Shown here: in pieces, positions 1 through 64,000 of the stretch
Layout: each line of letters begins with the position of its first letter
Position numbering within the stretch: the stretch's first letter is position 1
Source of the DNA: an uncultured Candidatus Binatia bacterium
Lineage (GTDB): Bacteria > Desulfobacterota > Binatia > Bin18
NCBI GenBank assembly: GCA_965242795.1
Contig: OZ251505.1
Span: forward strand, 3,265,587 to 3,329,586
Reading direction: 5' to 3'
Length of the DNA stretch: 64,000 nt
Translations under genes and position numbers: made by a program
Notes under the pieces: model-generated
Told to the model about the DNA's origin: nothing
What the model saw: the letters and a program-made list of their open reading frames with translations, nothing else
The model's database searches: none

Positions 1-1073
1 TTGCAGACGACGATCGCGTGGCGGGGACGGTGTTCGTCCACGTAGGCCCGAAGCGCCCTGACGTCTCCCGACCGGACGTTGGCGCCGCCTTTCACCTCGA
101 TCGCCACCGCGCCGTCGCGCCCCAGAACGAAGTCGCATTCCAATCCGGACTTGGTGCGCCAGAACCGCACCGGGACGTCCCGCTCGCGATAGGTTCGCCA
201 CGCCAGCAGTTCCATCAGCACCAGATGTTCCAGCGCACGGCCGAACTCCGGTCCCGCGGCCCGTGCGACCCGCCGTCCGATCACGTGTCCGGCGATGCCC
301 ACGTCGAACAGATAGAACTTCGGCGCGCGGGTGATGACCGCCCGGGAGCGGCGGCGGCTGAACGGTTCCACGAACACGCCGAGCAGGGTATCGACGAGAA
401 TCTGAAAGTACTCGCGGACGGTCTTGGAATCCACGCCGCAGTCCCTGGCGATGTTGCTGTAGTTCACCAACTCCCCGTGGCAGAACGCCAGCGCGTCGAA
501 GAACCGCGCGAACGCGGCCACGTTCCGCGTCAGTCCTTCGTCGAACACCTCCTCCTTCAGATAATCCTGGACGTAGCCCGCCAACGCGCGCCGATGCTGT
601 GCCGCATCGTAATGCGCCGGGATCAGCCCCCGGTTCAGCGCCTTCAGCAAATCGAAGGCCGGGATTTCCGGCCACGTCAGCGGATGCAGGCCGAAACGCC
701 ACGCCCGCCCGCCGAGCAGGTTCGCCTGCCCGCGCTTCAACTTCCGGGCGCTCGACCCGCACAGCACGAAGCGCAGGCCGGCGTTTTCGATCAGCCGATG
801 CACCTCGTCCAGAATCGCCGGCGCTTTCTGCACCTCATCGATGACGACGGGATGGGCGCGCGTGGCGGAATCCAACGCCTGCACCCGTTCCCGGAAGACC
901 CACGGCGCCCGGGTCCATTCCAACAACAACCGGGTGTCGAGCAGATCGAAATGCGCGGAACGCGGAAACAGCCGGCGCAGCAACGTCGATTTGCCGGTTT
1001 TGCGCGGCCCCCACAGAAAGGCCGACTGGCCCGCGGGAAGGTCGAGACGAAGCGTGCGGTCATACTCTTCCAT
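1..1073 (-). CDS. AAA+ ATPase, DUF4143/COG1373 family (partial; C-terminus lies beyond the window start)
   Basis: Reverse-strand translation starts MEEYDRTLRLDLPAGQSAFLWGPRKTGKSTLLRRLFP (Walker A GPRKTGKST) and continues through a DUF4143-like C-terminal region (…FWRTKSGLECDFVLG…IEVKGG…). ATG at 1071-1073. The listed + ORF 18..1283 is its antisense artefact. Confidence 0.75.
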   Translation of the reverse strand, partial: MEEYDRTLRLDLPAGQSAFLWGPRKTGKSTLLRRLFPRSAHFDLLDTRLLLEWTRAPWVFRERVQALDSATRAHPVVIDEVQKAPAILDEVHRLIENAGLRFVLCGSSARKLKRGQANLLGGRAWRFGLHPLTWPEIPAFDLLKALNRGLIPAHYDAAQHRRALAGYVQDYLKEEVFDEGLTRNVAAFARFFDALAFCHGELVNYSNIARDCGVDSKTVREYFQILVDTLLGVFVEPFSRRRSRAVITRAPKFYLFDVGIAGHVIGRRVARAAGPEFGRALEHLVLMELLAWRTYRERDVPVRFWRTKSGLECDFVLGRDGAVAIEVKGGANVRSGDVRALRAYVDEHRPRHAIVVC

Positions 1074-1179
1074 TTCGGAATCCATTCCGAGATAGTCGAA
1101 CCAGTTCGGAATATACTCCGAATTGGTTCAGTCAACAACCGACAGGGAGGATTTCAGATTAGGCGGCCCGGGACCCTGA

Positions 1180-1290
1180 GCTTGTCGAAGGGACGAAGGG
1201 CCGGGGGTCGGGGATATGAGGGTCGGGGTGACATCGGGGTTCGTTTCGACAAGCTCAACGAACTTAGGGACCCCGCCCGTTGAGATCGGT
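1180..1290. repeat. Dispersed ~100-150 bp repeat family ('PFDKLR'-encoding element), copy 1 (opposite orientation to copy 2)
   Basis: …gagcttgtcgaagggacgaagggc… and …gtgacatcggggttcgtttcgacaagctcaacgaacttagggacc… is the reverse complement of …aagttcgttgagcttgtcgaaacgaaccccgatgttac… at ~15270-15330. A related copy lies at ~46290-46440. Confidence 0.55.
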
Positions 1291-1493
1291 CCCCGAGCCT
1301 GCGGGACCTCAATCTCGGTTGGTGAGTCTGTCGAACTCTATCGAAAGGTCGAGGGGTGTCGAGACGGGCTCGGGAGCCTCTCGTATGGTTCTCGATGCAA
1401 GCCACGGAAAGTTCCAGGATCATCCCGGATCTTATTCCCGATTGAAACCTCTGCCATACACTGGTTGTTGGGAGTCGGCTTGCCTGTTTTCCC

Positions 1494-3320
1494 ATGCGCT
1501 GCTCTCTGTTGGACGCCATAGGCGGCTGCGCTACAGTCGCCGGCGTGTCCGCTTCCCCCCCATCCGCCGCCCCGAATGCGACGCGGCGGCTGAGTGCGCT
1601 GCTTGGCCGCTTCGCCCGATTGTCGCCGTTCGTCAAGCCGTATTTCGGACGCCTGGGGCTCGTCTTTCTGCTGTCTTCGTTCGGCGCGGTGCTCGGGCTG
1701 CTGTGGCCGCTGTTTACGAAGATCCTCATCGACGACGTCCTGCTGGCGCGCAACCTGCCGCTGCTGTTCGCGTTGAGCGGGCTGATGGTCGGCGCGACGC
1801 TGCTCGGCTATGGCGTGGGCGCAGTCAATCGCTACGTCTATACCCGCGTGACGGCGCGCGTCCTGTTCACCCTGCGCCAACACCTGTTCGCCCACGTCCA
1901 GAAATTGTCGTTGCGCTTCCACACGCGGACGCGCGTCGGCGACGTGCTGACGCGCCTGAACGCCGACATCGCCGACATCCAGGCCGTCCTGACCGACGCG
2001 GCGTTCACGTTTGCGACCAACCTGTTCGTGCTGTGCGCCAGCGTCGGGTTTCTCGTGTGGCTGGAGTGGCGGCTGTTTCTGGTGAGCCTGGCGCTAGTTC
2101 CCCTCCAGATTTACGGCATCCGCAAAGTCCAGCCGCGGCTGGTGGCCGCCACGCGTCGCGTCCGCGAGTTGAACGCCTCGATTTCGTCGTTTCTGGTCGA
2201 GTCGCTGTCGGCCATCAAATTCGTCAAGCAGTTCGGGGCCGAGGCCGTCCAACTCGACCGGCTGGCGCGGCTGGGGCGCGAATTCGTCCCCACCGTCACC
2301 CGCTACGAAATGGTCGGCTACGTCGGCAGCACGACCACCGGCGCGGCGTCGTTTCTGGGTGGGGCGCTGGTCACCGTGTACGGCGGGTATCTGGTCATCG
2401 ACGGCCAACTCAGCATCGGCAGCCTGGTCGCGTTCACGGCCTACCAGTCGCGCGCCCTGGGTCCGATACAGGTGCTGATGGACCTGTATCTGCGCATCGA
2501 ACGGGCGGGGGTGTCGGTCGACCGGGTCTTCGAATTCCTGGACCTGGGCCGCGACTATCGGGAACCGGCCGGCGGCACGCGCCGCCTCGCCGCAGTGCGC
2601 GGGGAAGTGGAATTCCGCGACGTGACGTTCGGCTATCGGGCCGACGAGGCGGTTCTGCGCGGGCTGAGTTTTCGGGTGCCGGCCGGCCAGCGGGTGACGG
2701 TCCTCGGGCCGAGCGGGGTCGGCAAATCCACGCTGGTCGATCTGCTGATCCGGCTGTACGCCCCCGATGCAGGAAGTATCCTTCTGGACGGCCACGACGT
2801 GCGCCACCTCGATACGACTTGGTTGCGGCAACAGGTGGTGGTGCTCGGCCACGAGCCGGTGTTGTTCCACGCGTCGATGTTCGAGAACGTCCGCTACGCC
2901 AGCCCGCAGGCGTCCCGTGGCGAGGTCGCCCGCGCGCTCGAAACGGTCGGCTTGCATGACTACGTCACGAGCCTGCCGGACGGCTCCGACACCCTGCTCG
3001 GAGAACGCGGGGCACGGCTGTCCGCGGGGCAGCGTCAGCGGGTCGCCCTCGCCCGCGCGCTGCTCAAGAATCCGCGCGTGCTGGTGCTGGACGAAGCCGT
3101 CTCCGGCCTCGACGCCGAAAGCGAAGCCGACCTGCGCGCCGCGCTCGCCGCGGTCATGCGCGACCGGACCACGCTGGCCGTGACCCACCGTCTGACCTCG
3201 CTCCGGCCCGATGATGCGGTGCTCGTGCTGACGAACGGTCGCGCCGCGTGGCAGGGGTGCTACCGCGACTTGGCGCAACGCCCCGAACTCCTACGCGGAA
3301 TCCCCGCCGGAGCCATCTGA
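1494..3320 (+). CDS. qhpF: ABC transporter, fused permease/ATP-binding type I exporter (MsbA-like); QhpF-like candidate exporter for the QHNDH gamma subunit
   Basis: Six-TM N-terminal domain. Walker A GPSGVGKST, ABC signature LSAGQRQRVALARAL, Walker B VLVLDEAVSGLD. Lies beside a QhpE-like subtilisin and the qhpADCB genes. The start may be a later in-frame ATG. Confidence 0.8.
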   Translation: MRCSLLDAIGGCATVAGVSASPPSAAPNATRRLSALLGRFARLSPFVKPYFGRLGLVFLLSSFGAVLGLLWPLFTKILIDDVLLARNLPLLFALSGLMVGATLLGYGVGAVNRYVYTRVTARVLFTLRQHLFAHVQKLSLRFHTRTRVGDVLTRLNADIADIQAVLTDAAFTFATNLFVLCASVGFLVWLEWRLFLVSLALVPLQIYGIRKVQPRLVAATRRVRELNASISSFLVESLSAIKFVKQFGAEAVQLDRLARLGREFVPTVTRYEMVGYVGSTTTGAASFLGGALVTVYGGYLVIDGQLSIGSLVAFTAYQSRALGPIQVLMDLYLRIERAGVSVDRVFEFLDLGRDYREPAGGTRRLAAVRGEVEFRDVTFGYRADEAVLRGLSFRVPAGQRVTVLGPSGVGKSTLVDLLIRLYAPDAGSILLDGHDVRHLDTTWLRQQVVVLGHEPVLFHASMFENVRYASPQASRGEVARALETVGLHDYVTSLPDGSDTLLGERGARLSAGQRQRVALARALLKNPRVLVLDEAVSGLDAESEADLRAALAAVMRDRTTLAVTHRLTSLRPDDAVLVLTNGRAAWQGCYRDLAQRPELLRGIPAGAI

Positions 3321-3348
3321 TGCTCGACTCGGCAGGCGAGCCCGCCGG

Positions 3349-3365
3349 CCGGATTCACAATCCGG
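3349..3365. terminator. Candidate bidirectional stem-loop between convergent qhpF-like and qhpE-like genes
   Basis: ccggatt-cac-aatccgg: perfect 7-bp stem with a 3-nt loop. No clear U-tract follows, so support is weak. Confidence 0.25.
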
Positions 3366-3412
3366 AACGACACGTCCCCTTTGTTTCTCGAAGCGAACGT
3401 GGACAAAGCGGA

Positions 3413-4174
3413 TCAGTGCTTATCCGGCTTCCCTGGGAACGTGGGCATCTCGCCCGCCAACGTCTGCAGACACTCGTATGCGCCGCGTGGTCCGAGGTCG
3501 GGGCAACGCTGGACATGTCGTGCCAGAGCCGCAGCCACGTGCGCCGCGGCGAAGCTGTGGCCGTGAAAATTGCGCTGCTGCGCCGGGCCGGGGAGAGGCC
3601 GCGGGTGCGGATGGGCACGAAACGGAACGGGCTGATCCGCCAGCCAGCGGTACTCGTCCCAGCCACACGTCTCGTCCGCGGCCACGCCGATCATCCCCGG
3701 CAGGCAGGCCGGCAACACGTCGGATCGGTCGGGCGGCGACGAGGCGACCAGAATGACGTTTGCCGCGTGAGCACGGGCGACCAATGCTTCCAGCGGGCCA
3801 CGATGCGCCGGATTCACCAGTCCCAGGCTGAGATTGACGACGTGCATCCCTTCGGTGACGGTCCACTTCAGGGCCGCTTCCAGGACCGGAAACGACGTCG
3901 CCAGATGGTCGGTGAACACCTTGACCGCGTACAATTCCGCGTCCGGTGCCTTGCTCCGCAGCACGCCGGCCAGCGCGGTTCCGTGACCGAGTTGGTCGGC
4001 ATAGTCGGGAAGCGGGACCGGCGCGTTGTTTTCGTCCAGCAAGAAATGGATGCCGCCGGCCACACGCCCGACATGGGAATGCTCGGGGTTCACGCCGCTG
4101 TCGATCAGCGCAACCCTGACGTGCGATGCCGTCCGTACCTCCGCCCCGGTTCTGTCGTCGCGAAGGTCAGCCAT
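3413..4174 (-). CDS. qhpE: Small subtilisin-like serine protease (peptidase S8), QhpE-like leader peptidase candidate
   Basis: 253 aa with the catalytic triad in D-H-S order: ALIDSGV (Asp), HGTALAG (His), GHSFAAAHVAAA (Ser, GTSxAAP-like). Only a catalytic domain is present, matching the unusually small QhpE that processes QhpC in Paracoccus. Genomic context is the qhp cluster. Confidence 0.75.
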   Translation of the reverse strand: MADLRDDRTGAEVRTASHVRVALIDSGVNPEHSHVGRVAGGIHFLLDENNAPVPLPDYADQLGHGTALAGVLRSKAPDAELYAVKVFTDHLATSFPVLEAALKWTVTEGMHVVNLSLGLVNPAHRGPLEALVARAHAANVILVASSPPDRSDVLPACLPGMIGVAADETCGWDEYRWLADQPVPFRAHPHPRPLPGPAQQRNFHGHSFAAAHVAAALARHVQRCPDLGPRGAYECLQTLAGEMPTFPGKPDKH

Positions 4175-4355
4175 TCCGCCGGCCTTCCTCCAAGGCTGCC
4201 ACGCTCTTCAGGATATCAGGTTCGTCGGACGTGTCGCTCTTGACGAAAAAAGGGCAGGGCGTCAGTTTGAAAATTCTCCGTTGCGGAGCACTAGCCTCCG
4301 ATTATGGGGCAGACACAGGGGCCTGCCCCTACGTCCGCGCGGTTGAACTGAGGCA

Positions 4356-5657
4356 TTACTGAAAAAAGGTGTTCCTCGGACTCTCGGTACAATGCTGGTT
4401 CGCTACAGGCATCAGATCTCCCCCGAAGCCGGTATAGGCCTGCACGGACAGGTCTCGACAATCCTGGGAAACGCTCGAGACGGAACCCGCCTCGATGAAC
4501 ACTTCGCACGTCGTGCGGACCAGCGCTTCTTTTGCCGTCAGACCCGCGGCAACCAGTGCGGCTTCGAAATCGTCGGCAGCGGCTTGCGAGTCGGTCTTCC
4601 CCGGCCAATACGAAAAGATCGTCTTCGGATTGACGACGACCTCCCACGACACCGGGTCCCGGTCGACCGTCTGGCCGCAGAGAAAAAATACGTTGCACGT
4701 CGGGCGGGTCTCGGCGTCGTCCGCCGCTTCCGACCGGTCCAGCGCGCAGTAGAGATGCACGTACGCTTGTTGCGGGGAGAGATTCATCAAGGTCGCGACC
4801 TTCTCCGCTCTCCGAGGACTCGTCTCGGGCTCGGGGGATTCGTCGGACGGTGCGGGTTCGCCTGGCTCGTTCGACGCCCCAGGCCGAGCAGGCGGCGCAG
4901 GTTCGTTCGGTGCCGCGGGTTCGCCCGGAGGATTCGTCCTAGTCTCGTCGGATGTCGTGGGCGGCCCGGGCTCGTTCGGTGTTCCGGGTGCGCTGGGCGT
5001 CTCGGGCTCGTCACGCTCGACGACCACGGCGACGGGTTCGATACGATTGACGGCCATAGCGACAGGATACCATCCGTGACTCCCCCAAAACGCCCGATCC
5101 TCCAGATCGCGGGTCAGCCGAACCGCAATGTAGTACGTCCCGGGGGTCAAGCGGCGCTTGTAGAAGAACGACGTGCCGCCATGCCGTCTCTCATGGTCGG
5201 AAGCAATGGCCGATCCGTTTGCATCGAGAATGGTCGGCTCCACATAGATCCAGGCCACCCCCGCCGGCTTGCCTCTATAGCCCACCCCGGCAGCACTGAT
5301 GAACACCTCGAAAGAGGATGCGCCCGACAGATCGAATCGGAAGAAGTCGACGTCCGTGGTGCACCCTTCTTCAACGAATCCTGTCGCGGAGTACGGCGCC
5401 GAGCCCGACTGCCCGTTGAATCGGGAGAGAAGTCGATCATACGGTCGGCTCTCGGGCTGTAGCGTGGGCGGGATGGTCTGGAACGTCGAGGCAGCGAGAA
5501 CCGTTGCGTCCGCTTGCGCGTTTCCGTGGTCGTCGTTCGCGCATTGTGCCGCGGCCGGGAACTGCCCGATACGCGCCGCGGCCGGAACCGGTTCGATACC
5601 GAGCCACGCGCCCATCACTCCTGCGACGACGAGTGACCGTAATCTTGTATACTGCAT
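4356..5657 (-). CDS. Secreted protein with a Pro-rich repetitive linker (NEPGPP/NEPAPP units) and a pre-peptidase C-terminal (PPC)-like domain
   Basis: N-terminal signal peptide MQYTRLRSLVVAGVMGAWLG…AAA. PPC-like motif DVDFFRFDLSGASSFEV…LTPGTYYIAVR. Low-complexity PEPT-rich segment. Confidence 0.55.
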   Translation of the reverse strand: MQYTRLRSLVVAGVMGAWLGIEPVPAAARIGQFPAAAQCANDDHGNAQADATVLAASTFQTIPPTLQPESRPYDRLLSRFNGQSGSAPYSATGFVEEGCTTDVDFFRFDLSGASSFEVFISAAGVGYRGKPAGVAWIYVEPTILDANGSAIASDHERRHGGTSFFYKRRLTPGTYYIAVRLTRDLEDRAFWGSHGWYPVAMAVNRIEPVAVVVERDEPETPSAPGTPNEPGPPTTSDETRTNPPGEPAAPNEPAPPARPGASNEPGEPAPSDESPEPETSPRRAEKVATLMNLSPQQAYVHLYCALDRSEAADDAETRPTCNVFFLCGQTVDRDPVSWEVVVNPKTIFSYWPGKTDSQAAADDFEAALVAAGLTAKEALVRTTCEVFIEAGSVSSVSQDCRDLSVQAYTGFGGDLMPVANQHCTESPRNTFFQ

Positions 5658-5749
5658 TGTGACTGCTCCCCCCTTCGTGGAACCCGGATGCTCGTATCAG
5701 TTCTTTCACCTGCCTGCTACCTATCCGAAAGGGTATCCCGACTGCGGTA

Positions 5750-5975
5750 GCGATTGCCCAACGGCGGGCGGCTGTGGTGGCGGTGAGGCCGCTTCGAGGA
5801 GGCGACAGGTATGCGCATTCCTGCGTGCGTTCCATTCATGGCGTTCGTGGCGTTGTGGGCCGGCTCGACGATCTGGCCGAGACCGGCCGGCGCCGAACAA
5901 CCGGCCGTGGCGGCGTCCGAGGCCGCGCTTTCGGCGGGGGAGATTCTGGTGCAGAGATCATCAGGCTGCCGTGCA
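5750..5975. repeat. Direct repeat copy 1 (~225 bp, ~85% identical to 8216-8440) covering the qhpA promoter-proximal region and 5' coding end
   Basis: ttgcccaacggcgggcggctgtggtggcggtgaggccgcttcgaggaggcgacaggtatgcgcattcctgcgtgcgttccattcatggcgttcgtggcg… versus the near-identical stretch at 8216 onward. Confidence 0.7.
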
Positions 5976-6005
5976 CCGGAGGAGGCGGTCGAGCGCTGGA
6001 TGTGA
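5811..6005 (+). pseudogene. Truncated duplicate of the qhpA 5' end (signal peptide plus first CxxCH-like region, then divergence and stop)
   Basis: MRIPACVPFMAFVALWAG…AGEIL.QR.SGC matches the QhpA N-terminus (8273..) for ~55 aa. The ~50 bp upstream, including RBS gaggaggcgacaggtATG, is also duplicated. The reading frame decays after the CSGC motif. Confidence 0.6.
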
Positions 6006-6049
6006 CGCACGCTCGGCGTGCACCCTCCCGCCCACCAGCTTAACTTTGA

Positions 6050-8200
6050 GGCGAGCTACGGCTGGTTAAGTTTGCATAGCAGACGGATGCAGTACACGGA
6101 ACATAGGATGCCCCTCTCTATTTACGGAAAGGAAGATCCACTTCCCAAAGGCGACCTTCATGGGTGTATTGGCCGGATACAATTCGCCTGATGTCGTACG
6201 CTGGAAGTGGGACGACCAATATACACTTGTTGTCAAATGCCATACCGCAGGAAGGGAATTTGAAAACCAAATCGTCAAAGTTGTAGGATCTGTACCGCGA
6301 CGGTAAGGCTGCGTGGTCAGCTGGATAAACATTTAGAAAGAATCCCGGCTTTTTGTCGGATAGGACACACGGTTCCCTAACGTACACTAACGTTCTATTG
6401 TGGAGATAAATATCGAAATGAGAGTGTGCTAAGGGTTTTCTAGAGAGAACTGCCTGGTATATGTTTTGAAAATTGACTGCGTGAAACCGAGCATAGGAAT
6501 TTGCTAAATGCAACAGACCGATACCGCCTACAACGACGAAAAAGGACACAATAAGCTGAGGCGTCCGAACAAAATTCGTCATCTGATAGGTGTGTAGAAA
6601 ATTTAATATTCGCTGCCGAACGCCCGTTAATAAGCATCGACGAATTGAACTCACGATTATTTCGCTGCTTATGGCGGACTGCGGCCCGAGTCGGCGACTT
6701 ATCTTATGTGACGTTGATACTTGAATCCAGAACAGCTCTAGAGAATATAAAAAAAGGAAAAGGGCAAGAAGATATTCGTCCCACTCCTCCAACCTGGCTC
6801 CTTTACGAATCAATTGCCCAATGAATGTGGTTGTTACGAAAAAACCACTCGTTACACAGGCAATGAATAGCTTATGCTTTTTAAAAATCAGCGCAAAGAG
6901 AAAAAGAAGGAGTATGCCTATTTTGTCCGGGGTGAAAAGGAATCTTACCCAGAGAGAAAGTAGGCCAAGACTATCGATCGGATTGTTCTCGTTGATGGCA
7001 ACCCCAGAAAAATTCGCTACCAGAAACCCCAATATTAGGAAAATAGATGGGAGAGGAATTCCGAAGAACGTATTTTTTTTGCCAAAGAAAGCGAGGATGG
7101 TCATGAGAACCATGATCCGCATTCCATCTACTCTGACGAGGGTATGAATTTTATGTAGTACCCTGATATTGTGTAAATTAGTTTCATTCTGGGTATTTAT
7201 GTCCGCCCAAAAATCGGGCATCGGGTAGTTGAGAATACGGTGCCCCCAACTGATTTCTTCTCCGGTGGCATAGAAAAGCGCTATGCCCCCTAAGATGTAG
7301 AGCCGTCGCTGAAAGGGCCTTTGTTCCATTCGGGCGGTGGCGAATAAGAAGATGCTCCCCAGAAACAGCCAGACCGATGTCAGATTTTCGACCCAAGAAT
7401 CTTCTTTGGCTGAATACAGGAAGCAACATGGGTCGCTATATATAAGATAGTGAAAGAGGACAGAATTCAAACACAAGCAAAGGTAAGCGAGTGTAGGGAT
7501 CGTGTTTGCTCGGAGAGTAAAAGCAGAAAATTGGCCATGATCTTTTTCCATCTTTTGACCCTTTGTGGATCTGCTTCGGGTCTTTCAACGTCCGTTTTCT
7601 CGGCCTGAAATTGTCGGAGCCGACCGTCGCCACTATCGGGGGCTACCCTCGTTCCCCGAAGCTACATGTATCGTCTGTGTATGGCAACTGGCGCGGAACC
7701 CCAGGACGGCTCCCAATGTCTGTTGAACCGGCAACCGTCATGCACTACCGGTGCGATTGCCTCGTTCTGAGCGGCTGTGGTCAGGGTCAAGCCACTTTAA
7801 GGAGTCACCGGGCATGCGTATGCTAGTGTGCTTTCCGTTTGTGGTGTCGGAGAAGGGCTAGGCTGATGGTCCGACCGAGACCGTCCCAGAGCCGAAGCAA
7901 CAGGTTATGGCAGCCCGAGTTCGTCTTCCGGGCATCGGAGATTCTGGAGGGAAGATGTTCAGGCTGGTCAAGGCGGGGCTGGCGCGGGTTCTTCTCTCAA
8001 GCGGATGCCGTACGGACCCCGGCTGTGCTATTCTTTTCCTGCTGATAGAGGGAACTCTACTTCTTAGAGACGACCCTCGGAGATGAACTGGTCAGATACG
8101 GTCCACTAATATCGTACTTTGGAAGTGACACAACCGCTACTTAAGCGAACCAAGGCAAACTTCTAGTTCCCTTTCAATGTTCATCAGGCGGCGCCTGCGG
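6050..8200. other. Low-GC (~40%) insertion island between the duplicated qhpA 5' fragments
   Basis: Abrupt compositional shift relative to ~65% GC flanks. Carries one large membrane-protein gene and ~650 bp of non-coding sequence, and is bounded by the 225-bp direct repeats. Confidence 0.6.
6118..7551 (-). CDS. Polytopic integral membrane protein (at least 10 predicted TM helices), function unknown; encoded on the low-GC island
   Basis: 477-aa ORF, AT-rich codon usage, long hydrophobic stretches (…LFLGSIFLFATA…, …ILGFLVANFSGVAI…, …LLALFLFLYSLELFW…). No recognisable catalytic motif. Confidence 0.55.
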   Translation of the reverse strand: MEKDHGQFSAFTLRANTIPTLAYLCLCLNSVLFHYLIYSDPCCFLYSAKEDSWVENLTSVWLFLGSIFLFATARMEQRPFQRRLYILGGIALFYATGEEISWGHRILNYPMPDFWADINTQNETNLHNIRVLHKIHTLVRVDGMRIMVLMTILAFFGKKNTFFGIPLPSIFLILGFLVANFSGVAINENNPIDSLGLLSLWVRFLFTPDKIGILLLFLFALIFKKHKLFIACVTSGFFVTTTFIGQLIRKGARLEEWDEYLLALFLFLYSLELFWIQVSTSHKISRRLGPQSAISSEIIVSSIRRCLLTGVRQRILNFLHTYQMTNFVRTPQLIVSFFVVVGGIGLLHLANSYARFHAVNFQNIYQAVLSRKPLAHSHFDIYLHNRTLVYVREPCVLSDKKPGFFLNVYPADHAALPSRYRSYNFDDLVFKFPSCGMAFDNKCILVVPLPAYDIRRIVSGQYTHEGRLWEVDLPFRK

Positions 8201-8215
8201 GATCATTGGAAGAGG

Positions 8216-8440
8216 TTGCCCAACAGCGGGCGGCTATGGTAGCGGTGAGGCCGCTTTGAGGAGGCGACAGGTATGCGCATTCCAGCGTGCGTTCCATTTA
8301 TGGCGTTCGTGGTGTTGTGGGTCGGCTTGGTGATCCGGCCGGGATCGGCCGGCGCCGAACAACAGGCCGCGACGGCGTCCGATGTCGCGCTTCCGGCGGG
8401 GGAGATTCTGGAGCAGCGCTGTTCGGGCTGCCATGCGTCG
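8216..8440. repeat. Direct repeat copy 2 (functional qhpA upstream region and 5' end)
   Basis: See copy 1 at 5750-5975. Confidence 0.7.
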
Positions 8441-9949
8441 GAACAGGAGGGCGGGCCGCTGGACGCGATTGCGGAACAGCGCAAGACGCCCGAAGGCTGG
8501 AGCATGACGCTCAGCCGTATGGCGCGGACCCACGGCGTGGAGTTGCAGGCAGGCGAGGCGCGCATCCTGGTCAAGTATCTGAGCGACCGCTACGGGCTGG
8601 CGCCCGCGGAGGTCGAGCCCTACCGCTTCATTCTGGAGCAGCGCAACATTCGTACTTCGGAGGAGGTTCCCGCACCGCTGAAAGCCGGCTGCGTACAGTG
8701 CCATACGTACGCGCGAACCGCGTTGCAGTACCGCACCGAAGATGCGTGGCTGCGGCTGGCGGATACCAAAGTCGCCATCATGGCGAATATCGGCAGCGAG
8801 ACGGCTTCGGCCGGGTTGCTGCGCGACTATTGGTACGACGATGCGAAGAACAACGCGTTTCCGTATCTTGCTGAGCATCAACCGTTCGAGACCGAAGCGT
8901 GGACGGCGTGGCAGACCAAGAAGAAGCCGGACTATGCCGGTCGCTGGGTGGTAGTCGGCCACGATCCCGGCCGCGGCGGGGAATACACCGGGACGCTGCG
9001 TCTCGACGCGCTCGGGAACGACCGCTACCGCGGCGAATTTTCGTATGCCTTCGCGGACGGCTCGCAACTGACGGGCACGACGACCGGCACGGTGTACACC
9101 GGCTTTCAGTGGCGTGGGGTGGCGCGGACGGACTCCGATGACGGAGACGACGCCCCACAGCGCGAGATCATGTTCGCGTCGGAAGACGGCGGCACGCTGG
9201 TCGGGCGGCGCTTGCTGACCAATTTCGGCGACCTCGGCATGGACGAGACGTGGTACCGCCGTACAGACCGTGCGCGGCTGCTCGCGGTGAATCCCCGGAG
9301 CGTTCGGACGGGAAGCACCCAGACCGTCAGGCTTTTCGGGACGGGTTTTTCCGAGACGTTGCTGTCGGACGGAGGGCTGACGTTCGGCGATGGGGTCACG
9401 GTGTCGTCCGCGCGGATCGAGGGCGACACCGCGGTCGTCGCCGAGGTGTCGGTCGAGGCCGGCGCGACGGAGGGGCTACGCAAGGTCGGGATCGGCGGCG
9501 CGGACGGGCAAGGCCAAGTCGCAGTGTACGACACGGTGGATTACGTCCGGGTTTTCCCGGAGCGCGGGTTCGCGCGCCCGGGCGGGATTCGGACCCCGAA
9601 GATTTTTCAGCAGTACGAGGCCGTCGGCTACGCCAACGGGCCGGACGATAAGAAAGGAACGGACGACGACGTGCGGCTGGGCCGGATCTCACCGATCCGC
9701 TGGAATCTCGAAGAGTACGTCAAACGCCCGAACGACGACGACGTCCGCTACGTCGGTTCCATCGATCAGCACGGCCTGTTTCTGCCCAACGTGGACGGGC
9801 CGAACGCGAACCGGCATCTGATGGAGGGCAACGTCGGCGACGTGTGGGTCGAGGCGTGGTACGCGCCCGACGGCGCGAAACGGCCGATGGGCGCGCGGGC
9901 GCATCTGCTTGTCATGCCGGCCAAATTCATCTTTCCCCCGATAGAATAG
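8273..9949 (+). CDS. qhpA: Quinohemoprotein amine dehydrogenase alpha subunit (N-terminal di-haem cytochrome c domain plus beta-rich domains)
   Basis: Signal peptide, then two haem c sites CSGCH and CVQCH within the first 150 aa. 558 aa in total. The next gene starts 2 nt after the stop (TAG…ATG). Followed by rSAM/SPASM (qhpD), a small Cys/Trp-rich gamma subunit (qhpC) and a beta-propeller protein (qhpB). Confidence 0.85.
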   Translation: MRIPACVPFMAFVVLWVGLVIRPGSAGAEQQAATASDVALPAGEILEQRCSGCHASEQEGGPLDAIAEQRKTPEGWSMTLSRMARTHGVELQAGEARILVKYLSDRYGLAPAEVEPYRFILEQRNIRTSEEVPAPLKAGCVQCHTYARTALQYRTEDAWLRLADTKVAIMANIGSETASAGLLRDYWYDDAKNNAFPYLAEHQPFETEAWTAWQTKKKPDYAGRWVVVGHDPGRGGEYTGTLRLDALGNDRYRGEFSYAFADGSQLTGTTTGTVYTGFQWRGVARTDSDDGDDAPQREIMFASEDGGTLVGRRLLTNFGDLGMDETWYRRTDRARLLAVNPRSVRTGSTQTVRLFGTGFSETLLSDGGLTFGDGVTVSSARIEGDTAVVAEVSVEAGATEGLRKVGIGGADGQGQVAVYDTVDYVRVFPERGFARPGGIRTPKIFQQYEAVGYANGPDDKKGTDDDVRLGRISPIRWNLEEYVKRPNDDDVRYVGSIDQHGLFLPNVDGPNANRHLMEGNVGDVWVEAWYAPDGAKRPMGARAHLLVMPAKFIFPPIE

Positions 9950-9950
9950 C

Positions 9951-11465
9951 GTGGTATGCGGTACTCGGGCAGAGACGCCGATGGAACTCCACTTCCGCGC
10001 CGAGAACGCGCATACGGTCCCCCAGACCGGCTTGTCGGGGAACGACGCCGCGCCCGACATTCTGGTCGCCGCGAAAAGCATGTCCATGTTCGTCATGGAT
10101 TCCGTCTCGGAAGCCGTTCTCGGCTACATGCGGTCGCATCCGCATTCCAGCGAAGCGGCACTGAGCGAAGCGCTGTCGCCCCGATTCTCGACGGACTCGG
10201 TCAGCGAGACCGTCCGGGAATTGCTCGCCCTGGAAATCCTGCACTCTCACGACCGGCCTGCGTCGCCGGCCCCGCTTCCCACGCTCGACGTCGAGCGCTT
10301 CCCGGTCACGTCACTGGTCGTGAACGTGGCCAATAAATGCAACCTGCACTGCACCTATTGTTACGAGCCGGACGGGGCCAAGTACGGACCGTCGCCGGTG
10401 CAGATGGATTGGACGACGGCGCGCGCCAGCGTCGATTTTCTGTTCGGGAAGTCGGGGCGCAGCAAAGAAGTGAACCTGATCTTCTTCGGCGGGGAGGCGC
10501 TGTTGAATTTTCCGCTCATGCGCCGCGTGGTGGCGTATGCCGAGGACAAGGCGGCGGCCGAAGGCAAGACCGTCGATTTTTCGCTCACCACCAACGGCAC
10601 GCTGTTGACCGACGAGGTGATCGATTTCTTCCAGACCCACCGCTTCGGCGTGACGGTCAGCATCGACGGGCCTAAGGACCTGCACGACAAGCGGCGCGTC
10701 TTCCTGAACGCGCGCGGTGGGCAGGTCGGGTCGTACGAGATGCTGCGGCCGCGGCTGGAACGATTGTTCGAACGCTACACCGCCCGACCGGTGGTGGCGC
10801 GCATCACGGTCGCCAGGGACGCCGTCGACGTGGTCCGCACGTACGAGCATCTGACCGAACTCGGCTTTTTCGAGGTCGGCTTTTCACCGGTCACCGCGCA
10901 GCCCGGAGCCGAGTACGGCTTGGAACCCGCGGATTTGCGCGACCTGTTGGATCAGTTCCGCGCATTGGGCGACGTCTACGTCGAACGCGCGCTCGACGGC
11001 CGCTATACCGGCTTCTCCAACCTGAGCACGCTGCTGACGGACATCCACGTGGGAACGAACAAGCTGTTCCCGTGCGGCGCCGGTCTGGGCCTGCTGGACG
11101 TGGACGGCAACGGCGACGTGTATCTATGCCACCGCTTCCCGGGCACAGACGAGCAGAAATACGGCAGCGTGCAGGACGGTCTGGACTACGACCGCCTCAA
11201 CACGTTCATCAACGGCGCCCATGTCGGGAACAAGCCCGTGTGTCAGACGTGCTGGATTCGCGGACTGTGCGGCGGCGGCTGTTACCACGAAGCCCAGACC
11301 GAGTTCGGCGACGCTACCCTGCCGAACCTGCACTACTGCGACTTCCTGCGCGCCTGGACCGAGTACGGTATCGGCGTGTACATGCAGCTTCAGGCGCGTG
11401 TGCCCGGCTTCATCGAGCGATACGTGGTACGCGGGCGGGGCGACGCGCCGAAGGAACTCACGTAG
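9951..11465 (+). CDS. qhpD: Radical SAM/SPASM-domain peptide maturase, QhpD (thioether Cys-to-Asp/Glu crosslinking enzyme for QhpC)
   Basis: CxxxCxxC radical-SAM motif VANKCNLHCTYCYE. C-terminal SPASM Cys cluster (CQTCWIRGLCGGGCYHE; CDFLRAW). Sits between qhpA and qhpC as in Paracoccus/Pseudomonas qhp operons. Confidence 0.85.
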   Translation: MVCGTRAETPMELHFRAENAHTVPQTGLSGNDAAPDILVAAKSMSMFVMDSVSEAVLGYMRSHPHSSEAALSEALSPRFSTDSVSETVRELLALEILHSHDRPASPAPLPTLDVERFPVTSLVVNVANKCNLHCTYCYEPDGAKYGPSPVQMDWTTARASVDFLFGKSGRSKEVNLIFFGGEALLNFPLMRRVVAYAEDKAAAEGKTVDFSLTTNGTLLTDEVIDFFQTHRFGVTVSIDGPKDLHDKRRVFLNARGGQVGSYEMLRPRLERLFERYTARPVVARITVARDAVDVVRTYEHLTELGFFEVGFSPVTAQPGAEYGLEPADLRDLLDQFRALGDVYVERALDGRYTGFSNLSTLLTDIHVGTNKLFPCGAGLGLLDVDGNGDVYLCHRFPGTDEQKYGSVQDGLDYDRLNTFINGAHVGNKPVCQTCWIRGLCGGGCYHEAQTEFGDATLPNLHYCDFLRAWTEYGIGVYMQLQARVPGFIERYVVRGRGDAPKELT

Positions 11466-11504
11466 ACGAGCGCGGTAAAGGCGCACGGAATCGAGGAGAA
11501 GGCC

Positions 11505-11864
11505 ATGAAACACCTCACAGCAGCCAATCGGAAGGCGCGGGCCGTGAGCGCCGCGGTCGACGCCCAGGAGGAGGGGCGCCCCGCGGCCACGCCGAAGGTG
11601 GTCGAAGACGTCATCGGCATGGCACAGCCCATCGGCTGTACGACCATCTTCAACCCCGGCTGGGAAGCGAACCCGTGGGGCGGCGCGAGCAGCATGTGCG
11701 CACCCATGGAAGCCGACCTGCTGAGTTGCGCCAACCTGTGCTGGTGGCCGGCGCAGGTGCCGGACAGCCTGCAGAACGCCCCGGAGTGGGCCAAGGCGTG
11801 CTCCGGTATGAATCAGGAAGACTGGCGCAACCTGGACGTGGTCTTTCCCAAGCTCGACGATTGA
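11505..11864 (+). CDS. qhpC: QHNDH gamma subunit precursor QhpC (leader peptide plus Cys/Trp-rich core bearing the CTQ cofactor and thioether crosslinks)
   Basis: 119 aa. Basic/Ala-rich leader, then a core with five Cys, Trp and multiple Asp/Glu (…GCTTIFNPGWEANPWGG…MCAPMEADLLSCANLCWWPAQ…). RBS gaggagaaggccATG. Its position between the rSAM gene and the beta-propeller gene is diagnostic. Confidence 0.8.
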   Translation: MKHLTAANRKARAVSAAVDAQEEGRPAATPKVVEDVIGMAQPIGCTTIFNPGWEANPWGGASSMCAPMEADLLSCANLCWWPAQVPDSLQNAPEWAKACSGMNQEDWRNLDVVFPKLDD

Positions 11865-11900
11865 TCCGGGCGCCGCTCGGAATCTCCGCTGGATCCGGCA

Positions 11901-13010
11901 ATGCTGCAATTCGGACACGCCCGGCGCCGTTCGACGCCATGGGCCGGCGGTTTGCTGCTGGCCTGCGCCCTGTTCGCCGTGCCGCGGACGGCCTGGGCGA
12001 AGTGGTATCTGCTCGCCAGCACCCACCCCAACAATCTGGTCGTCGTGGACACCGAGACGGATGCGGTCGTCCAGGACATCGCGTTGGAGGGCCGCGGCCC
12101 GGCGTTGTACATCGCGCCCAATCCCGCGCAGCCGCAGTTCGCGTACGTCGTCAACAACCTGGCCCGAAGCGTGGCGATGGTCGATCTCGACGAGGGCAAG
12201 CAGGTCAGGAGTTTCGACCTGTCGAGCGACGGCCAACTCGTGCGGACGATGGCCATTGACGTGAACACGCAGGGGACGCGGCTGTTCGTCCATGAAATGC
12301 CGATCGCCCAGGACCTCGGTCGTTACGCCGCACAGGAAAACCGCATCCGGGTCATCGACCTGAAGACCAACGAAACGGTCACCACGTTTCCCGCGCCGCG
12401 GCAAGTCATGTCGTTGGCTTCATCTCAGGACGGGGAACGCCTGTACGCGTTCAGCGTCGGCCAGGACATCTTCGTGTACGACGCCGAGACCGGCGCCCCG
12501 CTCGACACCATCCCGCTCGCCAACCGCAACATCAGCGGCATCGCCCGGACCGACGGCCTGCCGCTCGGCGGCACCTACCAGGAGAGCGGCCATCTGGTCT
12601 CGTTCGGCACTTTCACCACGGATTCGATCACCAAACAGATCACGCTGGGAATCGGGTCGCTCGACCTCACGCAGAAAGAGCCGGAGTTGAAGATCGTGGA
12701 ATTGCAACCCTTCGTCGAAGGCGATTATCTGCTCACCGGCACGCTGTCGCCCCACACGGGCAAGGCGTATTTCGGGTACAACAGTTTGTGGCGGGTGGAC
12801 CCCGAAACCCGCCACATCGAAAAGAAGGTGCCCCTGTCGAACACGTACTTCGCGCCGCTGGTGCACCCCGAGGGCAAGAAAATCTACTGCGGCAGCAATT
12901 GGCACGACGTGGCGGTGTTCGACGCCGAGTCGCTCGAACTGCTCACCAAGGTCGAACTCGGCCATTCGCAGACCGGCGGGGTGAGCGTGTTGCGATTCGT
13001 CGACCGCTGA
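11901..13010 (+). CDS. qhpB: QHNDH beta subunit QhpB (seven-bladed beta-propeller), signal peptide present
   Basis: N-terminal signal peptide (…LLLACALFAVPRTAWA), repetitive beta-strand-rich sequence typical of a propeller, ~369 aa. Directly follows qhpC. Confidence 0.75.
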   Translation: MLQFGHARRRSTPWAGGLLLACALFAVPRTAWAKWYLLASTHPNNLVVVDTETDAVVQDIALEGRGPALYIAPNPAQPQFAYVVNNLARSVAMVDLDEGKQVRSFDLSSDGQLVRTMAIDVNTQGTRLFVHEMPIAQDLGRYAAQENRIRVIDLKTNETVTTFPAPRQVMSLASSQDGERLYAFSVGQDIFVYDAETGAPLDTIPLANRNISGIARTDGLPLGGTYQESGHLVSFGTFTTDSITKQITLGIGSLDLTQKEPELKIVELQPFVEGDYLLTGTLSPHTGKAYFGYNSLWRVDPETRHIEKKVPLSNTYFAPLVHPEGKKIYCGSNWHDVAVFDAESLELLTKVELGHSQTGGVSVLRFVDR

Positions 13011-13075
13011 TCTGCCGGCCTCCGTCTTCCATCCCGCACCGCAGGAAGGCCGCGGCGGCTTTCCAACGTCACCTC

Positions 13076-13699
13076 ATGTTTCTCTCGCGGCGCACCGTCT
13101 TACAGGGGCTCGGCTGTGCCGCCCTGCTGAGCCACGCCCGCGACCTCGCGTTCGCGCTGGAGCAGGGCCGGCCTGCGGATTTCGCGTCGGTCGTCGAACG
13201 GCGGCGGATGATCCGCCGCTATACGGATCGTCCCGTTTCGGAGGAAGCCGTCACCACGCTGCTGCGTTACGCGGTGCGCGCACCGAGCGCCGGCAATCTG
13301 CAACCGTGGGAGTTCATCGTGGTGCGCGACCCCGCGGTGCGTGCGGACTTGGCGAAGGCCGCCATGAACCAACGTTCGGTCGCGACCGCGCCGGTGATCG
13401 TCGCCACGTGCGCCGACGTGCAGCGCATGGGCGAAAAGTACGGTACGCGAGGCGCCTTCTACAGCTTGGTGGATACGGCCTTCGCTTCGTTGCTGATTCT
13501 GCTGGGCGCGACCGAGCAGGGCTTGGGTGCGTGTTTCGTCGGCGCCTACGATCCGGCCGCGGTCGCAAAGATTTTCGGCTTACCCGATCACGTGCGCCCG
13601 GTCGGGCTCATCACGCTGGGCCATCCCGCGGAGGAGCCGCGCAAGCCGTCGGGCAAGCGAATCCCGCTCGAACGACTCATCCACGAGAACGTCTGGTAG
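13076..13699 (+). CDS. Nitroreductase-family flavoprotein with a predicted twin-arginine (Tat) signal peptide
   Basis: MFLSRRTVLQGLGCAALLSHARDLAFA (S-R-R-x-V-L motif plus AxA site), then the nitroreductase core (…APSAGNLQPWEFIVV…). The in-frame ATG at 13076 is preferred over the upstream track start at 12788. Confidence 0.7.
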   Translation: MFLSRRTVLQGLGCAALLSHARDLAFALEQGRPADFASVVERRRMIRRYTDRPVSEEAVTTLLRYAVRAPSAGNLQPWEFIVVRDPAVRADLAKAAMNQRSVATAPVIVATCADVQRMGEKYGTRGAFYSLVDTAFASLLILLGATEQGLGACFVGAYDPAAVAKIFGLPDHVRPVGLITLGHPAEEPRKPSGKRIPLERLIHENVW

Positions 13700-13936
13700 G
13701 GGAATTGCATATTTGAGGATCCTTGCCTGTTCTTTCCTTTCCATGACGATGTGGAGGGGCGTGAAATCTTACGCCTCTCCGGCTGACGGGTGACAAAAAG
13801 GCGTCTCAGGATCGTCGAGTAGGGAATCCCCTGTGGTAAGGTCCCTGCCGCCTCTTCGTCACGGTGGGCGAAAACCTCATACGCAATCGGACGGTTCGAC
13901 GGTCGCCGAAGTGGAGACCCTGTCAAGGAAGGAGGC

Positions 13937-14416
13937 ATGGATATGGCCGGAAAGCATTTCGAAGAGTTGCACGTGGGCGACGTGTTTCAGCATCAGCCCG
14001 GACGCACGATTACCGAGACCGACAACCTGTTGTTCTCGACCATGACCCTCAACCCGCAACCGCTGCACCTGGACGCCGAGTTCGCCGGCAAAGCCGAGTT
14101 CGGACAACGTTTGGTGAACAGCATCTTCACGCTGGGGCTGGCGGTCGGCGTGTCGGTCGGCGATACGACGCTGGGCACCACGGTCGGCAACCTCGGCTTC
14201 GAGAACGTCGTATTTCCCAAGCCGGTGTTCATCGGCGACACCCTCTCCGTCGAGTCCGAAGTCGTGGACAAGCGCGAGTCCCGCTCCCGCCCGCAGTGGG
14301 GGATCGTCACCTTCGAGCACCGGGCCAAGAACCAACGCGGCGAGCTCGTCATGCGTTGCCGGCGGGGCGCCATGATGCGAAAGAAGGACGCGCAGATTCC
14401 GGACGGACCGGGATAG
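13937..14416 (+). CDS. MaoC-like (R)-specific enoyl-CoA hydratase / acyl dehydratase (hotdog fold)
   Basis: 159 aa. Hotdog-fold pattern …[26 protein letters not shown]… is typical of MaoC dehydratases. Confidence 0.8.
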
Positions 14417-14498
14417 GGCGGCAACGTTTCCGCCGGATGGTTTGGCGGTGTCGTCCCCCGACCGAGGAGATCCCCTCGCTTCGAGGAAAGGAAAGCGC

Positions 14499-15209
14499 AT
14501 GGCACACGCGCAATCGATCGTTGACGTCATCTGCGAGCGGGCGCTGGAAATGGCGCCGCAGGTCCCGTGGCTGGTCGAACCGTTGACGCCCGGCCGCGGG
14601 CAGGCGTTCATCTTGCAGCACGTTCTGCGCAACCGCTGGTTCAGCGGCGTGATCCGCCCCGCGTGGCTGAGCCGCTGCCCGGATTTGGCCCTGGTCCGCA
14701 AGACCATCGGCCAGATGCGCGAGGAACTGGTCTTCGACGACGAGATTTCACAGCCGCATACCACGCTGCTGTGGGAGATGGGCCGCAACGTCGGGCTGAC
14801 GGACGAGGAGATGGACGCGACGCGCGCCATGCCGCTGGTGGACGTGTCCCTCAACGTGATGGAGAACATCGCACGCACGCGGCACTGGGTGGCCGGCTGG
14901 CTGTCCACGTCTGTGGACGAGTTCATTCTGACGGCCATGCCCGGCCGGCACAATTTCCGGCCCGAAGCGTGGCAGCAGGCGTACGGTCTCAGCGACGCAC
15001 AGGTGTTCTTCTTCAGCTACCACACCCGCGCCGACGACGATCACGCCGGCCGCAAGGTGTGGGAGCCGATTGCGCGCCACGTGACGAGCGAGGCCGACCG
15101 CCGCGAAGTTCTTGAGGGGATGGACCTCGCACTCACCGCAAGCAAGCTCTTCTACCAAGGCGTGTGCGAACTCGGCGACCGGATCGACGCGGAGCGCGCC
15201 GCGGCCTAG
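14499..15209 (+). CDS. Haem-oxygenase-like fold protein (TenA/PqqC/'iron-containing redox enzyme' family)
   Basis: All-alpha composition with conserved acidic/His positions (…EEMDATRAMPLVDVSLNVMENIARTRHW…FFSYHTRADDDHAG…). Start placed at MAHAQSIV, which has an RBS aggaaagcgcATG. Confidence 0.5.
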   Translation: MAHAQSIVDVICERALEMAPQVPWLVEPLTPGRGQAFILQHVLRNRWFSGVIRPAWLSRCPDLALVRKTIGQMREELVFDDEISQPHTTLLWEMGRNVGLTDEEMDATRAMPLVDVSLNVMENIARTRHWVAGWLSTSVDEFILTAMPGRHNFRPEAWQQAYGLSDAQVFFFSYHTRADDDHAGRKVWEPIARHVTSEADRREVLEGMDLALTASKLFYQGVCELGDRIDAERAAA

Positions 15210-15239
15210 TCCCCACGGTTCGTTGCGGAGGGATGGGTT

Positions 15240-15410
15240 CCTTGGTTCTCAGCCAAGGCACCGCAAACCCGGGGACCTTCCCACCCCAAGTTCGTTGAGC
15301 TTGTCGAAACGAACCCCGATGTTACCTCGGCCCTCGCACCCCATCCCTAACCCTTCGCCCTTTGACACCCTTCGGCACCCTCAAGCCACCTCAAACTTAG
15401 GGACCATAGG
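15240..15410. repeat. Dispersed repeat family ('PFDKLR' element), copy 2
   Basis: ggggaccttcccaccccaagttcgttgagcttgtcgaaacgaaccccgatgttacc…cccttcgccctttgacacccttcggcaccctcaagcc…cttagggacc; compare 1180-1290 and 46290-46440. Confidence 0.55.
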
Positions 15411-15522
15411 GATTGCCCCTGCACCCGAATACAGATGTTCTGCGGGAGAAATTCTTCACCCTGATACGCTCCCGAACAATCCGGGACGCCATACGCCGCT
15501 GCACCGAGGAGGTCCGCTATCC

Positions 15523-16659
15523 ATGTCCGAACCCGAACGCCGCTTTGCGATCATCACCGACGAGGCTCTGGATTCGCTCCGCAAACTCATCGGCGTACCC
15601 ATCGAGGACACGCTGGAGCCGTGGTGCTACGAGGCCACGCGAGACAACATCCGCCACTACGCGCACGGCATCGGCGACGACAACCCGCTGTGGTGCGACC
15701 CGGACTACGCGGCGCAAGCGCGCTACGGCACCATCGTCGCGCCGCCGTCCTTCGTTTTTCCGCTCAACCGGGTGCTGAGCGGCTACGTGGGCGGGCTGCC
15801 GGGGATTCACGCCATGTGGGCGGGCGCGGACATCACCTGGCACGCCCCGGTCTTCCGCAACGACAGCTTCACGACCCGCGCCTATCTGAAGGACCTCGTC
15901 GAACACCAGACCCGCTTTGCCGGGCGGGCCATCCAGCAGATCTATCACGTCGATTACTACAACCAGCGTGGCGAACTGGTCATCGAGGGCGAAAGCTGGT
16001 GTTTCCGCACCGAGCGGGATACCGCCCGCGAGCGCGGCACCAAATATACCGCGGTGAAGCAGCAGGCGCCCGTGTCGTACACACGTGAACGGATCGCCGA
16101 GATCTTCGACCGGTACGCGCAAGAGGAAATCCGCGGCGCCACGCCGCGCTACGTCGAGGACGTGCGCGTCGGAGACAAGCTGCCGGGTATGGTCAAGGGG
16201 CCGATGACGGTCACCGGTTTCATCGCCTACGCGCAGGGCTGGGGCGGACTGTACATCCGGGCCAACCGCTTGGCCTGGAAGCAGTTGCAGAAACACCCGG
16301 GGCTCGGCATTCCCGACCGCTTCGGGATTCCCGACGTGCCCGAGCGCGTGCACTGGGACACCGACTTGGCCCAGCGCGTGGGGACGCCCGAAGCCTACGA
16401 CTACGGCCCGGAACGCACTTCGTGGATGACCCATCACCTGACCGACTGGATGGGCGACGCCGGCTTCCTGCGCAACATTTCTGTGAAGATTCGCCGTCAC
16501 AATCCGGTCGGCGACACGCTGTTCATCACCGGCGAAGTTACGAAGATATTCGAGGCCGACGGCCACCCCTGCGTCGAAGTCGAACAGCGCGCCGAAAATC
16601 AGGACGGCGAACTGTCCGTGCTCGGCACGGGTGTGATGCGCCTACCGTCGCGGGGGTAA
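15523..16659 (+). CDS. Double-hotdog MaoC-like acyl dehydratase (FAS1-like dehydratase N-domain plus MaoC C-domain)
   Basis: Start MSEPERRFAIITDEALDSL… with RBS gaggaggtccgctatccATG. ~378 aa with two hotdog halves. The upstream portion of track ORF 15112.. is repeat-derived and was rejected. Confidence 0.75.
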   Translation: MSEPERRFAIITDEALDSLRKLIGVPIEDTLEPWCYEATRDNIRHYAHGIGDDNPLWCDPDYAAQARYGTIVAPPSFVFPLNRVLSGYVGGLPGIHAMWAGADITWHAPVFRNDSFTTRAYLKDLVEHQTRFAGRAIQQIYHVDYYNQRGELVIEGESWCFRTERDTARERGTKYTAVKQQAPVSYTRERIAEIFDRYAQEEIRGATPRYVEDVRVGDKLPGMVKGPMTVTGFIAYAQGWGGLYIRANRLAWKQLQKHPGLGIPDRFGIPDVPERVHWDTDLAQRVGTPEAYDYGPERTSWMTHHLTDWMGDAGFLRNISVKIRRHNPVGDTLFITGEVTKIFEADGHPCVEVEQRAENQDGELSVLGTGVMRLPSRG

Positions 16660-16682
16660 TCTCGACTGAAGGAGCGGAACCC

Positions 16683-17735
16683 ATGCTCGAAAGTGTCCGT
16701 ATACGGAACTTCCGCAACCTGGTTGACCTTCAGATCGGAGGACTCGATCGTGTGAACCTGTTTACCGAGCAGAACAACTCGGGCAAGACGACGCTGCTCG
16801 AGGCATTGTTCTTGTTGGCTGGTGGGGGAAACCCCAGCTTGCTCCTGAGCATAAATTCTTTTCGTGGAATCGACACGACCGGCGGCACAACGACCACAGT
16901 TCGAGAAGTTTTATGGAAGCCCTTGTTCTGCACCCTCGATACGAAGCGAGTCATCAGGATTGAAGCTCACCGTCTCTCTCATGAGTCCTTCTCTCTCAGT
17001 ATCTCGCTCGACCAACCCGACACGATTCGGCTTCCACTCGGCCAGTCAAGTAGATCCCTAGCGGTTGGAGCTTTGAATGAAGATTCTCTTCTGTTTCGCT
17101 TCGATAGTAAGGAAGCAGGACATATAGAGGGTCGGATGTATGTGACCGTCGACGGAATCAAGATTGAGCAACCTACGGAAAATCTCTCGTTTCCGGCTGT
17201 CTTTCTTTCGTCTCGGATCGGGAATCTTCAGGAAGACGCCGTGCGCTTGGGACAGCTTCGGCAACACAAGCAAGCAAGCTCGGTGATGGAAGCTCTGAGA
17301 GTTGTCGAACCAAAACTGCAAAGTGTCGAGGATAATTCCGCAAGTGGAGGTCCCATGATTTGGGAGGATGTCGGTCTTTCCGAACTCGTGCCCTTGCCGG
17401 CTATGGGCGAGGGGATGACGCGGGTTGCCAGGCTGATTCTGGCAATCTCGTCAGCGCCGGGTGGTCTTGTTCTTATTGACGAGATCGAAAACGGACTGCA
17501 CCACTCGATCTTGTCCAAGGTCTGGAAAGCGGTCGATCAGGCGGCAAAGAATTTCGACACGCAGGTGGTTGCGACTACGCACAGTTACGAATGTCTGGAG
17601 GCGGCCCACGAAGCGTTCGGGAAAGACGGGGTTCGTCTTTATCGGCTCGAAGCCGAGAATGACGAAAATCGTTGTGTGACGTATGAACCAGAGGCGATCG
17701 AGGCGGCCATCTATCACAATTTGGAGGTGCGCTAA
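16683..17735 (+). CDS. ABC-type AAA ATPase (AAA_21/AAA_15-like, OLD/AriA-like N-terminal ATPase)
   Basis: MLESVRIRNFRNLVDLQIGG…FTEQNNSGKTTLLEALF (Walker A, SMC/RecF-like N-terminus) … LVLIDEIENGLHH (Walker B / D-loop) … ATTHS (H-loop). ~50% GC versus ~65% flanks. Confidence 0.75.
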   Translation: MLESVRIRNFRNLVDLQIGGLDRVNLFTEQNNSGKTTLLEALFLLAGGGNPSLLLSINSFRGIDTTGGTTTTVREVLWKPLFCTLDTKRVIRIEAHRLSHESFSLSISLDQPDTIRLPLGQSSRSLAVGALNEDSLLFRFDSKEAGHIEGRMYVTVDGIKIEQPTENLSFPAVFLSSRIGNLQEDAVRLGQLRQHKQASSVMEALRVVEPKLQSVEDNSASGGPMIWEDVGLSELVPLPAMGEGMTRVARLILAISSAPGGLVLIDEIENGLHHSILSKVWKAVDQAAKNFDTQVVATTHSYECLEAAHEAFGKDGVRLYRLEAENDENRCVTYEPEAIEAAIYHNLEVR

Positions 17736-17737
17736 GT

Positions 17738-18280
17738 ATGCCTTCGCCTCGACCCATTCAGAAGCTAAAGCAGCTTCTGGTCGAAGGGAAAGATCAACAA
17801 AATTTTTTCGAAGCGTTTCTCGATCATATTCATGATAGAAACGTACAAGTCCAAGATTTTGGCGGGGTTCAAGAGTTGCGCAGATTTTTGCTCGCATTCG
17901 TCAATATGCCAGAATTTGGTACAGTTGAAAGTGTTGGCATTGTGCGCGACGCAGAAGATGATGCAAATGGGGCGTGGCAAAGCGTTCGATCAGCACTCGA
18001 AAACGTGAAGATGCCAGTTCCAGAGCACGCTGGACAACGCAACGTCGGGAAGCCAGGTGTAAGCGTGTTCATTCTGCCCGGTGACAACCAACCGGGCATG
18101 CTAGAAACCCTGTTGAACCAATCATTCGCAGGCGAACCGGTGAACGGCTGCATCATACGTTCTTTCAGTGCGTCGAGGATCTGCCGAACCAGCGGACTCA
18201 GCGACCCGATAAGGCACGCGCGCACGCCTATCTTGTCACCCGGCCAGAACCCCATGTTTCGGTCGGCGTGGCGGCGATGA
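17738..18280 (+). CDS. Small Toprim-like protein (LLVEGKD motif), partner of the upstream ATPase; possible DUF4276/DUF3226-type
   Basis: Starts 2 nt after the ATPase stop. N-terminus …KQLLVEGKDQQNFFEAFL… resembles the Toprim EGxD acidic motif of OLD/Gabija/PARIS effectors. The C-terminal ~45 aa in this frame are Arg-rich low complexity, while the +1 frame reads more protein-like (…HAYLVTRPEPHVSVGVAAMKGYWDLAHSVF…), so a frameshift near ~18135 is possible. Confidence 0.5.
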   Translation: MPSPRPIQKLKQLLVEGKDQQNFFEAFLDHIHDRNVQVQDFGGVQELRRFLLAFVNMPEFGTVESVGIVRDAEDDANGAWQSVRSALENVKMPVPEHAGQRNVGKPGVSVFILPGDNQPGMLETLLNQSFAGEPVNGCIIRSFSASRICRTSGLSDPIRHARTPILSPGQNPMFRSAWRR

Positions 18281-18426
18281 AGGGATACTGGGATCTGGCC
18301 CATTCGGTGTTCGGCCCTCTCCGCTCTTTTTTGACGGAATTGTAAAACCTCTCGCCAGTCCGATAGGCTAGAACACCAATAAATTACATACAACGCGGTC
18401 GTGAAGTCAGGCTTCCCTCATCATAT

Positions 18427-18475
18427 CTGCGCAAGCTGGTATCCATGTCCTGGATTCCCGCTTCCGCGGGAATGA
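18427..18475. repeat. REP-like palindromic element (family gtcattcc-[stem-loop]-ggaatcc), copy 1
   Basis: …ggtatccatgtcctggattcccgcttccgcgggaatgacg… with the perfect inverted repeat ttcccgc-ttcc-gcgggaa. Spurious translations of this element give 'IPAFAGMT'-type peptides. Confidence 0.6.
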
Positions 18476-18533
18476 CGAGCTGACGGGATCGTCAAGCAGG
18501 CCATTCCCAAACATGAGCCGCAGCAGGGTACCG

Positions 18534-19205
18534 CTACACCATACGATATTCTTCGGTGAGCAGCGTTACGATGCTGTCGGGATCGACGAAGTGCGCCGCG
18601 TCGGGTTGGACGGCGTCGCGGTATGCGGGCGACGCCAGAGCATAGTGCAAATCGGCGAGGCTGTCGAACCAGAGTGCGGCTGCGCCATCCCAGGTCGGTG
18701 CGCTCCCATCCGCCGCGGGCACGGCATGGCATTGCACGTAGCGGCGCAACCCCGGCAGTTTGACCGCCAGCGGGCCGTGCACGTCTTTCCAGTAGCGGGA
18801 GAAGGCTTCGCGGCTCATGCCCGGTTTGCGTTTGAGGAACGAGATGCGCTTGAGGAGCGGAGGGGAACTGTCGGGCAGGTCGCCGTCGAGCAGGACTTCG
18901 TCGCGGGCAGTCAGCCGCAACACGTGCATTATGTCCACGAAAGTGAATTCGTCCACGTACGCGCCGTTGCGGTAGGCATGGCTGGCGAAAGCGACTTTGA
19001 GGGCGTTTCGGTCGTCCATCCAGACTTCGACGACCCCGTCGTAGGCTTGGCTGCGGCTCAACACGCTCGGGCTGTGGTTCTGCACGTAGCCGCGCAGGCC
19101 GGGGATGCGCCGCGCCAGCGGAGCGTGCACCTCGCGCCAGTGGCGGGAGAACTCCTCGCGGGACAGGCCGTCCTTGCGTTTGATGGCCATCAACAGGTGG
19201 ATCAT
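18534..19205 (-). CDS. Tandem EthD-domain protein
   Basis: MIHLLMAIKRKDGLSREEFSRHWREVHAPLA… and a second repeat …SFLKRKPGMSREAFSRYWKDVHGPLAV… (two EthD-like halves, 223 aa). The start overlaps the stop of the upstream gene (ATGA). Track ORF 18534..19976 is an over-extended artefact. Confidence 0.7.
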   Translation of the reverse strand: MIHLLMAIKRKDGLSREEFSRHWREVHAPLARRIPGLRGYVQNHSPSVLSRSQAYDGVVEVWMDDRNALKVAFASHAYRNGAYVDEFTFVDIMHVLRLTARDEVLLDGDLPDSSPPLLKRISFLKRKPGMSREAFSRYWKDVHGPLAVKLPGLRRYVQCHAVPAADGSAPTWDGAAALWFDSLADLHYALASPAYRDAVQPDAAHFVDPDSIVTLLTEEYRMV

Positions 19206-20116
19206 GACGAAGTTCCTTCGAAGGCGCCGGACTCCACGTCCCGGATGAAGCGCACGAGGTCGCCGAAGTAGGCGTCCTGGTCGTCGTACATGGCGCAGTG
19301 GCTGCCGTTTTCGCACATGGACAGCCGCGCGTTCGGGATGTCCGCGGCCATGCGTTCCATTTCCGCGGGCCGCATGGTGTCGTGGCGCGCCCCCGCAACC
19401 AGGGTCGGACAGCGGATGCGGCCGAGGTCGGCCCAGCGGTCCCAGTCCTTGAAGGTCCCCGTGATGACGAATTCGTTGGGGCCTTGCATGGTGTGATAGA
19501 CCGGCTTGGCCAAGTGCTTGAACATGCGCACCAGCGGTTCGGGCCACGGATCGACCCGGCAGATGTGTCGGCTGTAGATGTTCGCCAGCAACGTCCGTTC
19601 GTACTCCGGCGCGTCGTAGTCGCCGGCGGCTTCGTATCGTTCGAGAATTCGCAGCACCTCGGCCGGCTGCTTCGCACGCAACTCGTTGACGTGCGCCACG
19701 TAGGCCGGAATGCTGGCCGTCATGTTGGAGATGACGAGCCCCTTGATGTGCGCCTGGTATTTCAGCGCGTATTCGATCCCCAGCAACCCGCCCCAGGAAT
19801 GGCCCAGCAGATAGAAGGCGTCGAGCCCCAAGGCCAAGCGGACCTGTTCGACTTCTTCCCGAAACCGCTCGACCGTCCACAGGCTGGTGTCGTCCGGCTG
19901 GTCGGAATACGCGGATCCGAGCTGATCGTAGTAGATGATCTGGATGTCGTGCTGGGGCAGGAAGTCCTCGAAACACTCGAAATACTCATGCGTGCAGCCG
20001 GGGCCGCCGTGCAGGGTCAGCAGCGGAATCGAGCCCGTGCCGACCCGCTTGGTCCAGACGGTGTAGCCGCCGTCGATCTGTACGAGTTGCACCCCGCCGG
20101 TTTTGACGCTTGGCAT
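19202..20116 (-). CDS. Proline iminopeptidase-family alpha/beta hydrolase
   Basis: Start at MPSVKTGGVQLVQIDGGYTVW…; nucleophile elbow LLGHSWGG; ~304 aa; typical prolyl aminopeptidase architecture. Confidence 0.75.
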   Translation of the reverse strand: MPSVKTGGVQLVQIDGGYTVWTKRVGTGSIPLLTLHGGPGCTHEYFECFEDFLPQHDIQIIYYDQLGSAYSDQPDDTSLWTVERFREEVEQVRLALGLDAFYLLGHSWGGLLGIEYALKYQAHIKGLVISNMTASIPAYVAHVNELRAKQPAEVLRILERYEAAGDYDAPEYERTLLANIYSRHICRVDPWPEPLVRMFKHLAKPVYHTMQGPNEFVITGTFKDWDRWADLGRIRCPTLVAGARHDTMRPAEMERMAADIPNARLSMCENGSHCAMYDDQDAYFGDLVRFIRDVESGAFEGTSS

Positions 20117-20280
20117 GGCTCCACTCCTTACGGTCGTCGGCACGCGGCAAGCAGGGTTCCGTAGAATGCCTGACACACGCGCGCACTTTGCGTGAAGTCG
20201 ATCAAAAACCCCTCTTCGTTCGGGCGTGTCGCCTTCCAGTCACGAAAGTGTTCTTCGGTACAGAAGAACTGTACGCGCGG

Positions 20281-20895
20281 TCAAAACCCGTCGAGCACGT
20301 GGGGGGCGGCGCGGTCCGCTTCGGTGAATACCGGGTCCCATTCGCGCAGCGTGCGGGCGATCGGCGTCGGGCTGACTGCGCCGTCGTCGGTGATCGTCAA
20401 GTCGAACTCGATGTCGGCCTTGCACTGCCCGCATTCGGAAAACACCCTGGCTCGCGTTCCCGGCCCATGCACGATGGGGATGGCAATCGCCCCGCCCGCT
20501 CACATGGCGTATAGCCGCGGCTGTCCGTCAAGCTGGACTCGATGGGGGCAGCGGACGTCCGAGAACGGATAGAACGCGATGACCGTGCCGCTCTCGTATT
20601 TGACGATGTCGCGCGCGTTGAGCCGTTCGAGCGTTCCTTGCGCTTCGGTCAGGGGCAGGCCGGCTCGTTCGGCGACTTCGGTCGCGGTGGGGCCGCGGCC
20701 AAGTATAGAAAAGGAGTCGATGATTGCCAGGCAGACGCGCCGGACCTCCGGCGGCATCGTGTCCTCAAAACGCAGCCGGGCGTCGAGCAGAGGTTGCAGA
20801 TAGGCGGCGAACCCGGGCGGGTAGGCGTGCGGGGACAAACGCATGACGGCCTCCTTATCGCCGGTAGTGTTGCCACACGCCGGAGCGGGCGACAA
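20281..20895 (-). CDS. MerB-like (organomercurial lyase family) protein interrupted by an in-frame TGA at the catalytic-Cys position; selenocysteine candidate or pseudogene
   Basis: Track ORFs 20500..20895 and 20281..20472 are in the same frame, separated by one TGA. N-terminal HTH-like region then …DGQPRLYAM-[TGA]-AGGAIAIPIVHGPGTRARVFSECGQC…, which aligns with MerB …DDRRLYAW-C96[21 protein letters not shown]…. The MerB alignment is from memory. Confidence 0.45.
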
Positions 20896-20947
20896 GCGCG
20901 GCGCTTCCCCCTTGACGGGTCCGCGGCTTCAGGATTAGGGGAGCCGC

Positions 20948-21748
20948 ATGTCTCAACCTCCCGCCACGGCGTCGGGCCAATCGTGGGACCCGGAACGCTA
21001 CGCCCGCAGCGCGCGGTTCGTAGCCGACTTGGGGGCTCCGCTGATCGAGATGCTCGACCCGCGGCCGGGCGACCGCATTCTCGACCTCGGCTGTGGCGAC
21101 GGCGTGCTGACCGAGAAACTGGCCGCGGCTTGTCGAGGAACGGGACCCGCCGCTGTGGGCGGCGTCATCGGAATCGACAGCAGCCCGGCCCAAGTCGAGG
21201 CGGCGCGGAAACGCGGGCTGGACGTGCACGTCGGCGACGGCCAACGCTTGGCCTACACCGATGCATTCGACGCCGTGTTCAGCAACGCCGCGCTGCATTG
21301 GATGCCGGACGGCGACGCGGTCCTGGCCGGGGTCTGGCGGGCGCTCAAGCCGGGCGGTCGTTTCGTGGCCGAGTGTGGTGGCGCCGGCAACGTCACGATC
21401 ATCGTGTCCGCGGTGTCCCGCGTCCTGCGCGATCTCGGGAGAGACCCGGAACCGCTCAACCCGTGGGTGTTTCCGGCGCCCGACGAGTACGCTCGACAAC
21501 TTGCTGCGCACGGCTTCGCGGTTGATTCCATCAAACTGATCCCGCGGCCGACCCGCCTGCCGGGCGACATCGGCGAGTGGCTGGAAATGTTCGCCGCCAG
21601 CTTTCTGGACACCGTCCCTCCCGCAGAGCGGGGCACGTGCATCGCCCGCATCCGAGACCTCCTGCGCCCCGAATTGTGCGACGCGGACGGCGTGTGGACC
21701 GCCGATTACGTGCGCCTGCGCTTTGCTGCCCATAAGCCGCGGCCATGA
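20948..21748 (+). CDS. Class I SAM-dependent methyltransferase (trans-aconitate/Tam-like)
   Basis: Motif I ILDLGCGDGVLT; post-I acidic residue; 266 aa. Confidence 0.8.
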   Translation: MSQPPATASGQSWDPERYARSARFVADLGAPLIEMLDPRPGDRILDLGCGDGVLTEKLAAACRGTGPAAVGGVIGIDSSPAQVEAARKRGLDVHVGDGQRLAYTDAFDAVFSNAALHWMPDGDAVLAGVWRALKPGGRFVAECGGAGNVTIIVSAVSRVLRDLGRDPEPLNPWVFPAPDEYARQLAAHGFAVDSIKLIPRPTRLPGDIGEWLEMFAASFLDTVPPAERGTCIARIRDLLRPELCDADGVWTADYVRLRFAAHKPRP

Positions 21749-21880
21749 GAGAAACGGGGCGGAGCAGGCGCCGCGGTCGGGACGACCTGCATCACGAGAC
21801 CGATCCGATTCCAACGAAAGGGAATGATAGACAAGACGATCCTTCGCCTGTTTCCCCCATCATACCTGTTCTCCCTCGTC

Positions 21881-21937
21881 ATACCTGCGAAAGCAGGTAT
21901 CCATGCCCTCGATTTCCGTTTCCGCGGAAATGACGGT
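21881..21937. repeat. REP-like palindromic element, copy 2
   Basis: cgtcatacctgcgaaagcaggtatccatgccctcgatttccgtttccgcggaaatgacgg with two inverted repeats (acctgc-gaaa-gcaggt; ttccg-tttc-cgcggaa). Lies upstream of the GST gene. Confidence 0.6.
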
Positions 21938-21994
21938 CGGGTGGAATCGTCTCGTCTGTCATTCCCCAACGAAACGACCCAAGGAGGAAACCGC

Positions 21995-22669
21995 ATGATT
22001 ACGCTGTACACGGCCTCGACTCCGAACGGCTGGAAGGCGTCCATTACGCTCGAAGAACTAGGGCTCGACTACACGGTTCGGCCCATCGATCTGACCAAGG
22101 GCCAACAGAAAGAGGACTGGTTCGTCGCCATCTGTCCCAACGGACGCATCCCGGCCATCGTCGATCACGACAACGGCGACTTCGCGGTGTTCGAGACCGG
22201 GGCGATCATGGTCTATCTGGCGGAGAAGACCGGCCGGCTCATGCCCGCGGACGCCAAGGGCCGCTCGCTCGTCATGCAGTGGCTGATGTTCCAGATGGGC
22301 GGCATCGGCCCGATGATGGGGCAGGCCAACGTGTTCTACCGCTACGCGCCGGAGAAGATTCCCTTTGCCATCGACCGCTACCAGCGCGAGGGGCGGCGGC
22401 TGTTCGAGGTGCTCGACGCGCGGCTCAGGGATCACGAATACCTGGCCGGCGCGTACTCGATTGCCGACATCGCCAACTGGAGTTGGGTGCACACCTATAA
22501 ATGGTCCGGCATTCGGGCGGACGGCTTGCCCCATCTCAAACGGTGGCGGGATGCGATTCGCGCCCGTCCCGCGGTGGAGCGCGGTCGGGCCGTGCCGGAA
22601 CCCTTGGAGTTGGAGAACGAGGACAAGAAAGACACGTTCGTCGAGGGTGCCCGGAAGATGCTGTCGTAG
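21995..22669 (+). CDS. Glutathione S-transferase family protein
   Basis: [26 protein letters not shown]…[29 protein letters not shown] (thioredoxin-like N-domain; the I-P-A motif is cis-Pro). RBS aaggaggaaaccgcATG. Confidence 0.8.
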
Positions 22670-22771
22670 GGCGCATGAGAAACGTTTAATCCGCGTCTCA
22701 TCGTCCTCTCACATGGAGTGTGTATATCCTTCGTCGAAGCCCAAGAACGCTGTGCAAGAAGGAGGTACACG

Positions 22772-24322
<1,551 letters not shown>

Positions 24323-24336
24323 ATGTCGGGGCGTGG

Positions 24337-24355
24337 GGCGGGATAACCTCCCGCC
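24337..24355 (+). terminator. Candidate intrinsic terminator after the degP-like gene
   Basis: ggcggga-taacc-tcccgcc: perfect 7-bp GC stem, followed by …tcgtcagatatgtatcggtttgaaatttcc (moderately U-rich). Confidence 0.3.
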
Positions 24356-24406
24356 TCGTCAGATATGTATCGGTTTGAAATTTCCCTGGTTGGCACGTCT
24401 TTTCCC

Positions 24407-24480
24407 CGTCACTCCTGTGCAACTCCCGTCATTCTCTGTGCATTTTTCTCGTCATTCCTGTGAAAACAGGAATCCCAGGG
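24407..24480. repeat. REP-like element cluster (three tandem gtcaytcyytgtg units ending in the palindrome ttcctgtg-aaaa-cacaggaa-like stem), copy 3 of the family
   Basis: cgtcactcctgtgcaactcccgtcattctctgtgcatttttctcgtcattcctgtgaaaacaggaatcccagggg. Same gtcattcc…ggaatccagg architecture as copies 1 and 2, with compensatory stem changes. Confidence 0.5.
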
Positions 24481-24712
24481 GAACGACACTCCCACTTTCG
24501 ACGAACGCCAACCTGTAGGAGATGTTCGCCTTTCCCCTCTCCCCCGGATCGAGTCCGGGGGAGGCTCCAACCCGCTCCCACCAGGGGATGAAAAATGCCG
24601 AGAAGACGCTCTCAGGCTCAGAGATCATATCCCGGCGTTGCCATTCGTTGCGGAAACGTCGTACAGACAAGCGGCGGACAGCACAACGAAGGAAAGAAAA
24701 GGAGTACTCGCT

Positions 24713-25609
24713 ATGCAAACGTCATTCCGGCCTCGCATCACCCCGGAAAACCGGACGAAGCCCCATTCCAAGTCTTTGGCCACATTCTGTGCCGCGTTCG
24801 TCATCGCCCTCCTGACGTTGAATCCAGGTGCGCACGTCAACGCGGATGAGCATGACCCCGCGGTGGATCCGGTCCTGCAGGCCGCTATCAACGGCGACCA
24901 CCGCGCTGCCGAGAACAAGGCGCGCGATGAGTACCGGCATCCGGCCGAAACGCTGACGTGGCTGGGAGTCGAGCCCGACATGACCGTCGTCGAGATCTGG
25001 CCGTCGCGGGGCTGGTACACGGAAATTCTCGCCCCGTATCTCCGCGACAACGGCAAGCTGTACCTGGCCGGCTTCGACCGGACGTCCGACCGGGACTACG
25101 TGAAGAAGACCTTGAAGATTCTGGACGACAAGCTGGCCGCGGCGCCCGAAGTGTACGGCACGCCGGCCATGACGGAACTGTCGCCGCCGGACAAGGTGGA
25201 GATCGCGCCCGCGGGATCGGTCGACATGGTGCTCACGTTCCGCAACGTACACAACTGGATGACCGCCGGCACCGCGGACGCCGTGTTTGCGGCCATGTAC
25301 GCGGCGCTCAAGCCGGGCGGCGTGCTGGGCTTGGTCGAGCACCGCGGGGATCCGGACGTCGAACAGGATCCGCAAGCCGAGTCCGGCTACGTGACCGAGG
25401 CGGCCACCATTCGGATGGCGGAAAAGGCGGGCTTCGCCCTCGTGGACAGCACCGAGATCAACGCCAACCCCAAGGACACGCGCGACCATCCGTCGGGCGT
25501 GTGGACGCTGCCGCCGGTGCTCCGGCTGGGGGATCAAGACCGCGAGAAATATCTGGCGATCGGCGAGAGCGACCGCATGACGCTCAAGTTCCAGAAGCCG
25601 GCGGAGTGA
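24713..25609 (+). CDS. Secreted/periplasmic class I SAM-dependent methyltransferase
   Basis: Signal peptide (…LATFCAAFVIALLTLNPGAHVNA); Rossmann motif …VVEIWPSRGWYTEILAP…; 298 aa from the ATG at 24713 (RBS ggaaagaaaaggag). Confidence 0.65.
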   Translation: MQTSFRPRITPENRTKPHSKSLATFCAAFVIALLTLNPGAHVNADEHDPAVDPVLQAAINGDHRAAENKARDEYRHPAETLTWLGVEPDMTVVEIWPSRGWYTEILAPYLRDNGKLYLAGFDRTSDRDYVKKTLKILDDKLAAAPEVYGTPAMTELSPPDKVEIAPAGSVDMVLTFRNVHNWMTAGTADAVFAAMYAALKPGGVLGLVEHRGDPDVEQDPQAESGYVTEAATIRMAEKAGFALVDSTEINANPKDTRDHPSGVWTLPPVLRLGDQDREKYLAIGESDRMTLKFQKPAE

Positions 25610-25621
25610 TGGAGAGGGGAA

Positions 25622-25894
25622 CTACTCGTTCAGAGCGGCACGCAAGTCTTCGCGGAGCGCGTAGACTTGCGTGCCGCCCAGCGTCAGGGACGGCTGCACG
25701 AAATAGTCCCGATGCTCCAAGAGATAGGTATGGACCGTCTCGGCAGGTAAACCGGAATCCCGGGCAATTCCGCCGGATGTGCGCCACGATGAGCCCGGGT
25801 CGCGAAAGGCTTGTACGATTTTTGCGCCTACGGGGTCTGCAAACGGTCTGTCCATGATCAGCGGTCCTGTGAAGGGGGGTGGTCGATGAGGCAA
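25622..25894 (-). CDS. Hypothetical small protein
   Basis: 90-aa ORF with ordinary composition; no motif recognised. Confidence 0.25.
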   Translation of the reverse strand: MPHRPPPFTGPLIMDRPFADPVGAKIVQAFRDPGSSWRTSGGIARDSGLPAETVHTYLLEHRDYFVQPSLTLGGTQVYALREDLRAALNE

Positions 25895-26211
25895 TCGGCT
25901 CTCACTCGCGCCCTTACCACTTCCTCGATCGTGTCCGAGAATGCGGTACTATTGATGATCTCCTTCAGTTCCGCCACGTCGTGGTAGAGATGACTTGGCC
26001 GCCATATCGTAATGATGGCGACCAGTACGACGACGATTGCAAATAACGTCGCCATTATCAAGAATGCATAGAATTGGTGGGCCGGGGTCATTTCGGAATT
26101 GACGATAACGACACCCAAAACCGCTTCGATGACCAGAAGCGCCAAAGCGAAGAAGATTAGAGGATTCTTGACCTGTGCCAACACCTCGCTCCGGCTTTGC
26201 GTTTCTGACAT
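25858..26211 (-). CDS. Small membrane protein (two TM helices), hypothetical
   Basis: …LIFFALALLVIEAVLGVVIV… and …FLIMATLFAIVVVLVAIITIW…; locally lower GC. Confidence 0.4.
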   Translation of the reverse strand: MSETQSRSEVLAQVKNPLIFFALALLVIEAVLGVVIVNSEMTPAHQFYAFLIMATLFAIVVVLVAIITIWRPSHLYHDVAELKEIINSTAFSDTIEEVVRARVRADCLIDHPPSQDR

Positions 26212-26244
26212 TCGGCTGGCCTCGATGAGCGTGCAGCAAGGTTA

Positions 26245-26724
26245 CTACGAGTGCTCGTCCGCGGTGGCGGCCGCGGCGTCCTGCACCGCGGCGACGATGC
26301 TGGCGTAGCCGGTGCAGCGGCACAGGTTGCCGGCGATGCCGTGCCGGATTTCCGCCTCGCTTGGATTGGGGTTCTCCTCCAGCAAGCGCCGTACCGACAG
26401 CACCATGCCGGGCGTACAGAAGCCGCATTGCAAGGCGTGGCGCGCGACGAACGCCTCCTGAATGGGATGCAGGCCGTCCGGCCCGCTCAGCCCTTCGATC
26501 GTGGTCACGCCCGAATCGGATACGTCCCCGGCCAGGATCGTGCACGATTTGACCGTCAGGCCGTCCAGCACCACGGTACACGCGCCGCAGTTGCCCGTCG
26601 TACAGCCGACGTGCGTACCGGTCAGCCCGAGTTCGTCGCGCAGGAAGTCGGCCAACAGGGTGCGCGCGTCCACCTCGGCCGTACGCGGCTCGTCGTTCAC
26701 GGTCAGTCGGACGGGGATTCGCAT
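26245..26724 (-). CDS. Molybdo-hydroxylase small subunit, (2Fe-2S)-binding (CoxS/XdhC-type)
   Basis: Plant-type cluster motif CTTGNCGACTV and a second cluster …CGFCTPGM…C.C.GY. 159 aa. Confidence 0.9.
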   Translation of the reverse strand: MRIPVRLTVNDEPRTAEVDARTLLADFLRDELGLTGTHVGCTTGNCGACTVVLDGLTVKSCTILAGDVSDSGVTTIEGLSGPDGLHPIQEAFVARHALQCGFCTPGMVLSVRRLLEENPNPSEAEIRHGIAGNLCRCTGYASIVAAVQDAAAATADEHS

Positions 26725-26789
26725 GGACGCGGGTCCTTTCGATTAGTGGGATGGGTTTGGGAGTGAGGCCGAGGACACCGCCAAGTCGC

Positions 26790-27674
26790 TCAGGTTGCTC
26801 GCTTCAGTGCCGCGGCGACCGCCCGGCGGGTGAAGACGCGGATCATCTCGCGTTTGTAATCCGCGGCGGCGTGCAATTCGGCCACCGGGTCGCGCGCCGC
26901 AGCGTAGGCCGCGGAGGCGACTTCGTCCAACCACGCGTCGTCCGGGGTCCGGCCCTGCATTCGGTCCTCGACCGCGCTGACGCGCAACGGGATCGCGGCG
27001 CCGCCGCACAGGCTGATACGCACCGACCGTAGCGTTCCATCCGGGCTCAGTGAGACGGAGGCTGCTACCCCGACGATCGCGAAGCCGCCTTCGACGCGGG
27101 TGAACTTCCGGTACGCCATGCCGCTGCCCGACGCGGGGACGGGCACGCGAACCTCCGTCAACACTTCATCCTCGGCCAAGCTGGTCGTCATGTAGTCGAC
27201 GAAGAAATCTTGCACGGCGACGCTCCTCTCACCGTCCGGGCCGGTCAGACGCATTTCGGCGTCGAGGAGCAACAGCACGGCCGGATAGTCCGCGGCCGGG
27301 TCGCAATGGCCTAGCGATCCGCCCAGCGTGCCCCGGTTGCGGACCTGAACGTCGCCGATACCGGCCGCGGCCTCGGCCAGAATGGGACAGCGCGTTTGGA
27401 CCAGGTCGGACGCGGCCAACTGTGCATGCGTGGTCCGCGCGCCGATGGCCAGCGTCCCTCCATCCGTATCGTGGCGGATGGAGTCGAGGCCGGCGACGTG
27501 ATTGAGGCTCACGATGTGCGCCGGCATCGCCAGTCCCAGGTTGAGCGCGGGCAGCAGCGATTGCCCGCCGGCCAGCAGCTTTGCGTCCTGCCCGCGGCGC
27601 CGGCAGTCGGCCAATACCCGGACGGCTTCGTCAATCGTGCGGGGGGTGTGCAGATCGAACGGCGCCCGGATCAT
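26790..27674 (-). CDS. Molybdo-hydroxylase medium subunit, FAD-binding (CoxM-type)
   Basis: …LLAGGQSLLPALNLGL… FAD-binding PCMH-type fold; 294 aa; overlaps the large-subunit stop by 4 nt. Confidence 0.85.
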   Translation of the reverse strand: MIRAPFDLHTPRTIDEAVRVLADCRRRGQDAKLLAGGQSLLPALNLGLAMPAHIVSLNHVAGLDSIRHDTDGGTLAIGARTTHAQLAASDLVQTRCPILAEAAAGIGDVQVRNRGTLGGSLGHCDPAADYPAVLLLLDAEMRLTGPDGERSVAVQDFFVDYMTTSLAEDEVLTEVRVPVPASGSGMAYRKFTRVEGGFAIVGVAASVSLSPDGTLRSVRISLCGGAAIPLRVSAVEDRMQGRTPDDAWLDEVASAAYAAARDPVAELHAAADYKREMIRVFTRRAVAAALKRAT

Positions 27675-30085
27675 GCGTTCGTCCCCGCGCCGGGCGCGAT
27701 GCCGGCGTCCCGGGCGGTTCGGGCCGCGCGGATCATCCGCCAGACGCGCTGCGGGGTGAGCGGCGTGTCGGAAACCGTGACGCCGAACGGGGCGAGCGCA
27801 TCTTCGACTGCGCCGACCAACGCGCCGAATGGGCCGGAGACGCCCGACTCGCCCGCGCCCTTGGTGCCCAGCGGCGTGAACGGACTCGGAACTTCCTGGT
27901 GGTGCAATTCGACGCGCGGCACTTCGACCGCGGTCGGCAGCGTGTAGTCCATGAACGTGCCGGTCTGCAACTGGCCGTTTTCATCGTACGCCAGTTGCTC
28001 ATACAGCACCCCGCCCAGCCCCTGGGCCACGGCGCCCTGAAATTGCCCCTCGACCAGCAGCGGATTGATGATCGTGCCGCAGTCGTGCACCGCCACGTAG
28101 CGCAGCGGCGTCACCACGCCGGTCTCGACGTCCACCTCGACCACGGCTACGCACGCCGCGTACGGGTACGATGGATAGGTGTTGATGCGTCCCCGGTCGT
28201 CCGGCTCGTGGCGAATGTTGCCCATCCGAAAATAGCGCGTGGCCTCCAGGCCCGGTTCCATGTCCAGGGCGTGTCGGTCGAAGGCGCGTTTGTGGACGTG
28301 TTCGGCCACCTCGGCGAAGGCGACCGTGCGCCCGTCGTCACGGTCGCGCACGCGCAACCGGCCCGCTTCGCAGTCGATGTGCTCGGGCGCGGCGTCGAGC
28401 ATGCTGGCGGCCACGCGCACCATCTTATGGCGCACTTCGCGGGCCGCGTTGAGCGACGCCGAGCCGCCCATGAACAGGCTGCGCGAACTCCAGTTGCCCA
28501 ACCCGAACGGACAGGTCTCGGTATCGCCCTGCACGACGCGCACCGTGTCGAGCGGTACGCCCAACTGGTCGGCCACGATCTGCGCGATACCCGTTTCGTT
28601 GCCGGTGCCGGGCGAGGTAACGCCGGTCAGCACCGTCACCCGCCCGCTCGGACCGACCCGCACCGTGGCGCCCTCGTAGCCGCCGATGAACGAATCCGGG
28701 ATGCAGCCGCCTTCCGGCGTGAGCTCGAAGCCGATGCCGATCCCGAGGAAACGGCCCTGTTGCCGGGCGCGGGCCCGTTCCTCGGCGAAACCTGCATAGC
28801 CGGCGCGGTCCAGCGCGGTGTCCAACGCGCGGGCGTAGTCGCCGCTGTCCGGGGTCGCGCCGGAAATCTGCACGTAGGGGAACTCGTCTTTGGGAATGAA
28901 ATTCTCGAGGCGCACCGCGGCGCGGTCCATGCCAAGATGCTGCGCCACGCGGTCCATGACGCGCTCCATGAGGAACGAGGCCGCCTCCTTGCCGAAGCCG
29001 CGGTAGGCGTTCCACGGCGCCTTGTTGGTGACCACGATCGAGACGTCGACCTCGCAGTGCGGAATCTTGTACGCCCCGGGCACGACGAACGAGCCGACGT
29101 AGCTCATGCCCCAGCCGGCCAGCGCCCCCAGCGCCCCCACATCGCCCAGCACGTGGACCTTCAGGCCCAGCACGCGCCCGTCGGCGTTGAACGCGACCGA
29201 GAACGTCATCGTATGTTCGCGGGCGTGGCCGCCGGCCAGGAGATGTTCGCTGCGTTCCTCGACCCACTTGACCGCGCGGCGCGTGCGCAGCGCCAGCAGG
29301 CAGGCCAGCGGCTCTTCCTGATACGTCGGAATCTTGACGCCGAACGCGCCGCCGACCTGCGGCTGGACGACATGCACCGCGTGTTCGTCCAGCCCCAGCG
29401 TCTGCGCCAGCGTGGTCCGCAGCGGATGCGGCGTCTGCGTCGAAACCCACACCTTCAGGCGCTCGGCCCGGTCGTCGTATTCGGCCAGCACCGCGCGCGG
29501 CTCCAGGGGCGCCGCGGTGTGGCGATGGATGTGCAGGCGCCCGTCCACGCTGTGATCGGCGTCGGCGAACGCCCGTTCGACGTCGCCGCCGGCATAGCGG
29601 CCGTGCAGCATCTCGTTGGTTTCCCATTCCGGGTAGAGCAGTGGTGTGTCGGCCGCCAACCCTGCTTCGCCGTCCGTCACGACCGGCAGTTCCTCGTACT
29701 CGATGTCGATCAGAGTTGCGGCCTCCGCAGCGGCGTGGGGCGTATCGGCGACCAGCGCGGCTACGGGTTCGCCCACGTAGCGGACGCGGTCGGCCGCCAG
29801 ACAATAGACGTCCGCGGTGTGACCACCCAATGCGGCCGGGTTCAGCGTGTGCGGAATAGGGTCGGTCCATTCGCGCACTTCAGTGCCGGTCACTACGCAT
29901 CGCACGCCGGGATGCGCCTGCGCCGCATCCGTATCGATTCGCACGATACGCGCGTGCGCATAAGTGCTGCGCACGACCGCCATGAAGCCCATACCCGGCG
30001 CGCGCAGGTCCGCGGTATAGCGCCCGTTCCCGGCCACGAGCGTGCGGTCCAGCATGCCACTGACCGAACTGCCGACGTATGCCAT
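27671..30085 (-). CDS. Molybdo-hydroxylase large subunit, molybdopterin-binding (xanthine dehydrogenase/aldehyde oxidase/CoxL family)
   Basis: 804 aa; Ald_Xan_dh N-terminal region and MoCo-binding domains (…GGAFG…; …GQ.E…). Form I CODH signature not checked, so the call is generic. Confidence 0.85.
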   Translation of the reverse strand: MAYVGSSVSGMLDRTLVAGNGRYTADLRAPGMGFMAVVRSTYAHARIVRIDTDAAQAHPGVRCVVTGTEVREWTDPIPHTLNPAALGGHTADVYCLAADRVRYVGEPVAALVADTPHAAAEAATLIDIEYEELPVVTDGEAGLAADTPLLYPEWETNEMLHGRYAGGDVERAFADADHSVDGRLHIHRHTAAPLEPRAVLAEYDDRAERLKVWVSTQTPHPLRTTLAQTLGLDEHAVHVVQPQVGGAFGVKIPTYQEEPLACLLALRTRRAVKWVEERSEHLLAGGHAREHTMTFSVAFNADGRVLGLKVHVLGDVGALGALAGWGMSYVGSFVVPGAYKIPHCEVDVSIVVTNKAPWNAYRGFGKEAASFLMERVMDRVAQHLGMDRAAVRLENFIPKDEFPYVQISGATPDSGDYARALDTALDRAGYAGFAEERARARQQGRFLGIGIGFELTPEGGCIPDSFIGGYEGATVRVGPSGRVTVLTGVTSPGTGNETGIAQIVADQLGVPLDTVRVVQGDTETCPFGLGNWSSRSLFMGGSASLNAAREVRHKMVRVAASMLDAAPEHIDCEAGRLRVRDRDDGRTVAFAEVAEHVHKRAFDRHALDMEPGLEATRYFRMGNIRHEPDDRGRINTYPSYPYAACVAVVEVDVETGVVTPLRYVAVHDCGTIINPLLVEGQFQGAVAQGLGGVLYEQLAYDENGQLQTGTFMDYTLPTAVEVPRVELHHQEVPSPFTPLGTKGAGESGVSGPFGALVGAVEDALAPFGVTVSDTPLTPQRVWRMIRAARTARDAGIAPGAGTNA

Positions 30086-30217
30086 GTGCGATCTTCCTCG
30101 ATGTCGGACTCGCCGAATGTGGCCGGACCCTAGCGCCGCGGCGTTTCGAGTGTCAACGCCGCGCGACGCCCACTCGTGGGAGGGTGCAGTTTCGTTTGCG
30201 GGGGCAGGTCTCGCGGC

Positions 30218-30283
30218 GGGGACCCCCCACCGGCTCGACTACGGGCTGACGCCCTTGTCTCGCCGACTCCCCCTCACCCTTCG
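30218..30283. repeat. GC-rich 62-bp element (solo copy) shared with the hsdS-embedded DUF559 cassette terminus (40833-40900, ~95% identical)
   Basis: ggggaccccccaccggctcgactacgggctgacgcccttgtctcgccgactccccctcaccc versus gacgaccccccaccggctcgactgcgggctgcgcccttgtctcgccgactccccctcaagggggg. Confidence 0.65.
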
Positions 30284-30289
30284 ACCATC

Positions 30290-33200
30290 TCAAGACACCG
30301 CCGGCTCGGGGACTCGGGAGGCGACGGCCCAGCCCGCGGACAGGACTTCGGCCTGCTCCAGGACGGTGCGCGTGGCCTGCTCCCGCTTGTCGGGCGGATA
30401 ACCGTGTTTGCGCAGAATGCGCTTGACCAGGACGCGCAACTGCGCGCGCACGTTCTCGCGCAGCGTCCAGTCGATGGTGACGTTGCGGCGCACCGTCTCG
30501 ACCAGTTCGCGCGCAATGGCGCGTAGGGGTTCGTCGCCGAGCACGCGGACCGCGCTGTCGTTGGTCTCCAGCGCGTCGTAGAAGGCGATCTCGTCCTCCG
30601 ACAACCCGAGCGCGGCGCCGCGGGCGTTCGCCGTGCGCAGGTCGCGGGCGAGGTGGATCAACTCTTCGATCACCTGCGCGGCTTCGACGGCGCGGTTCCG
30701 ATAGCGGCGCAAGGTCTGCTCCAACATGGCGCTGAAGGTGCGCGCCTGGACCACGTTCCGGCGCCCGCGGGCGGTGATCTCGCCCTTCAGGAGTTTCTGC
30801 AGCAGATCGACGGCCAGGTTGCGCTGCGGCATGCCCCGAACCTCGGCCAGAAAGTCGTCGGAGAGGACCGATACGTCGGGCTTGTCCAGCCCGGCCGCGG
30901 CGAAGACGTCGGTCACGCCCGCGGACGCGACCGCGCGCGAGATGATCTGCCGGACGGCGCGGTCCATCTCGTCCGCGGGCCGTGCCGCGCCCGGCGCGCG
31001 TTTCGCCAGTACCGCCCGCACCGCCTGGAGGAAGCCCACGTCGTCGCGGATGCGCAGCGCGTCCGCGTGGGGTACCGCCAGCGCGAACGCGTGCGACAAG
31101 GCGTGCACCGCCTGCAGGCAGCGCTCCTTGCCGTCGGGCTGCGCCAGCACGTGTTCCTGCGCCGCGGGCAACAGGCCCAGCCGCTGCGCCGGCGTGCCGG
31201 CCGCCCACGCCGCCCGGTCGAAGCCGTGGAACAGGCCGCAGCAGACCTCGTATTTTTCCAACAGCACCGCGACCGCGTCGGCCTGGTCCAGCGCGGCGCG
31301 CCCGGCGCCACCGCCCTCCGTATAGGTCGCCAGCGCGCGGCGGAGTTCGTGGGCCACGCCCAGATAATCGACCACCAGCCCGCCCGGCTTGTCCCGGAAC
31401 ACGCGGTTGACCCGGGCGATGGCCTGCATCAGCGCGTGGCCGCGCAGCGGTTTGTCCAGATACAGGGTGTGCAGGCTGGGCGCGTCGAAGCCGGTCAGCC
31501 ACATGTCGCGCACCAGCACCATGCGCAGCGGGTCCGCGGGGTCGCGGAAGCGGGCGGCCAGCGCCTCGCGCCGGGGTTTGGTGCGGATGTGCGGCTGCCA
31601 GTCGGGCGGGTCGGCCGCGGCGCCGGTCATGACGATCTTGAGTGCCCCCTGTGCGTCGTCCGGGGCATGCCAGTCCGGGCGCAGGCGCACCAGTTCCCGG
31701 TACAGGGCGATGCAGATGCGCCGGCTCATGCACACGACCATCGCCTTGCCGTCGAGCGCTGTGAGTCGCTGCTCGAAGTGCGTGACCAGGTCGCGGGCCA
31801 CGAGCGCCAGCCGCTGTTCGGCGCCGACCACCGCTTCGAGCTGCGCCCAGCGCGACTTGAGCTTTTCCTTGCGCGCCGTCTCCTCGCCCTCGGTCGCTTC
31901 CTCGAAGTCGGAGTCGATGCTCGGGCGTTCGCGTTCGTCCAGGGCGAGCGCGGCCAGCCGGCTTTCGTAGTAGATCGGGACCGTGGCCCGGTCTTCGACC
32001 GCGCGCTGGACGTCGTAGATGCTGATGTAGTCGCCGAACACGGCGCGCGTGTTGGCGTCGCGCAATTCGACCGGCGTGCCGGTGAAGCCCACGAAGGCGG
32101 CGTGCGGCAGGGCGTCGCGGATGTGGCGTGCGTAGCCGTCGATGAAGTCGTACTGGCTGCGGTGCGCTTCGTCGGCGATCACCACGATGTTGCGGCGCTC
32201 GGACAACGCCGGGGTCGGTGCGGGGTGCGACTCCCGTTCCTCGGACGTATCGGACCGGAGGCGGGCGAGACCCCCGCGTGCCCGGGAGGGAGGCGCGGCC
32301 GGCGCTTCCGGAAAGAATTTCTGGATGGTGGTGAAGATGACGCCGCCGGACGCCACGGCGAGTTTGGCGTGCAGGTCGGCGCGGCTGTCCGCCTGGACCG
32401 GCGGCTGGCGCAACAGGTCCCGGCAGCGCGCGAAGGTGGCGAACAACTGGTCGTCCAGGTCGTTGCGGTCGGTCAGCACCACCACGGTCGGGTTCCGCAG
32501 GGCCGGCTCGCGGACGATGCGCCCGGCGTAGAACGCCATCGTCAGGCTCTTGCCCGACCCCTGCGTGTGCCAGACCACGCCGATGCGGCGGTCGCCGGGT
32601 TCGCCGCCCGGCTTGCGTCCCGCCTCGTAGCGGCCGCCGGCCCCTTCGCCGACGGTGTCGGCCTCCTGTTGCAATTCGGTCGCGCGCAGGGTTTCGGCGA
32701 CCGCGATCTCGACCGCGTGGAACTGGTGGTAGCCCGCCATTTTCTTGACGGGCGCGCCGTCGTCCTCGAAGACGATGAAATCGCGCACCAGCGCCAGAAA
32801 GCGGGCCGGCGCGCACACGCCCTTCAGCAGCACTTCGAGTTCGGGCCGTGCCGGATCGGCCAGCGCGGCGCCGGCAATCGTGCGCCACGGCTTGAACCAC
32901 TCGCGCCCCGCGGTCAGCGTGCCGATGCGCGCCTCCACTCCGTCGGACACGATCAGCGCGGCGTTCAGGGCGAACAGGGCGGGCAACTCGGCCTTGTAGG
33001 TCTGCAACTGGTGCCACGCGGTCCAGACGGTCGCGTCCTCGTCCGCGGGGTTCTTCAACTCGACGATGCCGAGCGGCAGGCCGTTCACGAACAACATCAC
33101 GTCGGGCCGCCGCTCGCGTTGCTGCTCCACCACGGTGAACTGATTGACCGCCAGCCAGTCGTTCTCGTCCGGCTCATCGAAGTCGAGCACGCGCGCCTGC

Positions 33201-33532
33201 GCCCCGCGGACCGCGCCGCCGTCGGGGCGATATTCCACGGTCACACCGTCCACGACCATGCGGTGAAAGGCGCGGTTGCGGGTTTCCAGCGTGACGCCGT
33301 CCGGCCGGGTCAGCCGGCGGACCGCGGCGTCAAGCGCGTCTGCCGGCAGGGCGGGGTTGAGGCGGGCCAGCGCGTCGCGCAGCCGCGGCTCCAGCACGAC
33401 CGCGGCGTAATCGGCGCGCTCCGCCCCGGGCGTTCCCGGTGCGATGTCCGGCCCGGAGGCGACCGACCAGCCCAGGCCGCGCAGCCAGTCGAGCGCCGCG
33501 TCCTCGACGGTGGATTCGGTGAAGTCGGTCAC
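30290..33532 (-). CDS. hsdR: Type I restriction enzyme R subunit (HsdR), ~1080 aa
   Basis: Probable GTG start at [22 protein letters not shown] (classic HsdR N-terminus). Helicase motif I …[11 protein letters not shown]…, DEAH box [10 protein letters not shown], motif VI …QAIARVNR…; C-terminal helical domain. Track ORF 30290..34330 over-extends at the 5' end. Confidence 0.9.
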
Positions 33533-34293
33533 GCGGCCAGATCCTCGCGCGCGGTCTCCCGCCTCGACCACGGCACCGGCCGCACGTCGTAGCGCCGTAT
33601 CGCGTCCGACACGTTCTCCGGGATGGCTCGGTCCGTATCGTTCAGAATGGCGTAGGCGCGGGACTCCGGGGCACGGGTCTCTCTGGTGTCGATCCAGGAG
33701 AAGGCGACCGCCTGTGCGGTGTCGCGGTTCGGTCGGTTGATCGTCCGCAGGACCCGCTCCGGCTGCGCCCGCGACTTCGGAATCACGAAATCGAACCGGT
33801 GATCGTATCCGCTCTTCCCGGTGAACTTCACGTTCGGCGTATAGCGAACCTCGGAAAGGTCGAGCCACGCCACGACGTCCTCGTAGAACAGGCTCTGGAC
33901 CGTGGGCGACGCCAAGGAGAAGAGATCGCCTACGGCGAGCATCGCCTGCACGAGGTTGTGCTTCCGCAGGGGAAAGTTGTCCGACGTCGCTCGAACTTCG
34001 AGTGCCTCCCGGCTGATCTGCACGCCGAACCCGTTGACCGTCGTTTTGAGGAGCGCCTGCCGTTTGGGGCTCCCGAGGGGGCAGCCGGACTGCTCCAGGT
34101 CGCCCAGCACGTACCCGTCGTCCGTCAATACGAATCCGCCATTGGCCCGTTTGACGTAGATTTGGAGGCAGTCGTTGTGCCGGTCCAGGTACGGCGTGGT
34201 GATTTCGATCCAGTCCTCGGTCCGGCGCAGACTCGTCCTGTCCCGTACCCAGGTCGCGTAGCGGTCCACGAGCGCCTGCACGTCTTCGATCAT
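33529..34293 (-). CDS. DUF1828/DUF1829-family protein (commonly associated with type I R-M loci)
   Basis: 254 aa from [16 protein letters not shown]…; ATGA overlap with the hsdR start region. Family assignment is from memory of sequence character, not a computed search. Confidence 0.5.
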
Positions 34294-34739
34294 GTGAACA
34301 ACCCTCGCCGGATGATGGGCGGGTCCACAACGTGACAGAACCGCAGGAAATCTTCGAGAGTTCGCCACGGATCGTTCACGTTCACGAAACGGTCGCCCGG
34401 AACCGGAGCCGCCCACTTGTCGCCGTATCCCTCGCGGTAGAGATGGATGTGCGGCGATCCGATCTCCTCTCCATCCGGGTTGCGGTGCGGTGCCCCGCCG
34501 AAATCGAGCCGGACGAGGACCACGACCTGTCGTCCGCGCTGTTGATAGGTGCCTTTCGCAAGATCGATTCGCGCCCGGGGGATGTCGAGCAGAAACGCCT
34601 CGCGCCGGTCGGTCGAAGCCAACGGAACCGTCACTCGTCCTCCGAAGTCCGGGTAGTCGTACTCGGTCTCGTCGACTCGGCGCTTCTCCATTCTCAGGAG
34701 GGCGTCGGCCTCAGCCTGCGTAAGGTCATGATTCGCCAT
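34290..34739 (-). CDS. Hypothetical protein (149 aa) in the hsd-embedded cargo
   Basis: …[45 protein letters not shown]…; possible His-containing active-site-like motif (PHIHLY). ATGA overlap with the DUF1829 gene. Confidence 0.4.
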
Positions 34740-34754
34740 CGAAGTTGCTCTTTA

Positions 34755-35894
34755 TTACGTGTGCAGGTCCGGGGGGTCCTCACTCGGAATGACGTCGGCA
34801 ATGCGGGCATGCAGCAAGTGCCAGCGCTGGCCGGTGCGCTCCAGGTCGCCTTTTATGACGACCGGCGCCTTGGCGGCGTGGGCGTGAATCGCGCGGTCGT
34901 AGTCGGATTGCGGCAGAACGGCGCTGACGGACTGGATTCGTCCGTCGATGTACGTGCGCAGCGTGATGGCCCCGCCGGTCTCCCGTCCGTCGCGTTGCAG
35001 GCGTTGCACGAGGCCGACCAGTTGCGCGTCCGGTTGCGGTTCGCGCTCGCGGAACGACCGGGCCGCCTCGCGCAGGATCGGCGCGTCGGCCTCGGCGAAA
35101 CGGACGACCGTGCGCACCGTGTCCAGCGGACGGGTGCGCGCCCAGGTCAGGCTGACGTCCAAGGTCGGGAACGGTCCGATCAGGTCGGCGAGCGATTCGC
35201 ACAAGTTGGCGCTCGTCCCGTGGACGACCGCGTTGGAGAAGGCCGCGGCGTCGCCGCCCACCGTTCTTTCCGTTGCCTCGCGGGTAGCGCTCAACGCTTC
35301 GGTCAGACGCCGCGTCATGCGCCGTTCGATCGGGTCGTCGTCGGGGGCCACGTCCAGGGCGAGCAGGGGTTGCGTGGGGGGCGGCACGACCGGAGGCAAC
35401 AAGGTCACGACGTAACTCCCCTGTTCGCTTTGCCCCAAGCGCACGCAGCCGACATAGGCGCTGGCCTCTCGGTTCGCGCCGGCGCGATAGAGCGGTCGCG
35501 GCTCGCGCAACGAGCAGGCCGCGGCCAGCAGCATGTCGTAGGCGCCGCGGAGGAGGCTGACCCCGTCGTTGACGGCTACGGAACCGGTGTCGTCGGGGGC
35601 CACCCGCACCCGGATGACGTCGCGGTCGGCGGTCACCAAGTCGCGGTAGAGCGCGAGTTCGTCCATGTCGGCAACCCGCGCGAAAATGTCGATGAGTTGC
35701 GCAACGACGGCGGCGTAGTCGCCGAGGCGCTGGGTGCGCGGCACGACGATCTCCGGCAGCCCGTCCGCGGCATACACGTCGGAATGATCGCCGTAGGGTT
35801 CGCGCCTGACCCATCCCGCAGCGCGGGCATAGGCCGAGAGGGCCGCAGGGGAAACCGCGGTCAAGGCTTCCGTGTCCCGGATGCTGGCTTTCAT
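34755..35894 (-). CDS. Hypothetical protein (379 aa), translationally coupled to the upstream DUF4365-like gene
   Basis: Start MKASIRDTEALTAVSPAAL… overlaps the stop of the preceding gene (ATGA at 35891-35894). Ordinary globular composition; no known motif recognised. Confidence 0.5.
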   Translation of the reverse strand: MKASIRDTEALTAVSPAALSAYARAAGWVRREPYGDHSDVYAADGLPEIVVPRTQRLGDYAAVVAQLIDIFARVADMDELALYRDLVTADRDVIRVRVAPDDTGSVAVNDGVSLLRGAYDMLLAAACSLREPRPLYRAGANREASAYVGCVRLGQSEQGSYVVTLLPPVVPPPTQPLLALDVAPDDDPIERRMTRRLTEALSATREATERTVGGDAAAFSNAVVHGTSANLCESLADLIGPFPTLDVSLTWARTRPLDTVRTVVRFAEADAPILREAARSFREREPQPDAQLVGLVQRLQRDGRETGGAITLRTYIDGRIQSVSAVLPQSDYDRAIHAHAAKAPVVIKGDLERTGQRWHLLHARIADVIPSEDPPDLHT

Positions 35895-36391
35895 CGGACG
35901 GTCCCTCCTCTCGATTGGTCCATCAATGCGCGCAGACCTTCGACAGTGAACAGATTCCCCGTCGGGATTCGGACGGTGACGGACGATCGATTGTCCGATT
36001 CCTCGGCCCCTTGCAAGTTCAGCCAATAGGCGCTCCGCCGCAGTATGAGCTCGTCCGCGGTGATCGTCATCCAGCGGTGCTCGTCCCTCGGCAGGTCGAG
36101 TACGACGAGCAGGCGCGGCGTCTGGGTCGGCTGACGTAACAGATCGTAGTTTCGACGTTTGAGGGGGAAGTGAAAACGTCCTTCATGCGGTTCGCTCAGA
36201 TTGATCGTTGCCTTCAATTGCAAATCGAGCGCCGGGCGCATCGCCCCGCCGGCTTGAATTCGCAGGTCCACGCCGTCCCGGTCCGGGTCGGGGATGGACG
36301 TGACGTAGCCGGTCCGTGCCGCTACGGCGTACGCATAGGCGCGGGAGAGGGCTTCTTGCCGGTCGGGGGCGGTCAGGAGGGTGTCGGTCAT
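35891..36391 (-). CDS. DUF4365-like PD-(D/E)xK-fold protein
   Basis: 166 aa. …IPDPDRDGVDLRIQAGG…LDLQLKAT… fits a D…(D/E)xK restriction-endonuclease-like core. The family call is tentative. Confidence 0.5.
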   Translation of the reverse strand: MTDTLLTAPDRQEALSRAYAYAVAARTGYVTSIPDPDRDGVDLRIQAGGAMRPALDLQLKATINLSEPHEGRFHFPLKRRNYDLLRQPTQTPRLLVVLDLPRDEHRWMTITADELILRRSAYWLNLQGAEESDNRSSVTVRIPTGNLFTVEGLRALMDQSRGGTVR

Positions 36392-36689
36392 AGGATGCTT
36401 TCACCTGTTTTTCAGGATTGCGGCTCTTGAGAGATTCGATCCGCGGGACGGCGGGTGAGGCAGCCGATTGGGACATTGGGGAGAGTCTCGGGGGCTTGTC
36501 GGCCCGCAGTTGACCGGAAAAGGGGGGCCAGGGCAAGAAGACAGGCTGGCGGTCGTGCATCCGTTTCGGTGGCGCTGCCCGGGAACGTGGGCGTTCCGCC
36601 CGCCTGTGGTGCGGACTGGAAGCCCGCGTTCCCAGGAAGAATAAGGCCAATCGATGCACGCCCGAAGGCTCAAGGCAGCCGGGTTCTTT

Positions 36690-36750
36690 CCTCCGATCAC
36701 CTCCCCCTAGTCCCTGAGATGGTCGAAGGATGAGGGGGAGTGATAGGAAG
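36690..36750. repeat. Near-perfect 12-bp inverted repeat (atcacctccccct…agggggagtgat) in a 410-bp intergenic gap; shares the 'gggggagtgat' motif with 40885 and 40968
   Basis: gatcacctccccctagtccctgagatggtcgaaggatgagggggagtgatagg. Confidence 0.4.
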
Positions 36751-36802
36751 GGCGCCCTACGGGCACGCTAAAGAATGGATATAACGTAGCCGGTCCACGC
36801 AG

Positions 36803-37474
36803 CTACGATGCTGGAACTGTCACATGGACCACAGCCCGTTCGGCAGGAAGTATCGACTCAGCAAAGGAGCCATCCTGCACGGGGAGCCTGTCAGCATATC
36901 GAGCCGACGCGGTGTGGTAGAAATTCCTGAGAATGAAGTCGATAAACCAGAAAGGCGTCATTGGGGCCGTTACCGGGATCCGGCAGTTTTGGTATTGGCC
37001 GAGCGTCAAATGAGACTTAGGATGTGTTAGCTCTCGGTGACGGCCGTCCCGAGCGTCATAGTCAAAACGCACCGGAAACGGAACGATGTTCCTGGAGAGC
37101 ACATCAGCGTAGATTTCGTCGTCTTGGTAGATATCCGGATTGTTCTGGAATTCTTCAAGGTGGGGTGCAGAGAAAAACGCAAGTCGGTGACGTTGCAGCG
37201 TTCCATTGACGAAGGCGTATGTCATCTGAATCAATGCGCCGTCAAGCATCTTTGCGTTGTAGGCACGCTCTTGGACAAGACTTTGGTAAATTTCCTCGTA
37301 TGGACGATCCTTTAACGCTTCTGACACATGTTCAGCTTTGTCAAAAGTGACTTGCACAAGATTATTAGCACCAGACTTTTGGAACGCAAAGCGTTGATCG
37401 TCGACGAGACTCCTCTCAACTAAATACTTGATGATTTCGTTGACTTGCTTTTCAACCTGATTGGAAGTTGGCAC
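36803..37474 (-). CDS. Hypothetical protein (223 aa; possibly DUF2290-like), upstream partner of the NERD-helicase
   Basis: Low-GC codon usage matching the helicase gene. Lies 5 nt upstream of the helicase stop and is presumably co-transcribed. No catalytic motif recognised. Confidence 0.5.
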   Translation of the reverse strand: MPTSNQVEKQVNEIIKYLVERSLVDDQRFAFQKSGANNLVQVTFDKAEHVSEALKDRPYEEIYQSLVQERAYNAKMLDGALIQMTYAFVNGTLQRHRLAFFSAPHLEEFQNNPDIYQDDEIYADVLSRNIVPFPVRFDYDARDGRHRELTHPKSHLTLGQYQNCRIPVTAPMTPFWFIDFILRNFYHTASARYADRLPVQDGSFAESILPAERAVVHVTVPAS

Positions 37475-37479
37475 GATCC

Positions 37480-39642
37480 TTATCCTTTCTCCATCAAGAG
37501 GGTTCGCAGTTTGGCCCGTTTGTTCCCGTCTAGGTCCTCAATATGAACATCACCCGATTCGATGTCTGCAATTAAATTGGCTAGGCTTCTTTCGTGGCTT
37601 TTCAATCGCTTGCGACCCTGCATTGTCATATCTCGATGAATGATCCACAACTTGTTACGTTGTTCTTTCGTAGGGTAGACGAATTGCAACTCGAAATCTT
37701 GTCGTCTTAGCTTCTGGTATTCTTCTTCAAGTTTCTTCATGTTATTACCGACACCGAGAACACGGACCCATGCTTTGCTTCGGGTTACGGCTGTAAAGAG
37801 ACGGTTCCGAATACTCGCTAAGTTCCACGCCGTTGAGTGACAGTCTTGTGCGTTGATGATATAAACCATTCCGGCTTCATTACCTTTAGCGCGATATATT
37901 CCGGTGAATGTCACAGAGGTCGAATCTGGCTGGAAAAAAACGTCTGCGGGGGTGTCGACTCCAGCGAGGTGGGAATCGATGCCCATTTCCAATAAGCGTC
38001 TACGTATTGGCCCAACATTTTGCCGGGTCGTAAGGGGATCAGGGTTGATGACAATTATGTCGTCATGTTTGAGTTCGTCGTTCTGAAGGTTGTTCCTGAT
38101 TTCGTTAGCCAACCATTCAGCCTGGGACTCATCATCGTCGAATTTTTTGAATAGGACAAGGTCGTCAACAGGGGAATGGTTTTCGAGGAATGCTGGGCTT
38201 GAATCTGTCGTCCTGTGAAGAATAATGTGCGACCCTTCCCTTAACTCTCCCGCTTTGTTGTAGTAGCCGACATCTTCCCATAGCTGCGGATGTTCAAACA
38301 TCTGGATGAGACCTGTCTCACTTAAATCTGATGGTTCCCGATATATGCCAAATCCGAGCGCATGTGCTGTTACAAGAACAGGACGTGAGTTACGGTAACA
38401 CTTTTTCAGAATGATATCGCATTGTGGCTCATCGCTTCCCGCATCATTGAATCTCACTTTGGGGGACCCGTCAGCCTTTTTCCCAAAGATTTCTTCCGGT
38501 GAGGATAAGGACTCTCCAGAGAGGCTCTGCAACTCATCGTAAGCATAAACCAGTCTTTTGGGGTATTTTAGCAATTCGTAACAGAGTCGCAGAAACATGG
38601 GGGAAAAGTCCTGTGCCTCGTCTAGGAGAACTGCGTCGTAGAGATGCTTGCTTTGATGGACTTGATTAAGCGCGTGTTCGCATGCCCCGGAAAATTCCTT
38701 TTCCCTACCGAACTTATCTCTCGCCGCTCCGAAATCGAAGTAGTCAATGTCATGTTGGCGACAAAATTCGTAATAAATTCCGTCACGTTCGCTGCTACCA
38801 GGAGCTCCCCACGCGGTGACGATTCGTAGAATATTCCAGTCAGGCTCCTCGCCCGTTTGTTCTATGGAAAATTTATTTATCAGACGACGAAAATGTCCCT
38901 TCAGCGAACGAGTATTGAATGTGACAGCTATACGCCATTCAGGATGTTGTGCGTGGAGATAGGCTGCTTTCAGTGCTAAGATGATAGTCTTACCCGAACC
39001 TGCTAAGCCGCGGATGCGCTGTACTCCTTCGACTGTTTCGATAACCGCCCGGATTTGTCTATTATCGAGCGTAGAGATCGAATTTTCAAGTTCTTTGAGT
39101 CTGTAGCCTCGAGAGTTGTTTTTTGTAGTGGTCCGGCCGAGCTTATTTTTTCTAATCGTAGAAACACTTTCGATTACGGACAGCGATTTCTCGTATATTT
39201 CTTTGCTTGAATTCTCCCATCTCAAATTCTCTAGCTCGTGGATAAGGGAACGAGAATTGGCGAGGGGGTAGCTGCATTCCGAGGATAGATTCAATTTACT
39301 AATTCCCGGCGCAAACGAAATCGTATGGACCGGGATAAGGAGCTTTCTTTGTAGCATTAATTCTCGATGAGTTTTAAGTCGCCCTTCAAGCTTGTTGGCA
39401 GAGTCATCTTGTCGAAATTGGTAATCTCCGGCCTCAGACCCCTCTATCAGGTCAAATAGAACGATTCCTTTGTCTGCAGACACAAAGATCGCGTCAATTA
39501 GATGGCGTCCTTCGGACGTGTTGATGATTGGATATCCGATGAACAACTGGCCCGCTAAAGCAGTCTGAGAGGAAAACATTTCAACCAGAAACTGACTAGA
39601 AGCAGGCTTCTGATTGGTTCCTTGAACTATGTTTATGCTCAT
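37480..39642 (-). CDS. NERD-domain / superfamily-1 (UvrD/Dna2-like) helicase, 720 aa
   Basis: N-terminal NERD-like segment (…GYPIINTSEGRHLIDAIFVSADKGIVLFDLIEG…). Walker A IRGLAGSGKT, motif II VLLDEAQDF, motif VI-like TAVTRSKAW. ~45% GC. Confidence 0.8.
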   Translation of the reverse strand: MSINIVQGTNQKPASSQFLVEMFSSQTALAGQLFIGYPIINTSEGRHLIDAIFVSADKGIVLFDLIEGSEAGDYQFRQDDSANKLEGRLKTHRELMLQRKLLIPVHTISFAPGISKLNLSSECSYPLANSRSLIHELENLRWENSSKEIYEKSLSVIESVSTIRKNKLGRTTTKNNSRGYRLKELENSISTLDNRQIRAVIETVEGVQRIRGLAGSGKTIILALKAAYLHAQHPEWRIAVTFNTRSLKGHFRRLINKFSIEQTGEEPDWNILRIVTAWGAPGSSERDGIYYEFCRQHDIDYFDFGAARDKFGREKEFSGACEHALNQVHQSKHLYDAVLLDEAQDFSPMFLRLCYELLKYPKRLVYAYDELQSLSGESLSSPEEIFGKKADGSPKVRFNDAGSDEPQCDIILKKCYRNSRPVLVTAHALGFGIYREPSDLSETGLIQMFEHPQLWEDVGYYNKAGELREGSHIILHRTTDSSPAFLENHSPVDDLVLFKKFDDDESQAEWLANEIRNNLQNDELKHDDIIVINPDPLTTRQNVGPIRRRLLEMGIDSHLAGVDTPADVFFQPDSTSVTFTGIYRAKGNEAGMVYIINAQDCHSTAWNLASIRNRLFTAVTRSKAWVRVLGVGNNMKKLEEEYQKLRRQDFELQFVYPTKEQRNKLWIIHRDMTMQGRKRLKSHERSLANLIADIESGDVHIEDLDGNKRAKLRTLLMEKG

Positions 39643-39662
39643 AGGCGGCTCCTTTTATTGTC

Positions 39663-41627
39663 CTAGCTTTTATCGCCTGATGGTTCATGGACATCCCTCT
39701 CGAGATTTGAAACTGGATATTCTAACTCATCTGAAATAAGTCTCAGTAGCAACGTATCTCGTACTGAAGTTAATGTGCAAATTTCCTTCTCGTGTAACAA
39801 AATCGTTTTATGGATTGGATGGCTCATCTTCTCAAACCATCTTATTAGATTTGATCCCGGATTCAAAATGGACAAATTACTAAAGGTGGACTTGTTCATA
39901 TTCCCAAATACAGACCCTCCACTTCCTCCCGCTAGGACCTCGGCCGATAAGCCTCTACATGCCCAATACAAATATTTGATCATCCGCCTGTCATTAGGAA
40001 CTATACTGTTGATTTGCTGGTTAGTGTGAGTCTCTCTATGGTTGATGACTACAAGCCCGGGTGTAGCTATGCAACTCATCGACATACTACCTGGGGGCAA
40101 GGCTTTCGTAGGCTGAGATGAAGCGCCTGCGTATGAAAGCATAGTGTGGGTGTGCATTACATATATCCTTTTATGCATATCAGGGATTTTCAAGAATGGG
40201 ACGTCCGCTCCGTAGAAGGCCGGATTGTGTGTATCTGGGGTTTTTCCAGTAACTATTGTTCCAAACTCTTTCAATTTCTTCAAGGCCCATCTTCTTGGGA
40301 TCGGACCGACAGCAGATTTCTCGAACCCATCCGGGAACAGGGCCACAACCTCCGGGTCCATCCCGTCGAGATAGGCACGGGCGCGTTCGACCGTCCACGC
40401 CGTGGTTCCCTTCCTATCATTCCCCCCTTGAGGGGGAGTCGCAGTCGCCAAGCCTTCAGGCGCCGGCGACTGCGGTGGGGGGTCCCCCGCTACCGCCTCG
40501 TACACCCGCTCCAACACCCCGAAACAGTTCTCGAAGACCTCCGTATTCCAGAAGCGGAGCACGCGGTAGCCCCGCGCCCGGAGAAAGGCGTCGCGCTTCT
40601 CGTCCCGGCTCGTCTGTTCCGCATGCTGGCCGCCGTCGAGTTCGATGAGCACCTTGCGGGACAGACAGGCGAAATCGACGATGTACGGACCGATGGGTTG
40701 TTGGCGGCGGAACCGGTAGCTGCCGAGTTGTTTGTTGCGGAGGTAGTGCCAGAGGAGTCCTTCGGCGTCGGTGCGGTTGCGGCGGAGGGCGCGGGCGGCG
40801 GTCAAGGCGCGACGGGAGTAGCCGCGGCGGACGACCCCCCACCGGCTCGACTGCGGGCTGCGCCCTTGTCTCGCCGACTCCCCCTCAAGGGGGGAGTGAT
40901 GAGACGGGGAAACCGGCGGGGAGGAGAGTCTCCCATGGGCCGTGGCCGTTTCGTCTCCTGCTTGCAACGGGGAGTGATGGGATGAGGCACGGCGCTTGAG
41001 GGCGGCTTTGGCGTGGACGGGGTCGAAATCGACGAACCAGGACTTGAACAGCGCCCGCGCCATATCCTCCAGCGTGGCGTTCAGGCGGCGGTTCAGGGCG
41101 ATCTTGTCGTCCAGCGTGCCGAGGACGTGGGCGATGCGGTGTTGCTCCGGGAGCGGCGGCAGCCGGAGTTCCAGCCGCGCGATGTCGTCGGGCCGGATGG
41201 ACGGATAGGCGGAGACGCTGTGCTCGGCGATGGTGTGCAGCCGCTCGACGACATGGCCTTGCGCCAGAAACCAGTAGAGGAAGTCCGTATGTGCCACGCC
41301 GGCCTTGCCCCGGATGACGGCGAAGGCGGTCGAGACCAGCAGATTGTCCGGCGGGTCTTTCAGCAGGCCGAAGTGGCGCTGGTCCGGGCGCACGGTCGAA
41401 TACACGATGTCGCCCGGCTGCACCTTGCGGCGCGCCCGACTCGGAATCTTGTCGGTCCCCGGCACCAGGCGGCGGATGGTACCAACGCGATTGTCGGTGA
41501 CGTTGCCGGTATCGAGATAGTGGATGAACGGCCACGCCTCTTTCGGCGAATACGTGGCGTCGTTGATGACCGCGCAGTCGCCCAGGGTCACGGTGCGCCA
41601 CTGAACCGTATTCGATACGGAAGCCAT
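39663..41627 (-). CDS. hsdS: Type I restriction-modification specificity subunit HsdS with an in-frame ~200-aa DUF559 (Vsr-like endonuclease) insertion in the central conserved region; low-GC TRD2
   Basis: TRD1 plus central conserved helix (…LPPLPEQHRIAHVLGTLDDKIALNRRLNATLEDMARALFKSWFVDFDPV…). Then the insert with a DUF559 core (…LLWHYLRNKQLGSYRFRRQQPIGPYIVDFACLSRKVLIELDGGQHAEQTSRDEKRDAFLRARGYRVLRFWNTEVFEN…). Then resumption (…ARAYLDG…) and TRD2. 654 aa versus ~400-450 typical. Confidence 0.8.
   Translation of the reverse strand: MASVSNTVQWRTVTLGDCAVINDATYSPKEAWPFIHYLDTGNVTDNRVGTIRRLVPGTDKIPSRARRKVQPGDIVYSTVRPDQRHFGLLKDPPDNLLVSTAFAVIRGKAGVAHTDFLYWFLAQGHVVERLHTIAEHSVSAYPSIRPDDIARLELRLPPLPEQHRIAHVLGTLDDKIALNRRLNATLEDMARALFKSWFVDFDPVHAKAALKRRASSHHSPLQAGDETATAHGRLSSPPVSPSHHSPLEGESARQGRSPQSSRWGVVRRGYSRRALTAARALRRNRTDAEGLLWHYLRNKQLGSYRFRRQQPIGPYIVDFACLSRKVLIELDGGQHAEQTSRDEKRDAFLRARGYRVLRFWNTEVFENCFGVLERVYEAVAGDPPPQSPAPEGLATATPPQGGNDRKGTTAWTVERARAYLDGMDPEVVALFPDGFEKSAVGPIPRRWALKKLKEFGTIVTGKTPDTHNPAFYGADVPFLKIPDMHKRIYVMHTHTMLSYAGASSQPTKALPPGSMSMSCIATPGLVVINHRETHTNQQINSIVPNDRRMIKYLYWACRGLSAEVLAGGSGGSVFGNMNKSTFSNLSILNPGSNLIRWFEKMSHPIHKTILLHEKEICTLTSVRDTLLLRLISDELEYPVSNLERDVHEPSGDKS
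40414..40900 (-). mobile_element. Inverted-repeat-bounded DUF559 cassette inserted in-frame into hsdS (miniature selfish element candidate)
   Basis: tccccccttgagggggagt at 40414-40432 and its inverted counterpart gactccccctcaaggggggagtgat at 40868-40892 flank the DUF559-coding segment. The 5' flank carries the 62-bp GC-rich element also found at 30218-30283. The flanks translate as HSPL(Q/E)GE mini-repeats inside HsdS. Confidence 0.4.
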
Positions 41628-41969
41628 GTTGCGAACAATATCAGGGTCGCGGAGCTTTTCCTGGTATCCTTGCTAATGAGAATTACGGAGGGGCGCCAAG
41701 GCGTCCACGCTCTCCCTTTCTTTTCCCTTGGTCCCGAAATGCTCCAGGTGTCGGCCTTGCTAAGCGCGGATTCCTCCACGATTCAGACGCATTTTCACGA
41801 CGCGGAGGCTGGCGACCGTCACGTCGTCGGAGTCCTCTTCGTAGCCAGTGACGACGACGCGCCGGGCGTCCGGATGAGTCTCCAAAGCCCGGAGCAATTC
41901 CCTGACGGTCGTGGCGTTCTCTCCAACGTCCCTAACGCGGCTCCGTTCCGCGAAATCATCGGAAGCCCG

Positions 41970-42275
41970 CGTATCGGTCATCTGTGGCCGGCAAAAGAAT
42001 TTGTCGGCCATTTTTGGCGAAAAGTGGCCGGCAACGCGCGTTGTCGGTCATGGGTGGCCGATAGCGCCGTTCGTCTCGAAAGGGCGCCATCAATCCAGAC
42101 CGCCGGCGGCCGTGGCGTCGCAATCATACCCGTCTTCGCCATCCACGGCTCCGGCTCGATAGAGTTCCTTCCGTATCGGTCATCCATGACCATCAAAGGA
42201 ATTTGCCGGCCATTTTTTGCGGAAAGTGGCCGGCAACGCGCGTTGTCGGTCATGGGTGGCCGATAGCGCCGTTCC
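41970..42275. repeat. Two ~105-bp direct repeats (41970-42072 and 42171-42275), each containing reiterated tcggtcatNNgtggccggcaa sub-motifs; in the fic-hsdS intergenic region
   Basis: cgtatcggtcatctgtggccggcaaaagaatttgtcggccatttttggcgaaaagtggccggcaacgcgcgttgtcggtcatgggtggccgatagcgccgttc repeated with ~90% identity. Confidence 0.7.
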
Positions 42276-43374
42276 CGCCCTCCACGGTCTCGATGAGGTC
42301 GGAGAACGCGAGCACGGTCGTCCGGCGGCCTCTGCCGCGGCCGATGACGCTCAGAATGCCGCCCTCGCACAACGCGTCCACGAGGCGCCGCGCCGTTCTT
42401 GCCGGAATGCCGGCATCGGCAACGAAATGGGAACTGCGGAAGATCGGTCGCTCGAAAATCCAGTCCAATGCGCGGATGGCGTATCGGGAGCGCGTCAGAT
42501 TCGGCACGCGCCGCTTCATGTCGTCGTAGAGGGCGAGAATCCCCTTGGTCTTGACCAAGTTGTCTTCCGCCTGTGCCTGCACCGCTTCGAGGAAGAACCG
42601 ACACCAGCCGGTCCAGTCATCATCGCGTGAGACGCCCAGCAGTTGCTCATAGTAGATGTCCCGGTGCGCCTCGAAATAGGCGCTAATGTAGAACATGGGC
42701 CGTCCGATAATGCCGTGCTGCCACAAGAACAGGGGAATCAGCATCCGCCCGAGGCGGCCGTTACCGTCCAGAAATGGGTGCAGCGCCTCGAACTCGGCGT
42801 GGAGAATGGCGAGTTGCGTCAGCCGGTCGGGGGCGTCCCGGTGAACGTATCGCTCCCATCCGCTCATGGCACGGGTGAGCGTCTCGGCACCGGGAGGGAC
42901 GAATTTGGCTTGGTCGATGTCGCAGCCGGGCGGGCCGATCCAGTTGGGGACGCGCCGGTATCTCCCCGGGGACTTTCCTTTCCCGCGGACGCCGGACAGT
43001 AACACTTTGTGCACGCTGCGGAGGACGCGCTGGGAGAGCGGCAGCTTCTTCAGCATCTGCTCCGCTTGCCGCATGGCGGCCCGGTAATTGAGCACTTCAT
43101 GGATGTCGTCGCGGCGTTCGGGCGATTCCGCTTCCTGTCCGGCTTCGAACTCCATCACCTCGCCCATGGTGGCCTGCGTGCCCTCGATCCGTGAAGAAAG
43201 GACGGCCTCCCTGGTCGTCAGGGGCGCGAGCAGCACGTCGGGGTTCGGGACCGCGGAGAGCATCCCGTCGTACCGCGCGACCGCGCCGGCCGCCGGACCG
43301 ATCAGCGGGATCAGCGTCTGCCAGTCGAGACGCTCGGGCGGGAACTGCCCGGCGTGATAGTGGATGGGCGCCAT
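42250..43374 (-). CDS. fic: Fic/DOC-family protein (class II, N-terminal inhibitory helix) embedded between hsdM and hsdS
   Basis: FIC motif HPFLDGNGRLGR; alpha-inh-like motif SRIEGT near the N-terminus; 374 aa. The start ATG overlaps the hsdM stop (TGATG). Track ORF 42250..44319 is an over-extension. Confidence 0.85.
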   Translation of the reverse strand: MAPIHYHAGQFPPERLDWQTLIPLIGPAAGAVARYDGMLSAVPNPDVLLAPLTTREAVLSSRIEGTQATMGEVMEFEAGQEAESPERRDDIHEVLNYRAAMRQAEQMLKKLPLSQRVLRSVHKVLLSGVRGKGKSPGRYRRVPNWIGPPGCDIDQAKFVPPGAETLTRAMSGWERYVHRDAPDRLTQLAILHAEFEALHPFLDGNGRLGRMLIPLFLWQHGIIGRPMFYISAYFEAHRDIYYEQLLGVSRDDDWTGWCRFFLEAVQAQAEDNLVKTKGILALYDDMKRRVPNLTRSRYAIRALDWIFERPIFRSSHFVADAGIPARTARRLVDALCEGGILSVIGRGRGRRTTVLAFSDLIETVEGGNGAIGHP

Positions 43375-44963
43375 CAGTCCCCTCCGAATCCGAGGCGGCG
43401 CAGATTCTCCGCAATGGCGGCGTCCAGCTTCTTCGCCTCGGCCTGCTGGGCGCGGAGTTGCGCGGTGAGGCGGCGCATCTTGGCCTCGAACGACTCGCCG
43501 TCGTCCCGCGGGGCCGCCGCGCCGACGTAGCGGCCGGGGGTGAGCACGTGACCGTGGGCGCGGATGTCGTCCAGCGTAGTGCTTTTGCAGAAGCCGGGCG
43601 CGTCGACGTCCGTCCCCGTGCGCCACGCATGATAGGTATCGGCGATGCGGCCCACGTCGTCGGCTGCGAGTTCGCGGTGGGTGCGGTCCACCATGCGGCC
43701 CAGCTTGCGGGCGTCGATGAACAGCACGTGGCCGCGCCGCGGGCTGCGCGGGCGGTCGCGGGCGAGGAACCACAGGCAGGCCGGAATCTGGGTCGAGTAG
43801 AAGAGTTGGCCCGGCAGGGCGACGAGGCAGTCCACCACGTCGGCCTCGACCAGGCCGCGGCGGATGCTGCCCTCGCCGGCCTGGGTGGACGACATGGAGC
43901 CGTTGGCCAGCACGAACCCGGCCACGCCGGCGGGCGCCAGATGGTGCACGATGTGCTGTACCCAGGCGAAGTTGGCGTTGCCCTTGGGCGGCACGCCGTA
44001 GCGCCAGCGCGTGTCGTCGGCGAGCCGCTCGCCGCCCCAGTCGGAGACGTTGAAGGGCGGGTTGGCGAGGATGAAGTCGGCCTTGAGGTCGGGGTGGCGG
44101 TCGTCGTGGAAGCTGTCGCCCTGCGCGATCTGGCCGGCGATGCCGCGGATCGCGAGGTTCATCTGTGCGAGCCGCCACGTCGTATAGTTCGACTCCTGGC
44201 CGTAGATGGAGATGTCCGGCTTGGCGCCGCCGGGCATGCGCTCGCCATTGCCGTTGCCGGTCGCGTGCGCGTCGATGAAGGCGACCGACTGGACGAACAT
44301 GCCGGCCGAGCCGCAGCACGGGTCGTACACCCGGCCGCGGTAGGGCCGCAGCATCTCCACCAGGAGGGTGACCACGCAGCGTGGGGTGTAGAACTGGCCG
44401 CCCTTCTTGCCTTCGGCGCTGGCGAACTGCGACAGGAAGTATTCGTACACGCGGCCGAGCACGTCCTTGGACCGGGCGTCGGCGTCGCCCACGCGGACGT
44501 TGCCGACGAGGTCGATCAGCCGGCCGAGCTGCTGTTTGTCGAGGCCGGGGCGCGCGTAGTCCTTGGGCAGCACGTCCGCGAGCGCGGGGTTGTCGCGTTC
44601 GATGGCGGCCATAGCGTCATCCACGCGCCGGCCGACGTCGGGCTGCCGCGCCTGAGCCGCGAGATGCGGCCAGCGCGCCTCGGGCGGCACCCAGAAGACG
44701 TTCTGGGCGCGGTATTCGTCCGGGTCTTCCGGGTCGGCGCCCTCGGCCCGTTCGCCTTCGAGGCGGGCGTGCGTCTCGGCGAACGCGTCGGAGATGTACT
44801 TCAGGAAGATCAGGCCGAGGACGACGTGCTTGTATTCCGCGGCGTCCATACTGCCGCGCAACGCGTCGGCCATGCGCCACAGCTCGGCTTCGTAGCCGGT
44901 CGTGGCGCCGGACGGTGCGGCGTCGGTCTGCGGCGGGGTCTTCTTCGTGCGGGTACGGGCCAT
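43374..44963 (-). CDS. hsdM: Type I restriction-modification N6-adenine DNA methyltransferase subunit (HsdM)
   Basis: N-terminal HsdM_N helical domain (…[18 protein letters not shown]…). SAM motif I …[12 protein letters not shown]…, catalytic NPPF (…ILANPPFNV…). 529 aa. Confidence 0.9.
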
Positions 44964-45046
44964 GCCGTGCTGCTTCCGTGCCGGTTACGCTGCTGCAGGT
45001 CCGCGGCCGTCCGCACACGACGGGAGCGCGGAGGCGGGATGGGCGG

Positions 45047-46258
45047 TCATGTTTTCAGCCATTCCCCGACGGGTTTCAACAGGAAGGTTCCGACATCGAT
45101 CCCGTCGCTACCGACGAGCAGTTTGCGCGTCGGCCGGAACGCCGCGGAAAAGGCCGCCATGCCGGCCCGCGTGTCCGCCGGGCGCCCGCTCTTGACCTCG
45201 ATGGCGATCAGTCGGTTGCCTGCGCGCACCACGAAATCGACCTCGCGGCTGCGTTCGCGCCAGTAATGGACCGTACAATCGCCGGCGACCGCGGCGTTGG
45301 CCAGATGGGCGCCGACCGCGGACTCGACCAGCCGCCCCCAGAACACGCGATCGGCGCGAGCCTCGGCCAGGGTCACCCCCGCCTGCGCGGTGATCAGCGC
45401 GGTGTTGAAGACCTGGAGCTTGGGGCTCGAAGCCCGCCGCCGGACCGCGGCGCCGGCGTATTTTTGCAAGCCGGTCAGCAGCCCGGCCCCGGCCAACAGG
45501 TCGAGATAATGCGCCAAGGTCGTGGTGTTGCCCGCCTCCTGAAGCTGCCCCTGCATCTTGGTGTAGGAGAGAATCTGTCCGGAGTAGGCGCACCCCAACT
45601 CCAGCAGCCGGCGCAGCAAGGCGGGCTTGTCCACGCGCGAGAGCAGTAGCACGTCGCGGGAAACGACGGGTTCGATGAGCGCGTCCCGGACGTAGCGCGC
45701 CCAGCGGGGCGGCTGCCGGATCAGTGGCGCCGCCCCGGGATAGGCCCCGTAGAAGAGATATTGATCCAGTGACCAGTCGAAGGCTTCCCGCATTTCGGCG
45801 AAACTCCAATGGGGCAGCCGCAACACCTCGAACCGCCCGGCCAAGCTCTCGCCCAAGCCGCGCTCGACGAGCAGCGGCGCCGAGCCGAGCAGGACGACTT
45901 TGAGCGGTACGCCGGTGCGCGTGTCCGCGTCCCACAGCCGTTTGACGGTCTCGGACCAGCCCGTCACCTTCTGCACTTCGTCCAGCACCAGCAGCGCGCC
46001 GTTCGCGTCCGCCTCGTGGGTGAGGTTGCGCCCGGCTTCCCACTGTTGTTCGACCCACTCGGTGCCGCGCAAGGTCGGCTCGTCCGCGCTGGCCGTATGC
46101 GTCGGCAGGTCGGACCGCCGTACGGCATCTGCCACCAGGGTGGTCTTGCCGACCTGTCGCGCGCCGGCCACGACGTGAATGAAGCGTCGCGGCTCGGCCA
46201 GCCGATGGACGAGTTCCCGAACTTGAGGACGAGAATAGGACGACGATTTACTCAACAT
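45047..46258 (-). CDS. AAA+ ATPase, DUF4143 family (paralogue of the gene at 1-1073)
   Basis: Walker A GARQVGKTT, Walker B …LLVLDEVQ…, DUF4143-like C-terminus; 403 aa. Confidence 0.8.
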   Translation of the reverse strand: MLSKSSSYSRPQVRELVHRLAEPRRFIHVVAGARQVGKTTLVADAVRRSDLPTHTASADEPTLRGTEWVEQQWEAGRNLTHEADANGALLVLDEVQKVTGWSETVKRLWDADTRTGVPLKVVLLGSAPLLVERGLGESLAGRFEVLRLPHWSFAEMREAFDWSLDQYLFYGAYPGAAPLIRQPPRWARYVRDALIEPVVSRDVLLLSRVDKPALLRRLLELGCAYSGQILSYTKMQGQLQEAGNTTTLAHYLDLLAGAGLLTGLQKYAGAAVRRRASSPKLQVFNTALITAQAGVTLAEARADRVFWGRLVESAVGAHLANAAVAGDCTVHYWRERSREVDFVVRAGNRLIAIEVKSGRPADTRAGMAAFSAAFRPTRKLLVGSDGIDVGTFLLKPVGEWLKT

Positions 46259-46289
46259 AATGAGTAATTTTACTCAATACATTGAGTAA

Positions 46290-46440
46290 AACAACCCAAT
46301 CGGAGAGGGGACTTTGCTCCTTCTCTTTCTCCCCTCGTTCCCTCCGATCACCTTTCTCCCTTCCACCTTTCGACACCCTTCGACAGGCTCAGGGACCGAG
46401 CTCAAGGAACCGCAAGATCAGGGACTACCGAGGGCGGGTT
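46290..46440. repeat. Dispersed repeat family ('PFDKLR' element), copy 3
   Basis: …ctttcgacacccttcgacaggctcagggaccgagctcaaggaaccgcaagatcagggac… related to 15340-15410. Confidence 0.5.
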
Positions 46441-46584
46441 AGAGCCTGCCCCGGACGTGGACCGGGGGAGGGCACCGAGGGATCAAAAGGAAATCCCATA
46501 TTACAGGGGTCCCCGTGCCCGTTACGACATCCTTCCCCAGACATGTCCGCGGGGAACGGACATGCCCGCCGAGACAGTGGCGGG

Positions 46585-47010
46585 CTATTCGGCGAGCGGG
46601 GTGAAGGAGTCGGTCGTGATGCGGCGGGATTTGAACTTCCACTCATCGCCTACTTTGGCGTATTCGTCGTCGTACCAGCCCGACAGGCGCCACGGTTTGC
46701 CGTCACGCCGCAGGCGGACTTCGACGTAGCAGGTGCCCGTCGCCCGGTCGGGGCCGTCGAGTTCGACCACGTGATTGTGGATGAACGGCCGCGGCTGCAT
46801 CGCGTCCAGGCTGTCGGCGATCATGGCGCGCAAGCCGGCGTGGCCCTGTGCCCCGGGCAGGGAGGGATCGGTGGTCGAGAACGTGCCGTCCTCGGTGAAC
46901 AGGTTCACGTAGCCGTCCAGGTCTTTCTGCCAGACGCAGTGGCAGTAGCGGACGGGCAGGGCGCGGATGGCTTCACGGTCGAGAAGTGCTTGGAGTGCGG
47001 GGTCGGGCAT
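46585..47010 (-). CDS. SnoaL-like / NTF2-fold protein
   Basis: 141 aa; …IRALPVRYCHCVWQKDLDGYVNLFTEDGTFS… is a typical NTF2-like cone. Confidence 0.65.
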   Translation of the reverse strand: MPDPALQALLDREAIRALPVRYCHCVWQKDLDGYVNLFTEDGTFSTTDPSLPGAQGHAGLRAMIADSLDAMQPRPFIHNHVVELDGPDRATGTCYVEVRLRRDGKPWRLSGWYDDEYAKVGDEWKFKSRRITTDSFTPLAE

Positions 47011-47172
47011 GGGAGCCTCCGGGGATTGGGGAATTGTGGATTTTTGATTGCGGTGTGCTGAGCCTGTCGAAGCATGGATCGTGGATTTTCGATTGCGATG
47101 CGCTGAGCCTGCGGTGCCTTGAGCGTGTCGAAAGGCCGAAGCGTGGATTGCCGGGGAGCGGAGGAAGGCGGC

Positions 47173-47973
47173 TTACTCGGGGAGGAAGGAGGGGCTGCCG
47201 GTCTTGGCCGTCTGGCCGCCGTCGGCCACGAACGCGGCGCCGGTCACGAAGGACGCCAAGTCGGAGGCGAGGAACAGGATGACGTTCGCCATTTCTTCAG
47301 GCTTGCCCAGCCGGCCCATCGGAATGCCTTGGGCGATCCGGTCGGCGAAACCGGGCAGTTGCAGCGCGGGCGCGATCAGCGGGGTGTCGATCGCCCCGGG
47401 ACAGATGCAGTTGGCGCGGATGCCGTGGCGCGCGTACTCGATGGCGACGACGCGCGTCAGGTTGATGACGCCGGCCTTGGCCGCGTTGTACGCCGCAATG
47501 CCGTAGTCGGCGCGCAGGCCGGAAATCGACGCGGTGTTGACGATGGCGCCGCCGCCGGTTTTGCGCATGACCGGGATGGCCGCCTTCATGGCCTTGAAGA
47601 CCGAGGACAGGCCGAGGTCGATCATGTTGTCCCAGATGCCGTCGTCCAGGTCCGCGGTGCGCGCGGCCACGGCGTTGGTACCTTGCGGAGAGGGCAGGCC
47701 GAACGCGTTGTTGTGCAGAAAGTCGAGCCGGCCGAACGTGTCGGCCGTGTGGGCGATCATCCGCTCGACGTCGGCCTGCTTGGTGACGTCGGCGACGATC
47801 GGCTCGGCTTTGCCGCCCGCGGCCGTGATTTCGGAGACGACCGCCGCGGTGTTCCGTTCGTTGATGTCGGCCACGCCGACCGCGCCCCCGCGGTGCGCGA
47901 ACCCCATGGCGGTCGCCCGCCCGATGCCCGACGCCGCGCCCGTGACCAGTCCGACCTTGCCGTTGAAATCCAT
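47173..47973 (-). CDS. Short-chain dehydrogenase/reductase (SDR)
   Basis: GKVGLVTGAASGIGRATA (TGxxxGxG) and catalytic Y/K context (…AAYNAAKAGV…); 266 aa. Confidence 0.9.
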   Translation of the reverse strand: MDFNGKVGLVTGAASGIGRATAMGFAHRGGAVGVADINERNTAAVVSEITAAGGKAEPIVADVTKQADVERMIAHTADTFGRLDFLHNNAFGLPSPQGTNAVAARTADLDDGIWDNMIDLGLSSVFKAMKAAIPVMRKTGGGAIVNTASISGLRADYGIAAYNAAKAGVINLTRVVAIEYARHGIRANCICPGAIDTPLIAPALQLPGFADRIAQGIPMGRLGKPEEMANVILFLASDLASFVTGAAFVADGGQTAKTGSPSFLPE

Positions 47974-47994
47974 ACCGTGCCCTCCTGTGTGCCG

Positions 47995-49119
47995 TTAGGC
48001 TTCGTCCAACTGGAACAGCCGTGCGGCGTTGTCCCAGAACAGTTTGCGTTTGGACTCCTCCGGGATGGGCTGGTCCAGCATGGCCTTGACCCCCCACGGA
48101 TAGGTGCCGTCCGGGTGCGGATAGTCGGAGTCCCAGGTGAAGTTGTCGTCGCCGACCAGTTCGACCGCGGCGCGCATGGTCGGCTCGTCGCCGCGGAAGC
48201 CCACGCACACGTTGCGTTTGAAGTATGCGGTGGGCGGGCGGGTGAGGTATTCGTGCTCGGCGTTGCCGCTGAAGTTCCAGTGCTGTTCCATGCGTTGCAG
48301 CCAGTACGGGGTCCAGCCGCCGTCGCCCTCGACGTGGATGACCTTGAGGGCGGGGAAGCGTTCGAAGATGCCGAACCAGATCAGGCCGGCCATGGCGGCC
48401 ATGGCCTCGAACGGATGCGACAGGATGTGCCCCGCGGTGTGCGTGTCCATGCGGTCGCCGAACGACGGGACCGACGCCGAGGCCGAGTCGTGGGTCGAGA
48501 TGGGCTTGCCCAGCCGTTCGATGGTGGCCCACAGCGGATGGTAATCCTCATGCCACAAGGTGCGGCCGCCGACCGGGTTGGGCCGCATGTAGAAGCTGAC
48601 GCAGCCCGCGGCCGCGGCGCGTTCGGCCTCGGCCACGGCTTCGTTCGGCTCCTGCATAGGGAGCGCCGCGGCCCAGCGCAGGCGCTTGGGATCTTCGGCC
48701 GTATAGTCCGCGGCCCAGTTGTTGTAGGCGCGGCAGCACGCGGCGAGCAGCTTGGTGTCGCGGAACTCGCGGCCCAGCATCTGGCCGGCGTAGGTCGGGT
48801 ACATGATCTGCACGTCGACGCCCTGTTCGTCCATGTCCATGAGCCGGCTCTCGGCGCTGAAGCCCGTGTCCTTGGCCCGCTGAAAGCGATCCATGGCGGT
48901 CATGGCGGCCTTGAGGAACGCCTTGGCCGCCATGGGGTACTTCCCCTTTTCGCGGGTGAACGACTCGCCCTCGACGAGGAACGCGCGCCGCCCGGAACCG
49001 GGCGCTTCGCCCATGCGCGGCGCCTGCGCCTTGTAGGCGTCTTCCATGTGACGCTCCCACAGCCAGTCCGGCTCCATCATGTGGGAGTCGGTATCGGCGA
49101 TCTTGAATCCGTCCCGCAT
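47995..49119 (-). CDS. Amidohydrolase-2 family metal-dependent hydrolase/decarboxylase (ACMSD-like)
   Basis: N-terminal …IADTDSHMMEP… (metal-binding H-x-H-like start); TIM-barrel amidohydrolase_2 length of 374 aa. Confidence 0.8.
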   Translation of the reverse strand: MRDGFKIADTDSHMMEPDWLWERHMEDAYKAQAPRMGEAPGSGRRAFLVEGESFTREKGKYPMAAKAFLKAAMTAMDRFQRAKDTGFSAESRLMDMDEQGVDVQIMYPTYAGQMLGREFRDTKLLAACCRAYNNWAADYTAEDPKRLRWAAALPMQEPNEAVAEAERAAAAGCVSFYMRPNPVGGRTLWHEDYHPLWATIERLGKPISTHDSASASVPSFGDRMDTHTAGHILSHPFEAMAAMAGLIWFGIFERFPALKVIHVEGDGGWTPYWLQRMEQHWNFSGNAEHEYLTRPPTAYFKRNVCVGFRGDEPTMRAAVELVGDDNFTWDSDYPHPDGTYPWGVKAMLDQPIPEESKRKLFWDNAARLFQLDEA

Positions 49120-49219
49120 CGGTCTTCCCTCCGTAGGCTCGTTCAGAAACGAGGGCCGACTATAGAAGCCGGGGCGTGTGGCTGTAAAGGAAGCCGCAGG
49201 CTCGCGAAGGCCGGGTGGG

Positions 49220-49636
49220 TCAGCGTGTCTCGAAAGGATTGATGACGGAGAGAGGAAACGCGGTGACGTGTCTGACGTTTCGGGTCACGAGCGTCATGCC
49301 GTGTACCTTGGCCGTGGCGGCCAGCAGGCGGTCGGTGGGATGGTGGGCATTCAGGACCGCTAAACGCCCCCACTCGTCGGCAACGAGGTGGTCAATGGGA
49401 AGGAGGCGAGCAGCGTATTCCGTTTGCAGCCGAGTCAATATGCGGTCGAGCGCCGTGGCCCGGTTCCGGTCGGACTGGCGTTTGAGTTCGACGCCCTTCC
49501 GGATTTCACCGAGTGTGACGACGCTCAGGTACAGGTCGTCTTCGTTGCGCTGCGCGTACCAGGCAGCAACGGCGGGGTGCGGTGTGGTTTTGGCAATCTC
49601 GGAAATGACGTTGGTGTCGAGCAGATACGACATCAT
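49220..49636 (-). CDS. vapC: Type II toxin VapC (PIN-domain ribonuclease)
   Basis: MMSYLLDTNVISE… (PIN Asp-4 motif LLDTNV); 138 aa; 4-nt overlap with the upstream antitoxin gene. Confidence 0.85.
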   Translation of the reverse strand: MMSYLLDTNVISEIAKTTPHPAVAAWYAQRNEDDLYLSVVTLGEIRKGVELKRQSDRNRATALDRILTRLQTEYAARLLPIDHLVADEWGRLAVLNAHHPTDRLLAATAKVHGMTLVTRNVRHVTAFPLSVINPFETR

Positions 49637-49884
49637 TCCGTGCCGAGCGAAACGTCTCGGTCCGACGCCTCGTCCCGCTCCAGGTTCAGACCTTCCAGCG
49701 GCAACGACCGAAGAAATTCCTTGAACGGTACGCTCGGTTTACTCGTGCGCTGGTACTCGTCGGCGGCCATGACGACGACGGCTCTGCGATCGTGCCGAGT
49801 GACGTATTGCGGCCCTTCCGTCAGGGCTTCATCGACTAGGAGGCCGAACTTGTTCTTCGCTTCCTGCAACGACCATTCCCGCAT
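49633..49884 (-). CDS. Type II antitoxin, Phd/YefM family (VapB-position partner)
   Basis: MREWSLQEAKNKFGLLVDEALTEGPQYVTRHDRRAVVVMAADEY is a Phd/YefM fold signature. Start chosen at MREW (track ORF starts 12 nt upstream). Confidence 0.75.
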   Translation of the reverse strand: MREWSLQEAKNKFGLLVDEALTEGPQYVTRHDRRAVVVMAADEYQRTSKPSVPFKEFLRSLPLEGLNLERDEASDRDVSLGTE

Positions 49885-49986
49885 ACCACCTCCCAATCTG
49901 ACTGCTGGGAGAACCCTACGAGGGTTCTCCCAGGTTCGTAAAGCGCACGGGCTGAAACTTTTCCTCGTTCTCGCCAGCTTCTCGTT

Positions 49987-50880
49987 TCAGGCGGAGGCCG
50001 GGGCGGACGGCTCGATGGTGAACGGCACGTCGAGGGTGGTGACGCGGCGCAGCTCACGGCGGTGCTGCGTGTCCGGGTAGGGCCGGGCACGGTGCATGGT
50101 GGCGCGGTTGTCGTAGAGGACCAGGTCGCCGACGTGCCACGCGTGGCGGTACACGTACTCCGGTTTGGTGGCGTGCTCGATCAGGTCGAGCAGCAGCAGG
50201 CGCCCCTCCGGCAGCGGCCAGTCCAGAATTTTCGAGACGTGTGCGGCGATGTACAGCGCCTTACGGCCGGTGCGCGGCAAGGTGCGGATCAGCGGTTGGA
50301 CGGCGCCTTTGAGGATGTCCTGTTCTCGTTCCGAGAAGGTGAACCCGAGGATTTCGCGCGAGTGGGCGATCGAGTGATGCGCGCGCAGCCCTTCGAGTTG
50401 CGCCTTCATCTCGTCCGACAGGCTGTCATAGGCAGCGCGCATGTCGGCGTATTCCGTATCCGCACTGACGGGCGGCACCACGCGCGCGAACAGCATGGAG
50501 TAGCGACCGGGCGGGTCCTGGAACGAAGCATCAGTGTGCCACAGCCGGTTGCCGAGGCCGTACATCCGCCGCCGGTCGTCGGCCGGCTGAATGTCGCCCG
50601 TCTCGGTCAGGTTGGACACGTCGGCCAGGGCTTCGTTGCCGAAGCGGCTCTTCTTGAAGGCGCTGATGCCGGTCTTGGTGTGCAGTTCGCCGTCAAGGCG
50701 CCGGGCGAAGGCCAGATGTTCCTCGTCCGTGAAGTGCTGGTCGCGAAAGACGAGCAGGGCGTGTTCGTCCATGCCGGCGCGGATCTCCAACAAGGTCTCC
50801 GTGTCGTGCACGCGGCGCAGGTCCACGGGGCTCGCCTCCGCGGCGAAGTGGGGATTCAGGCGGCGAAACGAGAGTGCCAT
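49987..50880 (-). CDS. TauD/TfdA-family Fe(II)/2-oxoglutarate-dependent dioxygenase
   Basis: Start MALSFRRLNPHFAAE…; …LWHTDASF… (H-x-D facial-triad element) and …ATMHRARPY… (distal His/Arg for 2OG). 297 aa. Confidence 0.8.
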   Translation of the reverse strand: MALSFRRLNPHFAAEASPVDLRRVHDTETLLEIRAGMDEHALLVFRDQHFTDEEHLAFARRLDGELHTKTGISAFKKSRFGNEALADVSNLTETGDIQPADDRRRMYGLGNRLWHTDASFQDPPGRYSMLFARVVPPVSADTEYADMRAAYDSLSDEMKAQLEGLRAHHSIAHSREILGFTFSEREQDILKGAVQPLIRTLPRTGRKALYIAAHVSKILDWPLPEGRLLLLDLIEHATKPEYVYRHAWHVGDLVLYDNRATMHRARPYPDTQHRRELRRVTTLDVPFTIEPSAPASA

Positions 50881-51074
50881 GCGTGGAAGTCCTCCTGTCG
50901 GCGGTGTCCCGCGGCGCGGGATCGGACTGCGTTTCCGACGCCTGCCATACCACATCCGCCCGCGCAAGGACGAGAGAGCCCCGCCTACGAGCCCAACGTT
51001 GACAGCCCGACGACGCCCGGCATAAGGTGCCGCTCGTTTCACAATCCCCGACCGTCGCAGACGAGGAGGACGTC

Positions 51075-51953
51075 ATGGAAATCGGAAAGCTGGGCGTGTG
51101 GTTCTTTCTGGACGGCATGACCGCACCGCAGACCGCGGAATTCGCTCGAACCGTCGAAAAGGCCGGCTACGAAACCCTGTGGATCCCCGAGGCGGTCGGC
51201 CGCGAGCCGTTCGCCCACGCGGCCTATCTGCTCAACAACACCGAAGGCCTGAACATTGCGACCGGCATCGCCAACATCTGGGCGCGCGACGCGTACACCA
51301 TGGCGGCGGCCACGAACACGGTGGCCGAACTGTCCGGCGGCCGGTTCGTGCTGGGCATCGGCGTGAGCCACAAACCGATCGTCGCCAATCTGCGCGGCCA
51401 CGACTACGACAAGCCGTACAGCTACATGAAGGAATACCTGCCCAAGCTGAAGGACGTCTTCTACCAAGCCCCGAAGCCCGCGGAGCCGGCGCCGATCGTC
51501 ATCGCCGCGCTGCATCCCAAGATGCTGGCGCTGTCCGCGGAACAGAGCCGGGGCACGCACACCTACTTCGTCCCGCCCGAACACACGGCCAAGGTCCGCG
51601 AGCAAATCGGCCCCGATCCGTGGATCTGCGCGGCGCAGGCCGTCATCCTGGAAAAGGATGAGACCAAGGCGCGCACGATGGCCCGCCAGTACATGAAAAC
51701 GTACGTCCCGCGGCTCCCCAACTACACCAGGAACCTCAAGAACCTGGGCTGGGGCGACGCGCACTTCGAGAACGGGTGCAGCGACGAACTGGTGGACGCC
51801 ATCGTGGCCTGGGGCAGCGAGGAGCGGATTCGGGACCGCTTCGACGCGCACCTCAAAGCCGGGGCCACGCACGTCTGCTTCCTGCCGATCCGATCGGACG
51901 ACGAATCCCTGCCCGACCTGCGGGCAGTCGAGGCGTTCGGCCCCGGCGCGTAG
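51075..51953 (+). CDS. Luciferase-like monooxygenase (LLM) family, probable F420-dependent oxidoreductase
   Basis: MEIGKLGVWFFLDGMT… (TIGR03620-like N-terminus); RBS gaggaggacgtcATG; 292 aa. Confidence 0.75.
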   Translation: MEIGKLGVWFFLDGMTAPQTAEFARTVEKAGYETLWIPEAVGREPFAHAAYLLNNTEGLNIATGIANIWARDAYTMAAATNTVAELSGGRFVLGIGVSHKPIVANLRGHDYDKPYSYMKEYLPKLKDVFYQAPKPAEPAPIVIAALHPKMLALSAEQSRGTHTYFVPPEHTAKVREQIGPDPWICAAQAVILEKDETKARTMARQYMKTYVPRLPNYTRNLKNLGWGDAHFENGCSDELVDAIVAWGSEERIRDRFDAHLKAGATHVCFLPIRSDDESLPDLRAVEAFGPGA

Positions 51954-52243
51954 CGCGCAGGGGCGATCTGCCGCAATGTTCGAGAGCAGCCGGCTTTCGC
52001 CGGCCGCTCTTTTACGTTCGGGGCCGGGAGCAGTGTCTGCCCCCTCTCCCTTTGGGAGAGGGTCGGGGTGAGGGTTCGTCCGCGGGAGTGACCTGCAACA
52101 TGATCCCACAGGATCTTCCCCAGCTAGTCTATCTCACCCTTCTGGGTTGAAGGCCCTTCGACCTTTCGATCCTTTACTCGTCCCCTTTTCTAGCGGAGCA
52201 GGGAGAGAAAGAAGTGATCTCTCGAACCAACGCTTGGGCGAGT

Positions 52244-53281
52244 CTATTCGCCCGGTTCGTTTACGACCCAGATCCGTTTCAAGGGGAGTTGCGTTTTGAT
52301 CTCTTCATCGAGCTTTTCATAGTTTGTAAGCACTTGGTCTATAATGTCCCCTTGATCCCAAAGACGGACACGGAAAAACTGCGTTGCTTCTTCTCTGTCA
52401 ACGCTGGATTTGAACCCACCCCAAGAGACGAGCAGTCCGTGACCCGCCTGAACATTCTGCATCACCCCGATGAGTTGATCGAGCGTCGGTCTGTCCAGGG
52501 GAGAATCTCCAGACTTGACCTGTACACAAACACGCGGTTGTCCAAAACCCATCGGTTCCGGGGCCGCTAACAGGTCGATGCCTTTGTCGGGTCCCTCCGG
52601 GCTTAAATACGTCGTATATCCCTGTGCACGGAGGACGGCGTCCACGAGCCGCGCCATTCCATGCCCTTTGAAACGAGCGATGATGCGTTTCGTAAGCTGG
52701 TCCCTGGCTGCCTCCTCCAAGTCATTCAATCTTTCGTCGCTCTCCGTGTCTTCGTCCTCTTCTCTTGTGGTCAGAGTAGATATGACACCAGACGGCTTCC
52801 AATTCTTCTCCTCCATTTCGCGGACACGCCGCTCAGCGTCATTCCGGTGTATTCGACAGATAGTCATGATCGCGCCGAAAGAATACAGTAAATCCTGATC
52901 GAAATTGCTCCGCGGGACATCCTGTATGATCCATTCAACGTCTCGATAGTGGTAATAAGGATCCTCTCCGTCTCGATTGAAGACATATTCACCCTTCACC
53001 TTGGCAACATGAATGGCCGATCTCTGCTTGCTTGGAACGATAATCCAATCTCCGAGATGTATTTCTTTACAGAATCTCCATATTTGTCCGACGTTGTTAG
53101 CAATTTTGTGTTTCGATTTATCGGGATAGGTTTTCTCGAACAGGGTGCGAAGCTCCTTCTGGTCTCCCAGCGAGGTCAAATCGTGGGCCAATCCCCTCCA
53201 CGTCAGGTAGATTCTTTTCTCATCCAAGAATTTCTTCTCATGTTCGCCATATCTACCTGTGCGGACTAACCAGAGAGACAT
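52244..53281 (-). CDS. mrr: Mrr-like type IV restriction endonuclease (Mrr_N winged-helix plus Mrr_cat PD-(D/E)xK domain)
   Basis: N-terminal Mrr_N-like region; C-terminal …GIDLLAAPEPMGFGQPRVCVQVK… (D…E/QxK core). ~48% GC island. Confidence 0.75.
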   Translation of the reverse strand: MSLWLVRTGRYGEHEKKFLDEKRIYLTWRGLAHDLTSLGDQKELRTLFEKTYPDKSKHKIANNVGQIWRFCKEIHLGDWIIVPSKQRSAIHVAKVKGEYVFNRDGEDPYYHYRDVEWIIQDVPRSNFDQDLLYSFGAIMTICRIHRNDAERRVREMEEKNWKPSGVISTLTTREEDEDTESDERLNDLEEAARDQLTKRIIARFKGHGMARLVDAVLRAQGYTTYLSPEGPDKGIDLLAAPEPMGFGQPRVCVQVKSGDSPLDRPTLDQLIGVMQNVQAGHGLLVSWGGFKSSVDREEATQFFRVRLWDQGDIIDQVLTNYEKLDEEIKTQLPLKRIWVVNEPGE

Positions 53282-53467
53282 TGGGCATCCTCCTTGCCGC
53301 TTCTCTTTATCTCAATGCCAACTGAGAAACGGGATTCTTTATGCTACTGTTGCCCCGACCGCCCGAATATGGTTCACGTCGGGCTTGAATGCAATAGGCG
53401 TCTCGGGCCGGTATCCTGGGTGGATGTTCCGATGAACGGACGCAATCCCTCCGAGGAGACACATACG

Positions 53468-54742
53468 ATGACCGCACACGGCTACCCCACTTCGGTGGAC
53501 GACATCAACTTATCGGACTGGGAGTTTTGGCGCCGGCCGCTGGCGGAACGCGAGGCCGCGTTCGCGCTGCTGCGCACGCACAAGCCCGTGGCCTTCTACG
53601 AGGAGGGCGAGACGAGCTTCAATATCCCCGGTCCGGGCTATTGGGCGGTCACGCGACATGCCGACGTGGTGTACGCGAGCCTCCACCCGGAGATTTTTTC
53701 GTCCGGGAGCGGGATCACGACCAATGACTTACCGCCGGGCAGTGGCGACGTGTTCGGCTCGATGATCGTGCTGGACGACCCGCGCCACAAACGGCTGCGC
53801 GGGCTGGTCTCGCAGGCGTTCAGTCCCCATCAGTTGCGCAAGGTGAACGAACACGTGGAATCCACTGCGCGGCGAGTCGTGAACGACGTTATCGAACGGG
53901 GGGCATGCGACTTCGTGACGGACGTGGCCGCACCATTCCCCATCCGGATCATCTGTACCATGATGGGCATTCCCGAAAGCGAGCACCAGTTCGTGTTCGA
54001 CAAGACGAACGTCATTTTGGGAGGCGTGGATCCGGAGTACGGCCCACAGGAACTCGCCGAACGGTTCTTCACCGGGGTGACCGCAGCGCGCGAACTGTTC
54101 CAGTTGATGGACGACATGCGCAGGCAGCGGCTCGCGCAGCCGACCGACGATCTGACGTCCGCGCTCGTCCACGCCGAGGTGGAGGGCGACCGGCTGACGG
54201 TGGATGAACTCGGCTCGTTCTTCGTGCTGCTCACCGCGGCGGGCAACGAGACCACGCGTAACGCCATCTCGCACGGCGTGCGCCTGCTGTGCGAACACCC
54301 GGACCAGCGTGCGCTGTGGATGTCGGACTTCGACACATATGCCAAGACCGCGATCGAGGAGATCGTCCGTTACGCCAGCCCGGTCGTGTACATGCGCCGG
54401 ACCACGACTCGTGCGACCGAACTGGGCGGGCAGCCACTCGACGAAAGCGCAAAGGTCCTGCTCTACTACGCCTCGGCCAACCGCGACCCGGATGTATTCG
54501 ACGACCCGGACACGTTCGACATCACGCGGCAGAAGAACGAACACGTGGGCTTCGGCGTCGGCCCGCACTTCTGCCTGGGCGCCAATCTGGCACGGCGCGA
54601 AATGACGGTCATGTTCCGGGAATTATTCCAGCGGATTCCCGACCTGCAGATCGCGGGCGAGCCTGAACGTCTGCTGACCAACTTTCTGAACGCGGTCAAA
54701 CACATGCCGTGCGAGTTCACCCCCGGTCCGGCGGTGAACTGA
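53468..54742 (+). CDS. Cytochrome P450
   Basis: Haem-binding loop FGVGPHFCLGANLARRE, EXXR (…EEIVRYASP…), I-helix …LLTAAGNETT…; 424 aa from the ATG at 53468. Confidence 0.9.
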   Translation: MTAHGYPTSVDDINLSDWEFWRRPLAEREAAFALLRTHKPVAFYEEGETSFNIPGPGYWAVTRHADVVYASLHPEIFSSGSGITTNDLPPGSGDVFGSMIVLDDPRHKRLRGLVSQAFSPHQLRKVNEHVESTARRVVNDVIERGACDFVTDVAAPFPIRIICTMMGIPESEHQFVFDKTNVILGGVDPEYGPQELAERFFTGVTAARELFQLMDDMRRQRLAQPTDDLTSALVHAEVEGDRLTVDELGSFFVLLTAAGNETTRNAISHGVRLLCEHPDQRALWMSDFDTYAKTAIEEIVRYASPVVYMRRTTTRATELGGQPLDESAKVLLYYASANRDPDVFDDPDTFDITRQKNEHVGFGVGPHFCLGANLARREMTVMFRELFQRIPDLQIAGEPERLLTNFLNAVKHMPCEFTPGPAVN

Positions 54743-54793
54743 CGTCCGGCGGCTTCCGCTGTTCGGCGATGCCCGAACCGCGCACCGCGTCCG

Positions 54794-55216
54794 CTACAAC
54801 TCGGGCGGGGCCAGGATCGTGAAGCCGAAGAACGACTCGTCGCCCGTGCGCAGCGAGTGTGGGGCGCCTGCGGGAATCATCAACAGATCGCCTCCGGTGA
54901 GTTCCTGTTCCCGACCCGACACGCGCGCGGTGGCGCTGCCCTCGATGACGTAGATGATCTGGTCGCCCTTGTGGGTGTTCTCCTTGTCGCCGGCGTAGCC
55001 CGCGGGCAGTGTGAACGCGACCGTTTGGGTCAGCGGCGTCTGCTGGAGCTTGGCGAAATCCTTGCCCTTGTGACCGAGCACGTTGTGTACGTCCAAGCCG
55101 TGGCCGGCGCCGTTCGTGCCGAGCGTCCGCATTTCTTCCTCGAACAGCGCGTCCGAAATGAGTCCCTTGCGGTACGCCTTGAGCAACTGCTTCACCTCGA
55201 AGTCCTTGTTCGCCAT
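54794..55216 (-). CDS. Cupin-domain protein
   Basis: …GDQIIYVIEGSATARVSG…LLMIPAGAPHSL… is a two-motif cupin barrel; 140 aa. Confidence 0.75.
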   Translation of the reverse strand: MANKDFEVKQLLKAYRKGLISDALFEEEMRTLGTNGAGHGLDVHNVLGHKGKDFAKLQQTPLTQTVAFTLPAGYAGDKENTHKGDQIIYVIEGSATARVSGREQELTGGDLLMIPAGAPHSLRTGDESFFGFTILAPPEL

Positions 55217-55411
55217 GTGTCCCCGCCCTCCTTTGAGAATGAACCGGTGGATCGTCTGCCTTCGGCCTTACCGACGCGCCATGCGAAAAGCAAGGCTCGA
55301 ATCTCCCGATTCCTGAAGCGGTCGAGTGGCGTTCGTGTTGCGGATACAGGGGCGATCAACGTAGGCTCGCCGGGAGCGAGAGCATTTACCGCCGCACGAG
55401 GGGAACACGTC

Positions 55412-56410
55412 ATGCCGCACGCCATGCAATACACGACGCTGGGCCGTACCGGGCTGAAGGTCAGCGTGGCCGGTCTGGGCTGCGGCGGCCATAGCCGACT
55501 CGGACAGGAGACCGGCAAGACGGAACGCGAGTCCATCGCGTTGGTGCGGCACGCGATCGATCTGGGTATCAACGTCATCGACACGGCCGAAGTGTACCGA
55601 ACCGAGCACATCGTCGGCGAAGCCATCCGCGATGTGGTTCGTGACCGGCTCGTGATTTCCACCAAGAAACTCTGCCCCAAGCCGGACGGCGACGACCCCG
55701 TGGGCGAACTCCGCCACGGCGTGGAACGCAGCCTCCAGCGGCTCCAGACCGACTACGTCGACGTGTTCTATCTGCACGGCGTGCGCGCCAAACAGTACGC
55801 CTACGCCCGCGACACGCTTTATCCCGAGCTGGCCCGCTTGCGGGAGCAGGGGAAGCTGCGTTTCATCGGCGTGACCGAGGCGTTCATCCCCGACCCGCAG
55901 CACGCCATGGCCCGATTGGCGCTGCAGGACAACTGTTGGGACGTAATGATGATCGGTTTCAACGTGTTGAACCAGTCGGCGCGCGACCGGGTCTTTCCGC
56001 TCACGCAGGCCAAGCAGGTTGGCACGATGGGGATGTTCGCCGTCCGTAACGCGTTCAGCCGGCCGGACGACCTGATCCGGATTCTTGCCGAACTCCGCGA
56101 CCGGAATCAGATCGACGTGACGCTGTGCGAGACCGGAAACCCACTCGGCTTTCTGACCGAGAATGGCAAAGCCGCCACGCTGCCCGAAGCGGCCTATCGC
56201 TACTGCCGACACGAGCCGGGCCTGGACCTCGTGCTGACCGGCACCGGCAGTATCGAACATCTCGAAGCCAACGTCGCCGCGCTGCTCAAGGGGCCGCTGC
56301 AGCGAGAGGACCGGACGCATTTGGCCGAGATGTTCGGGCGCGTCGATTCCGCGTCCGGAGACTACGGCGAGTTCTGGGCAACGCGCAGTACCGTTACCGG
56401 CAAACGGTAG
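55412..56410 (+). CDS. Aldo/keto reductase
   Basis: MPHAMQYTTLGRTGLKVSVAGLGCGG…DTAEVY… (AKR catalytic tetrad context); 332 aa from the internal ATG. Upstream part of the track ORF rejected. Confidence 0.85.
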   Translation: MPHAMQYTTLGRTGLKVSVAGLGCGGHSRLGQETGKTERESIALVRHAIDLGINVIDTAEVYRTEHIVGEAIRDVVRDRLVISTKKLCPKPDGDDPVGELRHGVERSLQRLQTDYVDVFYLHGVRAKQYAYARDTLYPELARLREQGKLRFIGVTEAFIPDPQHAMARLALQDNCWDVMMIGFNVLNQSARDRVFPLTQAKQVGTMGMFAVRNAFSRPDDLIRILAELRDRNQIDVTLCETGNPLGFLTENGKAATLPEAAYRYCRHEPGLDLVLTGTGSIEHLEANVAALLKGPLQREDRTHLAEMFGRVDSASGDYGEFWATRSTVTGKR

Positions 56411-56455
56411 CCCGGCCCCGTTTCTTCTCGAAAGAACCGGGTGTTGCCGAACGCC

Positions 56456-57568
56456 TCAATCGGCTCCGATGGAACGCGCCAGCAGTTCCCGATGGAGTGT
56501 AGATGCTCGGTCGAGCAGCTTTCCGTCAAGGTTCAGGTCATCGGCGTCGTAGGCGGTCGGTGTCCGGAATCGGCCCGCGGCGGAGGCCAACTTTCTTGAT
56601 TCTTCAACACCGAGAGCCTCGCCGATTCGCTGCAGGGTAGGGGCCGGGCCGGCGCAGAGCGCATCGTAGCTGACGAGCGCGACGTTACCGTCGAGGCCGG
56701 CAAGTACGTGCGCGTAGGCCGCGCACCAGTACTTGAGCCAGAAGTCGGCGGTCTCTGTCAGCTTCAAGTCTTCCCGGCTCAGCCAACGTCCGAAATCGAT
56801 CGGACGAAGGTTCGCCCCGAAGTCGTAATGGCCGATGTCCTCCATATAGCGCCGGGCGAACGGTTCCACTGCATGGATGTTCAGGAAGTTCCGGTGCTGG
56901 CGCAGCATGGAAGCGGTGTGGTCGAGCGGGTTACGGAACAGGACGAGCACCGCGGCATGAGGAAATAACCGCGTGATTTTCGGAATACGGGACAGATTGG
57001 CGTTGTTTTTCGAGAGGTAACGAACCGTCGCCGGTTCCCGCGCCCCACGCAGGGTAATCAGTTTTGCGATGTGGGTTTTGAGGAAAGGGGCGAACTCTCC
57101 GTGAGTGTCCTCGTCCGACACCGTCCAAGGAACGATACGGTCTCCACGGTATTTGTCGGGCCAGAACGCGCGCCAGAGGACTTCCTCGAAGGCTTCCGGA
57201 CTGTCGTAGCCGACGGTCATGCCGTCGCCGTGCGCTCGGTCGAGCGTGACGTTCGGGACACGAAAGAGGGACGAGACGGCGTTCCACAGCAAAGGAGTCA
57301 GCAGGAACGGCATGTTCCGGTAGGTATGCGAGGCGAACGTATCCAACGAACCGAGGGTCTCCAGCAACAACGTAGTGCCGGCGCGCGGCAGCGCAGTGAT
57401 GAAGACCGGCCGGTCGGTCCTCACGCCGCGAAGGCGACCCGTGTAGAGGCGATCTTCGATGTCGGCCAGCGCCTTCTGAAATTCGACGGTGGAAAAGGCC
57501 AGACGGTGTAGGCTCCGGTCCAGCCTGGAATATCGATCCTGGAATCTCACGAGTTCCTGAGCAGACAA
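56456..57568 (-). CDS. Sulfotransferase-family protein
   Basis: 5'-PSB-like P-loop …ITALPRAGTTLLLETL…; 370 aa. Confidence 0.7.
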   Translation of the reverse strand: MSAQELVRFQDRYSRLDRSLHRLAFSTVEFQKALADIEDRLYTGRLRGVRTDRPVFITALPRAGTTLLLETLGSLDTFASHTYRNMPFLLTPLLWNAVSSLFRVPNVTLDRAHGDGMTVGYDSPEAFEEVLWRAFWPDKYRGDRIVPWTVSDEDTHGEFAPFLKTHIAKLITLRGAREPATVRYLSKNNANLSRIPKITRLFPHAAVLVLFRNPLDHTASMLRQHRNFLNIHAVEPFARRYMEDIGHYDFGANLRPIDFGRWLSREDLKLTETADFWLKYWCAAYAHVLAGLDGNVALVSYDALCAGPAPTLQRIGEALGVEESRKLASAAGRFRTPTAYDADDLNLDGKLLDRASTLHRELLARSIGAD

Positions 57569-57600
57569 CAGGAGAGGACTTCTTCGTGCAAGAAGGCTTC

Positions 57601-57867
57601 TTACACTCCGGGGCCCGCAGCTTTTCCTTGCCCATCAGGATCGTTTTCAGGCGCTGCATGCTCTTTCATGCGCCGAGCCCGTACCTTACGGAGCACCTGC
57701 CTGACAGGATACCAGACGAGGCCGACCACCATCAGGACCGCGGCACCGAGCACGGTCAACAGGGAACCGAAAGCCGCCAGTCCGGCTCCCGGCCCAACGT
57801 AGGCCAGGAATATCCACAGAGGCAGGGCTTCGGAGAAAACGGGTTTCACCAGCAGTTCGACATTCAT
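57601..57867 (-). CDS. Small hydrophobic protein (two TM), hypothetical
   Basis: …LPLWIFLAYVGPGAGLAAFGSLLTVLGAAVLMVVGLVWYP…. Confidence 0.3.
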   Translation of the reverse strand: MNVELLVKPVFSEALPLWIFLAYVGPGAGLAAFGSLLTVLGAAVLMVVGLVWYPVRQVLRKVRARRMKEHAAPENDPDGQGKAAGPGV

Positions 57868-57894
57868 GGATCATCCTCCTCTTGGTTTTTGTTG

Positions 57895-58239
57895 CTATAG
57901 GAAACTGCCGGAAACAGCTTGCTTTGTACCGCCTCGGTCTTTGGTCCCTCGGGGAACGAGTCTCGCTGCAACAATACAGGCATTAGGGGTGCAGCCGCCG
58001 GCCACGGGCGGAAAGATGCTGACCTGATCGGCGTCGGCCAGGGTGTGGCCGAACTCGCGGGTTTGCTCACCATTCACCAAGACCATCTGGGCGAGGTCGG
58101 GCGGGATGTCGAGATAGCGGATCAGGTCGGCCAGCGTTGCGGTGTCGGGCAACTCTATCGTGCCCTTGCCGGCGGGACGGCCCGAGCTTGGCGGAAGTTT
58201 TTTGCGCAGGCTGGCGAATAGTTTGATGGCGACACGCAT
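57895..58239 (-). CDS. MoaD/ThiS-family sulfur-carrier-like protein with ~35-aa extension beyond the Gly-Gly (AorD/E-like accessory of the AOR cluster)
   Basis: MRVAIKLFASLRKKL…TIELPDTATLADLIRYL…VLVNGEQT…DQVSIFPPVAGG is a MoaD beta-grasp ending in GG. The ORF continues …CTPNACIVAARLVPRG… to the stop at 57895. Confidence 0.55.
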   Translation of the reverse strand: MRVAIKLFASLRKKLPPSSGRPAGKGTIELPDTATLADLIRYLDIPPDLAQMVLVNGEQTREFGHTLADADQVSIFPPVAGGCTPNACIVAARLVPRGTKDRGGTKQAVSGSFL

Positions 58240-58243
58240 GGGG

Positions 58244-59680
58244 CTAGGCGCCCTTTTCCAGACCGGGGGTTGGGGGGCGCGGCAATTCGTCGAGTGCGCT
58301 CGGACGGGAGCCGACCAGCGGGGCGTGTGCGGCTTTCTGCCATGCGGCAGGAGTCTTGCCGCCGACCCGATACGCACGGTCCCTGGCAGGTGCGCCGAGG
58401 AGCGTTCGGCCTATCAGGCGTTGGGCGGTGCCGGTTGCGACGTAGGCCCGGCGCAGGTCGGTCGGGGTTTCCCGCACGTAGGCGGCCCAGTTGCCGAGCG
58501 GCTGTTTGGTCTGGATGAGCCCTTTCGCCATGCCGACGTCGTTCAGCATGGTCACGTCGTCGATCGGCCCGACGAACAGCGCGCCGACCATGCGGTCGGC
58601 TTCCCAGACGTATTTGCGGTAGAGCGGCCGGGTGGGATTCCAGACGGTCGTGACCGTGGATCCGTCCGCGGCGTCCGTGTGCCAGTGGCCGAAACTGGCG
58701 CAGTGCAGGCCGATCACGTCGAGCACGTTGAGCAACAGGCTGCCGGGATAGTGAGTTTCCTGCCCGGCCATGTTCGCGCCGGCGATCCGACCGTGGTCCA
58801 CCGCGGTGGGCTGAATGGCATGGACCGCGGGCACGCCGTCCAACAGGTTCGGCCCCGCGGCCACGTCGCCCGCGGCGTAGATGCCCGGGACGTTCGTCTG
58901 CATTCGGTCGTCCACGACGACCCCGCCGTCGATTTGAACGCCGGAGCCGTCCAGAAACGCGAGGTTGGGCCGTATGCCGGTGGCGAGGATGACCAGGTCC
59001 GCGGCGATGTCGGCGCCGTTGCTCAACGTCAGGTCGAGCCCCGTGCCGTTGCGCGTAATCCGTTGAACTTGCGCGCCGGTGTGCACGGCCACATCTCGTT
59101 CGGTCAGCCAGCCTTCGACCGCGGTTGCGCCCTGCGCGTCGAGCATACGCGGCAGCACCTGGGCATCGGCCTCCGCCACCGTCAGGTCCCACCCGAGTTT
59201 GGCCATCGCGTTCAGCACGATGAAACCGATGAAGCCGGCCCCGACCAGGACGGCGCGGGGAGTTCCCTGCGCCCTGGCCATGACCTGCTTGGCGTCGTCG
59301 AGCGTCCAGAACGTGTACACCCCGTCCCGGTCTCCTCCTTCAATCGGCGGACGCTGGGCCGACGAGCCCGTGGCGATCAGCAAGGTGTCGAACGGCTGGG
59401 CCGTGCCGTCGGCAAGGACGAGGGTTCGCGCGTCGGGGTCGATGCGCTCGACCCGCCCGGAGACCGACTGTACGCCAAGACCCGCGAAATAGTCGGCGTC
59501 GCCGGTCAGCACATGGGGCTTGGGGATTTCGCCGGCCAGATAATAAGGCAGAACCATCCGGGCGTAGGCCGGCTCGTCGGAGACGAGGACGATCTGTGCG
59601 GCGTCGCCCGCGATATCGCGGATCGTCTCGGCCGCGGCCACCCCCGCGGGGCCTGCCCCGATGATGACGTGTCGTGCCAT
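58244..59680 (-). CDS. FAD/NAD(P)-binding pyridine-nucleotide-disulfide-family oxidoreductase (AorC-like electron-transfer subunit)
   Basis: MARHVIIGAGPAGVAAAE (GxGxxG); second Rossmann VLVGAGFIGF; 478 aa. Track ORF 58244..61357 is an over-extension. Confidence 0.8.
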   Translation of the reverse strand: MARHVIIGAGPAGVAAAETIRDIAGDAAQIVLVSDEPAYARMVLPYYLAGEIPKPHVLTGDADYFAGLGVQSVSGRVERIDPDARTLVLADGTAQPFDTLLIATGSSAQRPPIEGGDRDGVYTFWTLDDAKQVMARAQGTPRAVLVGAGFIGFIVLNAMAKLGWDLTVAEADAQVLPRMLDAQGATAVEGWLTERDVAVHTGAQVQRITRNGTGLDLTLSNGADIAADLVILATGIRPNLAFLDGSGVQIDGGVVVDDRMQTNVPGIYAAGDVAAGPNLLDGVPAVHAIQPTAVDHGRIAGANMAGQETHYPGSLLLNVLDVIGLHCASFGHWHTDAADGSTVTTVWNPTRPLYRKYVWEADRMVGALFVGPIDDVTMLNDVGMAKGLIQTKQPLGNWAAYVRETPTDLRRAYVATGTAQRLIGRTLLGAPARDRAYRVGGKTPAAWQKAAHAPLVGSRPSALDELPRPPTPGLEKGA

Positions 59681-59730
59681 GACGCGGATTCCTTCGGTGG
59701 TGCGAGCTTCTCGGTCGAGTCGAGCGGCGT

Positions 59731-61590
59731 TCAGGCCAAGCCCAATGCCTTCTTCTTGGCCTCGGAGATTTTGCCGTCCGGTTCCCAGCCGCGCAATTCG
59801 TAGTACTCGGGCAGCATTTCCCCGAGTCGGTTGACTTCTCCCTTGGCCGGGCCGGACGGGATCGGCTCTTCGAGAATGCGCTTGGGCAGGGTGTCGTCCT
59901 TGCCGGTGAAACCGGCCCGCTCGTTCCACAGCCGTTCCAGGTTCCAGATGCGCTCGCCGATGGTCATCAGCCCTTCCAGCGTGAACTCCACGCCGGTCGC
60001 CGCGGCCAATTGCGGCAACATTTCTTCCAGTCCCACGCCGAAGGTGAGGAATTGGCACAACCCGGTGGCGTCCACGGTCGACGTCGCGTCCTGGAACAGT
60101 TTGGTGATCTCGGCCTTCTCTTCGGTCGCGCGCGGGTCCATCTGCCGCGGCATGCCCAGAATCTCGGCCGCGACCGTGTACGCCTTCAGGTGGCACGCCC
60201 CGCGGTTCGAGGTCGCGTAGCCCAGGCCCATGCCCTGAATCGCGCGCGCTTCGTACGCGGCGAACTCCTGGCCGCGCACGCCCATGAAGAACTCGGGCCG
60301 TCCGAGCTGTTCGGTCAGGCGTTTCGAGCCCTCGGCCAGCGCGTCGCCGAAGCCCTGCCGATAGGCCGTTTTTTCGGCCATGGCGAGCAGAGCCTCGCTG
60401 CTGCCGAATTCGAGCGCGACTTCCGTCTCGCTCCGGGTGACCACGCCTTTTTCGTACAGTTCCATGGCCGCGGCCACACTGGCCCCGAAACTGATGGAGT
60501 CCATGCCCAGGTCGTTGCACAGCCAGTTGGCCTTGATGAGCGCGTCCAGATCGCCGACGCCGCACTCCGCGCCCATCGCCCAGGCGGCTTCGTACTCCGG
60601 CCCCTCGCCCGCGATCTTCCAGTTGCGCGGATTGGTGGACACCGCGTATTTGGCCGCGGCGTCGCCCGGCAGCGTACTGACCCGGCCACAGGCGATGGTG
60701 CACGAGAAACAGGCTTTGTTGGCGACCAGCCGGGTGTCGGTCAGCGTTTCGCCGCTGATGTTCTCGGCCTGGTCGAAGACGGTTTTCTGATGGTTGTTGG
60801 TCGGCAGGGCGCCGTGTTCGTTCATCACGTTGACGAGCACCTCGGTGCCGTACGTGGGCAGCCCTTCCGCGGTGACGGGCGACTCGCGCAGCTTCCGCTT
60901 CATTGCCCACTGGCCCTCCAGAAACGCCTGCGGGTCGGCCAGCGCCACGCCGCCCGTGCCGCGCAGGGCGATCGCCTTCAGATTCTTGGAGCCCATGACC
61001 GCGCCCACCCCGGAGCGGCCCGCGGCGCGGTGCAGGTCGTTCATGATGCAGGCGAACCGGACGCGGTTCTCCCCGGCCGGGCCGATGCTGGCGATGACCG
61101 CGTCCGGCACGCCGAGTTCCGCGCGCAACACGTCCTCCGTCTGCCAGACCGTCTTGCCCCACAGGTGGGCGGCATCCCGGATTTCGACCTGGTCGTCGTA
61201 GATCCAGACGTACGACGGGGTTTCCGCCTTGCCCTCCAGAATGAGCAGGTCGTAGCCGGCGAATTTCATCTCCGGCCCCCAGAAGCCGCCCGAGTTGGAG
61301 GTGGTGATGGCGTTGGTGAGCGCGCCCTTGGTGACGACCATGTAGCGCGAGCCGCACGACGCGTTCGTGCCGGTCAGCGGGCCGGTCGCGAAGATCATCT
61401 TGTTGTCCGGGCCGAGCGGGTCGACCGTCGGGTCCAGTTCTTCGGACAGATATTTGACGCCCAGCCCGCGGCCACCGACGTAGTCCCTGGCCCAGTCCGC
61501 GTCGAGCGGCTCCTTGGTGACCGTTCCCGCGGTCAGGTCGATGCGGAGGACGGTGCCGGTCCAGCCGGTCCAGTGCGTTGCGCCACTCAT
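59731..61590 (-). CDS. Tungsten/molybdenum aldehyde:ferredoxin oxidoreductase (AOR family, AorB-like)
   Basis: AFOR_N (…LRIDLTAGTV…DYVGGRGLG…) and AFOR_C domains; 619 aa from MSGATHWTG…; ATGA overlap with the downstream ferredoxin gene. Confidence 0.9.
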   Translation of the reverse strand: MSGATHWTGWTGTVLRIDLTAGTVTKEPLDADWARDYVGGRGLGVKYLSEELDPTVDPLGPDNKMIFATGPLTGTNASCGSRYMVVTKGALTNAITTSNSGGFWGPEMKFAGYDLLILEGKAETPSYVWIYDDQVEIRDAAHLWGKTVWQTEDVLRAELGVPDAVIASIGPAGENRVRFACIMNDLHRAAGRSGVGAVMGSKNLKAIALRGTGGVALADPQAFLEGQWAMKRKLRESPVTAEGLPTYGTEVLVNVMNEHGALPTNNHQKTVFDQAENISGETLTDTRLVANKACFSCTIACGRVSTLPGDAAAKYAVSTNPRNWKIAGEGPEYEAAWAMGAECGVGDLDALIKANWLCNDLGMDSISFGASVAAAMELYEKGVVTRSETEVALEFGSSEALLAMAEKTAYRQGFGDALAEGSKRLTEQLGRPEFFMGVRGQEFAAYEARAIQGMGLGYATSNRGACHLKAYTVAAEILGMPRQMDPRATEEKAEITKLFQDATSTVDATGLCQFLTFGVGLEEMLPQLAAATGVEFTLEGLMTIGERIWNLERLWNERAGFTGKDDTLPKRILEEPIPSGPAKGEVNRLGEMLPEYYELRGWEPDGKISEAKKKALGLA

Positions 61591-62078
61591 GCTTCGCCTC
61601 CCTGCGTGTCGTGCGTTCGCTGAAAGCCGCGGTCCACTTTCTCCGCCCACCCGGCCAGCCAGTCCGGTTGGTCCATGTCCACGTATTCGAGCGCGCCGGT
61701 CGGACACGACTTCACGCATGCCGGGTCGCCGCCGCACAGGTCGCATTTGAACGCCTTGTGGCTGTCCGGGTTGTAGAACATGGTGCCGTACGGGCAGGCG
61801 ACCGTGCACACCGCGCAACCGACGCACACGTCATCCATGACGACCTTGGCTTCGGTCTTCGGGTCAATGGCAATCGCGTTGACCGGACAGGCGGTCAGGC
61901 ACCAGGCTTCGTCGCACTGAAAGCAGGTGTACGGCGCATAGACGGCCTGCTCGTCGAAAATGTGAACACGAATGACGGACCGGGACGGCTGGAACGTCCC
62001 GGTCTGGACGAAGGCGCACGCCAACTCGCATTGCACGCAGCTCGTACACTTCTCGGTGATGACGCGGAGTTGTTTCAT
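61587..62078 (-). CDS. Multi-cluster 4Fe-4S ferredoxin-like electron-transfer subunit (AorA-like)
   Basis: Four CxxCxxCxxxCP-type motifs (CTSCVQCELAC…; CFQCDEAWCLTACP; CVGCAVCTVACP; CDLCGG…CVKSCP); 163 aa. Confidence 0.85.
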   Translation of the reverse strand: MKQLRVITEKCTSCVQCELACAFVQTGTFQPSRSVIRVHIFDEQAVYAPYTCFQCDEAWCLTACPVNAIAIDPKTEAKVVMDDVCVGCAVCTVACPYGTMFYNPDSHKAFKCDLCGGDPACVKSCPTGALEYVDMDQPDWLAGWAEKVDRGFQRTHDTQGGEA

Positions 62079-62270
62079 GGTGCGGCGGCCCTCCTTCCGC
62101 GCCTTCGTTCCTAACAGATTCGTTCCGGGAATGCCAGAAAACCTACTTCGTTCGGCGGTGAGGCACTCCCGCTTCGTCCGCCTGCTCGAATCCAATCGCC
62201 CGCGCCTTGCCCGCTGCGCGTCGAAAGGGCTACGCTCCCAGGCAACACCACATCCAAGGGAGGGCGACGT

Positions 62271-62453
62271 ATGAAGGTCACCTGGGAAGAAGACGTCTGT
62301 ACGCATTCGGCCAACTGCGTCAAGAAACTGCCACAAGTCTTCAAAGTCGAGGGCGGGAACTTCGTCATCGATCCGAGCGCCGCGTCGGAAGACGACGTCC
62401 GCGCCGTCGTTGCGCAGTGTCCATCCGGTGCGCTCAGCGTGCAGGACGAGTAG
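62271..62453 (+). CDS. Small single-cluster ferredoxin-like protein (60 aa)
   Basis: …DVCTHSANCVKKLPQVF…VVAQCPSGAL… is a divergent mono-cluster ferredoxin pattern; RBS aagggagggcgacgtATG. Confidence 0.5.
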   Translation: MKVTWEEDVCTHSANCVKKLPQVFKVEGGNFVIDPSAASEDDVRAVVAQCPSGALSVQDE

Positions 62454-62671
62454 CGCAATCGGGGCGTCGCGGACCCATTCCTCCGCGACGCCCCGACTTG
62501 GTTCGACTGCCAGCCGGGTCCGAGTCGGACCCGGCACAATTTTTCTTGGAGAAGCCATGCGCATCGCCCCCCGAACACGTGTGGACAAGCCGGGTCACGG
62601 CTGATTAGGTGCCCCGGTTGTCCCCCCATCCGAACACCGATCGAACCTTCGTCATATAAAGGAGGAGCTCC

Positions 62672-63457
62672 TTGGCACACTGGACTGCACAGAAGGCGCA
62701 GGTCGCCGATTCTGAACTGACGCTCATCAAGGGCGGAGCGGGGAAACCCCTGCTCATGCTGCACGACGAGCTGGGGTTCCCCGGCTGGATGCCGTGGAAC
62801 GACGCTCTGGCCGAAACCCGTGAATTCGTCATTCCGCTGCAACCCGGCTTCGGCAAAACCCCGCGGCTGGACTGGATTCGCAGCTTCCGCGACCTGGGCG
62901 GCTATTACGGCATGGTCGTCAGAGAGATGGGGCTGGCGCCGGTGGACGTGATCGCGTTTTCGGCCGGCGGGTACGTTGCCGCGGAAATGGTCGCGTCCGA
63001 CCCCGCCGTCTTCAGTCGTATGATCCTGGTCGGGCCGATGGGCCTCAAACCCGTAGTCGGCGAGATCATGGACATCTTCCCGATCACGATCCGCACGCAT
63101 CTGCGCCGGACCGTCGCCGACCAGGAGTCGCCCGGGTTCGGCATGATCTACGGCGGCGAAATGTCGCCCGAGCAGTTCGAGGCGTTCGAGGACGCACGGG
63201 CCGAAAGTGCGCGGCTGGGCTGGGAGCCGTACATGCACAATCCGAGCCTGCCGTTTCTGCTGCGCGGCGTGACGAACGTGCCGACGTTGCTGATTCGCGG
63301 CGCCGAAGACCAGGTCGTGCCGGCCGGCTGCATCGACGCCTACACGACGGCCATTCGCGGCGCGCGGTCCGTGGAGATGGCCGGCGTCGGCCACCGTCCC
63401 GAGGTCGAGAACCCGGATGAGTTCCTGGCCCTCGTCAAGGACTTTCTGGCGGCCTAG
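62672..63457 (+). CDS. Alpha/beta-fold hydrolase
   Basis: …LLMLHDELGFPGW… (HG oxyanion region); nucleophile elbow …AFSAGG…; 261 aa. Confidence 0.75.
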   Translation: MAHWTAQKAQVADSELTLIKGGAGKPLLMLHDELGFPGWMPWNDALAETREFVIPLQPGFGKTPRLDWIRSFRDLGGYYGMVVREMGLAPVDVIAFSAGGYVAAEMVASDPAVFSRMILVGPMGLKPVVGEIMDIFPITIRTHLRRTVADQESPGFGMIYGGEMSPEQFEAFEDARAESARLGWEPYMHNPSLPFLLRGVTNVPTLLIRGAEDQVVPAGCIDAYTTAIRGARSVEMAGVGHRPEVENPDEFLALVKDFLAA

Positions 63458-63484
63458 GGCGATCTCGAAAAAGGAGAACCGCAC

Positions 63485-64000
63485 ATGCAATTTTCGTATT
63501 TCACCGAACGGCCGTACCGGGGAATCGACGAGGACGAGATTCTGAAGAACAAGGCGTACTTCGCGGTCCCTAACTCGTTGTTCGACCGCGAGCAGGCGGC
63601 CAACGACTACAATTACTATCTCGACGAATACTGCTACGCCGAAGAACTCGGCTACGACGCGGTCGCCCTGAACGAGCATCACGGGAACCCGTTCTGCATG
63701 GGCAGCGTGATGAACGTCGAGGCCGCGATCCTGGCGCGGATCACCAAGCAGGCGAAGATCGTCCTGATCGGCAATCCCCTGCCCGTGCTGAAGCATCCGC
63801 TGCGCATGGCCGAGGAGTTGGCGGAGATCGATCTGATCTCGCGCGGGCGACTGGTGACGGGCTGGGTGCGCGGGGCGGGGAGCGAGCAATTCTTCAACAA
63901 CGCGAACCCGGCGTACAATCGGGAGATGTTCAACGAGGCGCACGATTTCATCGTACAGGCGTGGACGAAGCCGGGGCCGTGGCGGTACGAGGGGAAGCAT
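63485..64000 (+). CDS. LLM-class flavin-dependent oxidoreductase (partial; 3' end beyond the window)
   Basis: MQFSYFTERPYRG…YDAVALNEHHGNPF… is a luciferase-like N-terminus; RBS aaaggagaaccgcacATG. Confidence 0.7.
   Translation, partial: MQFSYFTERPYRGIDEDEILKNKAYFAVPNSLFDREQAANDYNYYLDEYCYAEELGYDAVALNEHHGNPFCMGSVMNVEAAILARITKQAKIVLIGNPLPVLKHPLRMAEELAEIDLISRGRLVTGWVRGAGSEQFFNNANPAYNREMFNEAHDFIVQAWTKPGPWRYEGKH

What the first reader, a model, noticed from the sequence alone, without database searches (positions are those of the whole stretch)
1494..13010. Complete QHNDH (qhp) locus with unusual architecture and no qhpG in the window
All diagnostic components are recognisable. qhpA has CSGCH and CVQCH haems. 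qhpD is a radical-SAM/SPASM enzyme. qhpC is a 119-aa Cys/Trp/Asp/Glu-rich gamma subunit with a leader. qhpB is a signal-peptide beta-propeller. The QhpE-like protein is a 253-aa catalytic-domain-only subtilisin. The QhpF-like protein is an MsbA-type exporter. Unlike the Paracoccus qhpADCBEFGR operon, E and F lie upstream of A, convergent to each other. No FAD-dependent QhpG monooxygenase (needed for Trp hydroxylation en route to cysteine tryptophylquinone) and no AraC-type regulator lie nearby. Only a Tat-signal nitroreductase follows qhpB. This suggests an alternative CTQ-maturation route or a qhpG located elsewhere. It also places the RiPP-like QhpC maturation system in a lineage far from the proteobacterial models.
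Basis: partly seen in the sequence, partly recalled or inferred. Interest (0 to 1): 0.55.

Follow-up and report, generated by a model that had tools for sequence, protein, structure and literature searches.

The report
Ordinary Binatia amine-dehydrogenase (qhp) gene cluster
This is an intact gene cluster for quinohemoprotein amine dehydrogenase in an uncultured Binatia bacterium; the "missing" maturation gene qhpG almost certainly lies about 200 bases beyond the left edge of the window, so the locus is ordinary.

Summary
qhpF, E, A, D, C and B are present, intact and at the stated coordinates. No QhpG homologue lies anywhere in the 64 kb window.

The window comes from a Candidatus Binatia genome. 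In about 40 related Binatia loci the standard order is qhpG(-) qhpF(+) qhpE(-) qhpADCB(+). The qhpG there is genuine (NCBIfam QhpG model, 275-278 bits against a cut-off of 240) and sits divergently upstream of qhpF.

In this window that position holds a defence-type ATPase gene (AAA_14/DUF4143) that runs off the left edge. The closest relative with a left flank is 92% identical in DNA and colinear up to window base 1. It reads qhpG - ATPase - qhpF, which places qhpG at about window -1718 to -225. An alternative route to the cofactor is therefore not needed.

All eight modified QhpC residues are conserved, and all genes are under purifying selection.

Two things are new:
- A Tat-signal nitroreductase-fold gene follows qhpB in every locus of this architecture that has downstream sequence (43 in the genome scan).
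- A 2.2 kb low-GC insertion, flanked by duplicated qhpA 5' ends, separates qhpA from its native upstream region.

The parts
3..1085 (-). AAA_14/DUF4143 ATPase gene. It resembles the PADLOC candidate defence family PDC-S01. Its 3' end is cut by the window's left edge. It is not a qhp gene; it sits between qhpF and the expected position of qhpG.
   Evidence: Pfam AAA_14 plus DUF4143. PADLOC PDC-S01, 3e-52. The orthologue in L147 (96.9% aa identity) lies between qhpG and qhpF. L002 keeps only a remnant of its first ~36 codons, 47 bp from the qhpG start.
1494..3320 (+). qhpF: ABC exporter (permease plus ATPase) for the processed gamma subunit.
   Evidence: ABC_membrane plus ABC_tran. 32% identical to Paracoccus QhpF over 550 aa. 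Walker A at 405 and LSAGQ at 509. Syntenic with qhpG and qhpE in about 40 Binatia loci. dN/dS 0.17.
3413..4174 (-). qhpE: subtilisin-like leader peptidase.
   Evidence: NF049966 QhpE, 175.1 bits against a cut-off of 165. D25/H64/S207. dN/dS 0.22.
4356..5657 (-). Gene for a 433-aa secreted protein: signal peptide, weak PPC-like domain, Pro-rich linker, Cys-containing C-terminal domain. It is specific to this subclade and its function is unknown.
   Evidence: No family at E<=0.001 in Pfam, NCBIfam, PADLOC, PHROGs or PDB. Weak PPC hit, E=0.028. Found only in L002, L146, L147 and L148. dN/dS 0.28.
5746..6005 (+). Pseudo-copy 1 of the qhpA upstream region plus its first 64 codons. CSGCH has mutated to SSGCR and the reading frame ends at a stop. 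This is the native junction with the upstream genes.
   Evidence: 85% identical to 8208-8456. Its upstream part matches the native qhpA upstream region of L002. Aligns to L147 14268-14574. Translation.
6001..8207 (.). Inserted segment. Its core (about 6100-7600) is low-GC, 38-47%. It is flanked by a ~256-bp duplication of the qhpA 5' end. It contains a 477-aa membrane-protein ORF at 6118-7551 (-) and a degenerate third copy of the qhpA 5' end at 7771-7966.
   Evidence: Composition. Repeats. Absent from L002, L146 and L147 but shared with sister contig L064. The 477-aa ORF has no curated family but 4880 uncharacterised relatives among cluster representatives.
8273..9949 (+). qhpA: di-haem alpha subunit with a signal peptide.
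   Evidence: TIGR03908, 439.8 bits; four QHNDH alpha-subunit Pfam domains. CSGCH at 50 and CVQCH at 140.
9951..11465 (+). qhpD: radical-SAM/SPASM enzyme that forms the thioether crosslinks. The true start may be at 9981, giving the 494 aa seen in relatives.
   Evidence: TIGR03906, 547.5 bits against a cut-off of 453. CNLHCTYC at 130. C431x2Cx5Cx3C plus C375, C393 and C463.
11505..11864 (+). qhpC: gamma-subunit precursor with a ~38-residue leader and an 81-residue core.
   Evidence: NF037958, 122.7 bits. Matches 1JMX_G and 1JJU_C at 2e-24. C45, E54, C65, D71, C75, C79, W81 and D87 correspond to Paracoccus C7, E16, C27, D33, C37, C41, W43 and D49.
11901..13010 (+). qhpB: beta-propeller beta subunit with a signal peptide.
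   Evidence: TIGR03907, 171 bits, below the 223 cut-off. 1JJU_B at 9.6e-34 over the full length. dN/dS 0.08.
13076..13699 (+). Gene for a Tat-signal, nitroreductase-fold flavoprotein (207 aa). It is a clade-specific extra member of the operon and its role is unknown.
   Evidence: Pfam Nitroreductase, 5e-31. Lies directly after qhpB in 43 genome loci at 59-97% identity. The twin arginines are invariant in 34 orthologues. AF2 model pLDDT 80.8; generic nitroreductase fold with top match 4DN2. dN/dS 0.11.

Best explanation
The region is a functional, canonical qhp gene cluster of a Candidatus Binatia bacterium. It makes periplasmic quinohemoprotein amine dehydrogenase (QHNDH).

The mechanism is inferred by homology to the Paracoccus and Pseudomonas systems:
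1. QhpC is made with a ~38-residue leader.
2. QhpD installs three Cys-to-Asp/Glu thioethers: C45-E54, C65-D71 and C79-D87.
3. QhpG dihydroxylates W81.
4. QhpE removes the leader.
5. QhpF exports the peptide.
6. In the periplasm it assembles with the Sec-exported QhpA (two c-type haems) and QhpB. The C75-W81 cysteine tryptophylquinone is completed there.

The window lacks qhpG only because its left edge falls 1.1 kb upstream of qhpF. In this sublineage a defence-type ATPase gene lies between qhpF and the divergently oriented qhpG. This places qhpG about 0.2-1.7 kb outside the window.

Shown here: the identity and intactness of F, E, A, D, C and B; conservation of all modified residues; purifying selection; the clade-wide G-F-E-ADCB-nitroreductase order; and colinearity with a relative that has qhpG.

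Inferred: that qhpG is present in this exact genome; every biochemical step; and that qhpADCB is still transcribed after the insertion upstream of qhpA.
For: - Family assignments above curated cut-offs for A, D, C and E. B matches only the QHNDH beta subunits among solved structures.
- All eight QhpC residues that are modified in the crystal structures are conserved.
- The QhpG model NF049967 scores 275.3 (L002) and 277.9 (L147) against a cut-off of 240.
- Full-length QhpG lies next to qhpF in 38 or more related loci.
- Window 1-4253 aligns colinearly with L147 8554-12761 at 91.7% DNA identity. In L147 the order is qhpG (6835-8328, -), ATPase (8460-9626, -), qhpF (10001, +).
- L002 keeps a remnant of the ATPase 5' end between qhpG and qhpF. 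This shows the same ancestral order.
- dN/dS is 0.08-0.28 for all genes compared with L147.
Against: - The sequence to the left of the window is not available. Exact look-ups and an exact-pattern scan did not find the source genome.
- At least one related locus (L055) has 5.5 kb upstream of qhpF without qhpG, so adjacency is not universal.
- The 2.2 kb insertion leaves only ~65 bp of native upstream sequence in front of the intact qhpA, so expression is unproven.
- Some relatives (L150-L152) show decaying qhp loci.
Confidence: 0.85

Rival explanations
1. qhpG is truly absent from this genome's qhp locus (lost or relocated). Tryptophan hydroxylation is done by another enzyme, for example the nitroreductase-fold flavoprotein after qhpB.
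For: No QhpG homologue in 64 kb. A conserved flavoprotein gene is fused to the operon. One relative (L055) lacks qhpG within 5.5 kb of qhpF.
Against: - Every relative with the nitroreductase and enough flank also has qhpG, so the nitroreductase does not replace it.
- The nitroreductase carries an invariant Tat signal and so is periplasmic, whereas QhpG acts in the cytoplasm in a QhpC-D-G complex (PMC7876137).
- The 92%-identical colinear relative has qhpG just past the window edge.
Confidence: 0.05
2. The locus is being inactivated by mobile and defence-gene insertions and no longer yields active enzyme. The intact-looking genes are recent relics.
For: - An insertion with duplicated or pseudogenised qhpA 5' ends lies directly upstream of qhpA.
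- Defence-type genes flank the cluster.
- Restriction-modification insertions or remnants lie between qhpD and qhpC in L002, L146 and L147.
- L150-L152 have fragmented qhpA and qhpD.
Against: - All seven ORFs are full-length, with catalytic and modified residues intact.
- dN/dS is 0.08-0.22 for the qhp genes.
- Sister contig L064 shares the insertion and still has qhpA-D-C-B and the nitroreductase at 92-98% aa identity.
Confidence: 0.08
3. The A/C/B proteins belong to a different quinohemoprotein family (not QHNDH), with a different substrate class or cofactor.
For: Only 33-48% identity to the Paracoccus subunits. QhpB falls below the equivalog cut-off. QhpC has a longer leader and an extra Cys99.
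Against: - The A, C and D equivalog models are passed by wide margins.
- All CTQ and crosslink residues are conserved.
- The complete set of maturation genes co-occurs in the clade.
Confidence: 0.02

Closest known systems
Paracoccus denitrificans / P. pantotrophus qhp cluster: qhpG(-) qhpADCBEF(+) qhpR(-). Structure 1JJU; QhpG structure 7CTQ.
   Same: - The same seven protein families are present: A, D, C, B, E and F in the window, and G in close relatives.
- The core order ADCB is the same.
- The set of modified QhpC residues is identical.
- QhpA has two haems, QhpD is a radical-SAM/SPASM enzyme and QhpE has the Ser-protease triad.
   Different: - E and F lie upstream of A (F+, E-) rather than downstream. 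G is divergent from F rather than from A.
- No AraC-type qhpR and no aldehyde dehydrogenase lie nearby.
- The QhpC leader is ~38 residues rather than 28.
- A Tat-signal nitroreductase gene is appended after qhpB.
- Amino-acid identity is 29-48%.
Pseudomonas putida QHNDH (peaABCD; structures 1JMX and 1JMZ).
   Same: QhpC matches 1JMX_G at 1.6e-24 and QhpB matches 1JMX_B at 2.4e-25. Same heterotrimer components.
   Different: Distant sequence and a different arrangement of flanking genes.
qhp clusters of other Candidatus Binatia genomes, automatically annotated in NCBI as QHNDH subunits.
   Same: The order G(-) F(+) E(-) A D C B nitroreductase is identical, at 59-98% aa identity, in 40 or more genomes.
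   Different: This genome and its nearest relatives have:
- the ATPase gene between G and F;
- the 433-aa secreted-protein gene between E and A;
- together with L064 only, the low-GC insertion in front of qhpA.
This genome lacks the second A'-C'-DUF4412-B' set that many relatives carry.
Other tryptophylquinone maturation systems: MauG for TTQ in methylamine dehydrogenase, and LodB/GoxB for CTQ in LodA/GoxA.
   Same: The Binatia QhpG also hits the LodB and GoxB models (139 and 112 bits, far below cut-off). This reflects a shared flavoprotein fold.
   Different: Those systems act on a mono-hydroxylated Trp in a large protein. Here the full QhpC/D/E/F machinery, which resembles RiPP peptide maturation, is present (PMC7876137).

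Membership tests
qhp / QHNDH gene cluster | Di-haem alpha subunit QhpA: two CxxCH motifs and four characteristic domains. | tested here: met
   TIGR03908 scores 439.8 against a cut-off of 274.35. Pfam PF09098, PF14930, PF09099 and PF09100 are all found. CSGCH at 50 and CVQCH at 140.
qhp / QHNDH gene cluster | Gamma subunit QhpC with a leader, the CTQ pair (Cys37/Trp43) and three Cys-Asp/Glu crosslink pairs. | tested here: met
   NF037958 scores 122.7 against a cut-off of 50. C45, E54, C65, D71, C75, C79, W81 and D87 align with the modified residues of 1JJU_C and 1JMX_G. The chemical modifications themselves cannot be tested here.
qhp / QHNDH gene cluster | Radical-SAM/SPASM maturase QhpD encoded between qhpA and qhpC. 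| tested here: met
   TIGR03906 scores 547.5 against a cut-off of 453. CxxxCxxC at 130 and seven C-terminal Cys.
qhp / QHNDH gene cluster | Beta-propeller beta subunit QhpB. | tested here: met
   Full-length match to 1JJU_B (9.6e-34) and 1JMX_B (2.4e-25), with no other strong PDB hit. Position after qhpC is conserved. Caveat: TIGR03907 scores 171.3, below the 223.2 equivalog cut-off.
qhp / QHNDH gene cluster | Subtilisin-like leader peptidase QhpE. | tested here: met
   NF049966 scores 175.1 against a cut-off of 165. D25/H64/S207.
qhp / QHNDH gene cluster | Dedicated ABC exporter QhpF. | tested here: inconclusive
   No curated QhpF model exists and all ABC models score below cut-off. It is 32% identical to Paracoccus QhpF and strictly syntenic with qhpE and qhpG in about 40 loci. 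Orthology is likely but rests on synteny.
qhp / QHNDH gene cluster | FAD monooxygenase QhpG encoded in or next to the cluster. | tested here: not met
   Not present in the 64 kb window. Present next to qhpF in relatives (NF049967, 275-278 bits against a cut-off of 240). By colinearity with L147 it is predicted at about window -1718 to -225. Its presence in this genome cannot be tested with the data held.
qhp / QHNDH gene cluster | AraC-type regulator QhpR adjacent, as in Paracoccus. | tested here: not met
   Paracoccus QhpR finds nothing in the window. No AraC-family gene is in the genes scanned or in the 10 kb to the left of qhpF in L147. This is not a universal feature of qhp clusters.
qhp / QHNDH gene cluster | Amine-dependent dehydrogenase activity with a CTQ cofactor. 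| not testable with these tools
   Requires biochemistry.
Tat-exported nitroreductase-superfamily flavoprotein | Twin-arginine signal peptide followed by a nitroreductase fold. | tested here: met
   The N-terminus is MFLSRRTVLQGLG...AFA. The twin arginines are invariant in 34 orthologues and [ST]RRxxLQ is present in the orthologues of 41 related loci. Pfam PF00881 at 5e-31. In the AF2 model residues 1-34 are a separate low-confidence helix and the rest is a nitroreductase fold (TM 0.69-0.72 to 4DN2, 3EOF and 1NOX). Export and FMN binding were not tested.

The most novel reading that the evidence does not exclude
In this Binatia lineage the qhp operon has gained an eighth, obligatory member: a Tat-exported, nitroreductase-fold flavoprotein encoded 10-120 bp after qhpB. 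It could act in the periplasm on QHNDH itself. One possibility is that it catalyses the still-unassigned final oxidation and Cys-Trp crosslinking that convert 6,7-dihydroxy-Trp to CTQ. Another is that it serves as the enzyme's redox partner. It would add to QhpG, not replace it.
Probability: 0.12. Interest if true: 0.6.

Novelty: new member of a known kind. Interest (0 to 1): 0.2.

Why it matters
It matters little for the headline claim. The locus does not point to a QhpG-independent route to cysteine tryptophylquinone, and the apparent gap is a window-edge effect.

It does document three things:
- QHNDH with its full maturation machinery, which resembles RiPP peptide maturation, is widespread in the uncultured phylum Binatota. 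The main genomic survey of that phylum discussed only mau-type methylamine dehydrogenase (PMC8262859).
- These operons consistently carry an uncharacterised periplasmic nitroreductase-fold flavoprotein gene. This is a candidate for the final, unassigned periplasmic step of CTQ formation, or for electron transfer.
- The loci are repeatedly hit by defence-gene and low-GC insertions.

Tried and rejected
1. I tested whether the 433-aa ORF between qhpE and qhpA is a divergent QhpG. It has no PDB, Pfam or NCBIfam match and is a secreted Pro-rich protein. Rejected.
2. Exact-sequence look-ups of the window's QhpD and QhpC found nothing on record. An exact 45-mer from window 3-47 had 0 hits in metagenome contigs. 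The source genome could therefore not be extended directly.
3. I searched for relatives of the ATPase in metagenome contigs, hoping to find one next to qhpG. Eighty loci came back and none was near qhp genes. The left flank was finally reached through the closest qhpF homologue.
4. My first nitroreductase query was off by one base and out of frame. I repeated it in the correct frame. Only the identities should be used.
5. The promoter and terminator scan of 900-14000 gave counts at the level of shuffled controls. It was uninformative.
6. PADLOC, PHROGs and relaxed Pfam searches for the 477-aa and 433-aa ORFs gave nothing usable.
7. The structure prediction and Foldseek search for the nitroreductase gave a generic nitroreductase fold with no specific functional neighbour.
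8. Literature searches for QHNDH with nitroreductase, or for Binatota with amine dehydrogenase, found no papers.

Full report
**What is there**

The window is 63-71% GC over most of its length, with a few low-GC islands.
- qhpF, 1494-3320 (+): a generic MsbA/HlyB-like ABC exporter.
- qhpE, 3413-4174 (-): NF049966 scores 175.1 against a cut-off of 165.
- qhpA, 8273-9949 (+): TIGR03908 scores 439.8, and all four alpha-subunit Pfam domains are found.
- qhpD, 9951-11465 (+): TIGR03906 scores 547.5.
- qhpC, 11505-11864 (+): NF037958 scores 122.7.
- qhpB, 11901-13010 (+): TIGR03907 scores 171, below its 223 cut-off. Its only strong matches among solved structures are the QHNDH beta subunits 1JJU_B (9.6e-34) and 1JMX_B.

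The sequence motifs are all present:
- CSGCH at 50 and CVQCH at 140 in QhpA.
- CNLHCTYC at 130 plus seven SPASM cysteines in QhpD.
- D25/H64/S207 in QhpE.
- Walker A and the LSAGQ signature in QhpF.

A 207-aa nitroreductase-family gene follows qhpB at 13076-13699. Its N-terminus, MFLSRRTVLQGLG...AFA, is a twin-arginine (Tat) signal.

Aligned to the crystallised gamma subunits 1JJU_C and 1JMX_G (E about 2e-24), window residue n corresponds to Paracoccus mature residue n-38.
- The crosslink pairs Cys7-Glu16, Cys27-Asp33 and Cys41-Asp49 correspond to C45-E54, C65-D71 and C79-D87.
- The CTQ pair Cys37/Trp43 corresponds to C75/W81.
- All eight residues are conserved.
- The leader is about 38 residues, against 28 in Paracoccus.
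- There is one extra cysteine, C99.

**The qhpG question**

I took a reference QhpG from a Paracoccus pantotrophus plasmid qhp locus (L001). That protein matches the solved QhpG structure 7CTQ at 2e-43 and scores 402.9 on NF049967. Neither it nor a Binatia QhpG finds anything in the 64 kb window. The literal observation therefore holds.

The context changes its meaning.
- A scan of species-representative genomes with QhpD returned 62 loci. Nearly all come from Candidatus Binatia metagenome-assembled genomes (taxonomy).
- In 38 or more of them a full-length ~495-aa QhpG homologue lies beside qhpF. In the loci built like the window it is directly upstream of qhpF and divergent from it, giving the order G(-) F(+) E(-) A D C B.
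- The L002 protein scores 275.3 on NF049967 against a cut-off of 240.
- A second, smaller Binatia group has the order A D C B E(+) F(-) G(-).

In the window, the place upstream of qhpF is taken by an AAA_14/DUF4143 ATPase gene at 3-1085 (-), which runs off the left edge.
- L002 keeps a remnant of this gene: its first ~36 codons plus the gene's own upstream palindrome. The remnant lies 47 bp from the qhpG start.
- This predicted an ancestral order G - ATPase - F.
- I reached the closest relative with a left flank through the nearest qhpF homologue (P0241, 96% aa identity). That contig is L147 (ENA ERZ23496098, scaffold_620).
- L147 reads FGE-sulfatase(+), QhpG 6835-8328 (-), ATPase 8460-9626 (-), qhpF 10001 (+), E, 436-aa ORF, A, D, C, B, nitroreductase.
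- Its QhpG scores 277.9 on NF049967.
- Window 1-4253 aligns colinearly with L147 8554-12761 at 91.7% DNA identity.
- Window base 1 therefore lies 93 bp before the ATPase stop, and qhpG maps to about window -1718 to -225.

It is met by inference from a near relative and not from the same genome, which I could not find.

**Is the architecture unusual?**

It differs from Paracoccus, which has G(-) ADCBEF(+) R(-). It is nevertheless the norm for this clade. [quoted passage not shown] NCBI already labels Binatia proteins as QHNDH subunits. No AraC-type regulator or aldehyde dehydrogenase lies in the window or in the left flank of L147.

**The nitroreductase**

With the correct reading frame (my query was frame-shifted), the gene is found directly after qhpB.
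- It follows qhpB in every locus with the window's gene order (G-F-E-ADCB) that has downstream sequence. That is 43 loci in the genome scan, at 59-97% identity, plus further metagenome contigs.
- The next conserved gene, a MaoC hydratase gene, sits at variable distance.
- The twin arginines are invariant in 34 aligned orthologues.
- dN/dS is 0.11.
- The AF2 model (pLDDT 80.8) has a generic nitroreductase fold, closest to 4DN2, 3EOF, 1NOX, NfrA1, cyclodipeptide oxidase and BluB. Residues 1-34 form a detached low-confidence helix, consistent with a signal peptide.
- It co-occurs with qhpG, and it is predicted to be periplasmic whereas QhpG acts in the cytoplasm. It is therefore an addition, not a substitute.
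- Its role is unknown. The final periplasmic oxidation and crosslinking step of CTQ formation is unassigned in the literature, which makes this gene a candidate worth testing.

**The gap between qhpE and qhpA**

This gap contains the following.
- A 433-aa secreted, Pro-rich ORF with a weak PPC-like domain. It is shared only with the closest relatives.
- The native qhpA upstream region plus 64 codons, now a pseudogene in which CSGCH has become SSGCR (5746-6005).
- A segment whose core (about 6100-7600) is 38-47% GC. It carries a 477-aa membrane-protein ORF (6118-7551, -).
- A degenerate second copy of the qhpA 5' end (7771-7966).
- The intact qhpA, preceded by only ~65 bp of duplicated native upstream sequence.

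Sister contig L064 (92-98% aa identity) shares the insertion. L002, L146 and L147 do not. The membrane protein has no curated family but 4880 uncharacterised relatives among cluster representatives. In longer proteins its C-terminal ~110-residue module is repeated up to ten times.

**Function and integrity**

Compared with L147, dN/dS is 0.08-0.28 for F, E, the 433-aa ORF, A, D, C, B, the nitroreductase and the ATPase. All ORFs have the same lengths as in relatives. The locus is therefore most likely functional. Some relatives show decay, and the insertion may have changed how qhpADCB is regulated.

**Verdict**

This is a correct gene-level observation of an ordinary, clade-typical qhp cluster. 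The proposed alternative maturation route is not supported. The modest novelty lies in the conserved Tat-signal nitroreductase gene and in the mosaic of insertions.

Noticed in passing
window 5746-8456: The qhpA 5' end is present three times: a pseudo-copy at 5746-6005, a degenerate copy at 7771-7966 and the real gene from 8208. The copies flank a 2.2 kb low-GC insertion. Only ~65 bp of native upstream sequence remains in front of the intact qhpA. Sister contig L064 shares this; L002, L146 and L147 do not.
   Followed up: partly
window 6118-7551 (-): A 477-aa low-GC membrane-protein ORF with no Pfam, NCBIfam, PADLOC or PHROGs family. It has 4880 uncharacterised relatives among cluster representatives (326 at E<=1e-30). 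In longer proteins its C-terminal ~110-aa module (residues ~360-475) is repeated up to 10 times.
   Followed up: partly
window 3-1129: An AAA_14/DUF4143 ATPase gene matching the PADLOC candidate defence family PDC-S01. A 32-nt palindrome, GAACCAGTTCGGAATATACTCCGAATTGGTTC (1098-1129), lies just upstream. The same palindrome accompanies this ATPase family in unrelated metagenome contigs, so it may be an operator.
   Followed up: partly
window 16422-18280 (+): A lower-GC island encoding an AbiLi/PDC-M38A-like AAA_21/AAA_15 ATPase and a DUF3226 (PDC-M38B-like) protein. This is a probable two-gene anti-phage system. It is also present in L146.
   Followed up: partly
L002 11519-14383; L146 7235-8236; L147 17629-18630: Relatives have a low-GC type II restriction-modification pair (a 356-aa ORF plus a 541-aa Eco57I-like methyltransferase), or its remnant, inserted between qhpD and qhpC. 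The window has an uninterrupted 39-bp D-C gap.
   Followed up: partly
L008 13713-19026, and about 15 other Binatia loci: A second structural set, qhpA'-qhpC'-DUF4412-qhpB', plus an amidohydrolase gene follows the nitroreductase. It has no second D, E, F or G, which suggests two QHNDH isozymes share one maturation machinery. It is absent from the window.
   Followed up: partly
window 1183-1269, 15284-15367 (inverted), weaker copy at 46358-46425: An ~85-nt repeated intergenic element with 12-bp terminal inverted repeats, GAGCTTGTCGAA...TTCGACAAGCTC. It looks like a miniature mobile or REP-type element and is also present in L147 and L064.
   Followed up: no
window 36000-40000 and 52000-54000: Further low-GC stretches (45-55% against ~65% background). 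They may be additional foreign islands. I did not examine them.
   Followed up: no
L150-L152 (contigs carrying nitroreductase homologue P0181): qhp loci with fragmented qhpA and qhpD and inserted methyltransferase or DUF87 genes, but intact qhpC, qhpB and the nitroreductase. This indicates ongoing decay of the cluster in some populations.
   Followed up: no
L002 1976-3466; L147 6835-8328: Binatia QhpG is ~497 aa, against 412-432 aa in Paracoccus. It has a conserved C-terminal tail beyond the NCBIfam model. It scores higher against halogenase CmlS than against 7CTQ in a plain sequence search, although the curated QhpG model is passed.
   Followed up: partly

What the first reader, a model, noticed from the sequence alone, without database searches (positions are those of the whole stretch)
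5750..8440. 225-bp direct duplication of the qhpA promoter/5' end bracketing a 2.1-kb AT-rich insertion
The functional qhpA (8273) is preceded by a second, truncated copy of its own RBS, start codon, signal peptide and first Cys motif (5811-6005, ~85% identity over ~225 bp). Between the copies lies ~40%-GC DNA encoding a 477-aa polytopic membrane protein (minus strand) and ~650 bp of non-coding sequence. The truncated copy could be the remnant of a second qhpA paralogue deleted by the insertion. Alternatively it could be a duplication generated during insertion. Either way the native qhpA promoter context has been rearranged. The remnant could act as a decoy or regulatory leader.
Basis: seen in the sequence. 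Interest (0 to 1): 0.6.

Follow-up and report, generated by a model that had tools for sequence, protein, structure and literature searches.

The report
Decayed qhpA-fragment / membrane-gene tandem array
The duplicated start of the amine-dehydrogenase gene qhpA is real, but it is one of three copies left by an old, partly eroded tandem array of about 2-kb units (a qhpA start fragment plus an AT-rich membrane-protein gene) shared by a clade of uncultured Binatia bacteria: a relic of recombination with no sign of a regulatory role.

Summary
The repeat is real: 5746-6000 matches 8208-8463 at 85% over 256 nt (E 3.5e-79). The 477-aa ORF (M1) is a working gene (dN/dS 0.23-0.32). It is syntenic in five related Candidatus Binatia lineages, and all of them carry orthologues of copies A, B and C. 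All copies share the same end point in qhpA (about +190, just past the first CXXCH haem motif) and the same flanking sequence. So one founding event was followed by tandem amplification of a ~2-kb unit, then lineage-specific deletions. The window's layout is itself a deletion derivative. A genome of the same species as L002 (L008, about 97% identical flanks) has the empty arrangement, with the 436-aa gene 162 bp from qhpA. The silent copies have broken, non-conserved reading frames and evolve at about the neutral rate or faster. They have still exchanged sequence patches with the expressed copy. There is no transposase, integrase, terminal inverted repeat, Rfam family or assembly artefact. Verdict: a real and tidy but ordinary case of recombination-driven locus evolution. 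Low to moderate interest.

The parts
1494..3320 (+). qhpF-like ABC exporter (context, qhp cluster)
   Evidence: Pfam ABC_membrane + ABC_tran; syntenic in relatives; role of qhpF per PMC7876137
3413..4174 (-). qhpE-like subtilisin-type (S8) protease (context)
   Evidence: Pfam Peptidase_S8, E 1.2e-15; syntenic
4356..5657 (-). 436-aa-class gene of unknown function ('U436'); left flank of the array
   Evidence: No Pfam/NCBIfam family; conserved at 72-94% in relatives and directly adjacent to qhpA in the empty-site genome L008
5658..5745 (.). Native U436/qhpA intergenic region, now in front of the silent copy A
   Evidence: Collinear with the L008 intergenic region and with the L004 A0 unit (0.65-0.89 identity)
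5746..6000 (+). Copy A: silent qhpA fragment (-65..+190; ORF 5811-6005, 64 aa; haem motif mutated to SSGCR); mosaic of the 'A0' slot type with a central patch matching L001's expressed copy
   Evidence: 85% to copy C; translation; mosaic sites; A0-type tail
6001..6117 (.). Post-junction sequence / 3' flank of M1; a unit-to-unit recombination crossover lies at about 6010-6030
   Evidence: The same post-junction sequence follows every A0/A copy; identity switches from the A0 unit to the A/M1 unit at about 6010-6030
6118..7551 (-). M1: 477-aa polytopic membrane protein, 44% GC. The membrane domain has no known family; the C-terminal ~115-aa domain is shared with PMT_2 (GT-C) glycosyltransferases
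   Evidence: Full-length homologues at 81-93%; dN/dS 0.23-0.32; hhalign probability 99.9% for the C-terminal domain only; AF2 model with multiple TM helices plus a beta-rich C-terminal domain, pLDDT 65
7552..7743 (.). M1 upstream region (probable M1 promoter); homologous to the upstream regions of the other M cassettes
   Evidence: 87.5-95% conserved among genomes; alignment of M upstream regions
7744..7966 (+). Copy B: oldest silent qhpA fragment (ATG 7815, stop after 15 codons, frameshifts)
   Evidence: 68% to C, 67% to A; B copies form one orthologous clade, 86-94% between genomes; neutral-like conservation
7967..8137 (-). Post-junction sequence plus decayed 3' remnant of a second M-type gene (delta-M3; 'SDQFISEGRL*EVEFPL')
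   Evidence: Minus-strand translation resembles the M1 C-terminus; L001 retains the gene at this slot; the deletion junction is shared by the window, L002, L004 and L006
8138..8207 (.). Remnant of the M3 upstream region, now the sequence immediately upstream of the qhpA leader (candidate present-day qhpA promoter region)
   Evidence: 93-96% identical in L002/L004/L006; homologous to the M2/M3 upstream regions
8208..8463 (+). Copy C: the expressed copy of the repeat (leader, RBS, signal peptide, first CSGCH)
8273..9949 (+). qhpA, di-haem alpha subunit of quinohemoprotein amine dehydrogenase
   Evidence: Four QHNDH alpha Pfam domains; CXXCH at residues 50 and 140
9951..13010 (+). qhpD (radical SAM, 9951-11465), qhpC (gamma subunit, 11505-11864), qhpB (beta-propeller, 11901-13010)
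   Evidence: Pfam; operon composition per PMC7876137

Best explanation
The region between the 436-aa gene and qhpA is the eroded remainder of a tandem array. Each ~2.0-kb unit consists of (i) a qhpA fragment from about -65 to about +190 (leader, RBS, signal peptide, first haem motif), (ii) a ~110-nt flank, (iii) an AT-rich membrane-protein gene (M) on the opposite strand, and (iv) that gene's upstream region. The window reads: U436 <- native intergenic -> copy A | M1 | copy B | remnant of M3 | copy C = the real qhpA. Shown: all copies share one break point and one flank, so there was a single founding event that put an M gene into the 5' end of qhpA while duplicating -65..+190, which left an intact qhpA downstream. 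Shown: whole units are homologous to each other, unit number differs between related genomes (0 to 3), and the window's copy A is a hybrid made by recombination between two units. Hence the array grew and shrank by unequal homologous recombination between the repeats. Shown: silent copies have exchanged patches with the expressed copy. Inferred: the founding event was most simply a single-crossover (Campbell-type) integration of a circularised fragment that already carried M next to a qhpA 5' end. A replication-associated duplication would give the same result. Inferred: copies A and B have no function of their own; they are pseudogene scars. M1 is a functional passenger gene, probably involved in envelope glycans. 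qhpA is now driven from sequence that came with the cassette.
For: Three copies in the window. Orthologues of A, B and C in L001-L007, with a fourth copy in L004/5 and L006/7. The same break in qhpA ('CCGCTGGA', about +190) and the same post-junction sequence in all A0/A copies; B shares both sides with a ~65-nt deletion spanning the junction. Upstream regions of all M cassettes are homologous; A-to-B spacing is 2003 nt. M2 (L004) and M3 (L001) are related but sit in different slots. M3 is present in L001 and deleted with an identical junction in the window, L002, L004 and L006. Window copy A follows the L004 A0 unit up to about 6010, then the A/M1 unit; L002 has a different deletion. Empty site in L008: U436 and qhpA are 162 bp apart, with flanks 96.5% and 97.9% identical to L002. 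Divergence there is confined to the repeat segment: 33/147 mismatches in codons 1-50 against 42/1524 in the rest, dS 0.30 against 0.075. Mosaic: +49..+91 has 6 crossed and 0 positional sites, and the ends are positional. Silent copies: ORFs of 15-119 aa, non-conserved; B is 86.5-89% identical between genomes, against 77-93% at third codon positions. M1 dN/dS is 0.23-0.32. No Rfam hit; no excess of promoter- or terminator-like sites.
Against: The founding mechanism is not observable. No donor genome with M natively next to qhpA was found, so the Campbell-type step is inference. M1 and M2/M3 are only about 30% identical in protein, which needs either long neutral decay of the pseudogenised units (roughly compatible with 65% nt identity between B and C) or later replacement of gene bodies. 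L008 could be either the ancestral state or an imported or collapsed allele; its 5' segment matches none of the L002 copies well (70-80%). RBS and start codons persist in most silent copies, so some transcription or translation from them cannot be excluded. No expression data are available.
Confidence: 0.72

Rival explanations
1. Repeated, independent integration of mobile M-gene cassettes that use the qhpA 5' end as an attachment site (site-specific or homology-guided). The array would then be a stack of separate acquisitions rather than amplification of one unit.
For: Presence/absence polymorphism within one species, with the repeat segment itself being the diverged block. Related cassettes occupy different slots. 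M paralogues are only about 30% identical. M-like genes are AT-rich and occur in variable polysaccharide loci elsewhere.
Against: All units share one junction and homologous flanks on both sides. No integrase or transposase lies among the neighbours. There are no terminal inverted repeats (longest is 8 nt). M is absent from phage and viral collections, and the plasmid hits are only weak partial matches. Distant M homologues are never next to qhpA.
Confidence: 0.1
2. The silent copies are functional, either as decoy or leader promoters that modulate qhpA or M1 expression (for example antisense transcription from copy A into M1), or as silent donor cassettes for programmed variation.
For: Shine-Dalgarno and start codons are retained in most copies. 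There has been patchwise exchange between silent and expressed copies, and window copy A differs from L001's expressed copy at only 2 sites across -3..+145. Copy A faces M1 convergently.
Against: Reading frames are not conserved, and there are lineage-specific deletions (44 nt in L002/L004/L006 copy A). Substitution rates are neutral or faster. There is no Rfam family and no conservation of the leader beyond this clade. The region exchanged in qhpA is a cleaved signal peptide and linker, a poor target for adaptive variation. L008 does without any of it.
Confidence: 0.07
3. Copy A is the remnant of a second, once-complete qhpA paralogue whose body was deleted by the insertion.
For: Many other Binatia do carry a second qhpA paralogue (57-59% identity) a few kb away.
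Against: Those paralogues lie downstream of qhpADCB, not upstream. All copies here end at the same nucleotide and share the flank. The left boundary is also common, about -65 to -71. The empty-site genome has one qhpA next to U436. Copies are 65-92% identical to the resident gene, not about 58%.
Confidence: 0.03
4. Assembly artefact (chimeric join or duplicated contig edge).
For: The window appears to derive from a metagenome assembly. There is a sharp GC change.
Against: The same order of copies and genes is found in seven other contigs from ENA, JGI and Logan assemblies of different samples. The copies differ at 15-35% of positions, so they are not collapsible repeats. M1 is under purifying selection in place.
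Confidence: 0.01

Closest known systems
Tandem segmental duplication arrays maintained and eroded by unequal homologous recombination (gene amplification and collapse in bacteria)
   Same: Head-to-tail units share one novel junction. Copy number varies among close relatives. Hybrid units arise from unit-to-unit crossover. Extra gene copies are pseudogenised. Patchy gene conversion occurs between repeats.
   Different: The unit boundary lies inside an essential operon gene. Each unit therefore carries a promoter-proximal gene fragment, and the array preserves one intact qhpA at its end. The units are old (65-85% identity), not recent amplifications.
Campbell-type (single-crossover) integration, as with suicide plasmids or integrative elements that carry a copy of the target gene's end
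   Same: It yields a truncated copy (with RBS and 5' coding region), then the inserted DNA, then an intact gene preceded by the element-borne copy. It also yields direct repeats equal in length to the shared segment, and reversible loss by recombination between the repeats.
   Different: No vector, integrase or att core was identified. The circular intermediate is hypothetical. The insert is a single chromosomal-type gene.
Variable, low-GC surface-polysaccharide gene cassettes (wzy/gtr-like genes in O-antigen or EPS loci) exchanged through conserved flanks
   Same: M-like genes are 10-17 GC points below their genomes, occur as divergent paralogues, and sit beside rml-type sugar genes, GT4 glycosyltransferases and Wzy_C/PMT_2 genes in other genomes. 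Their C-terminal domain is shared with PMT_2 glycosyltransferases.
   Different: Here the cassette sits inside an amine-dehydrogenase (qhp) cluster, not a glycan locus. The membrane domain matches no Wzy, GT-C or Gtr family. The function is untested.
Expression-site / silent-cassette systems (e.g. pilE/pilS-type gene conversion; recalled from general knowledge)
   Same: One expressed gene plus upstream truncated copies that donate sequence patches.
   Different: The exchanged part is a signal peptide and linker. The silent copies decay neutrally. There are only two or three copies, and there is no evidence of high-frequency switching.

Membership tests
Quinohemoprotein amine dehydrogenase alpha subunit (QhpA), for the gene at copy C | Haem-binding domain plus domains II, III and IV of the QHNDH alpha subunit | tested here: met
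   PF09098 (1e-43), PF14930, PF09099 and PF09100 are all above the gathering score
Quinohemoprotein amine dehydrogenase alpha subunit (QhpA), for the gene at copy C | Two c-type haem motifs (CXXCH), and operon partners qhpD, qhpC, qhpB, qhpE and qhpF | tested here: met
   CSGCH at residue 50 and CVQCH at residue 140; radical SAM, gamma subunit, beta-propeller, S8 protease and ABC exporter are adjacent; operon definition from PMC7876137
Tandem segmental duplication array | All units share the same novel junction and are homologous along their whole length | tested here: met
   Junction and flank alignment; alignment of M upstream regions; M paralogues detected by tblastn in extra units
Tandem segmental duplication array | Copy-number variation and hybrid units among close relatives | tested here: met
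   0 units (L008) to 3 units or unit remnants (L004/L006/L001); hybrid copy A in the window
Transposon / insertion-sequence insertion with target-site duplication | Short target duplication, terminal inverted repeats, transposase gene | tested here: not met
   The duplication is about 255 nt. The longest inverted match between the ends of 6001-8207 is 8 nt. No transposase lies in the array or among its neighbours.
Site-specific integrative element (phage or genomic island with att duplication) | Integrase or recombinase gene on the element; element also found in mobile form | tested here: not met
   No integrase lies between the repeats or nearby. There is no M homologue in the phage or viral collections.
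Site-specific integrative element (phage or genomic island with att duplication) | Identical core sequence at both ends where strand exchange occurs | tested here: inconclusive
   The longest exact A/C identity is 26 nt, around the RBS and ATG. Given the age of the array and the later gene conversion, this says little.
GT-C glycosyltransferase (PMT_2 / ArnT-like), for protein M | Match of the membrane domain to PF13231/PF02366 or to a GT-C fold | tested here: not met
   No Pfam or NCBIfam match even at E<=5. hhalign aligns only the C-terminal 116 residues. No PDB fold or sequence match. The model is of moderate quality (pLDDT 65), so the fold test is weak.
Structured RNA leader / riboswitch | Match to a curated RNA family, or conservation of the leader across distant homologues | tested here: not met
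   No Rfam hit at E<=1 in 5000-9000. The leader is not conserved in Binatia whose QhpA is about 70% identical; these have their own TTGACT-N17-TATAGAAT layout.
Silent-cassette gene-conversion variation system | High-frequency, within-population switching of the expressed copy | not testable with these tools
   This needs read-level population data. Only an evolutionary-scale mosaic was seen.

The most novel reading that the evidence does not exclude
The qhpA 5' segment serves as a portable homology handle. Once an M gene is flanked by two copies, the unit can be excised as a circle, stacked, swapped between strains and re-inserted into naive qhpA loci by host homologous recombination alone. 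That would make it a recombinase-free cassette system diversifying an envelope-related membrane protein, with the silent qhpA fragments also feeding sequence back into the expressed gene.
Probability: 0.1. Interest if true: 0.6.

Novelty: new member of a known kind. Interest (0 to 1): 0.3.

Why it matters
This is a clean natural example of how a horizontally acquired gene can lodge inside the start of an operon gene without destroying it, and of how the resulting direct repeats then drive long-term amplification, deletion, allele replacement and patchy gene conversion. For annotation, it means the 64-aa ORF at 5811-6005 and the short ORF at 7815 are qhpA pseudogene fragments and not genes. It also means the sequence now upstream of qhpA is not the ancestral promoter region. 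It flags an uncharacterised, AT-rich membrane-protein family whose C-terminal domain is shared with GT-C glycosyltransferases. It does not reveal a new type of system.

Tried and rejected
- Exact look-up of the window's QhpA: not on record.
- Rfam scan of 5000-9000 at E<=1: nothing.
- Sigma-70 promoter and intrinsic-terminator scans: counts no higher than in shuffles, and nothing at the repeat boundaries.
- M against Pfam, NCBIfam, PADLOC and PHROGs: no family.
- Metagenome scan anchored on U436: only two distant, irrelevant loci, so no population survey was possible.
- Viral contigs and phage records: no M relatives.
- Plasmids: weak N-terminal matches to a Roseovarius hypothetical protein in an uninformative context.
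- Literature search for Binatia plus amine dehydrogenase: no papers.
- Rejected after consideration: transposon target duplication (too long, no inverted repeats, no transposase); second-paralogue remnant (common end points, empty site); assembly artefact (eight concordant contigs); low GC as proof of recent arrival (M-like genes are AT-rich relative to their genomes everywhere).
Full report
**Observation**

The reported duplication exists at the stated coordinates. Window 5746-6000 (copy A) and 8208-8463 (copy C) align at 85.2% over 256 nt (blastn E 3.5e-79; 249 nt at 85% by the repeat finder).

Copy C contains the true start of qhpA (8273-9949). That gene matches all four Pfam domains of the quinohemoprotein amine dehydrogenase alpha subunit and has two CXXCH motifs, at residues 50 and 140.

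Downstream lie qhpD (radical SAM), qhpC (gamma subunit) and qhpB (beta-propeller). Upstream lie a qhpE-like S8 protease and a qhpF-like ABC exporter. This is the gene set described for qhp operons in PMC7876137.

Copy A keeps the Shine-Dalgarno sequence, the ATG and the signal peptide, but reads SSGCR where qhpA has CSGCH, and it stops after 64 codons. GC drops to 38-47% across 6100-7500, against 60-70% outside.

There is a third copy of the same segment, B (7744-7966). It is 68% identical to C and 67% to A (E 1e-8 and 7e-6). It has an ATG at 7815, a stop after 15 codons, and frameshifts.

Between B and C, the minus strand at about 8040-8137 still translates to 'SDQFISEGRL*EVEFPL'. This resembles the C-terminus of the 477-aa protein ('SGQYTHEGRLWEVDLPF'), so it is the 3' remnant of a second gene of the same family. 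No other copies occur in the 64-kb window.

**The 477-aa ORF (M1) is a real gene**

- It has full-length homologues at 81-93% identity on long contigs.
- It evolves under purifying selection: dN/dS 0.23-0.32, against 0.17-0.18 for qhpA.
- It matches no Pfam, NCBIfam, PADLOC or PHROGs family.
- An AlphaFold model (pLDDT 65) shows multiple transmembrane helices and a beta-rich C-terminal domain. It has no significant PDB match.
- Profile-profile comparison shows that only the C-terminal ~116 residues are shared with PMT_2-type (GT-C) glycosyltransferases (probability 99.9%).
- Distant homologues (33-36% identity) occur as tandem paralogues beside dTDP-sugar genes or in an EPS-type locus with GT4 and Wzy_C/PMT_2 genes, never beside qhpA.
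- M-like genes sit 10-17 GC points below their flanks in those genomes too. Low GC is therefore a family trait and not a sign of recent arrival.

**Related genomes**

The organism belongs to Candidatus Binatia. In seven contigs from four further lineages (L001-L007; ENA, JGI and Logan assemblies), M1 sits in the same place, between qhpA and the 436-aa gene / S8 protease / ABC exporter. Every lineage has orthologues of copies A, B and C. L004/5 and L006/7 have a fourth copy (A0) next to the 436-aa gene.

Extra units carry further M paralogues, about 30% identical to M1 and split into two ORFs, so probably pseudogenes:
- M2 lies between A0 and A in L004/5, with remnants in L006/7.
- M3 lies between B and C in L001.

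The window, L002, L004 and L006 share one deletion junction that removed most of M3.

**One founding junction, whole-unit duplication**

Aligning the ends of all copies gives three results:
- Every A0 and A copy breaks off at the same position in qhpA ('CCGCTGGA', about +190, ten codons past the first haem motif).
- Each is followed by the same ~110-nt sequence leading into the 3' end of an M gene.
- B copies share the sequence on both sides, with a ~65-nt deletion spanning the junction.

The upstream regions of M1, M2 and M3 are also homologous to each other. The left boundary of the repeat is common, at about -65 to -71. The A-to-B period is 2003 nt.

So the array descends from a single founding event and grew by duplication of a ~2-kb unit: qhpA fragment + flank + M + M upstream region. 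The B copies form one old orthologous clade, 86-94% identical between genomes and 55-65% identical to all other copies.

**The window's own layout is derived**

Copy A follows the L004 A0 unit through the native intergenic region and the fragment's tail (0.80-0.93 identity at 5922-6010). From about 6030 it follows the L004 A/M1 unit (0.88-0.97). This is the signature of a unit-to-unit crossover that deleted M2 and one repeat. L002 lost A0 and M2 by a different deletion.

The inferred ancestor is U436-[A0-M2]-[A-M1]-[B-M3]-C.qhpA.

**Empty site**

L008 is a 4.1-Mb chromosome-level Binatia assembly. It has the 436-aa gene and qhpA 162 bp apart, with no M gene and a single copy of the segment.

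Its flanks are 96.5% (9.2 kb) and 97.9% (6.1 kb) identical to L002, so the two belong to one species. Their divergence is concentrated in the repeat segment:
- Identity is 62-88% from -76 to +140, then 94-100%.
- Codons 1-50 have 33/147 mismatches (dS 0.30); the other 507 codons have 42/1524 (dS 0.075).

The locus therefore exists as filled and empty alleles that are exchanged through the flanking genes. L008's segment matches none of the L002 copies closely (70-80%). It is not a recent collapse of an L002-type array, and whether it is ancestral remains open.

**Exchange between silent and expressed copies**

Among window A, window C, L001 A and L001 C:
- Informative sites from +49 to +91 are all 'crossed' (window A = L001 C and window C = L001 A; 6 crossed against 0 positional).
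- Sites upstream of the ATG and beyond +139 are positional (15 in total).
- Across -3..+145, window A differs from L001's expressed copy at only two sites. That is closer than the orthologous DNA around it, which is about 92% identical.

The 85% identity between A and C is thus not a simple clock.

**Are the silent copies functional?**

- Their ORFs range from 15 to 119 aa, with ATG or GTG starts and unrelated ends. L002, L004 and L006 copy A share a 44-nt deletion. A0-type copies have lost the first haem cysteine.
- B is 86.5-89% identical between genomes, comparable to third codon positions (77-93%). A is 61-64% identical to the A slot of L002, L004 and L006.
- The best-conserved non-coding blocks are the M1 upstream region (87.5-95%) and the 70 bp at 8138-8207 (93-96% in three genomes). 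These are the likely present-day promoters of M1 and qhpA (inference).
- There is no Rfam match, and consensus promoter and terminator scans find nothing beyond shuffles.
- The leader is not conserved in Binatia whose QhpA is about 70% identical. Those genomes share their own TTGACT-N17-TATAGAAT layout.

I conclude that A and B are scars.

**Mechanism**

Shown:
- a single junction;
- unit-level homology;
- copy-number variation;
- hybrid units;
- mosaic patches.

All of these point to homologous recombination between the repeats as the engine of later change.

Inferred: the founding step. A ~255-nt duplication with no inverted repeats (longest 8 nt), no transposase and no integrase nearby does not fit transposition or known site-specific integration.

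The simplest route is a single-crossover integration of a circularised fragment carrying M, its upstream region and a qhpA 5' end. That would reproduce exactly the order truncated copy - insert - intact gene. A replication-associated duplication cannot be excluded, and no donor arrangement was found.

**Artefact?**

Eight concordant contigs from independent assemblies, copies that differ at 15-35% of positions, and purifying selection on M1 in place together exclude an assembly error.

**Verdict**

It is wrong on the paralogue-remnant and decoy ideas.

The structure is an old, eroding tandem array produced and reshaped by ordinary recombination. It is a new instance of a known kind of event, in an uncultured lineage. 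Interest 0.3.

The most novel reading not excluded is a recombinase-free cassette system that uses the qhpA fragment as a homology handle. I give it about 10% probability.

Noticed in passing
window 11466-11504; L001, L002/3, L006/7, L008 between qhpD and qhpC; L004/5 remnant: Relatives carry a restriction-modification pair (AccI-type endonuclease + Eco57I-like methyltransferase) inserted between qhpD and qhpC, inside the qhp operon. It is 99.7% identical between L002 and L008, and L004/5 keep only a methyltransferase C-terminal remnant. The window has just 39 bp between qhpD and qhpC and no RM genes. This is a second insertion/deletion polymorphism in the same operon.
   Followed up: partly
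L063:8001-12363: Three tandem M-like genes about 90% identical to each other at the DNA level, in a 4.14-Mb genome and not near qhpA, followed by an AAA_14/DUF4143 ATPase gene. The same ATPase family sits at window 3-1073 (minus strand, 98% identical to L001's) a few kb from M1. The co-occurrence may be chance.
   Followed up: partly
window 6118-6460 (C-terminal ~115 aa of M1); proteins P0014-P0022: A conserved C-terminal domain (FDVY..LVYV[KR]EPC..FFLH..P.D..LP..FDN..F.F..G..FD.KC..LP.Y.I..I.TGQ..G..W) is shared between the M family and 640-780-aa PMT_2-type glycosyltransferases, but has no Pfam model.
   Followed up: partly
window 4356-5657; L008 8950-9217 vs L002(rc) 8611-8878: The 436-aa gene is only about 72% identical in protein between the window and L002/L008, while its neighbours are about 88%. 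It shows off-register self-matches about 96 nt apart, suggesting an internal tandem repeat of variable register. It belongs to no known family.
   Followed up: no
L010, L011, L013, L014, L017, L019, L021-L023, L028, L029, L032, L033 (second QhpA hit 3.5-6 kb downstream); L025:17272-17862: Many Binatia carry a second qhpA paralogue (56-60% identity) a few kb downstream of qhpAD. In L025 it is internally deleted, with residues 31-107 joined to 438-558.
   Followed up: no
L009-L026, about 57-87 nt upstream of the predicted qhpA start: Distant Binatia share a well-conserved promoter-like TTGACT-N17-TATAGAAT element and a ~55-nt leader upstream of qhpA. This is absent from the window's clade.
   Followed up: no
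L016, L027, L035, L038, L042, L046, L056, L057 (record titles): Several public MAG records titled 'uncultured Enterobacteriaceae' or 'Klebsiella pneumoniae' encode Binatia-like QhpA/QhpD (54-70% identity to the window). They are probably mislabelled or contaminated bins.
   Followed up: no

What the first reader, a model, noticed from the sequence alone, without database searches (positions are those of the whole stretch)
16683..18280. Low-GC ABC-type ATPase plus Toprim-like small protein pair (split OLD/PARIS-like module)
A 350-aa AAA_21/AAA_15-type ATPase (Walker A GKTT, D-loop LIDEIENGLHH) is followed 2 nt later by a ~180-aa protein. The small protein's N-terminus carries LLVEGKD, the acidic Toprim signature used by OLD, Gabija GajA and PARIS AriB nucleases. 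The pair has ~50% GC in a 65% GC background and sits next to a REP element. The small protein's annotated C-terminus is low complexity, whereas the +1 frame reads protein-like, so a frameshift (sequencing error or inactivation) is possible.
Basis: partly seen in the sequence, partly recalled or inferred. Interest (0 to 1): 0.6.

Follow-up and report, generated by a model that had tools for sequence, protein, structure and literature searches.

The report
Frameshifted ATPase–Toprim nuclease defence-candidate pair
This is a two-gene cassette (a Rad50-like ATPase and a small OLD-like Toprim nuclease of family DUF3226) of a catalogued but untested phage-defence candidate type, and its nuclease gene here carries a one-base deletion, so it is probably switched off.

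Summary
An intact 350-aa ABC ATPase gene (16683-17735) lies 2 nt upstream of a small gene starting at 17738. The pair has 53% GC, against 64% in the rest of the window.

The small protein is Pfam DUF3226. A confident model of an 85%-identical intact homologue has the four-strand Toprim layout. Its best solved-structure matches are the Toprim-plus-helical C-terminal regions of class 2 OLD nucleases. Its conserved residues line up with the OLD two-metal catalytic set.

The suspected frameshift is real in this sequence. One G is missing between 18154 and 18155. Restoring it gives a 202-aa protein that matches DUF3226 end to end. The shift removes invariant C145 and K159 and the whole helical domain.

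Both proteins match PADLOC's PDC-M38 (A and B), an untested "phage defence candidate". The ATPase also matches an AbiLi model over its full length. All 82 related loci keep a full-length ATPase homologue just upstream of the DUF3226 match.

The cassette sits at the same chromosomal site in seven Binatia genomes. There it diverges much faster than its flanks and is a recombinant mosaic. A distant version is almost the only cargo of about 130 small Klebsiella plasmids.

Verdict: a new, probably inactivated member of a known kind (split ATPase-Toprim systems such as PARIS and AbiL). Moderate-to-low interest.

The parts
16669..16674 (+). Shine-Dalgarno-like AAGGAG, 8 nt before the ATPase ATG. It lies only 10 nt after the stop (16657-16659) of the upstream MaoC-like gene.
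   Evidence: sequence read directly
16683..17735 (+). Intact ABC (Rad50/SMC/OLD-type) ATPase gene, 350 aa; PDC-M38A / AbiLi-like
   Evidence: It keeps every column that is invariant in a 71-sequence alignment.
16773..16793 (+). Walker A / P-loop NNSGKTT
16866..17222 (+). Fast-evolving beta-rich insert of the ATPase (aa 62-180): candidate sensor or partner-binding region and a recombination segment
   Evidence: 53-72% nt identity to syntenic L001/L003 but 97-99% to L085. L001 has a 60-nt in-frame insertion here. Modelled as beta strands, with a low-confidence loop at 121-131.
17403..17420 (+). Signature-like motif MGEGMT
   Evidence: G242 and G244 invariant; M241, E243, M245, T246 at 90% or more
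17466..17504 (+). Walker B plus D-loop LVLIDEIENGLHH
   Evidence: D266, E267, E269, G271, H273 and H274 invariant
17574..17585 (+). H-loop TTHS
   Evidence: H300 and S301 invariant
17723..17727 (+). Shine-Dalgarno GGAGG inside the end of the ATPase gene, 10 nt before the DUF3226 ATG (translational coupling)
   Evidence: sequence read directly
17738..18154 (+). In-frame 5' part of the DUF3226 gene (codons 1-139): the Toprim core with E16/D19 (17774-17794), G43 (17858-17866), D71-A-E73 (17942-17956), E123-T124 (18095-18112) and C138 (18149-18151)
18154..18155 (+). Site of the 1-nt deletion. A G is missing: ATC|ATA in the window, ATC GAY in orthologues.
18155..18345 (+). Out-of-frame 3' part of the DUF3226 gene (codons 140-202 plus stop TAA 18343-18345). 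It encodes the helical domain with invariant C145 (18169-18171) and K159 (within 18205-18219), plus SVGVAA (18259-18276). It is read only if the missing base is restored.
18155..18280 (+). Aberrant 41-residue tail plus stop codon of the ORF as it stands (IIRSFSASRICRTSG...AWRR)
18426..18496 (.). REP-like ~70-nt element with the hairpin ATTCCCGC-N4-GCGGGAAT (18454-18473). It lies inside a ~140-nt stretch that is absent from the syntenic L001/L003.

Best explanation
This is a horizontally acquired two-gene operon of the ABC-ATPase plus Toprim-nuclease class (PADLOC candidate PDC-M38). It is most likely an anti-phage, toxin-antitoxin-like abortive-infection module.

Inferred mechanism, by analogy with PARIS, OLD and AbiL. 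The Rad50-like ATPase dimerises on ATP. Its variable beta-rich insert acts as sensor and scaffold and holds the DUF3226 nuclease inactive. A phage cue frees or activates the nuclease. The nuclease then uses an OLD-type two-metal site (E16/D19, D71-x-E73, E123/T124, K159) to cut nucleic acid: DNA as OLD does, or tRNA as AriB does.

In this genome the nuclease gene has lost one base at codon 140. The product lacks C145, K159 and the helical domain, so the module is probably inactive here. The loss is recent, because the ATPase and the out-of-frame remainder show no further decay.

Shown: the domain identities, the fold, the motif conservation, the strict gene pairing, the deletion, the mosaic evolution and the mobility. 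Inferred: the defence role, the sensor-effector logic and the substrate.
For: Identity.
- ATPase: AAA_21/AAA_15. AbiLi PDLC02336 at 2.2e-54 and PDC-M38A at 1.5e-53, both full length.
- ATPase fold matches: Rad50, SMC, PtuA, Thermus OLD, GajA, at E 1e-14 to 1e-11.
- Small protein: DUF3226 at 108 bits over profile positions 2-206 of 208 after repair. PDC-M38B at 4e-11.

Nuclease fold.
- Model pLDDT 96. Best PDB matches are the class 2 OLD C-terminal regions.
- D71 and K159 are invariant, and E16, G17, G43 and E123 are at least 90% conserved, across 122 diverse representatives.
- These positions correspond to the E400, D455 (first Asp of DxD), T506/E508 and K562 set of B. pseudomallei OLD (PMC6755086). 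D19 and E73, the counterparts of E404 and D457, are conserved within this subfamily.

Operon. 82 of 82 related loci have a full-length ATPase homologue just upstream of the DUF3226 match. The spacer is 2 nt with an internal SD.

Mobility and immune-like evolution.
- The pair has lower GC than its flanks in 63 of 78 loci.
- At the shared Binatia site the flanks are 79-96% identical in protein, but the ATPase is 55-74% and DUF3226 58-79%.
- The cassette is a segmental mosaic.
- The most frequent families among immediate neighbours are RM methylases, type I S subunits and ResIII.
- A distant version is almost the sole cargo of 4-kb ColRNAI Klebsiella plasmids.
- PDC-M38 was defined by embedding inside BREX, DISARM or type I RM systems.

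Frameshift. It is a net -1 against two orthologues, and the only net non-3n indel in coding sequence across the ~11-kb stretch compared. The repaired protein is 85% identical, without gaps, to an intact homologue.
Against: - No member of DUF3226 or PDC-M38 has been tested. No paper in the library mentions either name in its main text.
- The related HEC-01 ATPase+TOPRIM system gave no defence in assays.
- TM-scores to the OLD C-terminal regions are only 0.38-0.49, and the OLD-like_TOPRIM HMM hits are sub-threshold.
- The second acidic residue of the DxD motif is Glu, and it is not conserved in 90% of the wider family.
- In this window the cassette sits among metabolic genes, not in a defence island. 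There is no room for a promoter of its own in the 23-nt gap after the upstream gene.
- Most neighbours in other loci are housekeeping genes.
- The deletion could be an assembly error, in which case the module is intact.
Confidence: 0.6

Rival explanations
1. The cassette is intact in the organism. The missing base at 18154|18155 is a sequencing or assembly error or a minority variant, so this is a working PDC-M38-type system.
For: The sequence downstream of the shift still encodes every invariant residue. It is as similar to P0001 as the upstream part. The ATPase is fully intact. These are the signs expected of an artefact as well as of a very recent mutation.
Against: The deletion is not in a homopolymer (ATC[G]ATACG). 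Over ~11 kb compared with two orthologues it is the only net frame-breaking indel in coding sequence; the others are intergenic or compensated. No reads are available to settle it.
Confidence: 0.3
2. The pair is mainly a selfish addiction (toxin-antitoxin) module that stabilises plasmids and genomic islands. It is not an anti-phage system. The ATPase neutralises a toxic Toprim nuclease.
For: It is nearly the only cargo of about 130 small non-mobilizable ColRNAI Klebsiella plasmids. The gene disrupted here is the putative toxin, which is the loss a TA logic tolerates. PARIS itself behaves as a type II TA system (PMC13064643).
Against: TA and defence roles are not exclusive. The candidate was defined by embedding in BREX, DISARM or type I RM systems, and RM genes are its commonest neighbours. 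Fast divergence and segment shuffling of the ATPase insert fit selection by changing triggers.
Confidence: 0.15
3. It is a housekeeping DNA repair or recombination pair analogous to RecF (ABC ATPase) with RecR (Toprim), or it is functionally tied to the adjacent MaoC-like hydratase operon.
For: The best NCBIfam hit of the ATPase is RecF (3.5e-9), and Rad50 and SMC heads top the fold search. The ATPase starts 23 nt after the MaoC-like gene on the same strand, and this position is kept in seven Binatia genomes.
Against: The RecF and Rad50 sequence matches cover only the first ~45 residues. None of 54 other MaoC378 loci carries the pair. The pair occurs in dozens of unrelated contexts and phyla, with lower GC than its flanks, and on small plasmids. 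It evolves far faster than its flanks.
Confidence: 0.04
4. The frameshift is programmed (ribosomal frameshifting or phase variation) and regulates production of the nuclease.
For: The shift sits exactly between the Toprim core and the helical domain.
Against: There is no slippery heptamer or repeat at ATCATACG. All 82 homologous loci give a single unbroken DUF3226 match. Both orthologues carry the extra base.
Confidence: 0.01

Closest known systems
PADLOC PDC-M38 (phage defence candidate, multi-gene no. 38; Payne et al., bioRxiv 10.1101/2024.01.29.577857)
   Same: Both proteins hit its models: A at 1.5e-53 over the full length, B at 4e-11. They are adjacent, on the same strand, in A-then-B order.
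   Different: PDC-M38 is only a bioinformatic candidate from guilt-by-embedding, with no experimental test. This copy is not embedded in an RM or BREX system, and it is frameshifted. The B match is modest, so this is a distant subfamily.
AbiL (AbiLi + AbiLii) of Lactococcus
   Same: It is a two-gene ABC ATPase plus OLD-like Toprim system. The ATPase matches the PADLOC AbiLi model PDLC02336 end to end at 2e-54. AbiLii is also reported to superimpose on the OLD structure 6NJV (PMC13064643).
   Different: The second protein matches no AbiLii model at E up to 1. It is DUF3226. The AbiL mechanism is itself unknown.
PARIS (AriA + AriB)
   Same: It has a split ATPase sensor plus a Toprim effector. 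The AriA models match at 3e-27. The logic is TA-like.
   Different: AriB is a DUF4435 protein (my own knowledge). Here the AriB model reaches only E 0.0098, and DUF4435 hits 1 of 65 members at 0.075. AriA in the PDB is matched only at E 0.012, over the first ~45 residues. The ATPase is about 110 residues shorter (350 aa against the 464-aa AriA chains). The trigger (Ocr) and the target (tRNA-Lys) are not known to apply.
Class 1/2 OLD nucleases and Gabija GajA
   Same: The ATPase is of the same kind. The nuclease matches their Toprim-plus-helical-domain regions best, and the catalytic residues correspond.
   Different: In OLD and GajA the two domains are fused in one polypeptide; here they are separate genes. 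No UvrD-like or GajB partner gene is linked to the pair: none appears in the window's ORFs, though DEAD-helicase neighbours occur in a few loci. DUF3226 has an invariant Cys pair (C138, C145) in its helical domain that I do not know from OLD (not checked against OLD sequences). TM-scores are below 0.5.
HEC-01 (Hma-embedded ATPase + TOPRIM)
   Same: It has the same two-gene architecture. The HEC-01A models match at 2e-17.
   Different: The Toprim partner family is different. HEC-01 showed no defence in the published assays.

Membership tests
Pfam DUF3226 (PF11536) | Score above the gathering cut-off (27 bits) over the whole profile | tested here: met
   As it stands: 76.5 bits, profile positions 2-131 of 208 only. 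With the missing G restored: 108.1 bits, positions 2-206 of 208.
Toprim superfamily | Four-stranded parallel beta-sheet alternating with helices | tested here: met
   Model of the 85%-identical P0001, pLDDT 96: b11-15, a17-30, b36-40, a44-55, b65-71, a76-89, b107-113.
Toprim superfamily | Conserved Glu at the first strand, Gly after b2, and a DxD motif after b3 (motifs as listed in PMC6755086) | tested here: inconclusive
   E16 and G43 are at least 90% conserved, and D71 is invariant, in 122 diverse sequences. The motif is D-A-E, not DxD, and E73 falls below 90%.
OLD-like Toprim nuclease domain | Fold match to the OLD C-terminal region (Toprim plus helical domain) | tested here: inconclusive
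OLD-like Toprim nuclease domain | Pfam OLD-like_TOPRIM (PF20469) above threshold | tested here: not met
   11 of 65 members hit it, with best E 0.03.
OLD-like Toprim nuclease domain | Metal-B ligands at the start of the helical domain (T506/E508) and a catalytic Lys (K562) in the helical domain | tested here: inconclusive
   E123-T124 (E123 at least 90% conserved) at the start of helix 122-128, and invariant K159 in helix 157-166, are in the equivalent places by order. No residue-level superposition could be made.
PADLOC PDC-M38 | A protein and B protein both match, adjacent on one strand | tested here: met
   A (PDLC04611): 1.5e-53, residues 1-350 against 1-383 of 383. B (PDLC04624): 3.9e-11. 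The spacer is 2 nt.
AbiL | AbiLi-type ATPase | tested here: met
   PDLC02336: 2.2e-54, profile positions 1-340 of 340.
AbiL | AbiLii-type partner | tested here: not met
   No AbiLii model is among the PADLOC hits of the small protein at E up to 1.
PARIS | AriB (DUF4435) effector | tested here: not met
   AriB model E 0.0098, residues 13-71 only. DUF4435 hits 1 of 65 members at 0.075.
PARIS | AriA ATPase | tested here: inconclusive
   The generic AriA models match at 3e-27 and 4e-18. The solved AriA chains 8ux9 and 8v45 are matched only at E 0.012, over the N-terminal ~45 residues.
OLD / Gabija GajA | ATPase and Toprim fused in one polypeptide | tested here: not met
   These are two ORFs separated by a stop codon and 2 nt. 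A separate ATPase match upstream of the DUF3226 match is seen in 82 of 82 loci.
Rad50/SMC/RecF-type ABC ATPase (as opposed to transporter ABC) | Walker A, signature-like motif, Walker B/D-loop and H-loop present, with the fold closest to Rad50/SMC heads | tested here: met
   The motifs are invariant in 71 sequences. Foldseek top hits are Rad50, SMC, PtuA, OLD and GajA. Transporter families appear only at E about 0.1 or higher.
Anti-phage defence system (functional) | Protects against phage when expressed | not testable with these tools
   No experimental report was found for DUF3226 or PDC-M38.

The most novel reading that the evidence does not exclude
DUF3226-type pairs are a functional but mechanistically distinct ATPase-Toprim immune system. 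It would differ from PARIS, AbiL and OLD in three ways:
- an invariant Cys-x6-Cys pair in the nuclease helical domain, possibly a metal or redox switch;
- a beta-rich ATPase insert in place of a coiled coil;
- an unusually active exchange of sensor and effector segments among co-resident MAGs of phyla that I recognise as sponge-associated.
The system would be compact enough to be the sole cargo of 4-kb plasmids.
Probability: 0.2. Interest if true: 0.55.

Novelty: new member of a known kind. Interest (0 to 1): 0.35.

Why it matters
It gives the uncharacterised family DUF3226 a concrete, testable role: an OLD-like two-metal Toprim nuclease that is always paired with a compact Rad50-like ATPase. 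The family has about 4,600 cluster representatives at 50% identity.

It adds independent comparative support for the untested PADLOC candidate PDC-M38:
- strict pairing in 82 of 82 loci;
- lower GC than the flanks;
- RM genes as the commonest neighbours;
- fast mosaic evolution at a fixed chromosomal site;
- carriage as nearly the only cargo of small plasmids.

It also identifies intact versions suitable for testing (L001, L003, and the Klebsiella plasmid pair).

For this genome the practical message is small. The copy is probably a recently inactivated defence gene, or an assembly error that should be checked.

Tried and rejected
- Sequence searches of the PDB found nothing for DUF3226, either as a single sequence or as a 65-sequence profile. 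They found nothing for the single ATPase sequence either. Only the ATPase profile gave matches, limited to the N-terminal P-loop region.
- Literature searches for 'DUF3226' and 'PDC-M38' returned no papers. PDC-M38 appears only in a supplementary table.
- An exact-protein look-up of the window ATPase found no record.
- A search for an 'empty site' through MaoC378 homologues in metagenomes returned only distant, non-syntenic loci. It showed 0 of 54 with the pair but did not define insertion borders.
- No flanking direct or inverted repeats convincingly bound the cassette. The window has no tRNA and no Rfam hit. There is no convincing promoter or terminator for the pair.
- Programmed frameshifting and a RecFR-like repair role were considered and rejected (see the rival explanations).
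Full report
**1. What is in the sequence**

The + strand carries an ORF at 16683-17735 that encodes 350 aa.
- Its motifs are Walker A NNSGKTT (16773-16793), a signature-like MGEGMT (17403-17420), Walker B/D-loop LVLIDEIENGLHH (17466-17504) and an H-loop TTHS (17574-17585).
- An AAGGAG lies 8 nt upstream of the ATG. The upstream MaoC-like gene stops only 23 nt before it.
- The stop TAA (17733-17735) is followed by GT and then ATG at 17738. A GGAGG lies 10 nt upstream of that ATG. This arrangement fits translational coupling.
- The second ORF as it stands runs 17738-18280 (180 aa). It begins MPSPRPIQKLKQLLVEGKD.
- The pair has 52.9% GC, against 63.8% for the rest of the window.

**2. The frameshift**

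- Pfam matches the 180-aa product to DUF3226 (PF11536, 76.5 bits), but only to profile positions 2-131 of 208.
- The frame that starts at 17740 reads on as ...TFFQCVEDLPNQRTQRPDKARAHAYL...SFLTEL*.
- Homologues are about 202 aa long and read ...PVNxCIDxFFxCVEDLP... across the junction.
- The DNA alignment with the syntenic orthologue L001 puts a single-base gap in the window at TGCATC-ATACG.
- Against both L001 and L003 the net change at 18155-18160 is -1.
- Restoring a G between 18154 and 18155 gives a 202-aa protein with its stop at 18343-18345. It matches DUF3226 over positions 2-206 of 208 at 108 bits. It is 85% identical, without gaps, to the intact protein P0001.
- Over the ~11 kb that can be compared with L001 and L003, every other non-3n indel is either intergenic or compensated within the variable part of the ATPase.
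- The site is not a homopolymer.

I therefore lean towards a real and very recent mutation (about 0.65), with an assembly error as the alternative. "Recent" follows from two facts. The ATPase keeps all 36 columns that are invariant in a 71-sequence alignment. The out-of-frame part still encodes every invariant residue.

**3. What the proteins are**

*ATPase*
- Pfam: AAA_21 (1.5e-22) and AAA_15.
- PADLOC: AbiLi PDLC02336 at 2.2e-54 (1-340 of 340), PDC-M38A at 1.5e-53 (1-383 of 383), AriA at 3e-27, and weaker hits to HEC-01A, GajA and mad3.
- NCBIfam: only N-terminal matches to RecF, PtuA and MADS3. Transporter ATPases appear at E of about 0.1 or higher.
- A profile of 71 homologues matches PDB sequences only over the first ~45 residues. 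The hits are OLD 6p74, PtuA, Rad50, RecF, Eco8 OLD, GajA, and AriA at E 0.012.
- The AlphaFold model (pLDDT 84) is closest to Rad50 and SMC heads, then PtuA, Thermus OLD and GajA, at E 1e-14 to 1e-11.
- Where Rad50 has its coiled coil, this protein has a beta-rich insert (aa ~62-180).

*Small protein*
- A model of P0001 built on 65 homologues has pLDDT 96 and pTM 0.91. It shows b1-a-b2-a-b3-a-b4 followed by a helical domain at residues 122-201.
- The four best PDB matches are the C-terminal (Toprim plus helical) regions of the class 2 OLD nucleases of Xanthomonas and Burkholderia. Probabilities are 0.97-0.99 and E is 6e-4 to 5e-3. TM is only 0.38-0.49.
- Sub-threshold Pfam hits among members point the same way: OLD-like_TOPRIM in 11 of 65, Toprim_3 in 2, DUF4435 in 1.
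- Across 122 representatives that are 30-53% identical to P0001, the invariant positions are D71, G120, C138, C145 and K159. Positions conserved at 90% or more include E16, G17, G43, R70 and E123.

By order along the fold these positions correspond to the catalytic set described for B. pseudomallei OLD (PMC6755086):

| B. pseudomallei OLD | DUF3226 |
|---|---|
| E400 | E16 |
| E404 | D19 |
| D455-x-D457 | D71-A-E73 |
| T506/E508 | E123/T124 |
| K562 | K159 |

This is an inference from order and secondary structure. I could not make a residue-level superposition. The frameshift falls right after C138-I139, so the product here lacks C145, K159 and the helical domain. In OLD, truncating the helical domain impairs both nicking and processive cleavage.

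**4. A fixed two-gene module that moves**

- A scan of one genome per species found 80 loci. They are all MAGs, of Binatia, Latescibacterota, Poribacteria, Entotheonella, Nitrospirales, Dehalococcoidia, Caldilineaceae, Gemmatimonadota and others. From my own knowledge, these are largely phyla typical of marine-sponge microbiomes, and several bin names look like sponge studies. This was not verified here.
- In all 82 loci held at that point, a full-length ATPase homologue lies just upstream of the DUF3226 match.
- The pair has lower GC than its flanks in 63 of 78 loci, with means of 54% and 61%.
- Among 124 immediate neighbours in 66 non-syntenic loci, the commonest Pfam families are N6_N4_Mtase (6), the type I S subunit (4), DEAD (4), N6_Mtase (3) and ResIII (3). 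DUF1156, SWI2_SNF2, Fic and NYN occur twice each. Most other neighbours are housekeeping genes.
- The family has about 4,636 cluster representatives at 50% identity with E up to 1e-3. No match was found in phage genomes.
- 137 plasmid records hold a homologue, 133 of them from Klebsiella. These are mostly ~4.1-kb ColRNAI plasmids. In the one inspected (NZ_CP030721.1) the only annotated genes are Rop, an HTH protein and an ATPase+DUF3226 pair. That pair is 26% and 24% identical to the one here and is also PDC-M38A/B by PADLOC.

**5. Local history**

- The window is syntenic with Binatia MAGs. The order MaoC157, haem-oxygenase-like, MaoC378, ATPase, DUF3226, EthD, prolyl aminopeptidase-like hydrolase, methyltransferase is shared with L001 and L003.
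- The MaoC378 | pair | EthD arrangement is also found in L004, L005, L006, L020 and L026.
- Flanking proteins are 79-96% identical (MaoC378 87-96%). The ATPase is only 55-74% identical and DUF3226 58-79%.
- The divergence is segmental. Against L001 and L003, the ATPase insert is 53-72% identical in DNA, the ATPase C-terminus plus DUF3226 N-terminus 90-94%, and the DUF3226 helical domain 54-64%. Against contig L085 the pattern is reversed: 97-99% over 16774-17500, then 51-66% over 17614-17900.
- The cassette is therefore an old resident of this site that is reshuffled by recombination between alleles. That is the pattern expected of an immune gene.
- P0001, the closest DUF3226, sits in a different context.
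- None of 54 more distant MaoC378 loci has the pair. So the link with the MaoC-like gene is historical, not functional.

**6. The 'REP element'**

- The hairpin TTCCCGC-TTCC-GCGGGAA (18455-18472) is unique in the window.
- It lies in a ~140-nt stretch that L001 and L003 lack.
- About 70 nt around it (18426-18496) recur at 84-87% identity, inverted, just downstream of the cassette in L084 and L085. The bare hairpin occurs in L070 (twice) and L077.

A small palindromic repeat is therefore a reasonable reading. It is not evidence of how the cassette moved.

**7. Interpretation and comparison**

The best reading is a split ABC-ATPase/Toprim-nuclease module. It belongs to the untested PADLOC candidate PDC-M38. 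That candidate was defined by embedding within BREX, DISARM or type I RM systems (bioRxiv 10.1101/2024.01.29.577857).

It probably works like PARIS, AbiL or OLD: the ATPase acts as sensor and antitoxin, and the Toprim protein as nuclease effector (PMC13064643 and PMC12409363).

It is not a member of PARIS, because the AriB/DUF4435 test is not met. It is not a member of AbiL, because the AbiLii test is not met. It is not OLD or Gabija, because the domains are not fused. The defence role, the trigger and the substrate are all inferred. The related HEC-01 system gave no defence in published assays.

**8. Verdict**

- It is a new, probably inactivated member of a known kind.
- Interest is 0.35. 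A specialist would not be surprised by another ATPase-Toprim pair.
- The comparative picture may still make the family worth testing. That picture includes a role for DUF3226, the invariant Cys pair, mosaic evolution at a fixed site, spread across many phyla, and plasmids that carry almost nothing else.

Noticed in passing
window 18426-18496; L084 1375-1445; L085 1985-2031; L070 1182-1201 and 2335-2354; L077 813-832: A ~70-nt palindromic REP-like element (core ATTCCCGC-N4-GCGGGAAT). It lies just 3' of the cassette in three different contexts, inverted in two of them. It is absent from the syntenic L001/L003. It may travel with the cassette or mark a recombination or insertion spot.
   Followed up: partly
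window 16774-17500 vs L085; 17434-18030 vs L001/L003: The cassette is a recombinant mosaic. Different segments (ATPase insert, ATPase C-terminus plus nuclease N-terminus, nuclease helical domain) have different nearest relatives: 97-99% next to 51-66% nt identity.
   Followed up: partly
L083 (NZ_CP030721.1, 4119-bp Klebsiella pneumoniae plasmid) 828-2575: 133 Klebsiella plasmid records (137 plasmid records in all), mostly ~4-kb ColRNAI plasmids, hold a distant DUF3226 homologue. In the one inspected, the only annotated genes besides Rop and an HTH gene are an ATPase+DUF3226 pair (PDC-M38A/B by PADLOC).
   Followed up: partly
alignment A6, residues C138 and C145 of DUF3226 (window 18149-18151 and 18169-18171): Two cysteines seven residues apart on one helix of the nuclease helical domain are invariant across 122 diverse family members. 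No such pair is known to me in OLD nucleases (not checked against OLD sequences). It could be a metal or redox site.
   Followed up: no
loci L003-L082: The closest homologues (50-76% identity) are spread over many phyla that I know as sponge symbionts (Binatia, Latescibacterota, Poribacteria, Entotheonella, Nitrospirales, Dehalococcoidia and others). This suggests exchange within one habitat. The habitat was not verified.
   Followed up: no
window 15209-15466, with 15284-15342 matching 1211-1269 (inverted, 88%): A second interspersed repeat with a hairpin (GTTCGTTGAGCTTGTCGAAACGAAC) lies in a ~190-nt stretch upstream of the MaoC378 gene that L001/L003 lack. Other short interspersed repeats are at 30266-30292 / 36715-36741 and 40394-40441 / 40875-40922.
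   Followed up: no
window 5746-5994 and 8208-8456 (also 7771-7847): A 249-nt direct repeat (85% identity), with a third partial copy. It spans what look like gene starts (GGAGG...ATG). It was not examined.
   Followed up: no
L001 7618-7998: In the public gene calls the ATPase of the orthologous locus is listed only as a 126-aa C-terminal fragment. However, the full 370-aa ORF (6886-7998, stop included) is open. This looks like a gene-calling artefact caused by the long open frame upstream, not a truncation.
   Followed up: yes
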